A stretch of DNA of 64,000 nt from Reclinomonas americana ATCC 50394. Taxonomy: Eukaryota. The notes below the pieces were generated by a model. That model saw only the letters and a list, made by a program, of their open reading frames with translations, searched no databases and was not told the origin of the DNA. The position numbers and the translations under genes are program-made. Shown here one piece after another: positions 1-64,000 of the stretch (position 1 is the stretch's first letter; the number at the start of each line of letters is the position of its first letter). The stretch lies in assembly GCA_048213135.1 (NCBI GenBank), contig PS015009.1:1302001-1366000 (forward strand), read 5' to 3'.

Positions 1-1
1 A

Positions 2-2611
2 AATGAAGGCTCCTTTTTCAGCTTCCTCAATGGCTCCTGGCGCAGGCTAAAGAAACAGGTACAGCAGAGTTATGATCTATCTAAACACCAGGTAAAGCCC
101 GCCATTACAGCCATCCTGCAGCAACTTAAAAACGAGTACAGCACACTGGCTGCCGCTGAACAGGATAAAAAACAGTTACAGGAAGAATACCACCTCGACA
201 ATATCGACATCACTTCCATTGCCATAGATGTGCTGCGCAATAAACGCGGCGATAAAGAGATCGATTACCTGCTGGCACACCCCGATGCCAATAATATCGT
301 ACGTCGTTTGTATAAACTCAACAATACATTATTACAACTCGATACGCAGTTGTCGCAGTGCTTATCCGCTTATGCAGATAAACCTGTTGCCACGGTAAAC
401 GACCTGCTCGAAAGCGTTGAACTGAATATTGACACACTTCCATCCCTCCTGCCCGTTCTGCGGGAGTATGCCGCTTTGCCTGCCGGAGTTAAAAAAGCCA
501 TACAAACACTGCCGCTCACACCCGTACAGGCCGAGGCTGCCATGGCTTCCAAAACATTGCAACAGTTATATCAACAGAATAAAGCTTTCGCCGGTACCGA
601 CGAGCAGTCCATTGAAAGGGCCGTACAGCACATACAGCAGCTTTACAAACAACTGCTCGACTGCAATGCCAACTGTATACGTGCCGGCATCCGTCAGCAA
701 TTCATCAGTAATATAGAACTCAGTAATACCGCCATCAGCCAGCTGGATACAGAACAACGGCAGTTAAAGAAAAACTATAATGAGGGAAGAAAGATACTGG
801 AGAATGAGTTCGGCAAAAGCATACGGTACAAAAGCATTCGTGAGTTGTGCGCCAAAGAAAGCGGCCTGGTACTGAAAGACATCAAACCTGTTTGGCTGAT
901 GAGTCCGCTCAGCGTAAGCGACTCCCTCCCGCTCGACACCGCGTTCTTCGATGTGGTGATTTTCGATGAGGCCAGCCAGATCACATTGGAAGAAGGTGTA
1001 CCCGCTTTATACCGTTCCCCACAAACCATCATTGTAGGCGACGATAAGCAAATGCCGCCCACCAATTTCTTCTCCGCCCGCGCCGAGGACCCCGATGACC
1101 TGGAGGCCGCCGATGACGACGACAGTGGTGAAGTTTTGAGTACCGATGCCGACAGTCTGCTGGTGCAGGGCGCCCGCAAACTCAGCAGCACCATGCTCAG
1201 CTGGCATTACCGCAGCCATTACGAAACACTCATCAGTTACAGCAACCACGCCTTCTATACCGCAGCCCTGCTCACCATTCCCGACAAAACCATTCACCAC
1301 GGAAGCAAGGCCGCCATTGAAGTTACTCAACCCGAAGACGGAGCCACTTTTGCCGACCAGTTGTATGACCGCAGCATCAGTTTTCATTTTCATCCCAACA
1401 GTATTTATGAAAAACGCAACAACCAGCATGAAGCCAATTACATCGCTCACCTCGTACGTGAACTGTTGAGCAGGAATGTGAAAGAAAGCATAGGTATTGT
1501 GGCTTTCAGCCAGGAGCAGCAGCACACCATTGAAGATGCGCTTACCACGCTGGCGCAAAGCGATCCTGTTTTTGAACAACAACTGGAAGAGGCCTGCAAC
1601 CGCACCGAAGATGACCAGTTTGTAGGACTCATCATCAAGAACCTGGAGAACATACAGGGCGACGAACGCGACATCATCATCATGAGCGTTTGTTACGGAT
1701 TTGACGCGAAGAAAAAAATGATCATGAACTTTGGCCCCATCAATAAGAAAGGAGGAGAAAAAAGGCTCAACGTAATTTTCAGCCGTGCCAAAAAGCATAT
1801 GGCTGTTGTTAGCAGTATCAAGTACCACAACATCACCAACGAATACAATGAAGGCGCCAATTACCTGCGCCGGTTTTTGCAATATGCCGAAGCTGTAAGC
1901 ACCGGTAATATGGCCACCGCACGCCTCATCCTCGATTCGCTGGCGTTGAATAAGCCGGCTGCAGCCGCAGCAGTCACATCGACCATCGTTGCCCGCGAAC
2001 TCAAACAAAAACTGGAAGAACTGGGTTATGAAGTGGCCGAACGCGTGGGACAGTCAGATTTTAAATGTTCGCTCGCTATCCGCCAGAAACATGACGACAA
2101 CGCTTACACCTTAAGCATCCTCATCGACGATGATAAACATTACAGCAACAATAACCTGGTAGAGCAGTATTACCAGCGCCCGGCTATACTGCAGTCTTTC
2201 GGTTGGCGGTATATACAGGTATTCGCTAAAGACTGGTTGCAGGACCCCGCCAAAGTGGTGGAACACGTACTTCGCCGGCTGAAGGAAGACCCGGAGGCGC
2301 CTGCGCCTCTTGCCGACATACCCGCACCGGTGATCTCCACCGTTGCCGAGCCTCTTGCACCCAACACACAGGAAACGCCAGCCCTGCCCGGTTTCGACGA
2401 TGTGCAGTTTGAACGCCTTGTATTCACCGATGCCACCAGCAACAAATTCTGGGAGGCGGGTACACAAAACAATAAACTGGTAGTGCGTTATGGACGTGTG
2501 GGGACAAAAGGACAGGTGCAGGTAAAGACTTTTGCAGATGCGGAGAAAGCAACAAAGGAAAAAGAAAAAATGGTAAATGAAAAAATAAACAAAGGATATA
2601 AAAGGGGGTAA
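2..2611 (+). CDS. Superfamily 1 (UPF1/DNA2-like) helicase with Vsr/REase-like domain and C-terminal WGR domain; 5'-truncated by the window edge
   Basis: The frame is open from base 2. Motifs FDVVIFDEASQ, IIVGDDKQMPP, LSWHYRS, NLENIQGDERD and RLNVIFSRAK are present, then a Vsr-like segment (GYEV...SFGWRYIQVFAKDW) and a WGR-type tail (SNKFWE...VRYGRVGTKGQ...EKINKGY). Confidence 0.85.
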   Translation, partial: NEGSFFSFLNGSWRRLKKQVQQSYDLSKHQVKPAITAILQQLKNEYSTLAAAEQDKKQLQEEYHLDNIDITSIAIDVLRNKRGDKEIDYLLAHPDANNIVRRLYKLNNTLLQLDTQLSQCLSAYADKPVATVNDLLESVELNIDTLPSLLPVLREYAALPAGVKKAIQTLPLTPVQAEAAMASKTLQQLYQQNKAFAGTDEQSIERAVQHIQQLYKQLLDCNANCIRAGIRQQFISNIELSNTAISQLDTEQRQLKKNYNEGRKILENEFGKSIRYKSIRELCAKESGLVLKDIKPVWLMSPLSVSDSLPLDTAFFDVVIFDEASQITLEEGVPALYRSPQTIIVGDDKQMPPTNFFSARAEDPDDLEAADDDDSGEVLSTDADSLLVQGARKLSSTMLSWHYRSHYETLISYSNHAFYTAALLTIPDKTIHHGSKAAIEVTQPEDGATFADQLYDRSISFHFHPNSIYEKRNNQHEANYIAHLVRELLSRNVKESIGIVAFSQEQQHTIEDALTTLAQSDPVFEQQLEEACNRTEDDQFVGLIIKNLENIQGDERDIIIMSVCYGFDAKKKMIMNFGPINKKGGEKRLNVIFSRAKKHMAVVSSIKYHNITNEYNEGANYLRRFLQYAEAVSTGNMATARLILDSLALNKPAAAAAVTSTIVARELKQKLEELGYEVAERVGQSDFKCSLAIRQKHDDNAYTLSILIDDDKHYSNNNLVEQYYQRPAILQSFGWRYIQVFAKDWLQDPAKVVEHVLRRLKEDPEAPAPLADIPAPVISTVAEPLAPNTQETPALPGFDDVQFERLVFTDATSNKFWEAGTQNNKLVVRYGRVGTKGQVQVKTFADAEKATKEKEKMVNEKINKGYKRG

Positions 2612-2746
2612 CATTCGCTGATTATCGGGAGAAAGATCAAAAGGGGTGTTTTTCCCGTTGCAACTCTATCCTATACGGGTAATCTTTGATTCTGACTGTC
2701 TGGGTATATTCCGTGCCCGGCCTAAACCAATCAAAAATTATCCCTT

Positions 2747-5068
2747 ATGAAGAAAGTCATCTTATGCCTGCTGTGGATACTGTTTTGCATCCACGCAGAA
2801 TCCATCGCACAGGCAAAGCCCATAAAATTTGAAAAAGCAAAACGGGTACTCGTCAGTTTGAAAGGAGAAAATTCCACAGCCTATCAAACCATTACAGACG
2901 CCAGCGGAAAAAACAGTTTCATTTTCAAAACCATCCCCGACAGTATCGTTATTTCATTCCTTGATGAAAATTATGCAAGTGTAAAAGTGATGCTCTTTAC
3001 ACCAGGCGTCGATACACTGTACCTGTCTGTATCCGGTAAAGAAAATAATACCGAAAAGCTCTCGTTGTCCAGCTTCAGCAACGGCAAACTGGTATTATCG
3101 GTATTAAAAAATCAGCTGTCTTCCATCTCCGGGCGCCCGGCTACAAAAGGATTTGTTTTCACTGAATCCAAAAGCGGTATCGCATTCATTCTTCCTGATC
3201 CTGAAAAGCCCAAACCGGCAGAAAAGCCTAAAGACAGCACTTGCAACAGGAAAAAAGATCCTGTTCAGAGAGTGAAAGATGCTGATACTGAACTGGTTAA
3301 GACCCTTATCCAATGTATCTATTGCGATAATTTTCCCGATTGTAAAGAAAAAATGCTGGCCTATACGCCATCAGGAAAAGGGAAAAAGGGGAAAGCCCCA
3401 TGTGACAAAGAAGACAACAAGAAAACAGCTGCCAGGTTTATTTGTGTATATGAAGTAGATGGCGAAGTGTCCTGGTATAAAAATGAAGTGTCGGTAGCCA
3501 ATAAGATCGATATCAAAAAAGTAAAGCCGGTGAACAGGAGCGAGATCACCGTCATTATTAAAGGTAAGGAGGCCGACGAGGATTATATTGTAACGGCCGA
3601 TGGTAATTCCTTCTTCATGGAAGAGTCCGGCAAAGCTGCAGACATTGTTTCTGGTTTGGGTAAGGAAAAAAAGGAAGATGATACTCGGAATGAAACGCCT
3701 GCCGGAGGTGATACTGCCCCGACCGACAGTATACAGACAGCTGAGAAAATAAAAGAAGCGTCAATAAATGAAGTGAAAACGCTGGAATCTTTCAATCGAA
3801 TCGACTTCTCCAGGTTAAGTATCAGGCCCCAGATGATTGATATGGGCCAGGTTTTTATGCTTAAGCCAAATTTTAAAAAGCTGGAGGGCGCAGCCATAAA
3901 TAATTTAATTACAAGGCTAAATATTGCTACAGACTCCATCTACAGGACGAAAAAAGCTGAGGATTCTATCGAAAGAGTAAATTACCGGGCATGGCAGGAG
4001 AAACAGAAAAACACTCCAACTGTAAACCAGGATATCCTAAATATCATGAGTAAAAGTAAATGGAAAGAAGAGTTCCTTGCGCTCGATAAAGTACTTGAAA
4101 GAATCAATGCCCGTTTTGCAGGCAACGACTTTATGAGTAGCGACCTTGCAGAAGCCATTGCCAGGTTGCAGCAGGGAATAAAAAGCTGCCTGCATTTTGC
4201 GCCTTCCCGCGATCCCGAAAAACTGCGGGCTGCGCTCAATATCGTCAGGTGTTCTGAAGTGGATTCCATGTACCTCGACGATTGTGATCTGCTGATCGAA
4301 TCCATTGTTGCAGAATACAAGCTGTTGTTGTCTAAAACCGCCAATGGTCGCCGCATCTTCACTAAAGTGATTGCAGTGCCCGATGAAGATGAGTTTAAAC
4401 TTGAGATCAAGGCCAAGAAAACAGAGAAGAGCATTTTGGAAAGAACCTTCATTGTAAAAGGCGGTTTCAAGATCGATTTCAGCAGCGGCATCTTTTTCAC
4501 CGGACTGGCCAGTCCCGATTTTATACTCGCCAAATCGAATTTTAAATATTATGAAAGCCAAGACACAATTCTTGTAGGATCAAATGGCGTACCGCGTGAT
4601 AGTGTTATGTATACAGGTAAAGTACTCGACGCTTCCGGAAATTTCATTCGCGAGAACAAGACTAAACTGAACTACGGGGCAGGCTTCTTTGCCCATGGTT
4701 ACTGGAGAACCGGAGCTTTCCTCAACTATGGCGGTGTAGTCGGACTGGTACTCAACAACAGCGGCCAGTTGCTCGGCATGTTGGGCGGTTCACTCATGTT
4801 CAGGGCGGGCAAAAACAGGTTGTCTATCATATCTGGCGTAGCCATTGGTAAAAAGCAATTCATTTCTGCCTCAGCAGAACCTTATATGTACAAAGAAGAC
4901 TACCGTCGCTTTGAGAATGGCCAAACCATTTACCAGAACCTGCGGGACGTACCTCGCTTTTATGATAACGGAGCGGAGAATAAAGTACAGACCTACGAAA
5001 AATGGACCGCCAGTTATTTCTTCGGCGTTTCATTCAACTTCGCCACCATTTCACCCGGGGGCAAATAA
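2747..5068 (+). CDS. Exported hypothetical protein with a probable C-terminal beta-barrel-like region
   Basis: 773-aa ORF with an N-terminal signal peptide (MKKVILCLLWILFCIHA) and amphipathic aromatic strands at the C-terminus (YFFGVSFNF). Confidence 0.6.
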   Translation: MKKVILCLLWILFCIHAESIAQAKPIKFEKAKRVLVSLKGENSTAYQTITDASGKNSFIFKTIPDSIVISFLDENYASVKVMLFTPGVDTLYLSVSGKENNTEKLSLSSFSNGKLVLSVLKNQLSSISGRPATKGFVFTESKSGIAFILPDPEKPKPAEKPKDSTCNRKKDPVQRVKDADTELVKTLIQCIYCDNFPDCKEKMLAYTPSGKGKKGKAPCDKEDNKKTAARFICVYEVDGEVSWYKNEVSVANKIDIKKVKPVNRSEITVIIKGKEADEDYIVTADGNSFFMEESGKAADIVSGLGKEKKEDDTRNETPAGGDTAPTDSIQTAEKIKEASINEVKTLESFNRIDFSRLSIRPQMIDMGQVFMLKPNFKKLEGAAINNLITRLNIATDSIYRTKKAEDSIERVNYRAWQEKQKNTPTVNQDILNIMSKSKWKEEFLALDKVLERINARFAGNDFMSSDLAEAIARLQQGIKSCLHFAPSRDPEKLRAALNIVRCSEVDSMYLDDCDLLIESIVAEYKLLLSKTANGRRIFTKVIAVPDEDEFKLEIKAKKTEKSILERTFIVKGGFKIDFSSGIFFTGLASPDFILAKSNFKYYESQDTILVGSNGVPRDSVMYTGKVLDASGNFIRENKTKLNYGAGFFAHGYWRTGAFLNYGGVVGLVLNNSGQLLGMLGGSLMFRAGKNRLSIISGVAIGKKQFISASAEPYMYKEDYRRFENGQTIYQNLRDVPRFYDNGAENKVQTYEKWTASYFFGVSFNFATISPGGK

Positions 5069-5095
5069 TCACCTGACCCTGTAATTCTACCGCCG

Positions 5096-5128
5096 ATAAA
5101 AGGGAGCTCGTTAAGAGCTCCCTTTTAT
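5096..5128. terminator. Rho-independent terminator, likely bidirectional
   Basis: Perfect 14-bp inverted repeat ATAAAAGGGAGCTC-GTTAA-GAGCTCCCTTTTAT just after the 2747..5068 ORF. Confidence 0.8.
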
Positions 5129-5287
5129 TGTTCACACTACTGTAAGGATGTTCAGTATCAACTATTTCATTATCTTCCCAATTGTTGTGTTCCGGCAAAA
5201 TTTTTATTGGGTTAAGGAATTGGCAGATAGTCACACTTATTTCTGTAGCCAGCCTCTCGGCCCAATTAAACAATAGTATTTACATTC

Positions 5288-6103
5288 ATGATCGAGATCT
5301 TCGATAACATCCGCAAACTTTACCGCTTTGCCGACCCCTGCCCGGAACTGTCAGGCTATATCGAATTCTTTTCAGAAACAGCGCTCGACGCCACGCAGCG
5401 CTACATCAATACCGAAGAATTTACCGTAAAGCTTTTCCCCAGTTATACCCCAACCATTTGGATCAACCTCGGCTCGCCTTATCATTTAAAAACAGGCGAT
5501 AAATGGCATCGCATCAGCGAACAAAAAGATATCCTGTTACTGAGAAGCGACATTGTAGAACGGGTTAACCTGCCCAGCGACAATATTTTTACCATCAAAT
5601 TTGTTCCCGGTGGTTTTGAAGCCATCTTGGGTTTCAGCCAGGCGAAGATCAGCGACAGCATTATTGATGTGCATCAAATCATAGCCGCTTCTTTTATTAA
5701 AAAGGTAAAAAACTGCGCTTCTTTTGAAGACCGTGTGGCATTACTGCAAAAATTCTTTCTTCAAAAATTGGACAAAGCGGCTTCTGCCCAACAATCCGGA
5801 ATCGATTATGTAAATCGGGCCATTGGCAACTTCAGCAACTCCGGCATGGCAAGCGGCAGCGATGAAGTGGCCCGTCAGTTGTATGTTACCCACAAAACGC
5901 TCTATCGTCATTTCAATAACATCATCGGCACCAGTGCCAAAAACTATTTCGCTATTGTAAGGGCACGTACCGCACTTACTTCTTATGTAAATGAGGCCGG
6001 TTCTTTTTCAGCATTGGATCATGGTTATTACGACAACAGCCATTTCAGTAAAGACGTGCTGAAGTTCACCGGCCGAAAATTATCCGCTTACCGCTCCTGT
6101 TAA
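5288..6103 (+). CDS. AraC-family transcriptional regulator
   Basis: N-terminal PCPELSGYIEFF sensor-type domain and C-terminal HTH with GYYDNSHFSKDVLKFTG. Confidence 0.85.
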   Translation: MIEIFDNIRKLYRFADPCPELSGYIEFFSETALDATQRYINTEEFTVKLFPSYTPTIWINLGSPYHLKTGDKWHRISEQKDILLLRSDIVERVNLPSDNIFTIKFVPGGFEAILGFSQAKISDSIIDVHQIIAASFIKKVKNCASFEDRVALLQKFFLQKLDKAASAQQSGIDYVNRAIGNFSNSGMASGSDEVARQLYVTHKTLYRHFNNIIGTSAKNYFAIVRARTALTSYVNEAGSFSALDHGYYDNSHFSKDVLKFTGRKLSAYRSC

Positions 6104-6161
6104 TGTCCTGTTTTTACTTTTTTTACTTTTGACATCAGCCTATGTTTGTGAAAAAAAGAGG

Positions 6162-7595
6162 ATGAAAGTATTGCCATTAGTTATCGCGTTCCTGTTTTTA
6201 CAAAACGCTTCCTTCGCACAGGCATATACACCGAAAATAGAGCCCTGCCCCTGCATGATCAAGGTAGATACGCAGCTCATCTCCCGTTGCGGTTACCTCG
6301 TTGTTCCGGAAAACAGGCAGAAGCCCGGCGGACGAACCGTTAAAGTACCTTTTGTATTTGTAAGAAAACCGGGAATGGATTCCGCCAATAACATCACTCT
6401 TTATACCACCGGTGGACCCGGTTACAGCACCACCGCCAATTTCGACAGTATTACTTACCGCTCCGATTTTTTACTCTTCGGCGGTTTCATTGCTTTTGAC
6501 CAGCGGGGAACCAAAAGAGCGCAGCCCTGCCTGGATTGTGCCGAAGTACCGCTGGCTGAAATGCGTGCTTACCGCGAAAACCTGTCCAAAGACAGTTTGG
6601 AACAACTCGCTGTTCAGCAATGCAGGAAAAGATTATCCGCACAGGGCATCAACCTCTCTTCCTACAACACCATCGAAAGCGCCGCAGACATCAACGACCT
6701 TCGCCAACTGCTGAACATACAATCCCTTAACCTGTTTGGTATATCATACAGCGGCGGGCTTATGCTTACCGTTGCCCGCAACCATCCGCAGGGTATTCGT
6801 TCGCTTATTCTTAATTCGCCGCTGCCCGGTTTTGTGAATTACGAGGAACATGGATTATTCAATATGAATGAAGCCATCAACCAGGTGTTTGATAATTACG
6901 AGGCCGACTCTGCCGGTCAATATGGCAACCTCAGGGAACGTTTTCACCAATACTTCAGCAGCATTACGGGAAAACGTTTTACCATCAATTACACAGGAAA
7001 AGGTAATGTTGATGAGCAGGCGATTACCTATACCAAAAATGAACTGCTCGATGCCATCTTCAGCCGTATGAACAACGCACTGCTGAAGCGGGTACCTTTT
7101 GTAATGAACGAGATCATTAGTGGTAATCATACTTCTTATGTAGCAGGAATACTTAATGACGTGTTTTCCGGCAACAGCAGTCTCTCTCACGGCATGCGGT
7201 ATTCCATGTACTGTACAGAGCAGATCGCTTATGCCGATAAAGCCCTCGTGCAAAAGCAGGACGGTATACTTCCCTGGTTTGCCGGTTATGCCTTTAATAA
7301 TGTCGATCATAATATTTGCAGTTGCTGGAAAGTAAAACCAGAGCCGCCTGTTGTTAAAACACCTGTGTACTCCGGTATCCCCGTCCTCATCGTTGGCGGC
7401 GACGCCGATCCCTGGTGCAGGCCTTTTTATAACCGCCTCATCAAACGCACCATGCCCAATGCCCAGGTATTGACCATACACAACAACTGTCATGGCGCCA
7501 GGCTGGTGGTAGATGGTGTTGATTACCTGAAGCCTTTTATGCAGGACCCGTATAAGAAGTTGGTGTCCGGGTCAAAGAATGTAATCGTGGAGTAA
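6162..7595 (+). CDS. Secreted alpha/beta hydrolase (TAP-like peptidase family)
   Basis: Signal peptide, CGYLVVPENR, GGPG oxyanion motif, FDQRGT, nucleophile elbow GISYSG, then GDADPW and a C-terminal His. ATG at 6162 follows a TATGTTTG promoter-like element. Confidence 0.85.
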   Translation: MKVLPLVIAFLFLQNASFAQAYTPKIEPCPCMIKVDTQLISRCGYLVVPENRQKPGGRTVKVPFVFVRKPGMDSANNITLYTTGGPGYSTTANFDSITYRSDFLLFGGFIAFDQRGTKRAQPCLDCAEVPLAEMRAYRENLSKDSLEQLAVQQCRKRLSAQGINLSSYNTIESAADINDLRQLLNIQSLNLFGISYSGGLMLTVARNHPQGIRSLILNSPLPGFVNYEEHGLFNMNEAINQVFDNYEADSAGQYGNLRERFHQYFSSITGKRFTINYTGKGNVDEQAITYTKNELLDAIFSRMNNALLKRVPFVMNEIISGNHTSYVAGILNDVFSGNSSLSHGMRYSMYCTEQIAYADKALVQKQDGILPWFAGYAFNNVDHNICSCWKVKPEPPVVKTPVYSGIPVLIVGGDADPWCRPFYNRLIKRTMPNAQVLTIHNNCHGARLVVDGVDYLKPFMQDPYKKLVSGSKNVIVE

Positions 7596-8202
7596 GTATT
7601 GAGTATTGAGTATTAAGTATAAAGTCGCAAGTACTGAGTAGCAAGATGGACTCATCCAGTTCCGACGGGGTCTCTCGAAGAGGACCCCGGTGTGGGTTTC
7701 ACGCAAAGACCGCAGAGGAGCAGGGCCGCAAAAGAAACAGTAGCAAGTAGCAGAACGAACTTATCCATACCGGCGACCCTATCTTGATACTCAATACTAA
7801 CTACTCATCCCGTTCCGCCGCGGTCTCTCGCAGAGGACCCCGGTGTGGGTTTCACGCAAAGCACGCAGAGGAATCAGTAACAAGTATCAAGTATTGAGTA
7901 TTGAGAAGGACTTATCCATGCAGGAGAGTTTGTCTTGCTACTTTATACTCAATACTAACTACTCATCCCGTTCCGACGGGGTCTCTCGAAGGGGACCCCG
8001 GTGTGGGTTTCACGCAAAGCACGCAGAGGAGCAGAGCCGCAAAGGAGATTGGTAAAAAGTAGCAAGTATTAAGTAGCAAGATGGACTTGCCCATAAAGTG
8101 TGGGCCTGTCTTGATACTTGATACTCAGTACTAACTACTCATCCCGTTCCGACGGGGTCTCTCGAAGAGGACCCCGGTGTGGGTTTCACGCAAAGCACGC
8201 AA
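7596..8202. repeat. Tandem array of four composite REP-like units (BIME-like)
   Basis: ACTCATCC(C/A)GTTCCGACGGGGTCTCTCGAAGAGGACCCCGGTGTGGGTTTCACGCAAAG recurs at about 7650, 7803, 7961 and 8137. The copies are separated by AGTATTG/AGTAGCA...TGCTACT/CAATACT inverted heptamer arms. Confidence 0.9.
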
Positions 8203-8240
8203 ATGTGCGGGTATGCGAATGTGCAGATTGTCTTGCGAGG

Positions 8241-8356
8241 TTGTCATCCCGGGGAACAGTTTGTCCGATAAGGAACGATACCGGAACCTCTCCCTTGCTG
8301 TCATCCCGAGGTACAGCCTGTCCCGGAGAGAGCAGCGATACCGGGAAGGGATCTCT
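8241..8356. repeat. Two copies of a second REP-like repeat (TGTCATCCCG...GATACCGG)
   Basis: TGTCATCCCGGGGAACAG...CGATACCGGAA and TGTCATCCCGAGGTACAG...CGATACCGGGAAGGGATCT lie in tandem. Confidence 0.6.
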
Positions 8357-8543
8357 ATCTAAAAGAATAACGATTTGCGAATATGCAGATCCCGCCTTCG
8401 GACGGGACAAGTTGTACGAATGGAGCCGCCGGTTGTTTTGAAAATTTTTATTCCCCTTTGCATATTTAATTATCTATACAAATTAGTATAACTTGTTTCG
8501 GGGTCCGCTATCAATTCGCATATTTATACATTCGCACATTCAC

Positions 8544-9191
8544 ATGAGAATCACCAACTCCTTCAAATATTTCGTCCTCATCCTGCTGGGGCTGGCGGCT
8601 GTTGTGGCGCTGGGGGTATGGTTTATAGAAGAGCAGCCCCGCATTTCAAAGATCATTGGCCAGGTATTGCTTATCCTCTTCGCCTGCTTCATTGTGTATG
8701 TTACGGTACAGCCCATCATCACTTCCCTGGGCGAACGGGCCGACGGTATACTAGCGGTATACCCCGATGCTTCCGGCCGGGCCCTGCACATTTTCTCTTA
8801 CTTCCTCACCAGTGCCGAGGGCATGCCCAGCACGCGGCACATACAATATTATGTACTGCTTACCGGTAACCGCAAACTGCTGTACAAGGTATTGTTCACC
8901 CACAGCATGGAGTCCCTCACAGGGCGCAGCGGCTACGAGGGTTACTCCTCTTTTGAGGAAACGGTGCTGAACAACCTGAAGTTTAAAGCAGCCATAGCGG
9001 CCTTCTCAGCCAAGGCGGGGTTTGAACTGCAACTGGGCAAGCCTGCCGCAGAAGGGGAAAATGACAGTTATCCTGTACTGCTCAATGGGTATACCTATAC
9101 CATAGCGAGGAAGGAACGAGTAGTGCGGGATGTGATGACGCTGAAATGTACGGATGCGGAGGGGAAGGTGGTTTGGGAGAAGGCTATCTGA
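8544..9191 (+). CDS. Hypothetical membrane protein with two N-terminal TM helices
   Basis: ORF with two hydrophobic segments followed by a soluble domain; ATG at 8544. Confidence 0.6.
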   Translation: MRITNSFKYFVLILLGLAAVVALGVWFIEEQPRISKIIGQVLLILFACFIVYVTVQPIITSLGERADGILAVYPDASGRALHIFSYFLTSAEGMPSTRHIQYYVLLTGNRKLLYKVLFTHSMESLTGRSGYEGYSSFEETVLNNLKFKAAIAAFSAKAGFELQLGKPAAEGENDSYPVLLNGYTYTIARKERVVRDVMTLKCTDAEGKVVWEKAI

Positions 9192-9283
9192 GCTGCCGAA
9201 GTAATAATTATGTTACCAGCGGCAGTAATTCTGGGCATCATTGTTGCGTCGCAATCCTTTCATCGGCATACCAATTTTTCAAC

Positions 9284-9682
9284 TTAATGAGGAACATTCA
9301 TTGTAATAAACAGCAGTAAAAGAAATAACCCACCTCCCAGAAAAACGATCATCATAGTATTAAGCCACTTCGTATACTTGTTAATCTTGTTTGCTTGCGC
9401 ATTCTTCTGTGAATACAGATGAAGTATTTTTCTATTAATTGCTTTTAGGGATGTATAATGGGAAACTATACTTAACAATATTACGGTTGAAAATAGCGCC
9501 CAAGAACAAATTAAAATCCATAGGCAAACTGCATCTTCTAATTTAACTATATCTTTAATAAATGCAAAAGATACACCCAAAGCACCTGATGCGAAGAATA
9601 AAATTTGCTTATCAAACTGCGATGAGCTTTCTATGTATGCTTTGTTAAGCTGTTGCCAATATTCTTTATCTTCTTCTTGCAT
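9284..9682 (-). CDS. Small hypothetical membrane protein (about 3 TM) translationally coupled to hsdR
   Basis: 132 aa with three hydrophobic segments; the start overlaps the hsdR stop (TAATG). Confidence 0.7.
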   Translation of the reverse strand: MQEEDKEYWQQLNKAYIESSSQFDKQILFFASGALGVSFAFIKDIVKLEDAVCLWILICSWALFSTVILLSIVSHYTSLKAINRKILHLYSQKNAQANKINKYTKWLNTMMIVFLGGGLFLLLLFITMNVPH

Positions 9683-12600
9683 TATTTTTTAGGGGGTTTG
9701 GGTCGTTCAGGTAATTCCAACCCATTAGTAATGTCGTTTCCTCCCAATGTTCTTTCAAAGTCATCACACAACTGGTGTATAATGTCTTGTGTTTCTCTTA
9801 TAAAAAACTCACCTAAATCTTTATTCCTTCGGACAAACTTACGATAGATTTTTGCAAAGTCATTGTAGATCTCTTCATCATCAAAAGTAGAACCCTCATC
9901 CTGCATTTTGGCAATTACTCTTAACCCTGCTTCATCGGTTCGTACATACTCAAAGAGTTTTTCAATCTTGGTTTCAAAGTCCTTTATGAGCTCTTCAATG
10001 GCTTCTTCCTCCTGATTGCGCTTTGCAATGACTTTTAAAATATCAAACTTGTACTGCCTATCACCCGTGCTATTTGTACCTCCATTTATCGGTGGCTTGC
10101 CTTTCACTTTTTCTTTATATTCTGTCGGGGCAATAATTCCAATCTTATTATCAAAGTATATTTCAACATCATCAATAACTTCATCTTGCTTGTTGATGTT
10201 ATTGTATTCATTGTTGAACCTACGCCAAAACTGTAAAAAGTATTCTTCGCTGAACTTTGGCTCTAAATCAATAACAAACTCAATCAGGTTGAGTATTTTG
10301 AAATACTTATTGATGGTGGCTTTAAGTTCTTTTGCTTCCTTCTTTTTTGTGTTGATGAAATCGGCAAAGCCATTTTCAATTTCTATGATTGCGGAAATAT
10401 CCAACTCTTTCTTCTCATACTTTATAAAGTTGGTAACGTGGACTGTGTACACTTCACTTTGCTTCAACGCAGAGTAGTAAATATCTAATTTGGCTTCATC
10501 GCCTAATGGGTCAAAATCACTCACCACTACATTACTGAAATGTTCAAAGGCTTCTTTGATATTCTTTACATTCACATTCTTGTAAGAGAAATCAATAATC
10601 TTACAATCATTTTTGTACTTGGTAGTTCTATTTACTCTTGAAATGGTTTGAATTGCATTGATACCTCTTATTTCTTTATCAAGGAATAGGGTTTGCAACT
10701 TGGGTTCATCAAAGCCTGTTTGTAGCTTATCTACAACGATAATTAAACCGTTTTTCTTAATGGCGAAGTTCTGTAATACCTTTTCTTCTGAAAGACCACC
10801 ATTCAGCGAATTTGCATTTTGGTTTTCCTGCCCATCCGAACTGTAAACAATGTAAATCGGCGCATCTTTAAATCTCTCGTACTTCTTCTGTTTTACTATC
10901 TCAGCAAAGTACTTATCAATGAATTTCTTATACTTGATAGCTGCCTTAATTGAAGATACAGCAAGCATTGCTTTAGCTGTTCCTCTTATGGTGTGGTAAA
11001 CGGTAGACACTAACCTTTCTACAACAAATTTTGATATGGCTTCGATGCGGTCTGAATTAAGATAGATTTTCTTCTTCCTGATTGCGTATTTCTTGCCTTG
11101 TGCATCTATTCCTGTATCTGTATCGTCTGGAATTTCTTCATAGCCCGTATCACCCTCAAAGCCTTCTAATTCGTTATCAGGGATTTCAAAAAACATCTTC
11201 GCTGATACCGGAACAATGCCTTTGATTGGATTAAGAATGTAGCCATCTTCAATAGCTTCCCTCATTGTGTAACTGTCAAAGGGAACCCAAATCTTTTCTG
11301 CCTCTGCGTATTTATTGAACTCTCCAAACCTTGCTAAAGTGTGGTCGCTTGGAGTAGCGGTAAAACCGATAATCAGGTTTTTCTTTTTCTGTTGCTTCTT
11401 ATAGTCTTTACTGTTATCAAAACTGGCTTGCAATTCATCAAACAGTGATACCATTTCTTCATGCTGTGTGCCGCTGTTGCTGCGGTGTATTTCATCAATC
11501 AGAAAGGCAATGCGAAGGGTTGCCAACTTCTTAACTACCTCCGGAGAAAGCACATCTTTAACTGATGCGAACTTCTGAAGATTGACAACTACAATTCTTG
11601 TATCACTTTTTAAGGCATCGGTAAAAGTCTTCTGATTGTATGCCTCTGTGAACATACTTTTCTGAATGTTCATGTTGTGCATCTTTGTATCAAGCTGATC
11701 TCTTAATTGCAGCCTGTCCACAACCAACATTACCTTGTCATAAACATATTCACCGTCTTTGCGAAGGTCTTTAAGTTGCAAGGCTGACCAGCCAATGATA
11801 TTGCTCTTTCCGAAACCTGCTGCATATTGCAAAAGCAATGAGTAAACAGTTTTGTTGTTCTGATACTTCTGCCGTTTAGCAACCAATTCTTCTGCCTGTG
11901 CATCGCCAACGCCTTTTGCTTTGAGTTCCGCCCGTAATTTGTTGATGAAATAGTCCGGTTCATCTTCATGCTCCAAAAACTCATTTATTTTGCTCATTAC
12001 TTTATCAGCACCAAACTTTTGCTTTGGTCGTGGGCTGATAAGCCTTCCATCATTGTGTTTGTATTCTTTTCCTCTGCTGTTCTCTTTCTTCACTAATTCC
12101 CTTTCAATAAAATTGTAATAGAGTATTTCTTTCTCTATCATTTTTTTATCGTACAGGGCTTTAAATACCTCCTCAAAACGTTCTGTTTTATTCCCTGCCT
12201 TATTCAGTAAAGGGTAGGGCTTAAAGTCTTTGAATAGTTTCTTATTGTATGGTTCAAAATCGTAGCTGTCTGAGGTAACTGTATTTTTGATTTCATCAAA
12301 CTGGTTGGTGATATTACGGATTACATAAGTATCGTTAATGTCAGTTGATGTGATGTGAATTGCCTTCTCAAAAATTTTCAGAAACTCCTTGCGGATGGTT
12401 TGGCTTATATCATTGCCATCGGCAATTTCCAAATAAGCCTGTACTGCTTGCAGGTAGTCTTTGGCTACTTTTTTTCTGCCGTTATCCCTGGCGTTTTGAT
12501 TATTGTAGTTGCTTTTAAGTTCGCTGTACCCTAAGAAAATTCCGTTGAGGAAAAAGGACAAATCGGGTCTGAAAGAAAATATCTGTTTGCCTTCGTGTTT

Positions 12601-13005
12601 GAAGGTGTAGGGTAATTCCTGAACTACCGAAAATATGTTTTCATCAAATAGCTTGTCCTCATGTGTTTCGCTGCCGCTTGGATAAAATAAATGCAGTTTT
12701 ACGCCCTCAAATGTTACTGACTTATTGCTGTTAATGAAAATAGCCATGTTCATGGCTTCTTTGATACGCTGGTTCAGAAACTCCATGAACTTATCCAACA
12801 ACTCCTTTTCGCTGCTGAACTTGCGTAATAGCTTTCTGTAATTGTCTTTGTTGAGGGTGGTGCTGCTGATGAAATGTTTCAGGTCTTCTACTACAAAGAA
12901 CTGTGCAGACACAGTATTAGCCTTTACTTCTTTATACCTCAGCCCGTCTGGTCTTTCGGTTAAAAAGTTGACTAAGTATTTATCTTGTAAGTCTAATTCT
13001 TTCAT
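9682..13005 (-). CDS. hsdR: Type I restriction endonuclease subunit R
   Basis: Nuclease motif RPDLSFFLNGIFLGYSELK, Walker A YAAGFGKS, LIDEIHRS, GFTATP, DKLQTGFDEP and QTISRVNR. Confidence 0.92.
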   Translation of the reverse strand: MKELDLQDKYLVNFLTERPDGLRYKEVKANTVSAQFFVVEDLKHFISSTTLNKDNYRKLLRKFSSEKELLDKFMEFLNQRIKEAMNMAIFINSNKSVTFEGVKLHLFYPSGSETHEDKLFDENIFSVVQELPYTFKHEGKQIFSFRPDLSFFLNGIFLGYSELKSNYNNQNARDNGRKKVAKDYLQAVQAYLEIADGNDISQTIRKEFLKIFEKAIHITSTDINDTYVIRNITNQFDEIKNTVTSDSYDFEPYNKKLFKDFKPYPLLNKAGNKTERFEEVFKALYDKKMIEKEILYYNFIERELVKKENSRGKEYKHNDGRLISPRPKQKFGADKVMSKINEFLEHEDEPDYFINKLRAELKAKGVGDAQAEELVAKRQKYQNNKTVYSLLLQYAAGFGKSNIIGWSALQLKDLRKDGEYVYDKVMLVVDRLQLRDQLDTKMHNMNIQKSMFTEAYNQKTFTDALKSDTRIVVVNLQKFASVKDVLSPEVVKKLATLRIAFLIDEIHRSNSGTQHEEMVSLFDELQASFDNSKDYKKQQKKKNLIIGFTATPSDHTLARFGEFNKYAEAEKIWVPFDSYTMREAIEDGYILNPIKGIVPVSAKMFFEIPDNELEGFEGDTGYEEIPDDTDTGIDAQGKKYAIRKKKIYLNSDRIEAISKFVVERLVSTVYHTIRGTAKAMLAVSSIKAAIKYKKFIDKYFAEIVKQKKYERFKDAPIYIVYSSDGQENQNANSLNGGLSEEKVLQNFAIKKNGLIIVVDKLQTGFDEPKLQTLFLDKEIRGINAIQTISRVNRTTKYKNDCKIIDFSYKNVNVKNIKEAFEHFSNVVVSDFDPLGDEAKLDIYYSALKQSEVYTVHVTNFIKYEKKELDISAIIEIENGFADFINTKKKEAKELKATINKYFKILNLIEFVIDLEPKFSEEYFLQFWRRFNNEYNNINKQDEVIDDVEIYFDNKIGIIAPTEYKEKVKGKPPINGGTNSTGDRQYKFDILKVIAKRNQEEEAIEELIKDFETKIEKLFEYVRTDEAGLRVIAKMQDEGSTFDDEEIYNDFAKIYRKFVRRNKDLGEFFIRETQDIIHQLCDDFERTLGGNDITNGLELPERPKPPKK

Positions 13006-13008
13006 GCC

Positions 13009-14358
13009 TTATTCAGTTACTTTTAGTTTACCAGTTACTACATCATTGATTAAGGTTTTACGCAACTCTTTTAAGCTGTCAATCTGTAATTTGATGTTTG
13101 CAACTATGGCTTCAATGGTTGTTGTCTTTTTATCCAAATGCTCTGCAATGGCTGTTTGCTCTTCCACTGGTGGAATGACAAATTCAAAATCACTCACTTT
13201 CTCCATCTTCAAGTTAATCCGGGTAAAGCCTTTACCCTGCACTATGAATTTATCACGGAATGCAGGTGAGTTTAACAAGTAGTTCAGGTACTTTGGAACT
13301 ACTGATTTTTTTGTAATGCGATAGCCTTTGCAAAAGCTATTCAAATAAGTGTCTTTCACATCTTCAATTAGCAAGGCAGATTTGCCGATGTCGGCAAAGC
13401 CTTCTGAACTCATAAGAAAAAACAGGTCGTTCTTTTTTACCTTGTTCTGTCTTTCGTTTTCTTCCATTAAAACAGTATGCAAATCTTCGTGGTTGATGTA
13501 CTTGTTATTTGCAATGTTTGTGAATGGAATATAATGCTGTGAATAATCGCTTACCTCCTGATTGAAGTGTTCACCCGTTTTGCCGGATAAGCCACTGTAT
13601 AAATAGCCCACATCCTTTAAGCGTTTTACTTGCCAGTGTTTTGGTATTTCACCAATCCATTCAATTCCGCTATCCTTTAATGGCACATTCTTATCTAAGC
13701 CTTTGCAAACTGCTTCATTTATTAATGACCTGCTTAGCTCTTTGTAGAGGATAACTTTGCGTTCTAATAGGGTTATTTCATTATCAATTACTGCGGTCTT
13801 TTTGTCTAAAAATGTAGATATTGATATTTGCTCAGAAAGTGGAGGTAGTAATAATTCTAATGCTTTTGTATTGGTTTGAGTAAAAATAGGCATGGTTGTG
13901 TAATTACACCAGCCTAACAATGTATTACCAATAACTATCATCTGATAAAAGCAGAATTTAGGATATACCCGCTTTGTATTGGGAACCAAAACGTTGATTT
14001 GTTGGTTACATCCAGCAGCTACTGAAGAAATGCCGACCTTGCCAAGTGAAGCTCCGATTCCAACGAGAAAAATTGAGTTGATAGGAAATACTTCTATTTC
14101 TTTCTCTAAAATAGCTTTTTTAATGACTTTTCTATTTGAAACGCTAATTGAATTACCATTTATATCGCCAGGCGTAAACCAACATTCTGTTCCATCGCTA
14201 AAAAAATCTCCATTCGCTGAAGAAGGTGTTGAGCCAGTTTTCACCTTTTTTGAAAGTTCCTTTAACCTAATTATTCCCCAATGTTGGGGCACGTTGGTAA
14301 ACCATAAAATGCCTGAGCTTTTATATTCACTATATTTATTTTTTAAACTCAAACTCAT
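13009..14358 (-). CDS. hsdS: Type I restriction-modification specificity subunit S
   Basis: Two target-recognition domains separated by conserved LPPLSEQ / KDSGIEWIGEIPKHW repeats; ends PPVEEQTAI...LINDVVTGK. Confidence 0.93.
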   Translation of the reverse strand: MSLSLKNKYSEYKSSGILWFTNVPQHWGIIRLKELSKKVKTGSTPSSANGDFFSDGTECWFTPGDINGNSISVSNRKVIKKAILEKEIEVFPINSIFLVGIGASLGKVGISSVAAGCNQQINVLVPNTKRVYPKFCFYQMIVIGNTLLGWCNYTTMPIFTQTNTKALELLLPPLSEQISISTFLDKKTAVIDNEITLLERKVILYKELSRSLINEAVCKGLDKNVPLKDSGIEWIGEIPKHWQVKRLKDVGYLYSGLSGKTGEHFNQEVSDYSQHYIPFTNIANNKYINHEDLHTVLMEENERQNKVKKNDLFFLMSSEGFADIGKSALLIEDVKDTYLNSFCKGYRITKKSVVPKYLNYLLNSPAFRDKFIVQGKGFTRINLKMEKVSDFEFVIPPVEEQTAIAEHLDKKTTTIEAIVANIKLQIDSLKELRKTLINDVVTGKLKVTE

Positions 14359-16430
14359 GCTGATAGCTCTTTTTCAAGTTTCTTTAATTCGTCTTCCAGT
14401 GCAGTCAAGCTGGAAGTAATTAAGGCAACGTCTTTTAGTTTCTCAGGCTTGTAAAAAACCTTGCTAAAGTTGACTTCTGCACCAATAACATTGTCTAAAT
14501 ATCTAAAGGGTTTGAATACATACTTAGCCATGAAAGCATCGATCCATTTTTGGTTTTCAGCTTCATCAGGTGAGTAAGGAATTATCTCATAGTCTTTTTG
14601 ATAATCCGGTGTTAGCTCCGCTGTAATTTCTATGTAAGCCTCTTTTTTTGCTGTTGCCTTCTTAAAGCTGCTTTTCAACAAAATTTTACCGCAGCCTAAT
14701 TCTTTTTTCTTACCCTTCGTTTCTTCAATCAAAGTGTCTTTATCTGCATCGTACCAATACACAGACTTATCGGTATAAACTTTCAGGTCGGTTTCTTTGT
14801 AGTCTAAGGCTGCAACTTTGGGGCTGATATTTTTTTCGTAATAGTCCAGGAGTGAAGTGTATTGCTTACTGTCAAACTCTGTTATTTCAAACTCCGTAAT
14901 TTCGGTTGTTGCATCTTCATCAATCTGTACAATTTTAACCGGGTCTAACTTTTGAGATTTTGCCCTTACTTCTTCACCGTCTTTGTTGATTTTTACTGGC
15001 AATAGGGTTTCAAATGTTTTTCCTTTTTCATCAATATTGGTAAGCATGATTGCCTGACGGTTGTAATAGAAGTACCACTTGTCAAAGACTTTAGAAAATT
15101 CATTGTCCCTGAACTCTGCTAATGCCTTTACAATGGCTTCCCTGTTTTCGAGTTCCATGTATTTACGTTTCTTACCTCTGCTTTTCTTTAATGGTTTGTA
15201 AAGCTCACTTGCATTGATAAGAATTATTTTGTCCTTACGTTTTTTTGCTTTGTTCTTATTGAATACCCACAAGTAAGTGTAAATGCCTGTGTTGAAAAAT
15301 TCATCTGTTGGCATCTGAATAATGGCTTCAACAATATCTTCATCCAAAAAGTATTTCCTGATGTTACTTTCACCACTTCCTGCATCACCACTAAACAATG
15401 TTGAGCCATTATGAACTACAACGGAAACTCCATCATCTGCTAATTGTGAAACGATGTGTTGTGTAAATAAAAATTGACCGTCTGAAATGGAAGGCAAATC
15501 AATAAACCTGCCTGTAGTGTCGTTCTCAATATCTTTTTTGTAACCTTTCCAATCAACACCGTAAGGTGGGTTTGCTACGACTATATCAAACTTCTTTTCA
15601 ATGAAAGAAATATTGGTGAGTGTATTTCCATAACGAATGTCCGCATCAACTCTAAACCTGCTTTCAATCTTTGCTAACGCATAAAGGCTGTCGCTCCAAT
15701 CTTCACCAAAGGTTTTTGTTGGTCGGTTGAAAGTGGCTTTGATATTGTCCTCCACACCAAACAACAAGTTACCGCCTCCACAAGTGGGGTCATAAATGGT
15801 AAGGAACTTACCGTTGTTGTCTAGCTTGGAAGTAATGATTTCAGAAATGAGGAAAATAATATCATCAGGTGTGTATTGCTCTCCGGCTGTTTCTGCTGAT
15901 ATATCAGCCCACTTGCGTTTGATGTGTTCTTCAAGTGTTGTTATTTCAGAGTTGTTGAACGGTGTTAAATCAATCTCACTCCATGCCTTGACTGTATCAA
16001 ACAGGATGCGTTTCTTTTTTAGTTGTCCGCTGATACCAGATATATCCAAAAACTTTTCTTCTTCAGTGCCTTTATCAACTCCCAACAAATATTTTGTTTC
16101 GGGGTCAAAGGCTTTTAGGTAAGCATGAAAATCTACATCAAAAGCCTTGTCATTTTTGCAGATGTCTTTAAGGGTTTTGTTTTCGCGAACTACAAAATCA
16201 TTGTACCCTAATCCATCCTCTTTAAACTCCTCAATGAAAGCATCTATATCACTTCTTCCAAAATCTTCTTCTAATGTCCTTGCATGGCGTATTAACCTAC
16301 TTTCAACCATGATAAGGGCAAAGTATGGCATCATGAATTTTGGGAAATCGCTTTGCTTAATTCCTGCACCGATTAATAAATCGGCTGTGCTCCAAACTTT
16401 GCCTTCGTATTGTAAAATATTTGCTGGCAT
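14355..16430 (-). CDS. hsdM: Type I restriction-modification N6-adenine methyltransferase subunit M
   Basis: AGEQYTP, SAM-binding YDPTCGGGNLL, catalytic ANPPY, LFSGDAGSGESNIR and FFNTGIYTY. Confidence 0.93.
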   Translation of the reverse strand: MPANILQYEGKVWSTADLLIGAGIKQSDFPKFMMPYFALIMVESRLIRHARTLEEDFGRSDIDAFIEEFKEDGLGYNDFVVRENKTLKDICKNDKAFDVDFHAYLKAFDPETKYLLGVDKGTEEEKFLDISGISGQLKKKRILFDTVKAWSEIDLTPFNNSEITTLEEHIKRKWADISAETAGEQYTPDDIIFLISEIITSKLDNNGKFLTIYDPTCGGGNLLFGVEDNIKATFNRPTKTFGEDWSDSLYALAKIESRFRVDADIRYGNTLTNISFIEKKFDIVVANPPYGVDWKGYKKDIENDTTGRFIDLPSISDGQFLFTQHIVSQLADDGVSVVVHNGSTLFSGDAGSGESNIRKYFLDEDIVEAIIQMPTDEFFNTGIYTYLWVFNKNKAKKRKDKIILINASELYKPLKKSRGKKRKYMELENREAIVKALAEFRDNEFSKVFDKWYFYYNRQAIMLTNIDEKGKTFETLLPVKINKDGEEVRAKSQKLDPVKIVQIDEDATTEITEFEITEFDSKQYTSLLDYYEKNISPKVAALDYKETDLKVYTDKSVYWYDADKDTLIEETKGKKKELGCGKILLKSSFKKATAKKEAYIEITAELTPDYQKDYEIIPYSPDEAENQKWIDAFMAKYVFKPFRYLDNVIGAEVNFSKVFYKPEKLKDVALITSSLTALEDELKKLEKELSA

Positions 16431-16490
16431 TCTAAAATTGATTTGTATCCTATTTTATAACGTTATTTAAAATTAATCTTACGTAATTAT

Positions 16491-16700
16491 TTATGTCTTA
16501 CTCTTCACCAACAACTCCCTCACATCCACATCCAAAGCTTCCGCTATTTCATAAAGACTTTCTACAGTAGGCTGCATGGTATTGGTACACCATTTAGATA
16601 CTGTTGTCCTGTTTACGCCCAAAGCTTCGGCCAGCCAGTTATTAGTTTTTCCTTTTTCAGCCAGTACGGCTTTAATACGGTTTGCAGCCTTTTTCTCCAT
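16491..16700 (-). CDS. XRE-family HTH transcriptional regulator upstream of hsdM
   Basis: 69 aa: NRIKAVLAEKGKTNNWLAEALGVNRTTVSKWCTN..QP..LYEIAEALDV. Confidence 0.9.
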   Translation of the reverse strand: MEKKAANRIKAVLAEKGKTNNWLAEALGVNRTTVSKWCTNTMQPTVESLYEIAEALDVDVRELLVKSKT

Positions 16701-16796
16701 CTTTTCCGCTTTCAGATTAATTAATGCAGAAAAATAAGCAGATTAAAATATCTCATTTTAGCAGAAAAACAGCCTACAACTGTTCAATTAAATGCT

Positions 16797-16820
16797 AAAT
16801 AGCAATTAATATTGCTATTT
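16797..16820. promoter_or_regulatory. Perfect palindrome, candidate operator for the XRE regulator
   Basis: AAATAGCAAT-TAAT-ATTGCTATTT lies between divergent genes, next to a TACATTTG -7 promoter element at 16835. Confidence 0.5.
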
Positions 16821-16857
16821 ACTGTTTTTTTGAATACATTTGAACAAATTTTACTTT

Positions 16858-17181
16858 ATGAAAATTACAACTTCACCCTTCACCCCCGTCAACCTCCCCT
16901 TACCCCTCCTCGACCTCCACAAAAACTTCATCACCCACCAAACCCCCGAAGCCGCCTGGGCCATTGTAAAGGAGTTCTTTTTCTGCTTTTCGCCCGGCGG
17001 CATACAGTCAGAAATGTGGCAGTTGTTATCCGGGGCGCTCACCAGTAAGCAAATGCCCGTGCTTAAAAAACCCGTCAGCCGGCATAACCTTATCTTCTTT
17101 TATGAGTTCACCCTCCTGTTCACCCAGGCCGTTAACCTGTTGCTCCAGCAGCAAAAAGAGCAGCAGGCCGCAGCCCAATAA
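16858..17181 (+). CDS. Hypothetical protein
   Basis: 107-aa ORF downstream of a TACATTTG promoter element and followed by a GC hairpin at about 17206-17230. Confidence 0.6.
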   Translation: MKITTSPFTPVNLPLPLLDLHKNFITHQTPEAAWAIVKEFFFCFSPGGIQSEMWQLLSGALTSKQMPVLKKPVSRHNLIFFYEFTLLFTQAVNLLLQQQKEQQAAAQ

Positions 17182-17490
17182 ACCTGTAGTATATATCCAA
17201 TAACAGGCGCAGCCACTCCCGGCTGCGCCCTATCGTAAATGGTAAATCACCAACCGGCCCCTTCGCGGCTTTGCGGAATTAAACCCAAACCACTCAATCA
17301 TCACAATTCCCAACAATAAATTGTCAATGGTAAATCCTGCAAAAAAACGTCCAATAATATACAAAAGTGTTCAATGCAACTCATTGTCTTACAAAACTTT
17401 GTACGCTTAAATGCATTCCTGCCATCCACCGGCTCCTTTTCCTTATTTTCCCTCTTTATCAATTTTCAAACCTATAAAAACAAAAACACC

Positions 17491-18240
17491 ATGCCCTCAA
17501 CATCAGAAACCGGCCACGCCAAAAATGTGGCCAATTTTGAAGATCTTATTGCTTTCTGTAAATCTTACGGTGCCACCTACAATCCATCCCGGCCCGCATT
17601 GCAGATTGCCTCGCTGGAGTTGTTACGTGCAGAGGCCAATGCCAAACAGCAGCAGGTAAAAGCGGCCCGCACCGCGTTCGACAATGCTACCAACGCCCGC
17701 CGCCAGGCTTTTAAACCCCTGCGTTTTCTTTGCACACGCCTTGTCAATGCCATCGCCGCTTCAGGTGCCGGCCCATTGGCCGTGGCCGATGCCCGCACCA
17801 TCAATCGTAAAATACAGGGTGCAAAAGCGCCTTCTGGCAAAACACAACCCATTGCAACCGATCCTGCATCTCCGGCTTCCACGCCTAAAAGCATCTCCAT
17901 TTACCAGCAAAGCTTTGATAGTTTGGTCGATCACCTCGCCAAACTGCAGGAGCTTATCGCCCAGCAGAATGGCTATGCACCCAACGAGGCCGATCTAAGT
18001 GCAGTGGGCGTCAGCAATTACATCAAACAATTGCACCAGGCCAACTCCGGCGTCATCAGCACCTTCACCAACTGGAGCAACGCCCGTGTCCAGCGCGATG
18101 AAACCTTGTACAACCCGCTCAGCGGTCTAGTGCCGGCAGCGCTTTCCGTCAGGCTCTATGTAAAATCCATTTTCGGCGGCGCAAGTCCGCAATACAGGCA
18201 GGTAAGCGCCATCCCTTTCCGGTCCATTCCCGGTAAGTAA
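17491..18240 (+). CDS. Hypothetical helical protein (MPSTSETGHAKNVANF type)
   Basis: ATG follows an A-rich leader, codon usage is host-like, and a terminator follows. Confidence 0.75.
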   Translation: MPSTSETGHAKNVANFEDLIAFCKSYGATYNPSRPALQIASLELLRAEANAKQQQVKAARTAFDNATNARRQAFKPLRFLCTRLVNAIAASGAGPLAVADARTINRKIQGAKAPSGKTQPIATDPASPASTPKSISIYQQSFDSLVDHLAKLQELIAQQNGYAPNEADLSAVGVSNYIKQLHQANSGVISTFTNWSNARVQRDETLYNPLSGLVPAALSVRLYVKSIFGGASPQYRQVSAIPFRSIPGK

Positions 18241-18258
18241 GGGTGTTTTATATTACAG

Positions 18259-18288
18259 GGGTCAGCCATTACCGGCTGGCCTTTTTTT
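18259..18288 (+). terminator. Rho-independent terminator
   Basis: GGTCAGCC-ATTACC-GGCTGGCC followed by T7. Confidence 0.75.
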
Positions 18289-18326
18289 ATTAGGCAGGCT
18301 TTCCGTCCATTCTCCCTTGTCAACAC

Positions 18327-18599
18327 ATAGTATTCATAGGTGCGCAGCTGGTATAGGTAGCCACACGCATAGTAATCGTAAGTGCACAAATAGTATGTAC
18401 AGGTGCGCAGACAGCATAATTAAGTGCACGCATAGTATAGCAAGGTGTGTAGGTAGTATATTAAAGTGCATGAATAGCATAAGCAGGCGCACAGATGGTA
18501 TTATAGTCCGCTCTAATAGTACAGCTGGTCGTATGAGTAGTATAGACTAATGCAAGCATAGTATCAGTAAATGCACTGATAGTATAAGCTCGTGCACGC
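18327..18599. repeat. Degenerate 21-bp tandem repeat, 13 units
   Basis: Units with consensus ATAGTATnnnnAnGTGCACnn begin at 18327, 18348, 18369 ... 18579, in exact 21-bp register. Confidence 0.85.
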
Positions 18600-18639
18600 C
18601 CAATAATTCCTTATCATTGCACCCTCAACACCTTCCAAC

Positions 18640-19005
18640 ATGAAAAAACTGTCTTTCCTCCTCCTGGCCTCCCTCTTTTGCGGATCTGTATTCGCCCAAA
18701 CCGAAATAAAGATCGAGGATATTAAAAACCACATCGGCGATTCGGTGAAAATATGCGCCAAAATATATGGCGGGGTGTTCCTGGGCCGTACCGATAATAA
18801 ACCCACCTTCCTTAACGTGGGCGGCGACTACCCCAACGCACCCCTTACCGTGGTAATTTGGCCACCCGTAAGGGCCACCTATGCCGGGCAGGAAAACCCC
18901 GAAACCTATTACAAAGGCAAAACAGTATGCATTTACGGCAAACTGGTACTGTACAAAGAAAAACCGCAGATTGTGATTGAGGATAAGAAGCAGATTGTGG
19001 AATGA
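18640..19005 (+). CDS. Secreted OB-fold-like hypothetical protein
   Basis: Signal peptide, then PTFLNVGGDYPNAPLTVVIW...YKGKTVCIYGKLVLYKEKPQI. Confidence 0.75.
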   Translation: MKKLSFLLLASLFCGSVFAQTEIKIEDIKNHIGDSVKICAKIYGGVFLGRTDNKPTFLNVGGDYPNAPLTVVIWPPVRATYAGQENPETYYKGKTVCIYGKLVLYKEKPQIVIEDKKQIVE

Positions 19006-19242
19006 GTGGATGTGCGAGTGGGAGAATATGCAGATGTGCGGATGATGGTAGTAAGTATTGAGTATAAAGACAGAACCGCCCGGTTTAGATAAATCCATCC
19101 CCATACTTGTTACCAGGCTCCTTTAGCGGTAAAAAAAGACGATGAATGATATGCGGTACAAGTGAGTGACCCGCCTTTGGACGGGCAAGCTACAACGATG
19201 ATGCCATGAAAAACCAATGCCGGTAACAAAATCTCTGATCAA

Positions 19243-19320
19243 TAAGCAGTAGATAGGCCCGGGGTTCGAGTCCCAGCGGGATCACAAAAGGGTCATTGGT
19301 TCGAATCCAATCCGGATCAC
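19243..19320 (+). other. Two tandem tRNA 3'-half fragments (probably tRNA-Arg); possible att-site scars
   Basis: GGGGTTCGAGTCCCAGCGGGATCAC (19261-19285, preceded by TAAGCAGTAG) and GGGTCATTGGTTCGAATCCAATCCGGATCAC (19290-19320, perfect T-stem ATTGG/CCAAT). No 5' halves are visible. Confidence 0.7.
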
Positions 19321-19323
19321 CCT

Positions 19324-19440
19324 CACCGGGGTCCCCTTCGGGAGACCCCGTCGGAACATTACGAGTAGCTAGTATTGAGACGGGTTGCCCGGTATGGCTA
19401 ACTCCTTCCGCATACTCAATACCTGATCCTTGCTACTAAT
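19324..19440 (-). repeat. Dispersed copy of the composite REP-like unit, reverse orientation
   Basis: CACCGGGGTCCCCTTCGGGAGACCCCGTCGGAAC is the near reverse complement of the array core and is followed by heptamer arms. Confidence 0.8.
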
Positions 19441-19524
19441 TCCTAAATTTTTTCCTTCCTTCCCTCTTTCATTCCTTCTTTATTAAATACCTTTGTTTCC
19501 TCACTTTCACTCCACCATTTATTT

Positions 19525-20394
19525 ATGCTTAACCGATTATTACACTCCACAGCACTGGCTGCTGTACTCCTATTGTGTGCACTCAGCACAACCGCACAAA
19601 AAGTAAAGGAACCCACCTTCAGCAACAAGGAATGGACAACCCCTTACCAACCCTTCCGCATTGCAGGCAACCTGTATTACGTGGGTACTTACGACCTGGC
19701 CTGCTACCTTATTACCACACCCAAAGGAAACATACTCATTAACACGGGCACTGCGGCTTCGGCCACACAGATAAAGAACAATATTGGCAAACTGGGTTTC
19801 CGCTATGCGGATACCAAAATACTCCTCACCACGCAGGCGCACTACGACCATATGGGCGCTATGGCCGTCATTAAAAAACAAACCGGCGCCAAACTAATGG
19901 TACAGGAAAAAGAGGCAGACGTGCTTAAAACCGGCGGTAGCAGCGACTATGCGCTGGGTGGCGAGTTCAGCACTTTTACTCCCGTTCTCCCCGACAAACT
20001 GCTGCAGGACGGCGATACCATAAGCCTGGGCGGCATGCACCTGGTGCTGCTGCATCACCCGGGGCATACCAAGGGCTCGTGCAGTTATTTGTTTACGGTG
20101 AAAGACAATAAGCGTTCTTACAAGGTACTCATCGCCAATATGCCCACTATTGTTACGGAAAAACCATTTGCCGAGGTAACAGAATACCCCTCCATTGCGG
20201 CGGACTACGCCCATACTTTAAAGGCTATGAAAAACATTTCTTTCGATATATGGGTGGCTTCGCACGCCAGCCAGTTTGATCTGCACAAAAAACATAAGCC
20301 CGGCGCACCTTACAACCCCGCAGCTTTCTTTGACCAGGCAGGATATGATGAGGGGTTGGCAGATCTGCAAAAGGAATATGATGAGAAGAAGTAG
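19525..20394 (+). CDS. bla: Subclass B3 metallo-beta-lactamase, GOB-like (Gln116)
   Basis: Signal peptide, PFRIAGNLYYVGT, zinc motif TQAHYDH, HPGHTKGS and ASHA; TACCTTTG promoter element at 19488. Confidence 0.9.
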   Translation: MLNRLLHSTALAAVLLLCALSTTAQKVKEPTFSNKEWTTPYQPFRIAGNLYYVGTYDLACYLITTPKGNILINTGTAASATQIKNNIGKLGFRYADTKILLTTQAHYDHMGAMAVIKKQTGAKLMVQEKEADVLKTGGSSDYALGGEFSTFTPVLPDKLLQDGDTISLGGMHLVLLHHPGHTKGSCSYLFTVKDNKRSYKVLIANMPTIVTEKPFAEVTEYPSIAADYAHTLKAMKNISFDIWVASHASQFDLHKKHKPGAPYNPAAFFDQAGYDEGLADLQKEYDEKK

Positions 20395-20399
20395 ATGTG

Positions 20400-20720
20400 A
20401 GTAGTGAGTATTGAGTAGCAAGACGGGACCATCCGACATTGACAAGTTAGTCTTGATACTGATTTTCTTTACTTCTTTTTTGACTCTGCTTGAAGTACTC
20501 ACCCGGGTCCTCTGCGAGGGACCCCGGCGGAACATCAGGGAGTAGTTAGTAGCTAGTATTGAATATTAAGTATCGAGACAAGACTTTCCCGGCATTGGTA
20601 AGTTCATCTTACTAATAAACTTATTTGCGGCTCTGCTCCTTTGCGAGCCTTGCGTGAAAAAGAGAAATCGGCCCAGCCGGCTTTGGCAAACTCATCTTGC
20701 TACTCAATACTAACTACTAA
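20400..20720 (-). repeat. Cluster of REP-like units (heptamer arms, GGGTC hairpin core, GCAAAG-type repeat)
   Basis: CCCGGGTCCTCTGCGAGGGACCCCGGCGGAAC at about 20502 and TTTGCGGCTCTGCTCCTTTGCGAGCCTTGCGTGAAA at about 20624 match the reverse complement of parts of the 7.6-8.2 kb array. Confidence 0.8.
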
Positions 20721-20758
20721 CTACTTTTTCTACCTTTGCGGCAAATAACAGAACAACA

Positions 20759-21097
20759 ATGGCCGAATTTCCTCCCTGCCCCCTGTGCAAATGCACTTAT
20801 ACTTATGAGATGGATAACCTGCTCGCCTGCCCGGAGTGCGGACACGAATGGAATCCGAATGAAGCTCCTGCAAGCGAGGATGCTTTTGTAGTGAAAGACT
20901 GCAACGGAAATATCCTGCAAAACGGGGACTCGGTGGTTACTATAAAGAACCTTCCGGTAAGGGGCAGCTCTCAAAGTATAAAGGCGGGTACCAAGGTAAG
21001 AAACATTCGCCTGGTAGACAGCGATCACAATATAGATTGCAAAATAGATGGCTTTGGTGCGATGGCGCTTAAGTCGGAGTTTGTAAAGAAAGCGTGA
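20759..21097 (+). CDS. yjdM: Zinc-ribbon protein YjdM (PhnA family)
   Basis: PPCPLC...[23 protein letters not shown] and [24 protein letters not shown]. Confidence 0.92.
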
Positions 21098-21280
21098 TGC
21101 AAATGTGATGATCTGCCAATTAGATAATTTACCAATTCCTTCACTTCATAGCAGCTTTGCCGATATGCAGGAAGTTTAAGGCTCATTATTAACTTGACAG
21201 TTTGCGAGAGTTCCCGGCGGAACATGGGGGTTCCCGATATGGATAAGCTCGTCTTGCTACTCAATACTCACTACTCACGA

Positions 21281-21820
21281 CTACTTCTTCCCCTGTAATC
21301 CTTTTATAATTCCATCTTCAATGGTTGACTTCATGGTGATTACGGAATCCAGCTTGTCGTTGGGTACGGTGGTGGAGAGTATGTATTGCTTCAGTTTCCA
21401 GTCGGCACCCTGTTTTACTACCACGCCGGAGCCGCGGCAGACTTTCATTTGCGTGTTCAGCAGTTCGTCGAACCAGGCCAGGTCACCGGCAGGACTGAAG
21501 TAGATGTGGCGCTCCAGGGCGGTAAAGTCCCAGGCCTTGCCTTTATCAAAGAAAGGTTTCGCCCATGCCATGAAGGCTTTTTTATCCCAGCGCTCGGTGG
21601 CGTCGGTGCCGGCGAAAATGGCGTCTTCGGTATAGTAATTAAAGTAGCGGTTAAAGTCGGCGGTGGCTGCAGCACGGTTAAAGGAGTCGAGCATGGCGCT
21701 GATTTGCTGTGTTGCTTCGGTGGTGTTAATGGCTGGTGCTGTTTTTTCCTTTGCAGGTTCGCTGCAGGAGCTGATGCTGATGGTAAGAACAAGTGATACG
21801 AATGCGATGAGTTGCTTCAT
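21281..21820 (-). CDS. NTF2/SnoaL-like lipoprotein
   Basis: Lipobox (ISSC), GTDATERW, AWFDELL and CRGSGV. Confidence 0.85.
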   Translation of the reverse strand: MKQLIAFVSLVLTISISSCSEPAKEKTAPAINTTEATQQISAMLDSFNRAAATADFNRYFNYYTEDAIFAGTDATERWDKKAFMAWAKPFFDKGKAWDFTALERHIYFSPAGDLAWFDELLNTQMKVCRGSGVVVKQGADWKLKQYILSTTVPNDKLDSVITMKSTIEDGIIKGLQGKK

Positions 21821-22133
21821 GGTTGTTGTTTTTCGGGGGTAAAAGATAGGACAAAATGTGCGGAATAAGATAAGTAGTAAATAGCAGGTATTGAGTATTG
21901 AGACGGACTTATTCATACCTGCAGGCTCCATCATGCTACTTGCTACTCAATACTAACTACTACCCTCCACCGAACGTAGTTTTACCCATTCTTCCCGAAA
22001 ATTCCCTTTTTCCTTTCTCTTTTTGAAAAAAAGATGTACCTTGTTAATGTGTAAAAAATACACATTGTGTTTTAATCCCGCTTGCAACCCATTTAACAGT
22101 TAATACTTATCCGTCTGTTAACTATTAAAACAT

Positions 22134-24476
22134 ATGAAAATGAAACAACAACTACCCATGCGTTTCGCATGTTTGCTTTCCATCTCCATTTTTTTATTGA
22201 CTACACACACGAAGGCACAGAACGATGTGATGATGCAGGCCTTTTACTGGAACACTCCCGTAAACGAAGGCACCAAAAACGGCAGCTGGTGGGATACACT
22301 CACGAGCAAAGCCACCACACTGAAGAATGCCGGCATTACCGGTCTGTGGGTACCCTGTCCGTCTAAAGGCAACTGGGGTATTACCGACATGGGTTATGGC
22401 ATCTACGACCATTACGACCTGGGCAACTACAACCAGAAAGGCTCTACCGAAACCCGCTTCGGCAGCAGAACGGAACTGGCTACCATGCTTTCCACTATGC
22501 ATAGTTCGCCCCGCATCAATGTATATGCGGATGTGATCCTTAACCACGTATACTCTGATGACAGTAACGACGAAAGCAACCCTGCTGTTAAAGCCTATAC
22601 TTTTGGCGAGGCACACAGCGGCGCCAATGTAGCTTACCCCACCAACGAGATCAGGTGGGTGATACCTTCTGCGGCGGCGGGCGACTACTACATCCAAATA
22701 AAAGGATTCAACCTGAACTGGGGTGCTTCATCTACGGAACGCGGTTATGATGTGAACATCAACTGGACCGGCGCTTCGTGGACAGACAATGGCGTTTGGG
22801 AAAGCGAACCCAACAATGGCAGCGGTCAATACAACAGCTTCCCCGGATCCGGACATACGGTTCGCGGGCACGCCCAAAACAGTTCCGATGTGGATGAATA
22901 CAAAATCACACTTTCCTCTGCACACGATATCGTGATCAAGTTAACAGCAAGAAGGGAACAGGCAAGTCCGTTTGCCTGGCTGTGGGCCGACCAGGTTAAT
23001 GGCTACTACCCTGTTGCCGTTTGGTATGGCAGCACTAACCTGGCCAATACCACGCTGGAGGCGCATACGAACACGCACATCACTTATGTGAACCACACCG
23101 GAACCGGTGAACCCAACTATTCCTGGAATTACACCCACTTTCACCCGGTAGACGCCAACGACTGGCTGGGCGGCCCCGGCAGCGATGAAGTGATCCCCAA
23201 TACCAAGTTCTTCGGTAATGATTTTAACACCTATTACGATACAGTAAAAAATCGTCTGAAAACATGGGGCTACTGGCTGGCCAACCAGGTGGGCTTTGAT
23301 GGCTTCCGGTTGGATTTTGTTCGCGGTTTCCAGGAATCGTTTGTGTCGGATTGGGTGAACAACCTGCCGCTGCTGAGCGGCAAGCAACGTTTCATCGTTG
23401 GTGAGTACTGGGGTTCTGCCTATCGTATCAAAAGCTGGGTGAACACCGTGGGATCGGGTGGTGCAAAAGTTACCGGTTTTGATTTTCCGTTGAAGAGTTC
23501 GCTTACCGATATGTGCAATGGCAACGGCAGTGGTTATAATATGGCGTGGCTGAACCATGCGGGCATGGTGAGGGACAATTCGGGTAACAGTCTGCCTGAT
23601 TCTACTGTGGTAGGCTTCTTAGAAAACCACGACACCGGCAAGGAGCACGACAAATGGGTGACCAAGGACTGGAAGATGGGATATGCTTTCCTCATCTTCC
23701 ACCAGGCCAAACCCTGTCTGTTCTATCCGCATTATTTTGGCGTTAAACAATACGATGCGCACGACACGACACAACAAGTGCAGGCGCCATCTTCTTTACA
23801 AACCGACATTAACAAACTGATCGAGATACGCAAGGATTACCTGGGCGGTGGCTTATCGGTATTGAGTGAAACGGGTAACCCCTATCCTTCCGGCGACACC
23901 TACAATGTGTATGTAGCCCGCCGCCAGGGCAATGGCACCAAGGCCGGCGCGGTGATCGTGATCAACAACCACGATAACACAACAAAAGGTTTATGGGTAG
24001 ATGTAAACCCTTCCGGTTATGAAAACTGGGCCAGCAAAACACTGGTGAACGCCATGAACGGAACCGATTCCGTGATTGTATACTCAGACGGCAGGGCATA
24101 TTTCTCCGCCCCGCCAAGAGGTTATACCATTTGGGTAAAGAAATCAGATTATGAAGCACTGTCTTCCAAAGGTGTGTTTACCCCGGCAGAAGAACCCGTT
24201 ATTGTTCCTGCTGAAAACAATAATGCATTGATGGTTTACCCGAATCCTGCCAGGGACATCGTTAACTTTTCCCTGCCGGTAAAAGAGACATCGCAGGTGA
24301 ATGTATTCATTACCGATGGTTCAGGAAAAAAAGTAGCGACTTTATACAGTGGCAAAGCGATGAAAGGTACCACACGTTTATCGTGGAACTGCTCCGGTGC
24401 TGCGGCTGGTAATTATTTCTTTATTGCAGATGATGGAAAAAGCATCATCAAACGCCAGGTGATCGTAAGCAGGTAA
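22134..24476 (+). CDS. GH13 alpha-amylase with T9SS C-terminal sorting domain
   Basis: VMMQAFYW, MGYGIYDHYDLG, DVILNH, catalytic GFRLDFVRG / VGEYW / FLENHDT, and a C-terminal VYPNPARD T9SS domain. Confidence 0.92.
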   Translation: MKMKQQLPMRFACLLSISIFLLTTHTKAQNDVMMQAFYWNTPVNEGTKNGSWWDTLTSKATTLKNAGITGLWVPCPSKGNWGITDMGYGIYDHYDLGNYNQKGSTETRFGSRTELATMLSTMHSSPRINVYADVILNHVYSDDSNDESNPAVKAYTFGEAHSGANVAYPTNEIRWVIPSAAAGDYYIQIKGFNLNWGASSTERGYDVNINWTGASWTDNGVWESEPNNGSGQYNSFPGSGHTVRGHAQNSSDVDEYKITLSSAHDIVIKLTARREQASPFAWLWADQVNGYYPVAVWYGSTNLANTTLEAHTNTHITYVNHTGTGEPNYSWNYTHFHPVDANDWLGGPGSDEVIPNTKFFGNDFNTYYDTVKNRLKTWGYWLANQVGFDGFRLDFVRGFQESFVSDWVNNLPLLSGKQRFIVGEYWGSAYRIKSWVNTVGSGGAKVTGFDFPLKSSLTDMCNGNGSGYNMAWLNHAGMVRDNSGNSLPDSTVVGFLENHDTGKEHDKWVTKDWKMGYAFLIFHQAKPCLFYPHYFGVKQYDAHDTTQQVQAPSSLQTDINKLIEIRKDYLGGGLSVLSETGNPYPSGDTYNVYVARRQGNGTKAGAVIVINNHDNTTKGLWVDVNPSGYENWASKTLVNAMNGTDSVIVYSDGRAYFSAPPRGYTIWVKKSDYEALSSKGVFTPAEEPVIVPAENNNALMVYPNPARDIVNFSLPVKETSQVNVFITDGSGKKVATLYSGKAMKGTTRLSWNCSGAAAGNYFFIADDGKSIIKRQVIVSR

Positions 24477-24505
24477 ACGATAGTTTTTTATATAGCGCAT
24501 CAACA

Positions 24506-24542
24506 AAAAATTTCCGGAGCAGCAATTGTTCCGGAAATTTTT
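24506..24542. terminator. Rho-independent terminator
   Basis: AAAAATTTCCGGA...TCCGGAAATTTTT after the amylase. Confidence 0.75.
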
Positions 24543-24651
24543 GCTCTAGCAGTCTTTGTTTTTAGTCCCGAAACCGGTAAGACACATTTTCATAATCTTC
24601 CCGTAACATCCGCGTAGCATTACGTTAATAATTTCGTGCAAAAGGGGCGAA

Positions 24652-25314
24652 ATGTTGTTGAGCATTTTCAGAAGGCAACCACTATTCTTTCTGTGCCTGT
24701 TTGGAGTAACAGTACCGGGGATCATTTGCCTGGTACTGTACCCGTCTAAGGATGTGTTCATTCAACTCAACATTTTCCACAACGATTACCTCAACACTTT
24801 TTTTGCCAACTATACTTTACTGGGTGATGGCGGTTTTACTATTGCCGTATTCCTTGTATTGCTATTGATGGATCGCCTCACGCTGGGTACACAGGTGCTG
24901 GCGGCCTACCTGCTCTCGGGCCTGGCTGTGCAAATACTGAAAATAACCGTAGCCGCACCTCGGCCCAGGGAAGTCATTCCCGCGGAAACCTACACCAACT
25001 TCATAGATGGTATTACCCACTATGGGTTCAGCAGTTTCCCATCGGGGCATACCGCATCTGCTTTTGCGCTGGCAACACTGTTTTGTCTGCATGCTCCGCA
25101 AAAGCAGCTGGGGTTTGTATTTGCCATACTCGCCATTGCGGTAGGATACTCCCGCATATACCTGGGTCAGCATTTTTTGCATGATGTAATGGCCGGCGCT
25201 TTGCTGGGCATCGTCAGCGCATTACTGGTGTACAGGTACGTACAGGAAGTGAAGACCGGCGGGTCGCCTGTTGCCAGGGCATCACAACTGCGCATATCAT
25301 TTGATCAACCGTAA
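24652..25314 (+). CDS. PAP2-family membrane phosphatase
   Basis: K...PRP, SFPSGH and SRIYLGQHFLHDV motifs. Confidence 0.9.
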   Translation: MLLSIFRRQPLFFLCLFGVTVPGIICLVLYPSKDVFIQLNIFHNDYLNTFFANYTLLGDGGFTIAVFLVLLLMDRLTLGTQVLAAYLLSGLAVQILKITVAAPRPREVIPAETYTNFIDGITHYGFSSFPSGHTASAFALATLFCLHAPQKQLGFVFAILAIAVGYSRIYLGQHFLHDVMAGALLGIVSALLVYRYVQEVKTGGSPVARASQLRISFDQP

Positions 25315-25325
25315 AATGAAAATTT

Positions 25326-26249
25326 ATGATCATCACCTTACCGGCGCCGTCGAAAAAATGGAAGCAGGGTATTAAACTGGCGCTGAAGATTGCCATAACC
25401 GTTATATGCCTGGCGTACATTTCACAGAAGATCGATTTTAAAAAATTGTCGGCGGCCATTTTGCACACACAACCTTTGTGGATAGTGCTGGGTGTAATGG
25501 CGTTTATGCTGTCGAAGTTATTTTCTTCATTCCGGTTGAATATTTACTTCAGCAATATTAACCTGCAACTGTCACAATGGAAGAACATTAAACTGTACTG
25601 GCTGGGCATGTTCTACAACCTCTTCCTGCCGGGATCTATTGGTGGCGACGCGTACAAAGTGGTTCGCTTGTCGAAAGACTATAACATTACTTACCGTAAA
25701 ACGGCCGCTGCGGTATTACTTGATCGTTTCAGCGGACTGGCGGCACTGGGTTTGCTGCTGGGCATTTTCTGGGTTGCTGTTTTCAACGGCGGAAATTACA
25801 GTGGCTGGATCATCGCAGGTATGGCGCTGATGATCCCCTGCTTTTATTTCGCTGTTAAAATCTTCTTCCCTTCCTTTATCAGCAGTTTCTGGCCCACTTT
25901 TGCCTGGGGCATGGCCGTACAGGTGCTGCAGGTGGCGGCCATGTACTGTATACTGCGGTCGCTGAACATCCACCAGCATATGGAAGCCTATACACTCATC
26001 TTCCTGGCATCGTCGGTAATGGCGGTGCTGCCCTTTACCATTGGCGGACTGGGCGCCAGGGAACTGGTTTTTGTATGGGGTGCACAATGGTTTTTGCTCG
26101 ACAATACCGTATCCGTTACCGCCAGTGCTTTATTTTATGCGATAACGGTAGTGTCCTCTTCCTTCGGGCTTCCTTTCATTTTCTTTGATCCTTTACAAAA
26201 TTCCGGCGAGGATGTAACTGCCCGCCAGGCTTATGACGCAGCCTCGTAA
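25326..26249 (+). CDS. Lysylphosphatidylglycerol synthase TM-domain (flippase-like) protein
   Basis: Polytopic membrane protein with GMFYNLFLPGSIGGD, LLDRFSG and LPFTIGGLGARE. Confidence 0.85.
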   Translation: MIITLPAPSKKWKQGIKLALKIAITVICLAYISQKIDFKKLSAAILHTQPLWIVLGVMAFMLSKLFSSFRLNIYFSNINLQLSQWKNIKLYWLGMFYNLFLPGSIGGDAYKVVRLSKDYNITYRKTAAAVLLDRFSGLAALGLLLGIFWVAVFNGGNYSGWIIAGMALMIPCFYFAVKIFFPSFISSFWPTFAWGMAVQVLQVAAMYCILRSLNIHQHMEAYTLIFLASSVMAVLPFTIGGLGARELVFVWGAQWFLLDNTVSVTASALFYAITVVSSSFGLPFIFFDPLQNSGEDVTARQAYDAAS

Positions 26250-27808
26250 CGTTTTTACAATTCTTACTCAACATAAGGTCGCCACACTTTTTTTAGTGGC
26301 GGCCATTTTGTTATTTGCCGGTATCGGCCGGTCGCCCATCTATATCCTCGATGAAGCCCGCAACGCACAGGCGGCCAGGGAAATGATGGAACATAAGGAA
26401 TGGATCGTACCTACATTCAACAATGAGTTGCGTTCGCACAAACCACCGCTGCACTATTATTTTATGCGGGGCTCATACACTGTGTTTGGTACCAATGCTT
26501 TCGGTGCCCGTTTTTTTTTCAGCAGTGATGGGCTGGCTTACCATATGGATCACCTGGTTTTTTGCGAAGCGTTTCATCAATAAAGATGCAGCCTGGTGGT
26601 CGGCGGTTGTTTTGCTGCTATCGACACATTTTTTATTTGAGTTCGGGTTAGCGGTTCCCGATCCTTATCTCATCTTTTTTATTACTGCCGGTGTTTTTCT
26701 TTTCTATGCATACATCAAAGAAAACAGGATGTTCTGGTTGCTGTTGTCGGCCGTTTCATTTGCGCTCGCCACCTTAGCAAAGGGCCCTGTAGCCCTGGCA
26801 TTACCCGCGCTGGCCATTGGTTGTTGGTTATTGGTACAAAAACAGTTTAAACGAATATGGTCGTGGAAAATACTGGTGGCGCTTGTTGTATTACCGGCGG
26901 TAGCATTGCCCTGGTTTATAGCGGTGCATAAGGCCACCGGCGGACAGTTTACCCGCGAGTTTTTCCTGCAGCATAATTTATCGAGATATGGCGGTGCTAT
27001 GGAAGGCCATGGAGGCATTTTCCTGCTGGTGCCTTTGTTTGTAGGTATTGGTTTATTGCCCGTGTCTTTTTTCCTGGGTGAGGCCCTAAAAAAAAGGCAG
27101 TGGCTGAAGCAAAATGACCTGGCAGTGCTTGGTGTTTGCGTGGCGGTATCGTTCATCGCGTTTTTCAGTTTCTCGGGAACCAAGCTGCCGAACTATCCCA
27201 TGCCCTGCTACCCTTTTATCGCCCTGCTGTTTGGAGGATGGATACAACGCTGCATTCGGGAGCACATCCGAATAAAAACATATCCCTTCATTGGATTACT
27301 GGTACTGAATATCCTTTTGCTGGGCGGCGCTTTCACCGCTCTACTTATTGAGCCGGCAACAGAAAAAGCAAGTGGCTGGGCATTGATATTTATTGTTCCG
27401 GTTGCGGCGGCGGCCTATAGTTGGAGCATCTTCAAAAGAGACGGGTTACCAAAAGCCTTATCAGTTATCGCGACGGGTTATATCGTTTTCAATTTTCTTT
27501 TTTTAACGCTGGCCTATCCTGCGATCTATCGCCTGAACCCCGTGAGCAAAACGAAACACCTGCTCAACCCCAACGAAACCGTATACAGTTACCAGATCTA
27601 TAACCCGGCTTACAATTTCTGCCTCAACCGGCCGGTGAAAGTGTTTGACCGGAAGGAGTCGATCGACTCGCTGTTGCGGCAAAACCCGTCTGCAAAAATC
27701 ATCACCCGCGCCAACCTGCTGCCCGACCTGGGCGGTATACCTTTCCGTGTGCTGGCGAAGGAACGCGACCTGTTTGAAACTCCTTATACGGTGATCATAG
27801 GTCAATAA
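26233..27808 (+). pseudogene. ArnT-like (GT-C) glycosyltransferase split by a +1 frameshift in a T9 run
   Basis: The 5' part carries DEARNAQAAREM and KPPLHY; the 3' part carries LAKGPVA, LPWF and SGTKLPNY. T9 at 26511-26519; T8 would restore GARFFSAVMG. Confidence 0.85.
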
Positions 27809-27875
27809 AAAAGCGACAGCCGGAACTGTCGCTCAGGAGGTCAGCAATTATTTTTGCAGACCGGGTCCTCCACCA

Positions 27876-28895
27876 TCACTTCTTTTTTGTTTCTTCATTC
27901 GCTTTATCCCAAATGGCAGAAGTGAAAACCTTTTGGATATCGACATTGCTGACGTTCTTATATTCACCTGTTTCGGGCTTCATGCCACCGAGTAATATTC
28001 TTTTCGCATTATCATAGTCGGCCTTGTTGATATAGCCCATTCCTTTTGTTGGGGTAAAGCCGGTCATGATCAGTTTTAAAACCTCCTGCAATTGCTCACG
28101 TTGTTCATCCCTGTTCAGTTCCTTATTGTATTTCATGATGATGTCAAGCGCCTCTTCCGGGTGTTCACTGGTATAGGCCCATCCTTTGAAGGAGGCCTGC
28201 AGAAACTTCTTCAGTTCATCGGGGTGATCGTTCAGGAATTTTTCATTGGTGAAGAGGAGGTCACCCAGTACAGCACTGTTGTAATCCTTTGGTGAAATTA
28301 CCTGCAGGCTGTCACCGGTGTAGCCGTTTCTTTTGATCTGGTTCAGTTCATTATATATCATCACCTGGCCAAGCACATACTCATCTTCAAGAAATGGCGC
28401 CACCGAAAATTTCTGCGGGATCACTTTTACATCGCTAAGACTCATTCCGACAGATTTCAGCATAGAGATGAATTCAATTTCATCGCCACCGAGCCACAAG
28501 CCAACGGGCTTTCCTTTCAATTGCTGGAGGCTGTCGATGCGGTTCTTTTTTTTCAAAACAAACCTGTTGGGCGAGTCCTGGAACAATTGTGCTATAGCTA
28601 CCAGTGGAACCCCATTCGATCTTGCAGATATCAGCTGCGGTATAATGCCGATGCCAATATCATCGCTTCCAGACGCCACCGTGGTATAGGGCTTCAGGTC
28701 AGGGCCGGCCGGCTGGATGTTCACGTCGAGACCTGCATCGTTGTAAAATCCTTTTTCCTTCGCCACCAGATAGCCGCCAAACTGCGCCTGGTAAGCCCAT
28801 TTCAAACGAAGGTTGATCTTTCCTTCTTTTTCGCCGCTGTTACATGAGGATAGTCCGATCAGGACCATACCCAGGAAAATGATTACTCTTTTCAT
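27876..28895 (-). CDS. ABC transporter substrate-binding lipoprotein (NMT1/THI5, NitT/TauT family)
   Basis: Lipobox LSSC, LKWAYQAQFGGYLVAKEKGFY and FLQASFKGW. Confidence 0.88.
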   Translation of the reverse strand: MKRVIIFLGMVLIGLSSCNSGEKEGKINLRLKWAYQAQFGGYLVAKEKGFYNDAGLDVNIQPAGPDLKPYTTVASGSDDIGIGIIPQLISARSNGVPLVAIAQLFQDSPNRFVLKKKNRIDSLQQLKGKPVGLWLGGDEIEFISMLKSVGMSLSDVKVIPQKFSVAPFLEDEYVLGQVMIYNELNQIKRNGYTGDSLQVISPKDYNSAVLGDLLFTNEKFLNDHPDELKKFLQASFKGWAYTSEHPEEALDIIMKYNKELNRDEQREQLQEVLKLIMTGFTPTKGMGYINKADYDNAKRILLGGMKPETGEYKNVSNVDIQKVFTSAIWDKANEETKKK

Positions 28896-28898
28896 AGA

Positions 28899-29660
28899 TT
28901 ACTTTGTTTTATATTTTTTTAAAATTCGTTTTTCAACAAGGGAAACCAGGCAATAGAAGCCAATGCCAATCAGGCAGGCAAGAATAATGTAGCCCCAAAG
29001 CCTGGCAGAATTAAAATTGTAGCTGGCCTGCAGGATGCCAAAACCAAGTCCTTCATTGGAAGAAACAAATTCGGCAACAATGGCGCCGATCACGCACAGT
29101 GTGGCATTCAGTTTCAAACCAGTGAAAATGTAAGGAATCGCGTTGCCCAGTTTATATTTAAAAAGAAATTGCTTTTCCGTTCCGCCATATATGGAGAACA
29201 GCTCCCTGAAACAGGTTTTGTATTCCATAAGGCCGCGATAGGTATTCAGCACAACCGGGAAGAAAGAAATAAACGCCGCCACCACAACTTTAGCCAGCAG
29301 TGTATTACCAAACCAGATAACGATGATAGGGGCGATAGCGATGACGGGTATGGCGTTGGATGCAATCAGGAATGGCAGCGTCATTTTCTGGAAAAAGGGG
29401 CTCTGCGCCATGGCAACCCCCGTGAGGAAGCCAATGAGTGAGCCGCATAAAAACCCCAGTAAGGATTCCACCAGTGTAACGGAAAAGTTGTGCATCATTT
29501 CCTGGCCCGAAGAAGTGTAACAACGCAGGATATCTTCCGGCGCCGGTAATATATACGAAGGCACTTTACCGAAGTAAATGACCAGTTTCCATATCCCTAC
29601 CAGCAGTAGTAATGTAGCGGCGGGGAGCAGGACCGATAGGGTTTTAGTTTTCGATTTCAT
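28899..29660 (-). CDS. ABC transporter permease (NitT/TauT family)
   Basis: ILPAP, IPVIAIAPIIVIWFG and GAIVAEF...GLG. Confidence 0.9.
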   Translation of the reverse strand: MKSKTKTLSVLLPAATLLLLVGIWKLVIYFGKVPSYILPAPEDILRCYTSSGQEMMHNFSVTLVESLLGFLCGSLIGFLTGVAMAQSPFFQKMTLPFLIASNAIPVIAIAPIIVIWFGNTLLAKVVVAAFISFFPVVLNTYRGLMEYKTCFRELFSIYGGTEKQFLFKYKLGNAIPYIFTGLKLNATLCVIGAIVAEFVSSNEGLGFGILQASYNFNSARLWGYIILACLIGIGFYCLVSLVEKRILKKYKTK

Positions 29661-30435
29661 TTTTGAATAGTTCTTTACGGCATTCGGCAATGATCTTAAG
29701 GAAGTCAGCATCATCAAACAGGCTGATGCTTTTTTCTTTACCCATATTTACAGGTATCTCTTTTATGATCACAGCAGGAAGCGTGCTTAATATGAATATC
29801 CTGTCGGCCAGGTAAACTGCTTCCTGGATATTGTGGCTGATGAGTATAGTAGTGATCGCCTGTTCTTTTAATATTTTTTCAAACAGCACTGTCAGTTTTG
29901 TTGCGGTAAGACTATCGAGTGCATTGAACGGCTCGTCGAGCAACAGCAGCCGCGGGGAAAGCAATAATGACCGGGCAAAATTTGTCCGTTGCAGCATGCC
30001 TCCGGAAAGCTGGTGCGGGTAGTAGTTCCTGAATTTTTCGAGGCCCACAATTGTCATCAGTTCCTCAGCCCGTGCCGCAGCCTCTTCTGTGCTGCCGGTA
30101 TTTACTCCAATGACCGATGGCAGCATAATGTTTTCATAAACCGTCTGCTGCTCGATCAATCCTGCATCCTGGAAAGCAAAGCCGATCTTTTTGTTTTTGC
30201 ACAGCGCAGCAGGCGGCTCCCCATCAATAAGTACTGACCCTTTGTAATTGGTGAGCGAGGCAATGCAGCGAAGCAGGGTCGATTTGCCACAACCAGACGG
30301 GCCCAGGAAACAAACCGTTTCCCCGGAACGCACATCAAAATTCAGGTCCTTAAATACCAGCAGCTCTTTTTTGCCCGCAGGAAAGGATTTTTCAAGGCGC
30401 CGTACTTCGACAGCTATTTTTTCCCTGTTGTTCAT
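29644..30435 (-). CDS. ABC transporter ATP-binding protein (NitT/TauT family)
   Basis: GPSGCGKST, LSGGM, LLLDEPF and SH switch. Confidence 0.93.
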   Translation of the reverse strand: MNNREKIAVEVRRLEKSFPAGKKELLVFKDLNFDVRSGETVCFLGPSGCGKSTLLRCIASLTNYKGSVLIDGEPPAALCKNKKIGFAFQDAGLIEQQTVYENIMLPSVIGVNTGSTEEAAARAEELMTIVGLEKFRNYYPHQLSGGMLQRTNFARSLLLSPRLLLLDEPFNALDSLTATKLTVLFEKILKEQAITTILISHNIQEAVYLADRIFILSTLPAVIIKEIPVNMGKEKSISLFDDADFLKIIAECRKELFKNEIEN

Positions 30436-31112
30436 TAATAGTAGGTTTTACAGTTGCTGTTTTCCGTGCGGGAACCGGGTGATACGCGACTGTCTACCCG
30501 GCTGAGTTCTACGATACCAGCGGGTGCAATTGCAGTTCTGTTTATATCAGCAACCTCTCTTTCAGGTTCGCGGCGGGAAGGAGTGGCTTCATATTGAGCC
30601 GTCCTGTTTTTTCTTCTTGCAGCTTTTTTCAGTAGTCCCCGGGTAATATCCCATGAACCGCCATCCACATTCATGAGTGAGCCCAGCTGCTTTACCATAT
30701 GCGTAAGTTTTTTCCTGTTGCGGCAGCGACTGCAATCGTGCGACTCCTCCTGCCGGGAATAAGGATAGGCTTGGTAATATTCACTGGCGCCAGGATAATA
30801 TGCCGGAAGAAAGGTATTCGGGCCGGAGAAGAAATTACCCCATACCGCAGCCATATATATGTAGCCGCCGCTTTGCTGATAACCAGCAAATGGATTTACC
30901 GGCGGAAATGCTGATGTACCGGGATTGATCCTGCTGTCGTTGTCCGGTCCTTTAAATTCACCCGCAGCCTTTCCCGGTTCGGCAGGCGAGAAAAACTCAC
31001 TGATGGTATAGCCCAGGAGCAGGCCAAAGAGCAGGAAGCGGAACATCCAGCGATAGGTGGGTGCAGGAAGTTGTACTGTGATGGTCGTGGAAGAGTCAAT
31101 CGTTTTCATCAT
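30435..31112 (-). CDS. Hypothetical protein with one N-terminal TM segment, coupled to the ABC ATPase
   Basis: The stop overlaps the ATPase start (TAATG). No recognisable domain; the start is uncertain. Confidence 0.45.
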   Translation of the reverse strand: MMKTIDSSTTITVQLPAPTYRWMFRFLLFGLLLGYTISEFFSPAEPGKAAGEFKGPDNDSRINPGTSAFPPVNPFAGYQQSGGYIYMAAVWGNFFSGPNTFLPAYYPGASEYYQAYPYSRQEESHDCSRCRNRKKLTHMVKQLGSLMNVDGGSWDITRGLLKKAARRKNRTAQYEATPSRREPEREVADINRTAIAPAGIVELSRVDSRVSPGSRTENSNCKTYY

Positions 31113-31459
31113 TTTAGTTTTTTTGTTAATAATGGTATTTGAACCCCGACTAAAATGTACCTTCACGGTTACCAGCAGCTCGGTACATTGTATGTGTCGG
31201 GTTGATGCCCTGTTGGTTTGTAACCGGCAGGGCTTTTTTTATGTTAACCCCTGTTGATTACGTTGTTTTCAATACTTCACAAAAATGGTTATAGTTTTTT
31301 ATATAAACAAAATATTTTAGATGAATTATTTTGAAAATCAATTAATTATGACGATTTTTTTCTGTTGTGTTTAGTTAATAGTGGTTGTGTTTGATTGGTA
31401 TACGGCAGCGTTTATCGATTTTTAATTATATTTAATGAATTACAATAGAATACAACCCT

Positions 31460-32401
31460 ATGTCCCGCCCAGAACTAAAACTTCTTGTATCTGTTTATCT
31501 CGTAGCATCGGATCAAGGAACGCAACCAATAAAGAGGCCTGAAATACTGCGAAAAGTGAAGGATTTTCTTGAAGAGGAACACCGGCAAAGTTTGCTCGCC
31601 CATGCCACATCAAAAAAAGGAAAGGACGGTAAACAGAAGAAAAAACAGGACTTCAATATCCGTTCACTTAATACTTATTTTTCTGAGTTTTTTTCAAAAG
31701 GCGATTTTTCTCCTATACAAAACCAATTTGGCGATTACTTGGCTATATATTGTGGGTTTAAAGATTATGATGACTTCTTACGCAAACAACCTGATCATGA
31801 TGAAAGCCTGATGCAGAAAGGGCTTCGGAAGATTCTTCCCAACTTCACGGAATCACCTGGTGGGCACGAAGCCGGTAAAAAAGATGCTCCCTCAATAAAT
31901 GATTATTATGAAAAGCTGGAGTTTGAAACTTCCGGCATGAGGATAAATTGTATCTCTTACATTCTTTATTGGGCATATGAACAGATCCCGCAAAAAACTG
32001 AGGCAATTTTAAAAACCGGGAATCAATACCGTTATATTCTAACGGAATCAGCGGGTGAAAAAAATATGGAGAAAATTGCCGAACTCATAGATGCCAATCC
32101 CCGGCTTGCAGACTTTATTAAAATACGGACACTGTATGACAAAAAACTGTTTAAAGATTTGATAAAGGGAGGGGTCTGCTTTCCATTAAGCAATGATATT
32201 GTGCTATATGAAAGGTGGGATGAAAAACTCAATGATTTCAAGTTCAAAAAAGCTATTGTAGGTGTAAAGCCCTTAGGTAACGGAGATGCTGAAAACAATG
32301 TTGTTGAGATTGAATTTCACCGCGGAGAAGACTTGCTCTACTGGTTCAAAAAAACCTGGGAGAAACTAGACCTTCCTGAGCCTGAACAAAATAAAAGTTA
32401 A
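31460..32401 (+). CDS. Hypothetical protein, possible regulator (HTH-like N-terminus plus sensor-like C-terminus)
   Basis: AT-rich 313-aa ORF divergent from the ABC operon, with an LAIYCGFKDYDDF motif ending the N-terminal domain. Confidence 0.55.
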   Translation: MSRPELKLLVSVYLVASDQGTQPIKRPEILRKVKDFLEEEHRQSLLAHATSKKGKDGKQKKKQDFNIRSLNTYFSEFFSKGDFSPIQNQFGDYLAIYCGFKDYDDFLRKQPDHDESLMQKGLRKILPNFTESPGGHEAGKKDAPSINDYYEKLEFETSGMRINCISYILYWAYEQIPQKTEAILKTGNQYRYILTESAGEKNMEKIAELIDANPRLADFIKIRTLYDKKLFKDLIKGGVCFPLSNDIVLYERWDEKLNDFKFKKAIVGVKPLGNGDAENNVVEIEFHRGEDLLYWFKKTWEKLDLPEPEQNKS

Positions 32402-32741
32402 TCTTTTCCTTCCCTTTACCACTCATCACACATACTTTACCAATCTTCCTACCGCAAGTCCCGTTTGGCCCGGATGAATATACAAGGTGGCGCCGCACGT
32501 ATATATCTTTACATCTCCAAAATAAACGGAGCCCCGCTCCCATGTAAAATGAACCTCTTATTGCTTTCGGCCCTTTTTAACTTTCGCCAAAGGGTAAAGC
32601 CTCCTTCCTTTTAAAACAGGTCGACACTTTCAACAAAACGGCACCGCTGTACACAACACTTCATGCAAACGCATGCGGTAACGTATAGTCCTGCACGCAA
32701 CCCACGTATTTTTTAACCAACAATAAAACCAAATACTAATT

Positions 32742-34658
32742 ATGGAATTCAAAGACATGCTTTTCAGTTATGGCTGGATCGGTATCCTGCTCCTTTGCCT
32801 GCTGCTGTACAAATTCATCCTGCGTGTTTTCTTTGGTATGGTCATCGTACCGGAAAACAGGATCGGGCTGGTCACCAAAAAATTCGTGCTGTTCGGCGCA
32901 CACAAAGAACTGCCCGACGGACGTATCATCGCCACCAAAGGCGAAGCGGGTTTCCAGGGTAAAACGCTGGCCCCCGGCCTTTACTGGGGCATGTGGCCCT
33001 GGCAGTATGGTGTGGATATGCAGGCTTTTACCGTGATCCCGGAAGGTAAGATCGGGCTGGTACTGTCCAACGACGGTATGGAAATCCCCACCGGCGCCAT
33101 CCTCGCCAGGAAGGTAGACAGTGACAACTACCAGGACGCGGAAAAGTTCCTCAATAACGGCGGACAAAAAGGCCGGCAAACGGCTTACATCACCGCAGGT
33201 ACCTATCGTATCAACACATTCGCATTCACGGTAACCATCGCAGATATGGTGATCATTCATGAGAACATGGTGGGCATTGTTACCACACTCGACGGTGAAC
33301 CCATCGAGAACGGGCAGATCGCGGGTAAATATGCGGAAGGGCACAACAACTTCCAGAACTTCGACGTATTCCTGGAACAGGGCGGTAACAGGGGTTTGCA
33401 GCCATCCATCATCCTGGCGGGCAGCTACAACATCAATCCCTGGGCTATACAGATCGAGGAAGTGCCGATGACCGATGTGCCTATTGGCTATGTAGGCGTG
33501 GTAATCTCTTATATTGGCCAGGATGGGCAGGACCTTACCGGCGAAAGCTTCAAACACGGTAACATTGTGAGTAAGGGACAACGCGGCGTATGGATGGAAC
33601 CTTACGGACCGGGTAAATATCCTTTCAACAAATACACCATGAAAGTGGAACTGGTGCCCACCACCAACCTGGTACTGAACTGGGCCAACAGCCGCAGCGA
33701 ATCGCACCAGCTGGACAAGAACCTGTCGACCATCACTGTACGTTCGCAGGACGGTTTCCCGTTCAACCTCGACGTATCGCAGATCATCCACATCCCTGCC
33801 AATGAAGCGCCTAAAGTGATCGCCCGCTTCGGCAGCATGAACAACCTGGTAAGCCAGGTGCTGGAGCCTACCATTGGCAACTATTTCAGGAACTCGGCGC
33901 AGGACAGTGATGTGATCGCCTTCCTGGCTTCCCGTAAGGAAAGACAACAGGCCGCCAAGGAGAACATGAAAGAAGTACTGGATGAGTACAACGTAAACGC
34001 GGTGGATACGCTCATTGGTGACATCGCTCCACCGGAATCGCTGATGAAAACACTGACCGACCGTAAGATCGCCCAGGAAGAAGAGAAGACCTACACCACG
34101 CAAAAACTGGCGCAGGAAAAACGCCAGGGCATGGAAAAGGAAACCGCCATTGCCGATATGCAGAAGGACATTGTGAAGGCGCAGCAAAGCGTGGAGATCG
34201 CCCAACGCACTGCCGACGCGGCCGTTAAAAAAGCGGAAGGTGATGCCAACAGTTTGAAACTGCAGGTAGACGCGGAAGCCACTGCCACCAAAATGAGGGC
34301 CAGTGCTGAAGCTGAGGCAACCAAGGCCCGTGCAGGCGCACAAGCCGAAGCCACCAAACTGAACGCGGCTGCCGATGCGGAAAAGATCAGCAAGACCGGT
34401 TTGGCCGAAGCGGAAAAGATCATGGCCATTGGTAAGAGTACTGCCGAAGCCTATGAATTGCAGGTGAAAGCGATGGGCGGTGATAACTTTACCAAATACA
34501 AGATCACAGAAGAGATCGGTAAAGGCGCCATTAAAGTAATGCCCGACATCCTTATTGGTAACGGCAGCGGTACCGAAGGCGGTATCAGCGGACTGCTCGG
34601 TATGAAATTGATGGAAATGATGGAAGTAAAGAAAAACGAAGAGGCGGATAACAACTAA
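32742..34658 (+). CDS. SPFH/flotillin-family membrane protein
   Basis: N-terminal TM, repeated G.Q...L.PG.Y units, SPFH core (VRSQDGFPFNLDVSQIIHI) and an Ala/Glu-rich coiled coil. Confidence 0.9.
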   Translation: MEFKDMLFSYGWIGILLLCLLLYKFILRVFFGMVIVPENRIGLVTKKFVLFGAHKELPDGRIIATKGEAGFQGKTLAPGLYWGMWPWQYGVDMQAFTVIPEGKIGLVLSNDGMEIPTGAILARKVDSDNYQDAEKFLNNGGQKGRQTAYITAGTYRINTFAFTVTIADMVIIHENMVGIVTTLDGEPIENGQIAGKYAEGHNNFQNFDVFLEQGGNRGLQPSIILAGSYNINPWAIQIEEVPMTDVPIGYVGVVISYIGQDGQDLTGESFKHGNIVSKGQRGVWMEPYGPGKYPFNKYTMKVELVPTTNLVLNWANSRSESHQLDKNLSTITVRSQDGFPFNLDVSQIIHIPANEAPKVIARFGSMNNLVSQVLEPTIGNYFRNSAQDSDVIAFLASRKERQQAAKENMKEVLDEYNVNAVDTLIGDIAPPESLMKTLTDRKIAQEEEKTYTTQKLAQEKRQGMEKETAIADMQKDIVKAQQSVEIAQRTADAAVKKAEGDANSLKLQVDAEATATKMRASAEAEATKARAGAQAEATKLNAAADAEKISKTGLAEAEKIMAIGKSTAEAYELQVKAMGGDNFTKYKITEEIGKGAIKVMPDILIGNGSGTEGGISGLLGMKLMEMMEVKKNEEADNN

Positions 34659-34673
34659 CCGCAGCATAACATC

Positions 34674-34713
34674 ATAAAAGACCTGTATGAATATCTCATG
34701 CAGGTCTTTTTTA
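34674..34713. terminator. Rho-independent terminator
   Basis: AAAAGACCTGTATGA-ATATC-TCATGCAGGTCTTTT. Confidence 0.8.
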
Positions 34714-34797
34714 TTGCCCGGTCTTATTTTCAGTTTTGATAAATGGGGCCGCCTGCAGGAAGCGGCCCCGGGGTGGATTAATGTTCCGTTCTTACTA

Positions 34798-36318
34798 TCA
34801 GTCTTTAAGTACCAGAATTTTTTCTGCTGATTGTGTACCGTTTCCGGTAATGAGGATCTTCAAAGTATACATGCCAGGCTGGAGTCCGGTAATACCAAGA
34901 CTATTACCGGGGATATTGCTCCATTGCCTGATAATGCGTCCACTCATGTCCGTTAGTGCGGCACTGCGCCCGGTGCTCATATCGGGGAATACCACGGTCA
35001 CTTTTCCGTCTTTCGACGGGTTGGGATAGATCAATGTACGGGCAGCATCGGCATCGCCGCGTACCAGCCGGGTTTCGCTGTATTTTATCTTTCCGTCTAT
35101 ATCCGACTGGCGCAGCCGGTATTGCGTAACCCCTTTTGTTGAATTGATATCGCTGTAGCGGTAAACCAGCGGCGTACTGCTGTTGCCACCAGGCGCCTGC
35201 GATGCCACAAAAGCAATGTCCTGCCAGCCAGCCCCGGTATTTCTTTCTACTGTAAAACCTTTATTGTTCTGCTCCTGGGTAGTGGTCCATTGCAGCGACA
35301 CGCTGCCGCCATTCCGCTGTGCATCAAACAGGGTGAGCCCCACCGCCAGTATACCGCAGGCATTATTCGCTTCATACAGTACCAGGTTGGAGAATACGGT
35401 AGGCGCTGTGATCAGGTACCAGAGCGAACGATCTTTATAGGCGGGCAGCGCATACGGAGAGTTAGGATCATCGAATGACTGGTTGCTTACCGAATAAGGA
35501 GCACCTGCCGATATGGTATGCGGGCCGCTGTTGTTCACCACCAGGAAGTCGGTGGAGGTGTTGAAAACACCATCTCCGTTATCGACATAAACATTATAGT
35601 AAATATTGAAGGGCGTGGTTTGCGAGGTGCTCGCCAGCAGGGAATACTTAAGCGGGTTGTTGCAGGTCTTCGTTCCGCTTACGTTCACATCATTAACGGT
35701 GAATGACCAGTTAAGCATAGAGCAATGTATGGGCGGGTTGTTGCCATTGGACTGGCTCGACCAGGCGTCGCCGGTAAAAGAAAGGGAACTGCTGCAACCG
35801 TTAGGTCCGGCAGGCGTGGGTATTCTTACCACTACATTGGAAATCGTATACCTGTAATTAGCCCCGGATGTTTGTCTTACCACGGTAATTCCCGGGTTGG
35901 TGGTGGTATTCTTTACCGGTGCATCCGGATCGGGGCCATACGTGCTTTCCAGGGTAAGCGGTACATTCTCATTATTGATGATAACCGTGGCCAGTGCGTT
36001 TTGCAGGATGTTCAGGTTATCGCCGCCGTTGTTGTTGTATTCCGGTTGCGTGTTCTGCGTTGTACTGTACGCATTGTAATTGGCATTGCCGATCCAGTTT
36101 TGATAATCGGCCGTGCGCCAGAGATGAACAAACGTATATTTGTTCCCGCCATTCTGGTTGATTTCGAATGAAATGTTGAAGTTGATGTCGCAGTAACCTG
36201 CTACAGGAGTGGAAATAAAATTCAACTCAACAGTTGGACTGATAAAATTACATTGGGCAGAGATCTTCAGGATAAAGAGCATAAAACTACCCACTGTAAG
36301 GAGTAATGCTTTTTTCAT
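34798..36318 (-). CDS. Secreted T9SS type-A sorting domain protein
   Basis: Signal peptide, V.L..F.A...V.LQWTT.QEQNNKGFTVER Ig-like domain and IYPNPS C-terminal domain. Confidence 0.85.
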   Translation of the reverse strand: MKKALLLTVGSFMLFILKISAQCNFISPTVELNFISTPVAGYCDINFNISFEINQNGGNKYTFVHLWRTADYQNWIGNANYNAYSTTQNTQPEYNNNGGDNLNILQNALATVIINNENVPLTLESTYGPDPDAPVKNTTTNPGITVVRQTSGANYRYTISNVVVRIPTPAGPNGCSSSLSFTGDAWSSQSNGNNPPIHCSMLNWSFTVNDVNVSGTKTCNNPLKYSLLASTSQTTPFNIYYNVYVDNGDGVFNTSTDFLVVNNSGPHTISAGAPYSVSNQSFDDPNSPYALPAYKDRSLWYLITAPTVFSNLVLYEANNACGILAVGLTLFDAQRNGGSVSLQWTTTQEQNNKGFTVERNTGAGWQDIAFVASQAPGGNSSTPLVYRYSDINSTKGVTQYRLRQSDIDGKIKYSETRLVRGDADAARTLIYPNPSKDGKVTVVFPDMSTGRSAALTDMSGRIIRQWSNIPGNSLGITGLQPGMYTLKILITGNGTQSAEKILVLKD

Positions 36319-36861
36319 AACATTAATTTTCTTGTAAGAGGATGTTGTTAAGCGGTGTTTCACAGAAACATGAAGCTCTTCAGAGGAAATAGAATTTTTG
36401 CCTTACCGGTACAGCACAATGCCCTTACCGAAAGGATAATAAGTTTCACAGAAAGACAAGGGGTCTTCTTCAGAGGAATGAAGATTTTAAAGCCGTGGGG
36501 TAAATGGTGCAGCCCTCGCGGAAATATGTTTTCACGGAAAACGGAGACATTCTTCAGAGGAATTATGATCTTAAACACCAATGGGGTAAACACACTGGCC
36601 TGCCTGGTGGTTAGGATTTGAGCTGCAGAAGAGGATGAGTCAAAATGAATATCTAAGTTAGTAACAATTTATCCCAAATGCAAGCATTATTTTCTGCCGA
36701 AACCCTCTACAGTAGCGGATTTTATGATAATTAACAGTAAATCAATGTATACAAGGTTCACGTAATATTCAAACATTTATTACCGTCCGTCATGGCAGCC
36801 ATTGTTTCCACGGCAGGGCGTACTACATTTGCTCTCCTGCTCACCATTTAAACCGCTATTC

Positions 36862-39147
36862 ATGCGATCATTATTCTCGGTCTTACTGGTATACTGCTGC
36901 TCTGCCGCCATGGCACAGCAAAATCTTGTTCCTTTTGTTAAACCCATCATCGGCACACAACGCATGGGCCATACCTATCCCGGTGCCACTGTTCCGTTTG
37001 GTATGGTACAGCTGAGCCCGGATACGGATACCATCCCTTTCCTCTCCGGCGGCAAGTACAATCCCGATGTATATAAATACTGCGCCGGTTACCAGTACGA
37101 TGATAAGACCATCGTTGGTTTCAGTCATACCCATTTCAGCGGCACGGGCCACAGCGACCTGGGTGATTTTCTGCTGATGCCTACAACCGGTCCATTGCAA
37201 CTTAATCCCGGAACCGCGGCCGATCCCGGATCGGGCTATCGCTCAACTTTTTCACACAACAACGAAACCGCAGAAGCGGGTTATTATAAAGTATTGCTCG
37301 ATGATCATCATATTACCGCCGAGCTGACTGCCACCAACCGTGTGGGTTTTCACCAGTACAGCTTCCCGGCATCGGAACAGGCGCATGTTATTTTTGACCT
37401 CTCCAGCGGCATCTATAATTATGATGATAAAAATGTATGGACATATGTTCGCGTAGTGAACGACAGCACCATCACGGGTTTCCGCCAAACCAACGGCTGG
37501 GCCCGCACCCGCACGGTGTACTTCGCCATGCGTTTTTCAAAACCTTTTACCCAGTATGGCAGTAAAGAATATGCGAAACAATCGTACCGGGGTTTTTGGG
37601 GTAAGTTTGATCAAAGCAAAAATTTCCCGGAGATTGCCGGTAAACAAATCCGGATGTATTTCGATTTTAAAACCCTGGAGAATGAAAAGATAAAAGTGAA
37701 GTTCGCCCTGTCACCGGTGAGCATGCAGGGAGCACTCAACAACATGAAGACAGAACTGCCGGGCTGGAATTTTGAACAAACCAAACAGCAGGCGCAGGCT
37801 TCGTGGAATAAAGAGCTGAACAAAGTACAGGTGGAAGGCAGCACAGACCTGAAGACCAATTTTTATACCGCGTTGTACCATACTTTCATCAGCCCCACAA
37901 CTTATATGGATGCGGATGGCGCTTATAAAGGTCTTGACCAGGACATTCACTACGCGAAAAATTTTACTAACTACACCACTTTCTCTCTTTGGGATACCTA
38001 CCGTGCGCTGCACCCGCTGTTCAACATTGTTCAGCCCAAACGCAACGCGGATATGGTACAGTCGATGCTGCAGCACTTTGACCAGAGTTCGCTGCACATG
38101 CTGCCCATATGGAGCCACTATGCCAACGACAACTGGTGTATGTCGGGCTACCACAGTGTTTCCGTTATTGCCGATGCTTTTATAAAAGGTAATGCTTCCG
38201 GTATGGACATCAATAAAGCGCTTGACGCCTGCATTACCACCGCACGTAATCGTAAGTATGAAGGCATTGGGCTGTACATGGATAAAAATTATATCCCCGC
38301 CGATAAAAGCGGGGTAGGTACCTCCACCACGCTGGAATATGCTTATGATGACTGGTGCATTGCACAACTCGCCAAAAAAGCCGGGCGTAATGATATTTAC
38401 CGCGAATTCCTGCAACGATCGCAGAACTACAATAATGTATTCGACAACAGCACCCGTTTTATGCGGGCCCGCCTGAGCGATGGAAAATTCAAAGAACCTT
38501 TTGACCCGCTGAGCACCAATGGACAGGGATTCATTGAAGGCAATTCCTGGAACTTCAGCTTTTTTGTACCGCATGACCCCGCGTCGCTCGTAAAGCTGAT
38601 GGGTGGCAATACGGCTTTCACCAGCCGCCTCGACAGCCTGTTTACCATGCACCTGCCTGATGAATTTTTTGCCGAAACCGAAGACATCACCCGTGATGGT
38701 ATCATTGGCGGTTATGTGCATGGCAATGAACCCGCCCACCACGTGGCCTATCTCTACAACTGGTCTGGCGCCCCCTGGAAAACACAGGCGGAAGTAAGGC
38801 ATATCCTGGAGATGCAGTACAAACCTGCTCCGGACGGACTGGGTGGAAACGATGATGCCGGGCAAATGAGCGCCTGGTATATCTTCAGCTCACTTGGATT
38901 TTATCCTGTGGCGCCGGGCAGTACGGAATATGCTATTGGCAGTCCTTCTGTTGATAAAGCCGTGCTGCACCTCGATAATGGTAAAACATTTACCGTAGAA
39001 ACGAAAAACCAATCTGCCACTAATGTATATGTGCAGTCCGTTACACTTAATGGTAAACCACACCCTTCGTTTTTCCTTTCACACAGTGATATTATGAATG
39101 GTGGCAAAGTCGTTTTTGTGATGGGAAATAAACCGGTTATGCAATAA
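36862..39147 (+). CDS. GH92 alpha-mannosidase
   Basis: GHTYPGATVPFGMVQLSPDT, GFSHTHFSGTG, FSLWDTYR, TLEYAYDD, HGNEPAHH and GNDDAGQMSAWY. Confidence 0.93.
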   Translation: MRSLFSVLLVYCCSAAMAQQNLVPFVKPIIGTQRMGHTYPGATVPFGMVQLSPDTDTIPFLSGGKYNPDVYKYCAGYQYDDKTIVGFSHTHFSGTGHSDLGDFLLMPTTGPLQLNPGTAADPGSGYRSTFSHNNETAEAGYYKVLLDDHHITAELTATNRVGFHQYSFPASEQAHVIFDLSSGIYNYDDKNVWTYVRVVNDSTITGFRQTNGWARTRTVYFAMRFSKPFTQYGSKEYAKQSYRGFWGKFDQSKNFPEIAGKQIRMYFDFKTLENEKIKVKFALSPVSMQGALNNMKTELPGWNFEQTKQQAQASWNKELNKVQVEGSTDLKTNFYTALYHTFISPTTYMDADGAYKGLDQDIHYAKNFTNYTTFSLWDTYRALHPLFNIVQPKRNADMVQSMLQHFDQSSLHMLPIWSHYANDNWCMSGYHSVSVIADAFIKGNASGMDINKALDACITTARNRKYEGIGLYMDKNYIPADKSGVGTSTTLEYAYDDWCIAQLAKKAGRNDIYREFLQRSQNYNNVFDNSTRFMRARLSDGKFKEPFDPLSTNGQGFIEGNSWNFSFFVPHDPASLVKLMGGNTAFTSRLDSLFTMHLPDEFFAETEDITRDGIIGGYVHGNEPAHHVAYLYNWSGAPWKTQAEVRHILEMQYKPAPDGLGGNDDAGQMSAWYIFSSLGFYPVAPGSTEYAIGSPSVDKAVLHLDNGKTFTVETKNQSATNVYVQSVTLNGKPHPSFFLSHSDIMNGGKVVFVMGNKPVMQ

Positions 39148-39163
39148 GGCAGGGATATACTAA

Positions 39164-39186
39164 TTTTGCTTATTAATTATGCAAAA
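39164..39186. promoter_or_regulatory. Candidate NrtR operator (autoregulatory)
   Basis: TTTTGCTT-ATTAATT-ATGCAAAA overlaps the nrtR start codon. Confidence 0.7.
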
Positions 39187-39871
39187 CCGGTCATCGCAGA
39201 TAAAAGTTACGGTAGACGCCATTGTGTTTGGTTATTCCAAGCAGGATGGGGTGTCTGTCCTGCTCATCCAGCGCAAATATGATCCTTACAAAAATAAATG
39301 GGCCCTGCCCGGCGGTTTTGTGCTGGAAGAAGAGTCGCTTGAAGAAGCGACAAGAAGGGAATTGCAGGAGGAGACCGGCATTGAGGTCAATTACCTGGAA
39401 CAGTTGTATACTTTTGGTGAGCCGGGCCGCGATCCGAGGCAGCGTATTATTTCGGTGGCTTATTTCGGGCTGGTGAAAACATCGCAGTACCAGCAACTGA
39501 AGGCCAGTACCGATGCGGAAAATGCACAATGGTTTCCGTTAAGAAAGACCCCGGCCCTCGCTTTCGATCACCAGCAGATACTGAACACCGCTGTTGAACG
39601 GCTCCGCAGCAAACTCCGTTACCAGCCTATTGGTTTTGAATTGCTCGATAAAAAATTTCCCTTCTCTGACCTGGAGAAATTGTATCGAGATCTTTTGGAT
39701 AAAGACATCAACCGACGCAATTTCAGCAAGAAAATATTATCCTTTGGTTTACTGGAAGAGACCGGTGAATTATCGAAGCCCGAAGGCAAGGGGCGACCGA
39801 GCAAGATCTACCAGTTCAACACCAGGCGGTACAAAAGCCTGTTGAAAGAAGGTTTTCACTTCGAGATATGA
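39179..39871 (+). CDS. nrtR: NrtR-family regulator (Nudix plus winged helix)
   Basis: VTVDAIVFG, WALPGGFV..EESLEEATRRELQEETG, RDPRQRIIS, LAFDH, and a wHTH with NRRNFSKK and GRPSKIY. Confidence 0.88.
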   Translation: MQNRSSQIKVTVDAIVFGYSKQDGVSVLLIQRKYDPYKNKWALPGGFVLEEESLEEATRRELQEETGIEVNYLEQLYTFGEPGRDPRQRIISVAYFGLVKTSQYQQLKASTDAENAQWFPLRKTPALAFDHQQILNTAVERLRSKLRYQPIGFELLDKKFPFSDLEKLYRDLLDKDINRRNFSKKILSFGLLEETGELSKPEGKGRPSKIYQFNTRRYKSLLKEGFHFEI

Positions 39872-39877
39872 TCATTT

Positions 39878-40492
39878 ATGCTGCAGCCAATCTTTACAGA
39901 ACTCGTCGGGCGGTATACTGAGGACGAGGCCCTTATTCTGTCGTTCTGGAACGAGATAGAGAAAAAGTATTCCGGCAGGAAAAGATATTACCACAACCTT
40001 ACCCATTTGCAATCAATGTATGATGTTCTTTCCGGTTGCAAAGAAGAGATCCATGATTGGGACATCGTTCTTTTTTCCCTTTTCTACCACGATATCATAT
40101 ATAATGTGCTGCGCAGCGATAACGAAGAAAAGAGTGCAGCAATGGCCGTAACAAAACTTCGCCAGCTCAACATCACTGGAGACAGCATTGAAAAATGCAG
40201 GCAGTTAATATTAGCTACTAAAGCTCATTCAGCAGCAACCAATACCGATATACAGTTTTTTACCGATGCCGATCTTTCCATACTGGGCCAGCCCGCGGAA
40301 GTATATGAAGCATACAGTAAGCAGGTAAGAAAAGAGTATGCCATTTATCCGGATATGGTTTACAAGCCCGGCCGTAAAAAAGTGCTGGAGCATTTCCTGG
40401 GGATGAGAAAGATATACCAGTCTGCCTGGTTTTACAACAGCTACGAATCAACGGCCCGGCTCAATCTTCAAAAAGAACTGGAGCAATTATAG
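39878..40492 (+). CDS. HD-superfamily metal-dependent phosphohydrolase
   Basis: RYYHNLTH, FYHDIIY, ATKAH, DADLSILG and VRKEY. Confidence 0.85.
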   Translation: MLQPIFTELVGRYTEDEALILSFWNEIEKKYSGRKRYYHNLTHLQSMYDVLSGCKEEIHDWDIVLFSLFYHDIIYNVLRSDNEEKSAAMAVTKLRQLNITGDSIEKCRQLILATKAHSAATNTDIQFFTDADLSILGQPAEVYEAYSKQVRKEYAIYPDMVYKPGRKKVLEHFLGMRKIYQSAWFYNSYESTARLNLQKELEQL

Positions 40493-40500
40493 GCTGCTTA

Positions 40501-40573
40501 TTTTGCTTGATAAAAAAGCAAAATTTGGCGATTTCCGTTTTGCCGCTTATTTTTGCTTTCAATTGAAGCAAAA
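40501..40573. promoter_or_regulatory. Two candidate NrtR operators
   Basis: TTTTGCTT-GATAAAA-AAGCAAAA (40501-40523) and TTTTGCTT-TCAATTG-AAGCAAAA (40551-40573). Confidence 0.8.
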
Positions 40574-41211
40574 TGAAACAATACGAATATTATACAGAAC
40601 AGGTGAAGCGCCTTCCGGTGGAAGGTCAGCGGGTTATTGCTTCCGTTGAAAACGATCATATCATTGTATACCAGGCGTTCAATCCCCGCATTGCGGCTTA
40701 TGCAGTACAGCACCAGCAGTTCGGCGGGCCTGACTATAGTTTTAACCGGATGTCGTGGATCAAACCGGGATTCCTCTGGATGATGTACCGATCCGGCTGG
40801 GCCGGAAAACCCAACCAGGAAAGGGTTCTGGTAATCACGGTTCCGCTGGTTCATTTTAAAACTATACTGTCGGAAAGCACTTTTACCTCTTTTAACAGTG
40901 ATGATACATCAGCAAAAGAAAAATGGAAAGAACAATTATCGGAAACGGAAGTGCGGTTACAATGGGACCCTGATCATGATCCGTATGGTGTAAAGCAACA
41001 GCGGAAGGCCATACAACTGGGCATGAAAGGAGCAATATTAAAAAAGTTCACTTCGGAGTGGATCTCCCGTATAGAAGATATTACGCCTTTTGTGAAGGAG
41101 CAATACTTACATGTACAGCAAAACAACCTGGCACAGTTACGCGTTCCTTACGAGGAAGTGATAACAATAGGCGACGAACGATTAATTAAAAGATGCGGCA
41201 TTACTATATAA
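40573..41211 (+). CDS. DUF4291-family protein
   Basis: IVYQAF, RMSWIKPGFLWMMYRSGW, VRLQWDPDH and RKAIQLG. Confidence 0.85.
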   Translation: MKQYEYYTEQVKRLPVEGQRVIASVENDHIIVYQAFNPRIAAYAVQHQQFGGPDYSFNRMSWIKPGFLWMMYRSGWAGKPNQERVLVITVPLVHFKTILSESTFTSFNSDDTSAKEKWKEQLSETEVRLQWDPDHDPYGVKQQRKAIQLGMKGAILKKFTSEWISRIEDITPFVKEQYLHVQQNNLAQLRVPYEEVITIGDERLIKRCGITI

Positions 41212-41212
41212 C

Positions 41213-41593
41213 ATGAAATTAAAAACAAAAACACTATACCGTCCTGTAGGCGAAAGAGAATTGGAGCTGGTGGCCGCTTCCGGCTTCCGCAGGTTTCCGC
41301 CGCGGTTAAACTGGCAGCCCATATTTTACCCGGTGCTGAACCAGGCTTATGCGGAGCAAATTGCCCGGGAGTGGAATACGGATGATGCTTTTTCCGGTTA
41401 TGCCGGTCATGTTACAGCATTCGACCTGCCGGAAGATTACCTGTCGCAATTCCCGGTGCAACTGGTTGGCGGAGAGATCCACCAAGAGTTGTGGATACCC
41501 GCAGAAGAGCTGGATAACTTCAACGATCATATACAGGGCAATATCAGGGTGGTGATTTCTTTTTATGGTGATAAGCACAACAAAATGTTATGA
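41213..41593 (+). CDS. Conserved hypothetical protein, possible ADP-ribosyltransferase fold
   Basis: TLYRPVG..EL, FPPRL..QPIFYPVLN..YA and HQELWIPAEEL; the stop overlaps the NADAR start. Confidence 0.6.
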   Translation: MKLKTKTLYRPVGERELELVAASGFRRFPPRLNWQPIFYPVLNQAYAEQIAREWNTDDAFSGYAGHVTAFDLPEDYLSQFPVQLVGGEIHQELWIPAEELDNFNDHIQGNIRVVISFYGDKHNKML

Positions 41594-42135
41594 AATACAA
41601 TACCAACTGGTTAATACAATCCATCGATGCAGGAACAGATCCCAAATATCTTTTCTTCTGGGGGCATACGCCTAAGCGGAATGATATGCCCGACAAGTCC
41701 TGTTTCAGCCAATGGTACCCCTCTCCTTTTACAGTTGATGGCATTACCTATATGACGGCAGAACACTGGATGATGGCGGGGAAAGCACTTTTATTTAATG
41801 ACAAAGAGATCTTTGACCAGGTGATACAGGCTTCTTCTCCCGGGCTGGCCAAAGAACTGGGAAGGCAGGTTCGTGGATTCGACTCAGCCACCTGGCAGGA
41901 AAAAGCTTATGCACTGGTATGCGAAGGCAACCGGCACAAGTTCTCTTCCTGCGAATTATTAAAGACGTTCTTATTAAGAACAGGTAACAGCATACTCGTG
42001 GAAGCAAGTCCTTCCGATCCTGTATGGGGTATTGGTATGGCGCAGGACAATCCCTCTGCTACCAAGCCGCGGGAATGGAAAGGAACCAACTGGCTGGGGT
42101 TTGCGTTGATGGAAGTGAGGGATATATTACAATAA
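41590..42135 (+). CDS. NADAR (YbiA/DUF1768) family protein
   Basis: CFSQWYPSPF, TAEHWMMAGKA, AKELGRQV, LVEASPSDPVWGIG and GTNWLGFALMEVR. Confidence 0.92.
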   Translation: MKYNTNWLIQSIDAGTDPKYLFFWGHTPKRNDMPDKSCFSQWYPSPFTVDGITYMTAEHWMMAGKALLFNDKEIFDQVIQASSPGLAKELGRQVRGFDSATWQEKAYALVCEGNRHKFSSCELLKTFLLRTGNSILVEASPSDPVWGIGMAQDNPSATKPREWKGTNWLGFALMEVRDILQ

Positions 42136-42156
42136 CAGAAATTTTACAACACAACA

Positions 42157-42696
42157 ATGGAAAAACAACTTAAACATATCAGTAAATTTATGAGCCTGGT
42201 GCTGCGGCACAGGCCGGAACAAATCGGGCTTACGCTCGACGAAGAAGGATGGGCCGATGTACAGGAACTCATCAGCAAACTAAATGCCCATGGCGCAGGG
42301 CTTACCCCGGAACTGCTGGATACCGTGGTGGAGAATAACGATAAAAAACGTTTCGCTTTTAATAAGGATAAAACACGCATCCGCGCCAGCCAGGGGCATT
42401 CGGTGGCCATTGATCTGGCACTGGAACCTGTCACCCCTCCTGCCCTGCTTTACCATGGTACAGCGGAAAAGAACCGGGAATCCATTCTCAGCAAGGGCAT
42501 ACTCAAAGGCGAACGCCAGCATGTACACCTGAGCCACGATAAAGAGACGGCCGTAAAAGTAGGCTCCCGTCATGGCAAACCTTTTGTACTGCATATCGAT
42601 GCAGCAACCATGCACAACGACGGGCAGCTCTTCTACCTGTCGGCCAACGGTGTGTGGCTTACAGAATTTGTTGACCCCAAATACATCATACAGTGA
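42157..42696 (+). CDS. kptA: RNA 2'-phosphotransferase (Tpt1/KptA)
   Basis: SKFMSLVLRH, DKKRF, IRASQGHS, YHGT, RQHVHLS and NGVWL. Confidence 0.93.
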   Translation: MEKQLKHISKFMSLVLRHRPEQIGLTLDEEGWADVQELISKLNAHGAGLTPELLDTVVENNDKKRFAFNKDKTRIRASQGHSVAIDLALEPVTPPALLYHGTAEKNRESILSKGILKGERQHVHLSHDKETAVKVGSRHGKPFVLHIDAATMHNDGQLFYLSANGVWLTEFVDPKYIIQ

Positions 42697-43424
42697 GAAC
42701 ACTCGTGATTGGCGACATACACGGCGGGCTGAAAGCGTTGCTACAGGTTTTTGAGCGGGCACAGGTAACTGCTGCTGACCGCCTCATTTTCCTGGGTGAT
42801 TACGTGGATGGATGGAGCGAGTCAGCAGAACTGGTAAGTTATCTTATGGAACTATCCACAAAACAGGATTGTGTTTTCATAAAAGGCAACCACGACTGCT
42901 GGTGCGAGGACTGGCTGAGAACGGGCAACGCGGAACCTAAATGGCTTTTCCACGGCGGACAGTCCACCGTGGAAAGCTACTCCCGTTTGTCTGCAGAAAA
43001 AAAACTGCAACACCGCGTTTTCTTTGAGTCGATGCAGCAATACATGACAGACGACAGCAACCGGTTATTCATCCACGCAGGTTTTACTTCCATGCACGGG
43101 CCCGCAAACGAGGTGTATGATTCCAATTATAAATGGGACCGGACTTTGTGGGAAGTGGCGCTGGTGATGGACAAACGCATTCAAAAGGATTCGCTTCTTT
43201 TTCCGAAAAGACTGAAGCTGTTCAGTGAGATCTTCATCGGCCATACGCCAACCTTATATTATAATGTAGATGTACCCATGCAGGGTTGTAACGTTTGGAA
43301 TGTGGATACTGGCGCCGCTTTCACCGGTAAGTTGTCGGTACTCGACGCTGATACCAAACAATACTGGCAGAGTGATCCGGTGATGCAGCTCTATCCCGGT
43401 GAAACGGGCAGGAACAGGCCTTAG
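42693..43424 (+). CDS. Calcineurin-like metallophosphoesterase
   Basis: GDIHG, LGDYVDG, KGNHD, FIHAG, IGHTP and VDTGA. Confidence 0.92.
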   Translation: MRTLVIGDIHGGLKALLQVFERAQVTAADRLIFLGDYVDGWSESAELVSYLMELSTKQDCVFIKGNHDCWCEDWLRTGNAEPKWLFHGGQSTVESYSRLSAEKKLQHRVFFESMQQYMTDDSNRLFIHAGFTSMHGPANEVYDSNYKWDRTLWEVALVMDKRIQKDSLLFPKRLKLFSEIFIGHTPTLYYNVDVPMQGCNVWNVDTGAAFTGKLSVLDADTKQYWQSDPVMQLYPGETGRNRP

Positions 43425-44373
43425 GACTTGGACTGCTCCTGATCCGGTGTAATGGCAAAGGGCGGTATTTCCTTTTTTCTTCTTTAAGAATGTACACCGC
43501 GTTTCCATAGGGCTTGATACCTTTTCCCCGTCGCAACGCGTACACTTTGGTAAACTCCGCCCCAAAATAAAGGATCACCGAGGTATAATATACCCACAGC
43601 AGTAATATCACTACCGATGCCGCCGCTCCAAAGGCGGCACTGGTATTGCTGCTGCCCAGGTAGTAGCCAATAAGGAATTTACCCAGCAGGAAGAGGGCCG
43701 CCGTAAACATCGATCCTTTCATAGCGTCTTTCCAATGGATGGTTGCGTCGGGCAGTACTTTGTAAATGATAGCGAAGAATGAGCTGATGGTGATGAAGAT
43801 GATAAAGAGGTTCAACGCGTACATAATATAGAATGTAGACTCGGAGAACATCACTTCCAGACGGGCACTCAGTGCGTCCATGGCCGCGTTCACCACCAGT
43901 GATACCAGCATCAGGAAACCGAGGCTCACCACCAATGAAAAAGAGAGCAGCCGGTTGACCAGGTATTTAATCCATCCCTTACGGGGTTTGGCTTTGATAC
44001 TCCAGATATAATTGATGCTGCCCTGTATTTCTGTAAATACGCCGGTAGCGCCAATGAACAATACCACGCCACCTGCAATAGCGCCAACGGTGGTTTCATC
44101 TTTCAGGTGTACGTTGGCGATCATCTCCTGTATCTGCTGAGCCGCGTTACTGCCCACCAGTTGTTTCAGTTGCATATACAGGCTTCCCTGTACGGCTTCG
44201 TTTCCGTAAAAGGCTCCGGCAAAAGAAATGAGCAGGAACAACAGCGGCGCAATAGAAAAAAGGGTAAAGTAGGAAAGCGAGGCGCTGAGTTTAAACACAT
44301 TGTCATTATTAAACTCGGTAAAGGCCTGCCTCAGTACGCCGATATTATGTTTTATGCGTGTGAAAATGACCAT
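43321..44373 (-). CDS. YihY/BrkB family membrane protein (3' end probably frameshifted; the natural stop is likely 43421)
   Basis: SASLSYFTLFSIAP, IYKVLPD and FGAAASVVILLLWVYYTSVILYFGAEF. Confidence 0.88.
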   Translation of the reverse strand: MVIFTRIKHNIGVLRQAFTEFNNDNVFKLSASLSYFTLFSIAPLLFLLISFAGAFYGNEAVQGSLYMQLKQLVGSNAAQQIQEMIANVHLKDETTVGAIAGGVVLFIGATGVFTEIQGSINYIWSIKAKPRKGWIKYLVNRLLSFSLVVSLGFLMLVSLVVNAAMDALSARLEVMFSESTFYIMYALNLFIIFITISSFFAIIYKVLPDATIHWKDAMKGSMFTAALFLLGKFLIGYYLGSSNTSAAFGAAASVVILLLWVYYTSVILYFGAEFTKVYALRRGKGIKPYGNAVYILKEEKRKYRPLPLHRIRSSPSPKACSCPFHRDRAASPDHSASIVWYQRRVPTTYR

Positions 44374-44445
44374 ATGCTTCGTATTGCAGCATATAGAGTA
44401 CAAGCGGCATACCAAATTATATGGCAGTGCTCAAATAAAGGAGGT

Positions 44446-45219
44446 TCAACGCTTTGGGGACTCGTTTTTGTACCAGTTCATCATTTCACGGTATACGGAT
44501 TCCTCAGTTAAAGTATCAGCCAGCAATTCGGTATAACTCATCTTTTTTACATCCATGCAATACTGCACCAGCAGCCAGTTGCGATAGTAAGGAATTACGG
44601 TGCCTGTTCCGTCGGCGAAACTGATCCAGCCATTGTGGTTGGCTTTTTCCGTTTCATTAAGCTGCCTGATGTTGTTGAACAGGTTTGTTTGTCCCGGTTC
44701 TTTACGGGCAATATATTCAGGATAGCCTTCAAATTTCCAAACGGGAATATTACCTACAGGATTGGTCTTCCGGAAACCGAGGTGATTATATTGCAGGCAA
44801 TGTACAGCTTCGTGTGCCAGCAGTTGGGTGAGGTTCCATTTATAGCCGTCCAGTTCTACATAATTACTGTCGTAGTGCGCCGTTCCCTGTAGTACCACTT
44901 TATCATAAAAGCCCCAGGCAAAGGCCCTGCCGCGTATCTTCTGCATCAGCCCGGGATAAGCCGATCCGTCGTTAAGACAAATGTCCAGCTTCAGCGAAGG
45001 ATTGTACCATTCACTTTTTTGCAGGAGTGCCGTTGCGTTGTCCAGCCGGGTTAATAGCTGCGGACCTATGGGTTGCTGGTGATAAACCGTATAGTTATTA
45101 TGAACCGTCTTATTGGCGTAGGTAAGAACAGGATTCAGTATGATGATGGCCAGGAGTGCGGCAATAAATACAATGGTAACGGTTAACCGCAACGTCCATT
45201 TTTTTATCTGCTTTTTCAT
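44446..45219 (-). CDS. Membrane-anchored protein with a zincin-like HExxH motif
   Basis: N-terminal TM, LAHEAVHCLQ and WKFEGYPEY. Confidence 0.7.
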   Translation of the reverse strand: MKKQIKKWTLRLTVTIVFIAALLAIIILNPVLTYANKTVHNNYTVYHQQPIGPQLLTRLDNATALLQKSEWYNPSLKLDICLNDGSAYPGLMQKIRGRAFAWGFYDKVVLQGTAHYDSNYVELDGYKWNLTQLLAHEAVHCLQYNHLGFRKTNPVGNIPVWKFEGYPEYIARKEPGQTNLFNNIRQLNETEKANHNGWISFADGTGTVIPYYRNWLLVQYCMDVKKMSYTELLADTLTEESVYREMMNWYKNESPKR

Positions 45220-45248
45220 AATGTCTTTTTAAATGGAGCATTCCCGGG

Positions 45249-46109
45249 CTACTGGTCACTGCCGGGGCCTGAAAAGAAATATTGCAATCCTTTAATAGCG
45301 CTGATAGCTGCCGCATCCATATGCCCGGTATTGCTGAATATGGTATACTCCATCCGCATGTGCGGTGGCGCCAGTTTTTTGATCTCGTCGGCAATTTTTT
45401 GACCCGGAGCGATATCCCATTTGGGGTCCTCCGATCCGCCAACGCTCATATAAAGCGCAAGGGAATCTTTCGCCACGCGGTTTTTCAGTTTAATGCCGAG
45501 GGTATCCATATAAAAATTGTGGTACCATACCGACGGGCTTGCCGCCAGGAAATTATTGAAGACCGTCGGTCCCTGTTCGGCCTGGCGCCAAAGGGCATAG
45601 AGGCAGAAATAGCCACCGAAGGAGTGTCCTTCCAGGGTCCGGTTCTTCCTGTCGGTGCGATAGGAAGAATCAATATAAGGTACCAGTTCCTTTTGTAAAA
45701 AATCATAGAATGCCGGTCCGCCGCCGCTGGCCTTTACTTCATCACCAGGCGTTGATGCGGGATAGAGATAGTCACGCACACGAAGCGAATCCATTTTCTG
45801 GAATGAAGGATAACCTACGCCAACCAGTACTATCGGTGGCAGCAGTCCCGCTCTTTCATATTGTTTGGCTACAGACGCGATGATGGGAAAATGGAAATTA
45901 GCATCCAGCACATATACGCTGGGATAGTATTTCGTTGGGTCTTCCGTATAATCATCCGGTGTTTGTACAGATATTACGAAAGTGTCTTTTACCGATTGGG
46001 AATAGAGGGTTACATCTCCCGAGTGCCGTATTTCGGGTTCCATTCGTTTGGGATGACTGCAGGAAATGGCAAAAGCGAAGAGGGATAAAAAAGCCAGGGC
46101 TTTAAGCAT
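45249..46109 (-). CDS. Alpha/beta hydrolase (IroE-like esterase) lipoprotein
   Basis: Lipobox, YPSVYVLDA, RVRDY and nucleophile elbow GHSFGG. Confidence 0.87.
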   Translation of the reverse strand: MLKALAFLSLFAFAISCSHPKRMEPEIRHSGDVTLYSQSVKDTFVISVQTPDDYTEDPTKYYPSVYVLDANFHFPIIASVAKQYERAGLLPPIVLVGVGYPSFQKMDSLRVRDYLYPASTPGDEVKASGGGPAFYDFLQKELVPYIDSSYRTDRKNRTLEGHSFGGYFCLYALWRQAEQGPTVFNNFLAASPSVWYHNFYMDTLGIKLKNRVAKDSLALYMSVGGSEDPKWDIAPGQKIADEIKKLAPPHMRMEYTIFSNTGHMDAAAISAIKGLQYFFSGPGSDQ

Positions 46110-46205
46110 GTTGGTAATGGTTGAACAACAAAAATAAGCGACTGGTGTTTTTTTCCTTTACCCTTTATGGATTTTAGGGTTTTGTTAAGACTCCCCCTAT
46201 CTCGT

Positions 46206-46754
46206 TTATACAGCAGCCCTTGCGGCCTGCTGTACATGTCTTTCAATATGGTAAACGAGGAAGCGGAAAGTATCACCCATCCTCAGTTTTATGAGGGGTG
46301 TCAGTGAAATGGCCGTCCTGGTACGGGTGAGGTTGATATGCCGTGACCGGTCCAGCAGGTCTTTCAATTTGTGCTGTTGTTTCAGAAAACGGTCGATGCT
46401 GGTAATGGTAAGTTCGCGGTGTACCGGGTTTTTGTCTTTGGGCGATTTCATTTTTTTCTGCTTTCCTTCTTTCACCTGCATCAGGTTGGCGAAGTAATTA
46501 CCGATGATCCCGCTTTTAAAAACGAGCCGTCCTTTTTCCGGTCGTTGTTCCAGTAATTGTTTTTCGATCTCGGGAAGATAAAAATCACCATAAAGGTTAA
46601 GGTGTTCAATACATTCAAGAACACTCCAGGAACCTTCGTCTTTCCTGCGGTTAAGGGCAGCGGTATCCAGCTTGCTTAACAGTTTAACAGCTTCTGTACA
46701 GCGATCGGTAATGGTGGTCAGTTCATCGACCAGGAGGTTGTTGGCTATTTGCAT
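46206..46754 (-). CDS. DinB-family protein
   Basis: WSVLECIEHL and HIERH motifs. Confidence 0.88.
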   Translation of the reverse strand: MQIANNLLVDELTTITDRCTEAVKLLSKLDTAALNRRKDEGSWSVLECIEHLNLYGDFYLPEIEKQLLEQRPEKGRLVFKSGIIGNYFANLMQVKEGKQKKMKSPKDKNPVHRELTITSIDRFLKQQHKLKDLLDRSRHINLTRTRTAISLTPLIKLRMGDTFRFLVYHIERHVQQAARAAV

Positions 46755-46810
46755 AATGATTTGTTTTATGCAAAATTGCCGCGGCTTATTTTTTTTCTTC
46801 TTGATGCGGA

Positions 46811-47350
46811 TCAAGAATTCCGGATGCGGCTCAGTGTTTCCGGCGTCATGCGCAGGTAGGAAGCAATGTATTTAAGCGGCACATGCTGAAAAACGTTGGG
46901 GCTCCTGTCCAGCACACGTTTCAGCCTTTCGGTAGGTGATTCGGTCAACAGGTCTATCTCTCTTTCTATTTGCTGGGTAACGAGTATTTCCATCAATTGA
47001 TTATAAGCCACCAGGTTCTCCGGGCTTTCATGCACCAGGCGGGTAACCTGCTCTTTGGGTATCACTTTTACTTCGGTCTTGCGTATCGCCTCAATAAAAA
47101 ATTCCGAAGGTGTTTGTTTGATATAAGAAGACAGGGAATTAATAAAAGACCCTTCATAACCCAGCCTTATTGTTTGCTCTTCCAGTTCTGTGAGGTGGAT
47201 CACCCTTACGGCGCCGCTTTCAATATAGTACAGGTTCTTCTCCACCTCGCCTTCGCGGATGAGGAACTCCCCTTTGGCCAGGGTACGCGGCTGGGCTATA
47301 TGATCCAGTTCCGATAAAAGGATCTCCGCAAAGTTCCTGGTTGTTGTCAT
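46811..47350 (-). CDS. Crp/Fnr-family regulator
   Basis: cNMP-like domain (LYYIESGAVR) and C-terminal IASYLRMTPETLSRIR. Confidence 0.9.
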   Translation of the reverse strand: MTTTRNFAEILLSELDHIAQPRTLAKGEFLIREGEVEKNLYYIESGAVRVIHLTELEEQTIRLGYEGSFINSLSSYIKQTPSEFFIEAIRKTEVKVIPKEQVTRLVHESPENLVAYNQLMEILVTQQIEREIDLLTESPTERLKRVLDRSPNVFQHVPLKYIASYLRMTPETLSRIRNS

Positions 47351-47370
47351 AATCAAGTTTCAAAAAAATA

Positions 47371-47393
47371 TTTTGCTTATTTTTGAAGCAAAA
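47371..47393. promoter_or_regulatory. Candidate NrtR operator
   Basis: TTTTGCTT-ATTTTTG-AAGCAAAA, 45 bp upstream of the Prs-like gene. Confidence 0.8.
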
Positions 47394-47438
47394 TAAAAAT
47401 ATGATGTACCTTTACTCTGTGAAAATAAACAACTCGCG

Positions 47439-48236
47439 ATGAAAACGATCAATATTAATACACGGGAAAATGTGAAGATCACCATCTTTCCCGACGGACA
47501 ACCCCATGTGAACCTTGGCGACCTGGCAGAAGGAGAAGAAGTGAAACTGGTATGTTCCCTTACCGACACCGGTAAACTGCTGCAGTTGCTGGAAACCGCC
47601 AATGCTATCGACAACTGTTTTGCCCGCAAAAAAATGCTCGTCATCCCCTACCTGATGGCCGCCCGCTACGACCGGCTGATGCTGCCCGGCGACAGCCTCG
47701 ATCTTAAAGTAGTGGCCGACATGATCAACTACTGCGGCTTTGAAAAAGTGTACCTGTTCGATGTGCATTCCGGCGCCGCGACATTGCTCATCAAAAATGC
47801 CATTCCCATCAGCAATGAGGTCATGGTACGTCAGTACAACAGGGAAAATGCCATATTGCTTTGTCCGGATGAAGGCGCCGCCAAAAAGACCGGCGCTTAC
47901 CGCGACTGGAACCCGCATCTTGCCGAAATTGTGTATTGCCATAAAAGCCGCGACCTGGCCACGGGAAAGATCACCCTTTCTGTTCCCGACCCCGAAAAGT
48001 GCGAAGGCCGCAACTGCGTTATCATCGACGACATTTGCGACGGCGGCGGTACCTTCCTTGCCATTGCCGGGCAGGTGAAACCGGCACACCTTACACTCAT
48101 TGTAACACACGGCATTTTCTCCAAAGGATTTACGACACTGGAGCAACACTTCAGCGAGATCATTGTATCCGACAGCCTTTATAAAACGTACGACTCTCCT
48201 ATTGTAACCACTATACCTGTAACAGCAACACTTTAA
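47439..48236 (+). CDS. Ribose-phosphate pyrophosphokinase-like protein (short and divergent; possibly an Adps-type ADPR-PP synthetase)
   Basis: FPDGQPHV, IPYLMAARYDR, DVHS, PDEGA, PRT motif IIDDICDGGGTF and VTHGIFS. Confidence 0.85.
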   Translation: MKTININTRENVKITIFPDGQPHVNLGDLAEGEEVKLVCSLTDTGKLLQLLETANAIDNCFARKKMLVIPYLMAARYDRLMLPGDSLDLKVVADMINYCGFEKVYLFDVHSGAATLLIKNAIPISNEVMVRQYNRENAILLCPDEGAAKKTGAYRDWNPHLAEIVYCHKSRDLATGKITLSVPDPEKCEGRNCVIIDDICDGGGTFLAIAGQVKPAHLTLIVTHGIFSKGFTTLEQHFSEIIVSDSLYKTYDSPIVTTIPVTATL

Positions 48237-48246
48237 TTAACCCATC

Positions 48247-49701
48247 ATGAACATCAACCCTTTTCTCCTCACCGATTATTATAAAGTAGGTCATATTTTT
48301 CAATACCCCGAAAAAACGGAACTGGTATACAGTAATCTTACGCCCCGCAAAAGCCGGCTCAACGGTATTGACGAAATGGTGTTTTTCGGACTGCAGTATT
48401 TTGTAAAAGAATACCTGGTGGACTATTTCAATAAAACCTTTTTTGAGCAGCCCAAAGAAAAAGTAATCGCTGATTATAAACGCCGCATCGTCACTTCCCT
48501 TGGCGCACACCTGCCCAGCTACCAGCACCTTGAAGCCCTGCACGACCTGGGTTACCTGCCTGTAGAAATAAAAGCCCTCCCCGAAGGCAGCTGTGTACCC
48601 ATGCGGGTACCCTGCGTAACTCTTGTAAATACAGTTCCTGAATTTTACTGGATCACCAATTTCCTGGAAACACTGCTGAGCGCCGTTATCTGGCAGCCCT
48701 GCACCAGTGCCACTATTGCCCACAGCTACCGCAAACTGCTTGACCGCTATGCGGAGGAAACCGGTGTGGACAAAGCCTTTGTACAATGGCAGGGGCACGA
48801 CTTCTCTTTCCGCGGCATGAGTTCACTGGAAACGGCTGTTACCAGCGGTATGGGTCACCTGCTCAGTTTTACCGGTACCGATACCATTCCTGCTATTGAT
48901 GCACTGGAACAATATTATGGAGCTGACGCAGAAAAAGAACTCATCGGCGGAAGCGTGGCCGCCACCGAGCACAGTGTTATGTGCAGCGGCAGCCGCGATG
49001 GTGAATTGGAAACATTCAAAAGACTGGTCACTGAAGTCTACCCTTCCGGCATCATCAGCATTGTGAGTGACACCTGGGATTTGTGGAAAGTATGTACCGA
49101 ATACCTGCCCGCATTAAAAGAGATCATTCTTGCCCGTAATGGTAAAGTAGTGATCCGCCCCGACAGCGGCGACCCGGTTAAGATCATCTGCGGCGATCCC
49201 AACGGCGCAACAGAAGTACAACGCAAAGGCGTAGTGGAATTGCTGTGGGATGTGTTTGGCGGTACAGTTACAGATAAAGGATATAAAATGCTCGACGGGC
49301 ACATCGGCGCTATCTATGGCGACAGCATCAACATTGAAAGGGCAACGGCCATTTGCGAAGGACTGAAAGCGAAAGGTTTTGCCAGCCAGGTGGTTTTCGG
49401 TATCGGCAGCTTCACGTACCAGTACAATACCCGCGACACATTCGGTACAGCTATGAAAGCCACCTATGTAGTAATTGATGGTGAAGGACGTGAGATCTTT
49501 AAGAACCCTGTTACCGACGATGGCACCAAACGCTCTGCCACCGGTCTTTTGCAGGTAAAGAAAGAAAACGGCACCTATGTATTGCATGACCAGGTGGGAT
49601 GGGAAGAAGAGAAAGACAGCGAGTTGAAAACGGTGTTTAAAAATGGTATATTAGTAAAAGAACATACACTTGCCGGAATAAGGGCAAGGCTCCACAGTTA
49701 A
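48247..49701 (+). CDS. Nicotinamide phosphoribosyltransferase-family protein (NadV-like or Namat-like)
   Basis: TDYYKVGH..QYP, HDFSFRG, GTDT, SVAATEHSVM, SIVSDTWD, VIRPDSGDP, IYGDSI and TRDTFG. Confidence 0.9.
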   Translation: MNINPFLLTDYYKVGHIFQYPEKTELVYSNLTPRKSRLNGIDEMVFFGLQYFVKEYLVDYFNKTFFEQPKEKVIADYKRRIVTSLGAHLPSYQHLEALHDLGYLPVEIKALPEGSCVPMRVPCVTLVNTVPEFYWITNFLETLLSAVIWQPCTSATIAHSYRKLLDRYAEETGVDKAFVQWQGHDFSFRGMSSLETAVTSGMGHLLSFTGTDTIPAIDALEQYYGADAEKELIGGSVAATEHSVMCSGSRDGELETFKRLVTEVYPSGIISIVSDTWDLWKVCTEYLPALKEIILARNGKVVIRPDSGDPVKIICGDPNGATEVQRKGVVELLWDVFGGTVTDKGYKMLDGHIGAIYGDSINIERATAICEGLKAKGFASQVVFGIGSFTYQYNTRDTFGTAMKATYVVIDGEGREIFKNPVTDDGTKRSATGLLQVKKENGTYVLHDQVGWEEEKDSELKTVFKNGILVKEHTLAGIRARLHS

Positions 49702-49720
49702 CCTTGGTAAAACAATCCGT

Positions 49721-52483
49721 ATGAACAAAAGGACTATCGAAGACATTGCTTATATATTCAGAAAAGCAAAAGAAGAAGGAAAACCCCGTCCCATCGTTTT
49801 TTTAGGTGCGGGAGCATCAGCGAGTGCTGGTATACCGCTTACCGGTAAAATTATTGAAGACATTCTGGAAAAGCACAGCGATATGCCGGCGATCCAGCGC
49901 TTAAACGAAGAAGAAAAGAAAGACTATTATACTTTAATGAGTGCCCTATCTGCCGAACAGCGGAGAAGCCTTTTTCATAGTTATGTAACCTCTGAAGATG
50001 TAAAGATCAATGTTACTCATATCTACCTTGCGCAATTGCTAAAAGAGGGCTATGTCGATTATATCCTGACGGTAAATTTTGACGACCTCGCACTCAAGGC
50101 CTGTGCCCTGTTCAACTTTATCCCCCCAGTGTATGATGTTTCGATACTGAAAGACTTTACGACAACTACATTCCAGAAAGAATCGGTAACCTACTTGCAT
50201 GGACAACACCATGGTCAGTGGTTGCTAAATGCCAAGGGAGAGCTCGATAAAGTAAAAACCGCTGTCCCAAAAATATTTGAACGCATTTGCAACGGACGCA
50301 CCTGGATCATTGTAGGATATAAGGGCGATGATGAAATACTGGAAGAGATTGCGAAGCTGGGCAGTTTTGAGAACGAGTTATATTGGATTGGATATGAAAA
50401 AGAAGTGCCATCAGCTAATGTAAAATCAAAGTTGCTGGACATAGAGCTTATGAATACCTATTGGGTTTCTGACTATAATGCAGATTCCTTTTTCCTCAAA
50501 CTACACTCTGAGTTAGGGATGCATACCCCGGAATTTTTTAATAAGCCCTTTACCTTCCTCAGCAACCTAATTGGTAAAATTGTTGATATAGACGTTTTAG
50601 CCAGTAAGGATGAGTTGTATAAAATACCCAATGAGCGATTAGCAACTTCAAAAAAATGGATTAGTGACGCGATTGAGAAATATGAAAACAGGGAATCACT
50701 GGAGAAATTCAGGCAAGCGATTATTGAAGACACAATTAAAGGAAATTATGATAATGCTCTGTTCTATTTAAAAGAGGTTAATGATGGGAAATATCCCGGA
50801 GCCAAAAAAGAGTTGAGTGATTTATTTTTAGACTGGGGAGTTACTATTCATGAAAAAAATGAGCCCGATTTTAGTATCGAAAACCTGGAACAGGCTATAG
50901 AAAAGTATAAAACGGCAACGGAAATAAATCCAAAAAATGACTCCGCATTTTATAACTGGGGGAACGCACTATCTGATTTGGCCAAAATAAAAAATGACTC
51001 TGCCATTTTTGAACAAATCTGTGAAAAATATAAAACAGCAACAGAAATAAATCCAAAAAACGATTCTGCATTTTATAACTGGGGGAATACATTATCTGAT
51101 TTGGCCAAAATAAAAAATGATCCCGTTATTTTTGAACAAGTCTGTGAAAAATATACGAAAGCAACAGAAATAAATTCATTGGATGACTCTGCATTCAATA
51201 ATTGGGGAAGTGCATTATCTGAGTTAGCTAAAATAAAAAATGATCCTATTATTTTTGAGCAGGCTTGCGAAAAGTATAAAACAGCAACGGAAATAAATCC
51301 AAAAAATGACCCCGCTTTCTATAATTGGGGGAGCGCTTTGTCCCATATAGCAAAAGAGAAAGGAGCCCCTGAAGTTTTTGAACAAGCCTTTGAAAAATAC
51401 AAAACAGCAACGGAAATAAATCCAAAAGATGATTCTTCTTTTAATAATTGGGGAAGTTCTTTAGCGGATTTAGCCAAAATAAAAAACGATCCCACCATTT
51501 TTGAACAGGCCTTTAAAAAGTTCAAGTTTGCAACAGAAATAAACAACAGGAATGATCATGCCTTCTATAATTGGGGAAATGCTTTGTCAGGTTTAGCCAA
51601 AATAAAAAACGACCTCGCCATTTTTGAGCAAGCAATCGAAAAATACAAATTTGCAACAGAAATAAATTCAAAAGATGATTCTTCTTTAAACAATTGGGGA
51701 AGTTCTTTAGCGGATTTAGCCAAAATAAAAAACGACTCCTCTTTTCTTGAGCAGGCTATTGAAAAGTTTAAAGCTGCAATAGAAATAAATCCAGAAAATG
51801 ATTCCTCTTTCAATAACTGGGGAAGTGCGTTGTTTAATTTGGCCAAAATAAATAATGATCCCATATATTTTGAACGGGCATGCGAGAAATATAAAATTGC
51901 AACAGAAATAAATCCAAAAGACGATTCTTTTTTCAATAACTGGGGAATTGCTCTGGTAAACTGGGCCGAAATAAAAAATGACCTATCGATTTCTGAACAA
52001 GCTTGCGAAAAATTTAAAATTGCAACGGAAATAAATCCACAAAATGTTTCCGCATTCGATAGTTGGGGTAGCCTTTTGTCTAAATTCGCCAGAATTAATA
52101 AAGATGCTAATCTGTTTAATATGGCCTTCGAAAAATATAATATTGTGGTTACTACAGACCCTAATAATTCTACGGCATTTTATAACTGGGCATATGCACT
52201 TAGCCATTACTCCAAATTGCTGAATGGAAAGGATCGCCAGGATTCGATCATTTCCGCTAATACTATGGCTGAAAAAGCTTTTAGCCTTGATGGGGCTGCA
52301 TATAATCTTAGCTGCTCATACGCTCTACTAGGCAACAAAGAAAAAGCTATACAATATCTTAAACAAAGCTTTGATAATAATGAAGTACTACCAGATTATG
52401 TCCTACAAGATGAAGACTGGGCCGATTTCTTAAACGACAAAGACTTCAAGGCCATCATCCAATCCGCAAAAAACAAAAACTAA
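49721..52483 (+). CDS. SIR2-like domain protein with a long TPR array
   Basis: FLGAGASASAGIP, LTVNFDD, YLHG and IVGY, then about 11 41-aa TPR-like repeats and a terminal YNLSCSYAL..DEDW cap. Confidence 0.88.
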   Translation: MNKRTIEDIAYIFRKAKEEGKPRPIVFLGAGASASAGIPLTGKIIEDILEKHSDMPAIQRLNEEEKKDYYTLMSALSAEQRRSLFHSYVTSEDVKINVTHIYLAQLLKEGYVDYILTVNFDDLALKACALFNFIPPVYDVSILKDFTTTTFQKESVTYLHGQHHGQWLLNAKGELDKVKTAVPKIFERICNGRTWIIVGYKGDDEILEEIAKLGSFENELYWIGYEKEVPSANVKSKLLDIELMNTYWVSDYNADSFFLKLHSELGMHTPEFFNKPFTFLSNLIGKIVDIDVLASKDELYKIPNERLATSKKWISDAIEKYENRESLEKFRQAIIEDTIKGNYDNALFYLKEVNDGKYPGAKKELSDLFLDWGVTIHEKNEPDFSIENLEQAIEKYKTATEINPKNDSAFYNWGNALSDLAKIKNDSAIFEQICEKYKTATEINPKNDSAFYNWGNTLSDLAKIKNDPVIFEQVCEKYTKATEINSLDDSAFNNWGSALSELAKIKNDPIIFEQACEKYKTATEINPKNDPAFYNWGSALSHIAKEKGAPEVFEQAFEKYKTATEINPKDDSSFNNWGSSLADLAKIKNDPTIFEQAFKKFKFATEINNRNDHAFYNWGNALSGLAKIKNDLAIFEQAIEKYKFATEINSKDDSSLNNWGSSLADLAKIKNDSSFLEQAIEKFKAAIEINPENDSSFNNWGSALFNLAKINNDPIYFERACEKYKIATEINPKDDSFFNNWGIALVNWAEIKNDLSISEQACEKFKIATEINPQNVSAFDSWGSLLSKFARINKDANLFNMAFEKYNIVVTTDPNNSTAFYNWAYALSHYSKLLNGKDRQDSIISANTMAEKAFSLDGAAYNLSCSYALLGNKEKAIQYLKQSFDNNEVLPDYVLQDEDWADFLNDKDFKAIIQSAKNKN
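50890..52200 (+). repeat. Intragenic 123-bp tandem repeats encoding TPR units
   Basis: GAAATAAATCCAAAA at 50921 and 51044, with related copies continuing in 123-bp steps. Confidence 0.85.
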
Positions 52484-52486
52484 CCA

Positions 52487-52960
52487 TTACTTATTCCTCT
52501 TCATCGGAAACAACCTCGATCTTTCCACCCCATTCACCATACCGGATATCTCCGCCAGCAGTGAATCCTTTCCCACCTGTGTGTACGAGATCTTCTGCGG
52601 AAAATCATGCCCCGGGTTCTCAAACTCCATTTCCTTATCGGTGAGTTTTATCATTTTAAAAGAAACCGGTTGCCCGCCGTTCTGGTTTTTTACTGTTGGA
52701 ATATAAAACAGTTCGTTGCCCCGCTGCAGCAGCTGAATGGTCTCCATCACCATGGTATCTTTCCCATTGATGAAAAAACTCTTACCGGCAAAAAGGCTGT
52801 CGTTCTGCACGGCCCAATGTTCATGCACACCTGATTTACTCACCCAGTCGCCCACCAGCCAGCGGGCTTTGTTAAGGGGCTTATCCTGCCGGCCGGTGGC
52901 CGCGACAGAAAACAGGATAATAAGGATGACAACAGCTGAAGATGAAATGGTTTTGTACAT
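52487..52960 (-). CDS. Exported DUF6265-like protein
   Basis: Signal peptide, WLVGDW and FENPGHDFPQKISY. Confidence 0.75.
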   Translation of the reverse strand: MYKTISSSAVVILIILFSVAATGRQDKPLNKARWLVGDWVSKSGVHEHWAVQNDSLFAGKSFFINGKDTMVMETIQLLQRGNELFYIPTVKNQNGGQPVSFKMIKLTDKEMEFENPGHDFPQKISYTQVGKDSLLAEISGMVNGVERSRLFPMKRNK

Positions 52961-53026
52961 ATCGTTGATTTGATCGGCACAAAATTGAAACGTCTGCATT
53001 TGCCGGAATTGTAAAAATGCGTCTTT

Positions 53027-53833
53027 CTATTCCTGGCCCAGCTGTTTGGCCATGCCGAGATTGGCAGAAAAATATTGCCGTGGATTGAGACCGGTAAATG
53101 TTTTGAAGTCCTTAATAAAATGTGCCTGGTCGTAAAAGCCGCCTTCATAAGCCAGGCTGGTAAGGCTGGAAAACTGCCGCTGGCCGATAAGCGCCAATAC
53201 CGATTGAAACCGGGTGATACGTGAAAACTGTTTGGGACTTAACCCCACGCTGGTCACAAATCGTTTTTCCAGCTGACGGCGGCTGATGAACAGTTCTGCC
53301 GCCAGTTGTTCTATATATACGTTGCCCTGCGCACGGGTAATGGTATCTACACAATGCCCGATGAGCTGGTCTTCCTGCGTGGCATTCAGCCGGTGCAGCA
53401 GGAAGTCGTTCACCAGCTGCACCCTTTCCGCCTGCGAAGCGGCGTTCAGCATCCTGTCTTCCAGTTCACGACCGGCTTTTCCCCAGCAATCACCGATACC
53501 GGCATATTCACCGGTGGTGGCAGAAATGGCAAAAGGAACAAAAGCCTTCAACCCATTGGGATGAAACCTTACGCTGAAGATACCCGTCCGGCCCGATGCT
53601 TCCAGTTCAATAAAAGAACTGATCTGCCCGTGAATAAAACTCCTGGGTTGAAAACCGGCTTCGCCTGCGGCATACTTCCTGAACAGGTCGCCGTAATGAA
53701 AGATGAGTTCCGTACAACCATCGGGAAATACCTTTTCCCTGGATGGGGTGTTTTGCGCATCCGCATCCAGACTCCAGTAACATTTAATGTACCGGCGCAA
53801 CAAAGGGTGTGGTATGTAGGTTTGATAATGCAT
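53027..53833 (-). CDS. AraC-family transcriptional regulator
   Basis: PHPLLRRYIKCYW, PDGC, SRRQLEKRF and GFYDQAHFIKDFK. Confidence 0.9.
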   Translation of the reverse strand: MHYQTYIPHPLLRRYIKCYWSLDADAQNTPSREKVFPDGCTELIFHYGDLFRKYAAGEAGFQPRSFIHGQISSFIELEASGRTGIFSVRFHPNGLKAFVPFAISATTGEYAGIGDCWGKAGRELEDRMLNAASQAERVQLVNDFLLHRLNATQEDQLIGHCVDTITRAQGNVYIEQLAAELFISRRQLEKRFVTSVGLSPKQFSRITRFQSVLALIGQRQFSSLTSLAYEGGFYDQAHFIKDFKTFTGLNPRQYFSANLGMAKQLGQE

Positions 53834-53978
53834 AGCGGAACGGGTCAAATATACGATCCATCGCTATCAACATTTAATCCACTTATTGATTTATAACTTT
53901 ATTTATAAAGCGATGTTTAATACATTTACTTAAACAAGCCGGCATTAAACCTTTTTCCTTTACAACGTTCCAAAACGC

Positions 53979-54482
53979 ATGAGCAACAGCAGCAGCATTG
54001 CCCCGGGCAAATTACTGGTGAGCCAGCATGGCATGGCACAGGTATGGAAAGATGAAACCACCGGCCAGCAAGCGCTTCACGCGGCAAAGGTTTTTTCAGC
54101 CGGTGAAGTGATCAGCGCTTTTGCACCCGCTTCTGTGCATACCACCCCAAGTTATCTTACGGTGCAAGCAGGCAACCAGCAACACATCACCTTACAGCCG
54201 GAATTCCTGCAATACGTGAACCACAGTTGCCATCCGAATGTGTTCTTTGATACGGACGCCATGCAACTGGTATGCCTGGAAGATGTACTGCCCGGCGAAG
54301 AGTTCCGTTTCTTCTATCCTTCTACGGAATGGGATATGGCACAACCCTTCGTTTGCAACTGCGGCAACAGCAACTGCCTGCAACTGATCACCGGCGCTGT
54401 TCACCTGTCAGTTGATACACTCAGCCGCTACCGGCTCAGCTCCTTTATTAAAAACCAGGTAAAACAAAAACTGTCCCTGTAA
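53979..54482 (+). CDS. Stand-alone SET-domain protein with post-SET motif
   Basis: YVNHSCHPN, GEEFRFFY and post-SET FVCNCGNSNC. Confidence 0.88.
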   Translation: MSNSSSIAPGKLLVSQHGMAQVWKDETTGQQALHAAKVFSAGEVISAFAPASVHTTPSYLTVQAGNQQHITLQPEFLQYVNHSCHPNVFFDTDAMQLVCLEDVLPGEEFRFFYPSTEWDMAQPFVCNCGNSNCLQLITGAVHLSVDTLSRYRLSSFIKNQVKQKLSL

Positions 54483-54489
54483 CCAAAAC

Positions 54490-55647
54490 ATGTCGCCCGC
54501 TAATCCTTTCATATCGGCCATACCCCTGAAACAACTGTATGTTTGGGTACTGGCACCGCAACTGGAAAGCGAGGACCCCAATATTGACTACTATTACGAC
54601 TTCACACAAAGTATTGCCGAGTACACTAAAACGTTCAACGAACTGGGCGTAGACTGGAAATGGCAGCCGGTGGACATGAAGACGTATACCAAAGTCATCA
54701 ACCACATTGCCCGCGAAAACGACAAAGGCAATAAGTTACACGTGGTGTTCAACCTTTGTGATGGCGATGAAGTGAATGGAACGCCGGGCATTTCCGTGGT
54801 AAAATTGCTGGAAGAAAAAGGATTGATCTATACGGGTGCCGATGAATATTTTTACCGCATCACCACTTCCAAAATACCCATGAAGCGGGCTTTTGAGGAA
54901 GCCGCCGTTGCTACCCCGGAATGGGAAGCCATTCATTCGCGGGAGCAGGACCTGTCGGGCATGGTGGAAAAACTGGGTTCACCGCTTATCGTTAAGCCAT
55001 CAGTTTCGGGAGGCAGCATGGGCGTGGGTACCCAGAATGTAGTAAGCACAACAACGGAGTTGCAGCAGCAGGTAGAAAAAATGTTTGAAGGTTACCGCGG
55101 ATGGGAGCTCACCAGCGATGGCATCATTGCCGAATCTTTCATCAATGGTCCTGAATATACCGTGCTTATTGCTGGCTCATACAACGACCCCGGTAAAGCC
55201 CGTATTTATGAACCGGTGGAAAGGGTTTTTCATGAATCGCTGCCCGACCGGGAAAAATTCCTGAGCTTCGACAGGCTGTGGGAAATTTATGAAGAAGAAA
55301 CCGCCATGCCGGGCAATGAGAATTTTTATGAGTACGCTCTGCCCGATCCGGCCCTCGTAGATGAAATAAAAAAACTGAGCTGGGATGCTTATGTGGCTAC
55401 CAAAGGAAGGGGCTATACCCGTGTAGATTTGCGCAGGGATAAAGTAACCGGTAAAATATATGTACTGGAAGTGAATGCACAATGTGGTTTGAGTGAAGAT
55501 GAGGATTATACTTCCATCGGCGCTATTTTGCGGCTGAGTGGTAAAACTTTTTCGCAGCTGGTGGTGGCCATCATCAACGATGCTTACCAGCGCAAACAAA
55601 AGCAGAAACAAAAGACGGCGGCCAGGTCGGCCTCGGCGAATAAATAA
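54490..55647 (+). CDS. ATP-grasp ligase (D-Ala-D-Ala ligase-like)
   Basis: VFNLCDG, YTGA, PLIVKPSVSGGSMGV, ESFINGPEYTV, GYTRVDLR and VLEVN. Confidence 0.85.
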   Translation: MSPANPFISAIPLKQLYVWVLAPQLESEDPNIDYYYDFTQSIAEYTKTFNELGVDWKWQPVDMKTYTKVINHIARENDKGNKLHVVFNLCDGDEVNGTPGISVVKLLEEKGLIYTGADEYFYRITTSKIPMKRAFEEAAVATPEWEAIHSREQDLSGMVEKLGSPLIVKPSVSGGSMGVGTQNVVSTTTELQQQVEKMFEGYRGWELTSDGIIAESFINGPEYTVLIAGSYNDPGKARIYEPVERVFHESLPDREKFLSFDRLWEIYEEETAMPGNENFYEYALPDPALVDEIKKLSWDAYVATKGRGYTRVDLRRDKVTGKIYVLEVNAQCGLSEDEDYTSIGAILRLSGKTFSQLVVAIINDAYQRKQKQKQKTAARSASANK

Positions 55648-55701
55648 ACCAACCAAATTACAGGGGCGGCTTTGCAGAACAGCAGCGGCTCTGCAAGGAA
55701 A

Positions 55702-57129
55702 ATGAAAATCTGTGTTCTTCAGCCCGACTATTCCACTTCCGATGTGGATTACCAGTATTACGATCCGGCACGCGATCTCAGCCATTTAATGCCCGAAGCG
55801 GAATTCACGCATGTGCTGCTGAACAAACTCACCACCTACAAACAACTCAAGGAATTAAAAAAGCAAGGCTTCGACATTTTCGTCAACCTCTGCGAAGGCT
55901 ACCTGGAGTGGAGCATCCCTTCCATTGATGTGATCAATACCATGGAGTTGCTCGATCTTCCTTTCACCGGTCCTACATCTTTATTATACGATCCGCCCAA
56001 ACCATTGATGAAATACGTCGCCTATGCCGAGGGCATCGGCACACCTGCTTATGCACTGGTGAATGATGTGGCGGATGTGGAAACAGAATGCACCCATTTG
56101 CAATACCCGCTCTTTGTAAAGCCTGCCAAAGCCGGCGACAGCCTTGGGGTAGACGACAAAAGCCTGGTGCATAATATAGAAGAATTAAAAGCAAAGGTGA
56201 GCGCCATCATCGCTGAATACGGCCCTTTGCTGGTTGAAGAATATATCAGCGGAAGAGAGTTCACCGTTATGGTAGCCGCCAATGATGACGGTAAAACGGT
56301 GACCACTTTCAAGCCGGTGGAATATATTTTTCCGGGTGAATTTGCCTTCAAGACCTATGCGCTCAAAACTTCCGAACTGCACCCTGATGCGAATATTCCC
56401 TGCAAGGACCCCGAACTGGAACAACAACTCCGCGAAGCCGCCATCCGCATCTTCCGTGGTTTCGGCGGCGTGGGTTATGCCCGCCTCGACTTCAGGGTGA
56501 ACGATAACAACGATATTTTCTTCCTTGAAATCAACTTTACCTGCTCCGTTTTTTACAAAGACGGGTACGAAGGCAGTGCCGATTATATTCTCCGCCACGA
56601 TGGTTTCGGCCAGTCCGCTTTCCTCCGTCACATCATCGCCGAAGGAATGTCCAGGCACTTACGCAGGCAGAAAAAATATACTATGAAGGGCAATTCCATC
56701 TCGGGTTACGGCATTTATGCCAACCAGGATATGGTGCCCAACGAGGTGATTTTCAAGGGAGAAGAAATGGCCCAGCGCATGGTAACCCGCCGCTGGGTGG
56801 AGCAGAACTGGAATATTAAGGAAAAAGAAATATTTAGAAAGTACGCCTATCCGCTCAGCAATGAGGTATTTTTGCTGTGGGATAATGATCCGGCCGGGTG
56901 GGCGCCGCAGAATCACAGCTGCAACCCCAATACCGCCTATGAAGGTTTAAATGTTATAGCGCTTCGGGCTATACGCAAAGGAGAAGAACTAACCCTCGAC
57001 TATGCCTGCTTCCTCGACGAACATATGGAACCGTTCCATTGCCAATGCGGATCTGCCCAATGCCGTGGTCTTGTTACCGGTATCACCGGCAATTCGGTAA
57101 CAAAAAGAGAAAACAAGGCACACGGTTAA
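55702..57129 (+). CDS. ATP-grasp ligase fused to a C-terminal SET/post-SET domain
   Basis: PLFVKP, EEYISGREFTV, GYARLDFR and FLEIN, then GYGIYA, QNHSCNPN, GEELTLDY and CQCGSAQCRG. Confidence 0.88.
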   Translation: MKICVLQPDYSTSDVDYQYYDPARDLSHLMPEAEFTHVLLNKLTTYKQLKELKKQGFDIFVNLCEGYLEWSIPSIDVINTMELLDLPFTGPTSLLYDPPKPLMKYVAYAEGIGTPAYALVNDVADVETECTHLQYPLFVKPAKAGDSLGVDDKSLVHNIEELKAKVSAIIAEYGPLLVEEYISGREFTVMVAANDDGKTVTTFKPVEYIFPGEFAFKTYALKTSELHPDANIPCKDPELEQQLREAAIRIFRGFGGVGYARLDFRVNDNNDIFFLEINFTCSVFYKDGYEGSADYILRHDGFGQSAFLRHIIAEGMSRHLRRQKKYTMKGNSISGYGIYANQDMVPNEVIFKGEEMAQRMVTRRWVEQNWNIKEKEIFRKYAYPLSNEVFLLWDNDPAGWAPQNHSCNPNTAYEGLNVIALRAIRKGEELTLDYACFLDEHMEPFHCQCGSAQCRGLVTGITGNSVTKRENKAHG

Positions 57130-57225
57130 ACTAACCCATTACATTACGGTCATACGGGACACCCCGTAATAAAACCGGGCTTTGCGGCCCGGCAGTAAAC
57201 CTGTTCTAAACCTGGAGTAAAAGTT

Positions 57226-58152
57226 ATGTCGCGTTTCGAGATTTTAAAAAGACTGATGAGAAAGCACCGTGGCAGCCTGGTGCTTACCTATATATTATTT
57301 TCACTGGAAATGCTGGGCAACCTGGTGCGGCCCTTCTTCCTGGGCATGGCGGTGGATGACCTCACCAAAGGCAGTTACGACGGCCTCATCCTGCTGTGCA
57401 GTGTACACGTAACCTGGCTCATATTGGGTACCATCCGCCATATGTACGATACCCGTACCTATTCTGCAATCTATACCTCATTGGTCACCCAGTTCCTGTC
57501 GCGCCGCTATGGCAAAACCGAAGTGAGCAAACTCAGCGCCCACTCTACCCTGGCGCGGGAGTTTGTGGATTTTTTGGAGTACGACCTGGTGTATGTGATT
57601 GAAGCGGCTTATAATATTTTAGGTTCGCTGGTGCTGCTGTTCTTCTACGATTCAGCCGTGGTGGGCGTTTGCATGGCCGTGCTGCTGCCGGTGGTGGGCT
57701 TCAGTTATTTTTATGGCCGTAAAATGAAAAGGCTCAACCGCATGAAGAATGATGAGCTGGAAAAACAGGTAGACATTATTTCCACCGGCGATCACGGGCT
57801 CATCAGCCAGCATTATAACAAACTCCGAAAATGGCAGATCCGCATTTCCGATAAAGAGGCCTGGAACTTTGGCGTAATGGAAATTATGGTGATGCTGGTG
57901 ATTGGCGCTTCCCTGCTGGTTACCCGTACCCATGTAGGCACCGGCGTAATGGCGGGCAGCCTCATCGGTATCTATAATTATATACTCAAGTTTGTGTCCG
58001 GACTGGATACGATACCTTATACCGTTCAGCGCCTCACTTCGCTCAACGACATTACCCGCCGTATTGAGCTGCAGGCCGACGATTTTCCCGAAGAAGGCAA
58101 AACCCGCCTGGTGCGCCGCCGCGAAAAACGGCAGGCACAGGCTGTATCGTAA
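57226..58152 (+). CDS. ABC exporter-type six-TM membrane domain protein with no ATPase domain
   Basis: About 6 hydrophobic segments with ABC-membrane spacing, plus YDTRTY and REFVDFLE; no Walker motifs. Confidence 0.75.
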   Translation: MSRFEILKRLMRKHRGSLVLTYILFSLEMLGNLVRPFFLGMAVDDLTKGSYDGLILLCSVHVTWLILGTIRHMYDTRTYSAIYTSLVTQFLSRRYGKTEVSKLSAHSTLAREFVDFLEYDLVYVIEAAYNILGSLVLLFFYDSAVVGVCMAVLLPVVGFSYFYGRKMKRLNRMKNDELEKQVDIISTGDHGLISQHYNKLRKWQIRISDKEAWNFGVMEIMVMLVIGASLLVTRTHVGTGVMAGSLIGIYNYILKFVSGLDTIPYTVQRLTSLNDITRRIELQADDFPEEGKTRLVRRREKRQAQAVS

Positions 58153-58228
58153 AGCCTTTTGAGCCGCACAGTAAAACTGTCTGGACTTTTCAGCACAGCA
58201 CATCACTGCCGATTGCCTAACTTTAGGT

Positions 58229-59110
58229 ATGAAATGTATCAAAGTACCCGGCTGTCTTACCGCATCTCCTTTTCATAACAACGCCCTTACGCTGAATGGC
58301 TTGTCGGTGGTAGAGTCGTGCACGCATACGCATAAAAAAACGGGCTCCATGTTCCTGGAAGAACACCTGCTGCTCTTCGTTAAAAAGGGGACCAATACCA
58401 TGACGCATGGAAAAACACAGCACATCATCCGCAGCGGTGAAATGCTGCTGCTTAAAAAAGCCACGCTGGTCAATTATTGCAAAGAAGGCGACCCGGCGCA
58501 GGACAATGTATACGACAGTATGATGTTCTTCCTCAAAGATGAATTCCTGAAAGATTTTATGAAGATGGCCAACATACAATCGAGTTATACAGAAGAACAG
58601 GTGAAGATCACGGTAAAACCTGTGAAAGAGCGCCTGCTCCGTTTCTTCGACTCCATCACACCATATTTTACAGAACCTGAAAATATCGATGCCGGGCTTA
58701 TCAAACTGAAAATGCTGGAACTGTTGTACGACATTTCCGGTACCGATAAAAACCTGCTGCAACAAATACTCCAGCTGAAACAACCGGTGAAGACAGAGTT
58801 GACCACGCTTATGGAAGAGCAGTTCACCAATCCTGTTTCTTTATCAGAGCTGGCCTATCTTTCGGGCAGAAGCCTTTCCAGTTTCAAACGCGATTTTCAG
58901 TCTACGTACAATATGCCCCCATCGGAATGGATACGCAACCGCCGTTTGGAAAAAGCCAACGAATTGCTGAAAAGCACATCACTAACGGTAACGGATATAT
59001 GTTATACCATGGGATTTGAAAATATCGCCCATTTTTCAAGGGTATTTAAAGAACGGTTCGGGTATACGCCTTCATCGTTGCGGCAAAAAGAACCCGTTCC
59101 TTTATCCTGA
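58229..59110 (+). CDS. AraC-family transcriptional regulator
   Basis: LAYLSGRSLSSFKRDF, RLEKA and GFENIAHFSRVFK. Confidence 0.92.
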   Translation: MKCIKVPGCLTASPFHNNALTLNGLSVVESCTHTHKKTGSMFLEEHLLLFVKKGTNTMTHGKTQHIIRSGEMLLLKKATLVNYCKEGDPAQDNVYDSMMFFLKDEFLKDFMKMANIQSSYTEEQVKITVKPVKERLLRFFDSITPYFTEPENIDAGLIKLKMLELLYDISGTDKNLLQQILQLKQPVKTELTTLMEEQFTNPVSLSELAYLSGRSLSSFKRDFQSTYNMPPSEWIRNRRLEKANELLKSTSLTVTDICYTMGFENIAHFSRVFKERFGYTPSSLRQKEPVPLS

Positions 59111-59215
59111 GCCGGAAAGAAAAAGAGTTTGGGCCGCGGGGTAAAACGTTTTGAACATTGATTAACGAAATTTGTTCTCTCATTTATACATCAACAAAAA
59201 ACTTCCATCAAACGT

Positions 59216-60259
59216 ATGACAGCAACCAAAGCATATGCGGCCCAGGACGCTACAAGCGAACTCGCTCCCTGGACATTTGACCGTCGCAATGTGGGTCCGC
59301 ACGACGTGCAGATCGACATCCTCTATTGCGGTGTGTGCCACTCCGACCTGCACCAGATCCGCGACGAATGGGGCGGCTCCATTTTCCCGATGGTACCCGG
59401 CCACGAAATTGTGGGCCGTGTAAGCCAGGTGGGCGATCACGTAAAAAAATACAAAACCGGCGACCTCGTTGGCGTAGGCTGCCTGGTTGATTCCTGCCGC
59501 AGCTGCGACAACTGTAAAGAAGGGCTGGAACAATACTGCCTCAACGGTGGCTCCTACACGTACAACGGTTACGAACAGGACAGGAAAACGCCTACTTATG
59601 GCGGTTACTCCAAACTCATTGTTACCCACGAAGATTTTGTGCTGAAGGTTTCTGAAAAACTGCCGCTGGCCAATGTAGCCCCGCTGCTGTGCGCCGGCAT
59701 TACCACTTACTCACCGCTCCGTCACTGGAAAGTAGGCAAAGGTCATCGCGTGGCGGTACTGGGATTGGGTGGACTGGGCCACATGGCGGTTAAATTCGCC
59801 GTATCCTTCGGCGCGGAAGTAACCGTACTCAGCACCTCGGCTTCCAAAAAAGCCGACGCGGAAAAACTGGGCGCTCACAAATTTGTGGTAACCTCCGATC
59901 CTGCAAGTGTTGACGCCGTGAAAGGTTATTTCGATTTTATCATCGACACCGTTTCCGCACCACACGATTATAATCTTTACCTCACCCTGTTGCGCACCAA
60001 TGGCGTGCAGATATGCGTAGGCGTTCCTCCCACACCAACAGAAATCCTCGGCTTCAACCTCATCGGTGGCCGCAGGAGCCTGGCCGGTTCGTTGATTGGC
60101 GGACTGCCCGAAACACAGGAGATGCTCGACTACTGTGCCGAACACGACATTGTTTCAGAAGTGGAAGTAATCGATATTAAAGACGTTGAAGCATCTTACA
60201 AACGCATGCTCAAAGGCGATGTACGGTATCGTTTTGTGATTGATATGGCAACCTTGTAG
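59216..60259 (+). CDS. Zn-dependent NAD(P)H alcohol dehydrogenase (YahK/cinnamyl-ADH-like)
   Basis: CGVCHSD, GHEIVG, structural Cys cluster, GLGGLGH and DVRYRFVID. Confidence 0.93.
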   Translation: MTATKAYAAQDATSELAPWTFDRRNVGPHDVQIDILYCGVCHSDLHQIRDEWGGSIFPMVPGHEIVGRVSQVGDHVKKYKTGDLVGVGCLVDSCRSCDNCKEGLEQYCLNGGSYTYNGYEQDRKTPTYGGYSKLIVTHEDFVLKVSEKLPLANVAPLLCAGITTYSPLRHWKVGKGHRVAVLGLGGLGHMAVKFAVSFGAEVTVLSTSASKKADAEKLGAHKFVVTSDPASVDAVKGYFDFIIDTVSAPHDYNLYLTLLRTNGVQICVGVPPTPTEILGFNLIGGRRSLAGSLIGGLPETQEMLDYCAEHDIVSEVEVIDIKDVEASYKRMLKGDVRYRFVIDMATL

Positions 60260-60353
60260 AAACCGGTAGTAAGAATAAAGTAGCAAGATATGAGAGCCGG
60301 TTCTTCCTGCTACTTTATTCTTGCTACTTACTACACATTTAATAAGCAACAAT

Positions 60354-61385
60354 ATGGAATACAGAACACTAGGCGATTCAGGAATAAAAGTTCCGGTACT
60401 CAGCTTTGGTACGGCCACGTTTGGCGGCGGAACAGAATTTTTTAAAAAATGGGGTGAAACCGATGTAGCGGAAGCCCGGCGGCTGGTAGACATTTGCCTG
60501 GAAGCAGGCGTGAACCTGTTCGACACGGCCAACTCCTACTCCAAAGGTCTTTCAGAAGAAATACTCGGTAAGGCCATTGAGGGCAGGAAACGCGATGAAC
60601 TGCTGCTGTCTACCAAAGCTACTTTTCCCATGGGCGACGGGCCCAACGACTGGGGATCTTCCCGGATCTTTTTAACCAAAGCATTAGAGGGCAGCTTGCG
60701 CAGGCTCAACACCGATTACGTGGATATTTATCATATGCATGGTTTCGACGGCACCACGCCTATTGAAGAAACCCTGCAAACGCTCAACGGTTTTGTGCAA
60801 AGCGGCAAGGTTCGTTACATCGCCTGCTCCAATTTTTCGGGATGGCATTTAATGAAGTCGCTGGCCATTTCCGATAAACGGGGCTGGGCTAAATATGTAG
60901 GCCACCAGGTGTACTACTCCCTGCTGGGCCGCGAGTATGAATGGGAGCTGATGCCGCTGGGCGTTGAAGAAAAAGTGGGCGCTATTGTATGGAGCCCGCT
61001 GGCACAGGGCCGTCTTTCCGGCAAAGTATCGCGGAAGAACCCCGCGCCTAAAGAAAGCCGTGTAGGGCAGGGCGGTGCCATGGGTCCGCAGGGCAGTGAT
61101 GAATTTTTCTACAATGTTATCGACACGCTGGAAGCCATTGCCGAAGAAACCGGCAAAACCGTGGCCCAGGTATCGCTGAACTGGCTACTGCAGCGGCCCA
61201 CCGTTTCTACCGTTATTATTGGCGCAAGAAATGAAGAACAACTGAAACAAAATATTGCCGCCGCCGGCTGGAACCTGACCCAAGAGCAGGTAAAGCGGCT
61301 GGATGATGTATCGAAAACAGAAGCCATTTATCCTTACTGGCACCAGGCGGGATATACGCAGCTGAAATCGGTACTGCAGTTTTAA
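60354..61385 (+). CDS. Aldo/keto reductase
   Basis: FDTANSYS, STK, SLRRLNTDYVD, GKVRYI and WSPLAQG. Confidence 0.93.
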   Translation: MEYRTLGDSGIKVPVLSFGTATFGGGTEFFKKWGETDVAEARRLVDICLEAGVNLFDTANSYSKGLSEEILGKAIEGRKRDELLLSTKATFPMGDGPNDWGSSRIFLTKALEGSLRRLNTDYVDIYHMHGFDGTTPIEETLQTLNGFVQSGKVRYIACSNFSGWHLMKSLAISDKRGWAKYVGHQVYYSLLGREYEWELMPLGVEEKVGAIVWSPLAQGRLSGKVSRKNPAPKESRVGQGGAMGPQGSDEFFYNVIDTLEAIAEETGKTVAQVSLNWLLQRPTVSTVIIGARNEEQLKQNIAAAGWNLTQEQVKRLDDVSKTEAIYPYWHQAGYTQLKSVLQF

Positions 61386-61415
61386 AAGACAGGCCCCGGG
61401 TTTAAAGCCCGGGGT

Positions 61416-61796
61416 TTATTTTTCTCCCGGATCGATTTTGACGAGCCAGTACCAGTCTCCCTCGGTAGCGGCATAAGCATAGTCATAACAACAGGTATAG
61501 GCGGGCCCCTTGCCTGCCGGATGCTGGTGAGTACAGTACCTGAACCGGAACCCCGACTCCAGCAATTGTTCGCGGTGCACTTTCTTTTTCTTTTCTTCCG
61601 GCCCCAGTAACGATTCCAGTATTCTCCTGTTTTTACTTAATGCATTATTCACTTTTCTGACCAGGTTATTCGCCATGGCGTTCTGCTGGTTGTTGAATGT
61701 ATTCCTGCAATAGTCGTCGCAAAACTTTTTATCAGTTCGGCCTTTCAGCAGTTTATCGCAGGTCATGCAATGACGATGGGGTACGGGTGTTATCAT
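61416..61796 (-). CDS. Zn-ribbon (DUF2116-like) hypothetical protein
   Basis: CMTC...GRTDKKFCDDYCRNTFNN and LSKNRRIL. Confidence 0.8.
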   Translation of the reverse strand: MITPVPHRHCMTCDKLLKGRTDKKFCDDYCRNTFNNQQNAMANNLVRKVNNALSKNRRILESLLGPEEKKKKVHREQLLESGFRFRYCTHQHPAGKGPAYTCCYDYAYAATEGDWYWLVKIDPGEK

Positions 61797-62003
61797 AACG
61801 GCATTTTTCTTATGCCCGTCAATTTCCACCAACATCAAATATTTACAGTCCGTATTTACCGCAAGTAAGCGTTTAAAAACCGGCTAAGCTTTTGGAGCCG
61901 CTGCATATTTGTATCCATATCCCAACGGCGCCGGGGATGATGCAAAAAAAATGGATCGCCCGAAAATCAACAGGAGTAAGGGCTTCAACAAAAATTAATC
62001 TTT

Positions 62004-62348
62004 ATGAACGGACTAAAGAACAAAATACAGCTGATCGGGTTTCTCGGAAATACACCCGAGGTGAAAAACACCGAAAACGGGAAGAAATTGGCCAATTTCC
62101 GCATGGCTACCAACGAGGTTTATTATAATGGCCAGGGTGAAAAAGTAACGGAGACCACCTGGCACAACGCCGTTGCCTGGGGGAAACTGGCAGATATTGC
62201 CGAAAAGTACCTTACCAAAGGAAGCGAAGTGATCGTTGAAGGCAAACTCGTTAACCGGAGTTATACCAATAAGGACGGTGCTAAAAAATATTTTTCGGAA
62301 GTACATGTAAACGAGTTAATGATGCTGGGTAGTAAGGCCGACGATTGA
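62004..62348 (+). CDS. ssb: Single-stranded DNA-binding protein (short form)
   Basis: NKIQLIGFLG, ATNE, TTWHNAVAWG, KGSEVIVEGKL..RSY. Confidence 0.92.
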   Translation: MNGLKNKIQLIGFLGNTPEVKNTENGKKLANFRMATNEVYYNGQGEKVTETTWHNAVAWGKLADIAEKYLTKGSEVIVEGKLVNRSYTNKDGAKKYFSEVHVNELMMLGSKADD

Positions 62349-62372
62349 CAGAGCGGTTTTTGTTTAATGAAG

Positions 62373-62428
62373 CCGGGTGTCGTGCGACGGGAGGTTGGAA
62401 CCCGCTCGTGCTGACGCCCGGTACTTTT
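62373..62428 (+). terminator. Long hairpin after ssb
   Basis: CCGGGTGTC...GACGCCCGG stem with inner pairing, followed by TACTTTT. Confidence 0.55.
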
Positions 62429-62577
62429 AACCCATTCATTAAAAGCAACGCCTGTTATTATTATTTTAAATCTTCATTCGTATTCCTGTATTTTTTACAG
62501 GGAATATTTTCCTTCCTTTTCTTTTTTGAACGGGAAAACTATTCATTGTATTTTTAAAGTTTTCATCATACTGATAA

Positions 62578-64000
62578 GTGAAGAACCCTATAGATATTAA
62601 TGAACGTTTTCAGCTGGCCGCGGATTTCATTCAGTTCAGCAGTATGCCTGTTTTTCTTACCGGTAAGGCCGGAACGGGTAAGACCACATTTTTAAAATAT
62701 ATCCGCGATAACTGTACCAAGAATATGGCGGTACTGGCGCCTACCGGTGTGGCCGCCATCAATGCCGGTGGAACAACCATCCACTCTTTTTTCCAGCTTC
62801 CCTTCACGCCTTTTATTCCGCATGGTAACGGGAAACATGAATTGCTGGGCAGGCTGCGTTTCAACAGCGATCGCCGCAAATTGTTCCAGCAACTGGAGCT
62901 GCTGGTGATCGACGAGATCAGTATGGTAAGGGCAGATGTGCTTGACGCCATAGATACCATCCTTCGCTGGGTAAGGAACCAGGCCGGCAAACCTTTCGGC
63001 GGTGTACAGCTTTTATATATAGGAGATGTATTCCAGTTGTCGCCGGTTGTTAAGAATGAAGGATGGGAACTGTTATCAGGGTTTTACAGGAGTCCTTATT
63101 TTTTCGACAGCCTGGTTATAGAGCAGCAGCCACCTGTTTATGTTGAACTGGACAGGATATACCGCCAAACGGATATTCATTTTATTGAACTGCTCAATTG
63201 CATCCGCAATAACCGGCTTGACGACAAGAATCGCCAACTGCTCAACAGCAGGTTCCTGCCCGACCAGCAGGTTGATACCCGGGACGGCTACATTACACTG
63301 ACCACACATAACCATACCGCCGAGGAGATCAACAAAAAAGAACTGGCGCAGTTGAAAGGAAAGGAATACAGTTTTAAAGCCGCGGTGCAGGGCGACTTCA
63401 GTGAGAAAGCCTATCCTGCCGATGCCGAGTTGTTGGTGAAGGTTGGCGCACATGTTATGTTCCTGAAAAATGACACGGAAAAAGTACGGCGGTATTTTAA
63501 TGGGAAGATCGGTGAGGTCACCAGCATTGGGGATGATAAGATCATGGTGCAATGCACCGGCGATGATAAAGCCATAGAGGTAAAAAAAGAAACCTGGGAA
63601 AATATCCGTTATGTGCACGATAAAACCACCAACCAGGTAGAGGAAGAAGTGATCGGCTCTTTCAGTCAGTACCCGCTCAGGCTGGCCTGGGCTATTACCA
63701 TACACAAAAGCCAGGGACTTACATTTGAAAAAACAGTGATTGATGCCGGTGCCGCTTTTGCAGCCGGGCAGGTATACGTGGCGCTGAGCCGCTGCACCAG
63801 TCTTGAAGGCATTATTCTCAAAAGCAGGATCAGCGAACAAAGCCTGAAAACCGACCAGCGGATCATTAATTATATCTCCGGGCAATCTCAGCAAGCCGCC
63901 ACGCTGCCCGATTACCTGGAAACTTCCAAATCAGCTTTCCAGCAGGAGACTATTCTCCGGCTTTTTGATATGTCGGCCATAGCTGTTGAAATGCAAACGA
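62578..64000 (+). CDS. PIF1-like (SF1B) DNA helicase; 3'-truncated by the window edge
   Basis: Not in the ORF track because it has no stop in the window. GTG at 62578 opens FLTGKAGTGKTT, APTGVAA, IDEISM, PFGG, IYRQ, AWAITIHKSQG and YVALSR. Confidence 0.9.
   Translation, partial: MKNPIDINERFQLAADFIQFSSMPVFLTGKAGTGKTTFLKYIRDNCTKNMAVLAPTGVAAINAGGTTIHSFFQLPFTPFIPHGNGKHELLGRLRFNSDRRKLFQQLELLVIDEISMVRADVLDAIDTILRWVRNQAGKPFGGVQLLYIGDVFQLSPVVKNEGWELLSGFYRSPYFFDSLVIEQQPPVYVELDRIYRQTDIHFIELLNCIRNNRLDDKNRQLLNSRFLPDQQVDTRDGYITLTTHNHTAEEINKKELAQLKGKEYSFKAAVQGDFSEKAYPADAELLVKVGAHVMFLKNDTEKVRRYFNGKIGEVTSIGDDKIMVQCTGDDKAIEVKKETWENIRYVHDKTTNQVEEEVIGSFSQYPLRLAWAITIHKSQGLTFEKTVIDAGAAFAAGQVYVALSRCTSLEGIILKSRISEQSLKTDQRIINYISGQSQQAATLPDYLETSKSAFQQETILRLFDMSAIAVEMQT

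What the first reader, a model, noticed from the sequence alone, without database searches (positions are those of the whole stretch)
47371..52483. Chromosomal NARP1-like NAD-reconstitution pair in one operon with a SIR2-TPR putative NADase
Seen: a Prs-like gene, a NAMPT-like gene and a SIR2-TPR gene lie on one strand with 10- and 19-bp gaps, behind a palindromic operator. The Prs-like protein is short (265 aa) and divergent (AARYDR, DDICDGG). The NAMPT-like protein has YYKVGH..YSNLTPR / HDFSFRG rather than the SYK.SH..SYIESR / HDFG.RG pattern I associate with classical NadV. I see no NMN adenylyltransferase in the window. Established: phage NARP1 uses a PRPS homolog (Adps) and a NAMPT homolog (Namat) to rebuild NAD+ directly from ADP-ribose and nicotinamide, and defence-type SIR2 domains cleave NAD+ into those same products. 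Inference: this may be a bacterial NAD destroy-and-rebuild module, giving recovery from or self-protection against its own SIR2 effector or foreign NADase toxins.
Basis: partly seen in the sequence, partly recalled or inferred. Interest (0 to 1): 0.85.

Follow-up and report, generated by a model that had tools for sequence, protein, structure and literature searches.

The report
NAD-rebuilding operon with swappable SIR2 gene
This bacterium carries a chromosomal copy of the phage two-enzyme pathway that rebuilds NAD+ from ADP-ribose and nicotinamide, probably switched on by ADP-ribose together with ADP-ribose clean-up genes; the neighbouring putative NAD-cutting SIR2-TPR gene is an optional, strain-variable passenger whose relatives keep landing in such operons.

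Summary
The three genes, the 10/19-bp gaps and the palindrome are real. The pair is Adps + Namat (NARP1) by sequence: Namat is 60% identical to SPbetaL1 Namat, keeps 20 of 21 ligand/catalytic sites and the clamp GSFTYQYNTRD. Chromosomal NARP1 is already published. The palindrome occurs four times in the window, always before an nrtR, ADP-ribose clean-up or adps gene, so it is probably an NrtR operator; 18 of 18 family loci join nrtR, adps and namat. The scan noted this NrtR-NARP1 link before on other DNA.

A dedicated 'destroy-and-rebuild' trio is not supported. SIR2-TPR is low-GC, lies beside 0 of 18 related pairs, and 3 of 4 laid runs of ~99%-identical strains skip it exactly (49647-52500). 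Its clade is still not randomly placed: 7 of 9 other members with known context sit in NrtR/ADP-ribose operons, against 0 of 44 outside the clade. Five such genomes showed no Namat.

Best reading: an ADP-ribose-induced NAD-recycling regulon carrying an exchangeable, DSR2-like NADase gene. No activity was assayed.

The parts
47371..47393 (.). Palindromic operator TTTTGCTT-N7-AAGCAAAA, predicted NrtR site; overlaps a possible Bacteroidota -33 box, with a -7-like TACCTTTA at 47407 (promoter consensus recalled)
47439..48236 (+). adps: short PRPS-like ADP-ribose pyrophosphokinase, 265 aa (F17, R76, H110, D144, K169, DDICDGGGTF; about 50 aa shorter than housekeeping Prs)
48247..49701 (+). namat: nicotinamide ADP-ribose transferase, 484 aa; clamp R37 plus GSFTYQYNTRD (387-397). 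The last 55 bp belong to the strain-variable block
49721..52483 (+). SIR2-TPR, 920 aa: defence-type SIR2 domain (GAGAS 29-33, N119, H160, D204; K201 where 115 of 120 homologs have S) followed by about 11 tandem 41-aa TPR-like repeats; GC 34-41%
49647..52500 (.). Strain-variable block (namat 3' end, SIR2-TPR, last 14 bp of the convergent DUF6265 gene), replaced by 158 other bases in three other strains
   Evidence: tables 5 and 8
39164..39186 (.). Second copy of the operator, directly before nrtR (predicted autoregulation)
39179..39871 (+). nrtR: Nudix plus winged-helix, ADP-ribose-responsive repressor family
39878..40492 (+). 204-aa gene after nrtR, HD-like motif by eye, no Pfam or NCBIfam hit
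40501..40573 (.). Tandem operators (40501, 40551; 50 bp apart). The same tandem pair precedes adps in the three closest relatives
40573..43424 (+). Co-regulated operon: DUF4291 (40573-41211), 126-aa conserved orf (41213-41593), NADAR (41590-42135), KptA/Tpt1 (42157-42696), calcineurin-like phosphoesterase (42693-43424)

Best explanation
A chromosomal NARP1 (Adps + Namat) that is the NAD-recycling arm of an ADP-ribose-responsive NrtR regulon in a Chitinophagaceae-like bacterium. Inferred mechanism: ADP-ribosylating or NAD-cleaving stress (rival toxins, phage enzymes, KptA RNA repair) and the regulon's own hydrolases release ADP-ribose; ADP-ribose lifts NrtR from its four operators; Adps converts ADPR + ATP to ADPR-PP; Namat joins it to nicotinamide, giving NAD+ and removing the inducer. 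SIR2-TPR is an exchangeable cassette gene, most likely a single-gene, DSR2-like sensor-NADase for phage defence, swapped in or out by recombination in the flanking genes. Its clade favours NrtR operons but is not tied to NARP1. Shown here: sequence signatures, trees, operators, gene neighbourhoods, strain polymorphism. Inferred: all activities, NrtR binding, co-transcription, any defence role.
For: Namat: E 7e-190 to the SPbetaL1 Namat structure against about 1e-74 to human NAMPT; 20 of 21 ligand/catalytic sites and the published clamp motif; groups with phage Namat at 100/99. Adps groups away from Prs, is short as Adps are, and a housekeeping prs exists elsewhere in the assembly. Operator: 4 against 0.10 expected, 4 of only 5 places found in the 108-Mb assembly, conserved before nrtR/adps in relatives; related sites with the published GT-N7-AC core in 20 of 24 upstream regions. 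18 of 18 Namat-clade family loci hold nrtR + adps, 12 of 18 also NADAR, KptA, macro, PARG or ARH. Clamp-less NAMPTs of the same family pair instead with NadM-Nudix-like genes in 9 of 10 loci examined, and no genome of 251 had both types. SIR2-TPR: GC3 0.30-0.43 against 0.53-0.61; skipped in 3 of 4 laid runs; beside 0 of 18 pairs.
Against: No enzyme, binding or RNA data. Namat also makes NMN from PRPP in vitro, and the assembly has PncC and NadD, so ordinary NMN salvage cannot be excluded in vivo. The Adps tree was a quick run with long-branch warnings and SH-aLRT 93; identity to phage Adps is only 28-37% against 28% to Prs. The operator core is TT-N7-AA rather than GT-N7-AC. The 7-of-9 enrichment of the SIR2-TPR clade in these operons and the Namat-like tail inside the swapped block suggest more than hitch-hiking.
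Confidence: 0.68

Rival explanations
1. ADP-ribose alarm circuit: SIR2-TPR is a functional accessory of NrtR regulons. Its TPRs sense a foreign protein, SIR2 makes a limited burst of ADP-ribose that derepresses NrtR (and more SIR2-TPR), the clean-up enzymes are induced, and NARP1, where present, resets NAD+.
For: 5 of 5 SIR2-TPR hits among 240 genomes of one Chryseobacterium-like genus lie inside the ADP-ribose operon, at two different positions. 7 of 9 context-known members of the window's clade are in such operons, 0 of 44 outside it. The window is a third position. The window subclade has K/R at the Ser of the NAD-phosphate loop, compatible with altered activity.
Against: Rare (5 of 240; 2 of 251 in the window's family) and strain-variable, so the regulon works without it. 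These operons carry much other variable cargo; exchange through shared flanking genes would give the same pattern. The seven loci represent two or three insertion events from one genus-like group, not seven.
Confidence: 0.15
2. First reader's module: Adps-Namat is there specifically to protect against, or recover from, the adjacent SIR2-TPR NADase (a dedicated destroy-and-rebuild unit).
For: One strand, 19-bp gap, no terminator-like site on +. Substrates match in principle; Paenibacillus NARP1 neutralises SPARSA in E. coli. The swapped block carries its own Namat-like C-terminus, so the donor may have had namat next to SIR2-TPR.
Against: 0 of 18 related pairs have it; 0 of 82 SIR2-TPR loci have adps or namat (46 had at least 2.5 kb upstream); five operon-embedded SIR2-TPR genomes showed no Namat; near-identical strains keep the pair without it.
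Confidence: 0.07
3. Ordinary prs-nadV nicotinamide salvage as read in 2008: a second Prs supplies PRPP, NadV makes NMN, PncC/NadD/NadE finish NAD+; SIR2-TPR is unrelated.
For: Rodionov 2008 lists nrtR-prs-nadV regulons, including Cytophaga. Namat keeps NMN activity. PncC and NadD are present. Catalytic residues are shared with Prs.
Against: The full adenine clamp is retained (both aromatic positions and the loop Arg in 18 of 18 family homologs); true NAMPT-type genes in the family look different and travel with NadM-Nudix; a normal prs exists.
Confidence: 0.1

Closest known systems
NARP1 of phages SPbetaL1, FADO and ICP1 (Osterman 2024, bioRxiv 10.1101/2024.02.11.579819; PMC12774641; PMC13586617)
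   Same: adps-namat order; Namat 60% and 57% identical to SPbetaL1 and FADO; clamp intact; short Adps with catalytic Lys and PP loop.
   Different: Chromosomal, no phage genes among the neighbours scanned; under a predicted NrtR operator; followed by a SIR2 gene.
Bacterial chromosomal NARP1 (Paenibacillus foliorum, PMC12774641; non-mobile NARP1 in 10.1101/2024.08.21.608784)
   Same: Same pair in a bacterial chromosome; shown active in vitro and against SPARSA.
   Different: Those papers leave the physiological role open; the sections read do not describe NrtR control or ADP-ribose clean-up operons.
NrtR-regulated prs-nadV operons (Rodionov 2008, PMC2330246)
   Same: nrtR, 21-bp palindrome, second prs paralog plus nadV; ADP-ribose released Shewanella NrtR from the prs-nadV site in vitro.
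   Different: Read there as PRPP/NMN salvage, with the second prs called unexpected. Here the enzymes carry Adps/Namat signatures. I did not obtain the Shewanella or Cytophaga sequences.
Defence-type SIR2 NADases: DSR2, SPARSA GsSir2, KomC
   Same: Asn-His dyad and GYxGxD loop; best solved relative GsSir2 (E 3e-11); SIR2 plus alpha-solenoid architecture with whole-length Foldseek hits to DSR2 (E 1e-8, TM 0.23).
   Different: Distinct TPR-repeat family; PADLOC matches cover only the SIR2 domain; no partner gene; K201 in place of the loop Ser.
NARP1-AP (10.64898/2026.01.28.702374)
   Same: NARP1 extended by enzymes that feed it ADP-ribose; macro and phosphoesterase genes occur in the related operons.
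   Different: No macro gene in this window's two operons; a phosphatase role for the calcineurin-like gene is only inferred.

Membership tests
Namat (NARP1) | Clamp helix motif GS-aromatic-[TS]-aromatic-[QN]-aromatic-[NV]-TRD | tested here: met
   GSFTYQYNTRD, identical to SPbetaL1
Namat (NARP1) | Clamp loop stacking residue (SPbetaL1 R40) and catalytic core | tested here: met
   R37; 20 of 21 sites identical, A362 is S as in FADO
Namat (NARP1) | Clade with phage Namat, apart from NAMPT | tested here: met
   100/99; the outgroup is uncharacterised family homologs, midpoint root
Adps (NARP1) | Short PRPS fold lacking the C-terminal alpha11-12 module; Lys185, Asp212/213/216, Phe221 | tested here: met
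   265 aa against 317; K169, D197/198/201, F206; F92 is M, F223 is A. Judged by length and alignment, not by a model
Adps (NARP1) | Clade with phage Adps, separate from Prs; Namat in the vicinity | tested here: met
   Prs rows split off at SH-aLRT 93, with long-branch warnings; adjacent namat
NARP1 | ADPR + ATP to ADPR-PP to NAD+ activity | not testable with these tools
   needs enzyme assay
NrtR regulon | Nudix-wHTH regulator and 21-bp palindromes before its own and target genes | tested here: met
NrtR regulon | GT-N7-AC core | tested here: inconclusive
   Window clade has TT-N7-AA; relatives have GT-N7-AC in the same frame and one site is a hybrid; the paper allows divergent motifs
NrtR regulon | ADP-ribose-dependent release from DNA | not testable with these tools
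   needs EMSA
Defence-type SIR2 NADase | Asn-His dyad and NAD-binding motifs | tested here: met
   N119 and H160, each in 120 of 120 homologs, aligning with the GsSir2 motifs
Defence-type SIR2 NADase | Ser of the GYS loop (GsSir2 S227) | tested here: inconclusive
   K201 here; S227A kept activity in one paper and lost much of it in another
DSR2 | Full-length homology to DSR2 | tested here: not met
   No DSR model in PADLOC hits, no DSR2 sequence hit, only TM 0.23: works like, not a member
Conserved NARP1 + SIR2-TPR module | Conserved linkage across relatives | tested here: not met
   0 of 18, 0 of 82, skipped in 3 of 4 runs
Canonical NadV/NAMPT salvage | Clamp-less helix (GGALLQK.DRD type) with NadM partner | tested here: not met
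   no NadM-Nudix hit in the assembly with one query

The most novel reading that the evidence does not exclude
A closed ADP-ribose signalling loop: a TPR-gated SIR2 enzyme writes an ADP-ribose alarm on sensing a phage or toxin protein, NrtR reads it and induces de-ADP-ribosylation, RNA-repair and NAD-rebuilding genes, and Adps-Namat erases the signal by remaking NAD+. That would be a survivable, self-resetting NAD-based immune response rather than abortive infection, and would give chromosomal NARP1 a defined role.
Probability: 0.15. Interest if true: 0.85.

Novelty: new variant of a known kind. Interest (0 to 1): 0.5.

Why it matters
The role of bacterial NARP1 is an open question in the papers read. 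The anatomy here gives a testable answer: it is one of two interchangeable ADP-ribose-recycling cassettes (Adps-Namat or NadM-Nudix-NAMPT) in an NrtR regulon for undoing ADP-ribosylation. This would also explain the 'second prs' that puzzled the 2008 NrtR study. Three searches found no paper making the NrtR-NARP1 link (open-access library only), though this scan noted it before on other DNA. New here: natural near-isogenic strains with and without SIR2-TPR, and an untested SIR2-TPR clade that keeps entering these operons, which makes an NADase placed under its own product's control directly testable.

Tried and rejected
Independent promoter for SIR2-TPR: a sigma70-like site at 49624-49652 is at chance level (16 sites against 11.5 +/- 4.1), and no Bacteroidota-type -7 box was found in 49400-49725; rejected as evidence either way. 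Prophage origin: no phage genes among neighbours scanned; no SIR2-TPR relative in viral contigs (0 of 43 candidates). Assembly artefact: unlikely, a 920-aa protein with 8 substitutions lies on another public contig; its context could not be seen. The single-protein scan of species genomes gave only 3 loci. Class-wide SIR2 search: 2 of 351 genomes, distant and not in such operons. Relatives of the closest genome: Namat in 7 of 141, SIR2 in 1 of 141, overlapping the earlier sample. ESM Atlas returned only uncharacterised SIR2-TPR clusters. DinB-cNMP genes precede both the window's adps and the L063 homolog (46-51% identity); treated as probable coincidence. No paper held SIR2 + tetratricopeptide + defense system + Flavobacterium. 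Supplements of PMC2330246 (NrtR site table) could not be read and bioRxiv supplements (Osterman Table S1) were closed; both may list Bacteroidota sites or genomes. No complex prediction was run: Adps and Namat form no stable complex.
Full report
Observation. The three ORFs, gaps and motifs are as described. The window lies on a contig of over 1.3 Mb within a 108-Mb, 16,441-contig assembly. Its closest Adps relatives are from Terrimonas and Puia MAGs (64-69%), so the bacterium is Chitinophagaceae-like (inference). Neighbours scanned are ordinary chromosomal genes.

The pair is NARP1 by sequence. Namat matches the SPbetaL1 Namat structure at E 7e-190 and human NAMPT at about 1e-74. Against the residues named in PMC12774641 (introduction, results and discussion read), plus the catalytic His that I added, 20 of 21 positions are identical, including R37 and GSFTYQYNTRD. 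In a 36-row tree it falls with five phage Namat-like proteins and 18 family homologs at 100/99, apart from 12 other homologs. My strict motif matched 6 of those 18; the other 12 have Glu at one spacer position but keep both aromatic residues. Adps keeps the ICP1 Adps catalytic positions (PMC13586617, most results sections read), has Phe where Prs has Leu after the PP loop, and is 265 aa against 317 aa. It groups away from 7 Prs rows at SH-aLRT 93 in a quick tree with long-branch warnings, 7 family rows dropped for time. A housekeeping prs exists on contig C2, and 4 of 4 Namat-clade genomes tested have both paralogs while one NAMPT-type genome has one. Chromosomal NARP1 is known and was shown active (sections or passages read).

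The palindrome is most likely an NrtR operator. It occurs 4 times in the window against 0.10 expected: before nrtR, twice before a DUF4291-orf-NADAR-KptA-phosphoesterase operon, and before adps. Only 5 places were found in the whole assembly, a lower bound. In the closest relatives these genes form one operon, with the same tandem operators before adps; here it is split in two, 4 kb apart. Related sites with the GT-N7-AC core lie in 20 of 24 upstream regions examined, matching PMC2330246 (passages and one section read), where ADP-ribose released NrtR from a prs-nadV site.

Family survey. Of 251 sampled family genomes, 46 had a NAMPT-like match: 18 whole and 1 split Namat-clade, 25 NAMPT-type, 2 others; none had both types. 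All 18 whole loci hold nrtR, adps and namat; 12 also hold NADAR, KptA, macro, PARG or ARH. Of 10 NAMPT-type loci examined (of 25), all lack the clamp, none has adps within 1.5 kb, and 9 follow a NadM-Nudix-like gene (hits below NCBIfam cut-offs). Two alternative recycling cassettes thus fill one slot, which argues for a general ADP-ribose-salvage role.

SIR2-TPR is a variable cassette. GC is 0.41 (SIR2) and 0.34 (TPR), GC3 0.43 and 0.30, against 0.49-0.51 and 0.53-0.61 for the pair. None of the 18 loci has it, and none of 131 neighbouring ORFs scanned had a SIR2 or TIR Pfam hit. It was found in 2 of 251 family genomes, neither with a Namat-clade gene. Among 82 SIR2-TPR loci none carries adps or namat; 46 had at least 2.5 kb upstream. 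In 3 of 4 laid runs, from three studies, single contigs about 99% identical to the flanks join 49646 to 52501 with 158 other bases between. The joints fall inside namat (codon 467) and inside the convergent DUF6265 gene. The window's namat tail still resembles other Namat tails, which suggests allele replacement by recombination. The direction is unknown, and the breakpoints may be blurred by local divergence.

Evidence against pure chance. The two closest metagenome loci have SIR2-TPR within an NrtR/NADAR/PARG/sirtuin/ARH/KptA-type operon. In the genus of G345 (Chryseobacterium-like, inferred from named hits), 5 of 240 genomes carry it, all 5 inside that operon, at two positions. Those five showed only a roughly 400-aa PncB-like gene (name inferred) and no Namat. 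In a FastTree of SIR2 domains, 7 of 9 other context-known members of the window's 23-row clade (support 99) are in such operons, against 0 of 44 locus rows outside; 34 of 80 metagenome loci were dropped for short flanks or matches, two of which have a macro gene downstream. The link is therefore to NrtR/ADP-ribose operons, not to NARP1, and rests on two or three events plus this one.

Is it an NADase? N119 and H160 are invariant in 120 of 120 homologs. The best solved relative is SPARSA GsSir2, where the dyad is essential (passages read). The model (pLDDT 86) is a SIR2 domain plus alpha-solenoid, hitting TPR proteins first and DSR2 weakly. K201 replaces a Ser found in 115 of 120 homologs; the nearest homologs have K or R, and two papers disagree on the equivalent Ser. 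Activity is likely but not shown.

Caveat on the NMN route. nadD lies 5 kb beyond the window and PncC/CinA on C2 (same organism inferred from GC and the Prs tree). Namat was the only PF04095 hit in the assembly and no NadM-Nudix was found with one query. nadE was not searched.

Verdict. A real NARP1 operon in a predicted NrtR regulon, with an exchangeable SIR2-TPR. I stated this reading before consulting the scan's notes; they show the NrtR-NARP1 idea on other DNA and nothing like this SIR2-TPR. New variant of a known kind; interest 0.5.

Noticed in passing
window 53979-57129 (+): Three-gene cluster: SET-domain protein, D-Ala-D-Ala-ligase-like ATP-grasp protein, and an ATP-grasp-SET fusion; possible peptide ligation/methylation module.
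   Followed up: no
window 9284-16430 (-): Low-GC (35-40%) type I restriction-modification island, hsdM-hsdS-hsdR plus a 132-aa orf.
   Followed up: partly
window 230-2611 (+): AAA_11/AAA_12 helicase with MTES_1575 nuclease and WGR domains, followed by a 773-aa gene with no Pfam hit.
   Followed up: no
window 41213-41593 (+): 126-aa orf with no Pfam or NCBIfam hit, conserved (52-74%) in NrtR/ADP-ribose operons of many relatives; candidate uncharacterised ADP-ribose-handling protein, as is DUF4291.
   Followed up: partly
L029-L038: Chitinophagaceae NAMPT-type genes follow a divergent ~300-aa NadM-Nudix-like gene below all NCBIfam cut-offs, often with the same nrtR/NADAR/ARH/PARG neighbours.
   Followed up: yes
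L027, L028: A third NAMPT-like clade (41-44% identity) with neither clamp motif nor adps/nadM neighbours, in two small genomes.
   Followed up: no
PDB 9ke8: A Namat-like solved sequence (E 1e-143) whose clamp reads GAQTYQRNTRD, lacking both adenine-stacking aromatics; I recall it as Haemophilus ducreyi NadV (not checked), which would be a reversion to NAMPT.
   Followed up: no
L039:8584-9033; L044:7481-7954: A nucleoside 2-deoxyribosyltransferase-like gene (PF15891) inside two NARP1/NrtR operons.
   Followed up: no
G000 contigs C1, C2, C696, C163, C494: The 108-Mb assembly mixes organisms: long bacterial contigs (GC about 47%), a 65%-GC contig with another Prs, and split Prs matches that look intron-like.
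   Followed up: no
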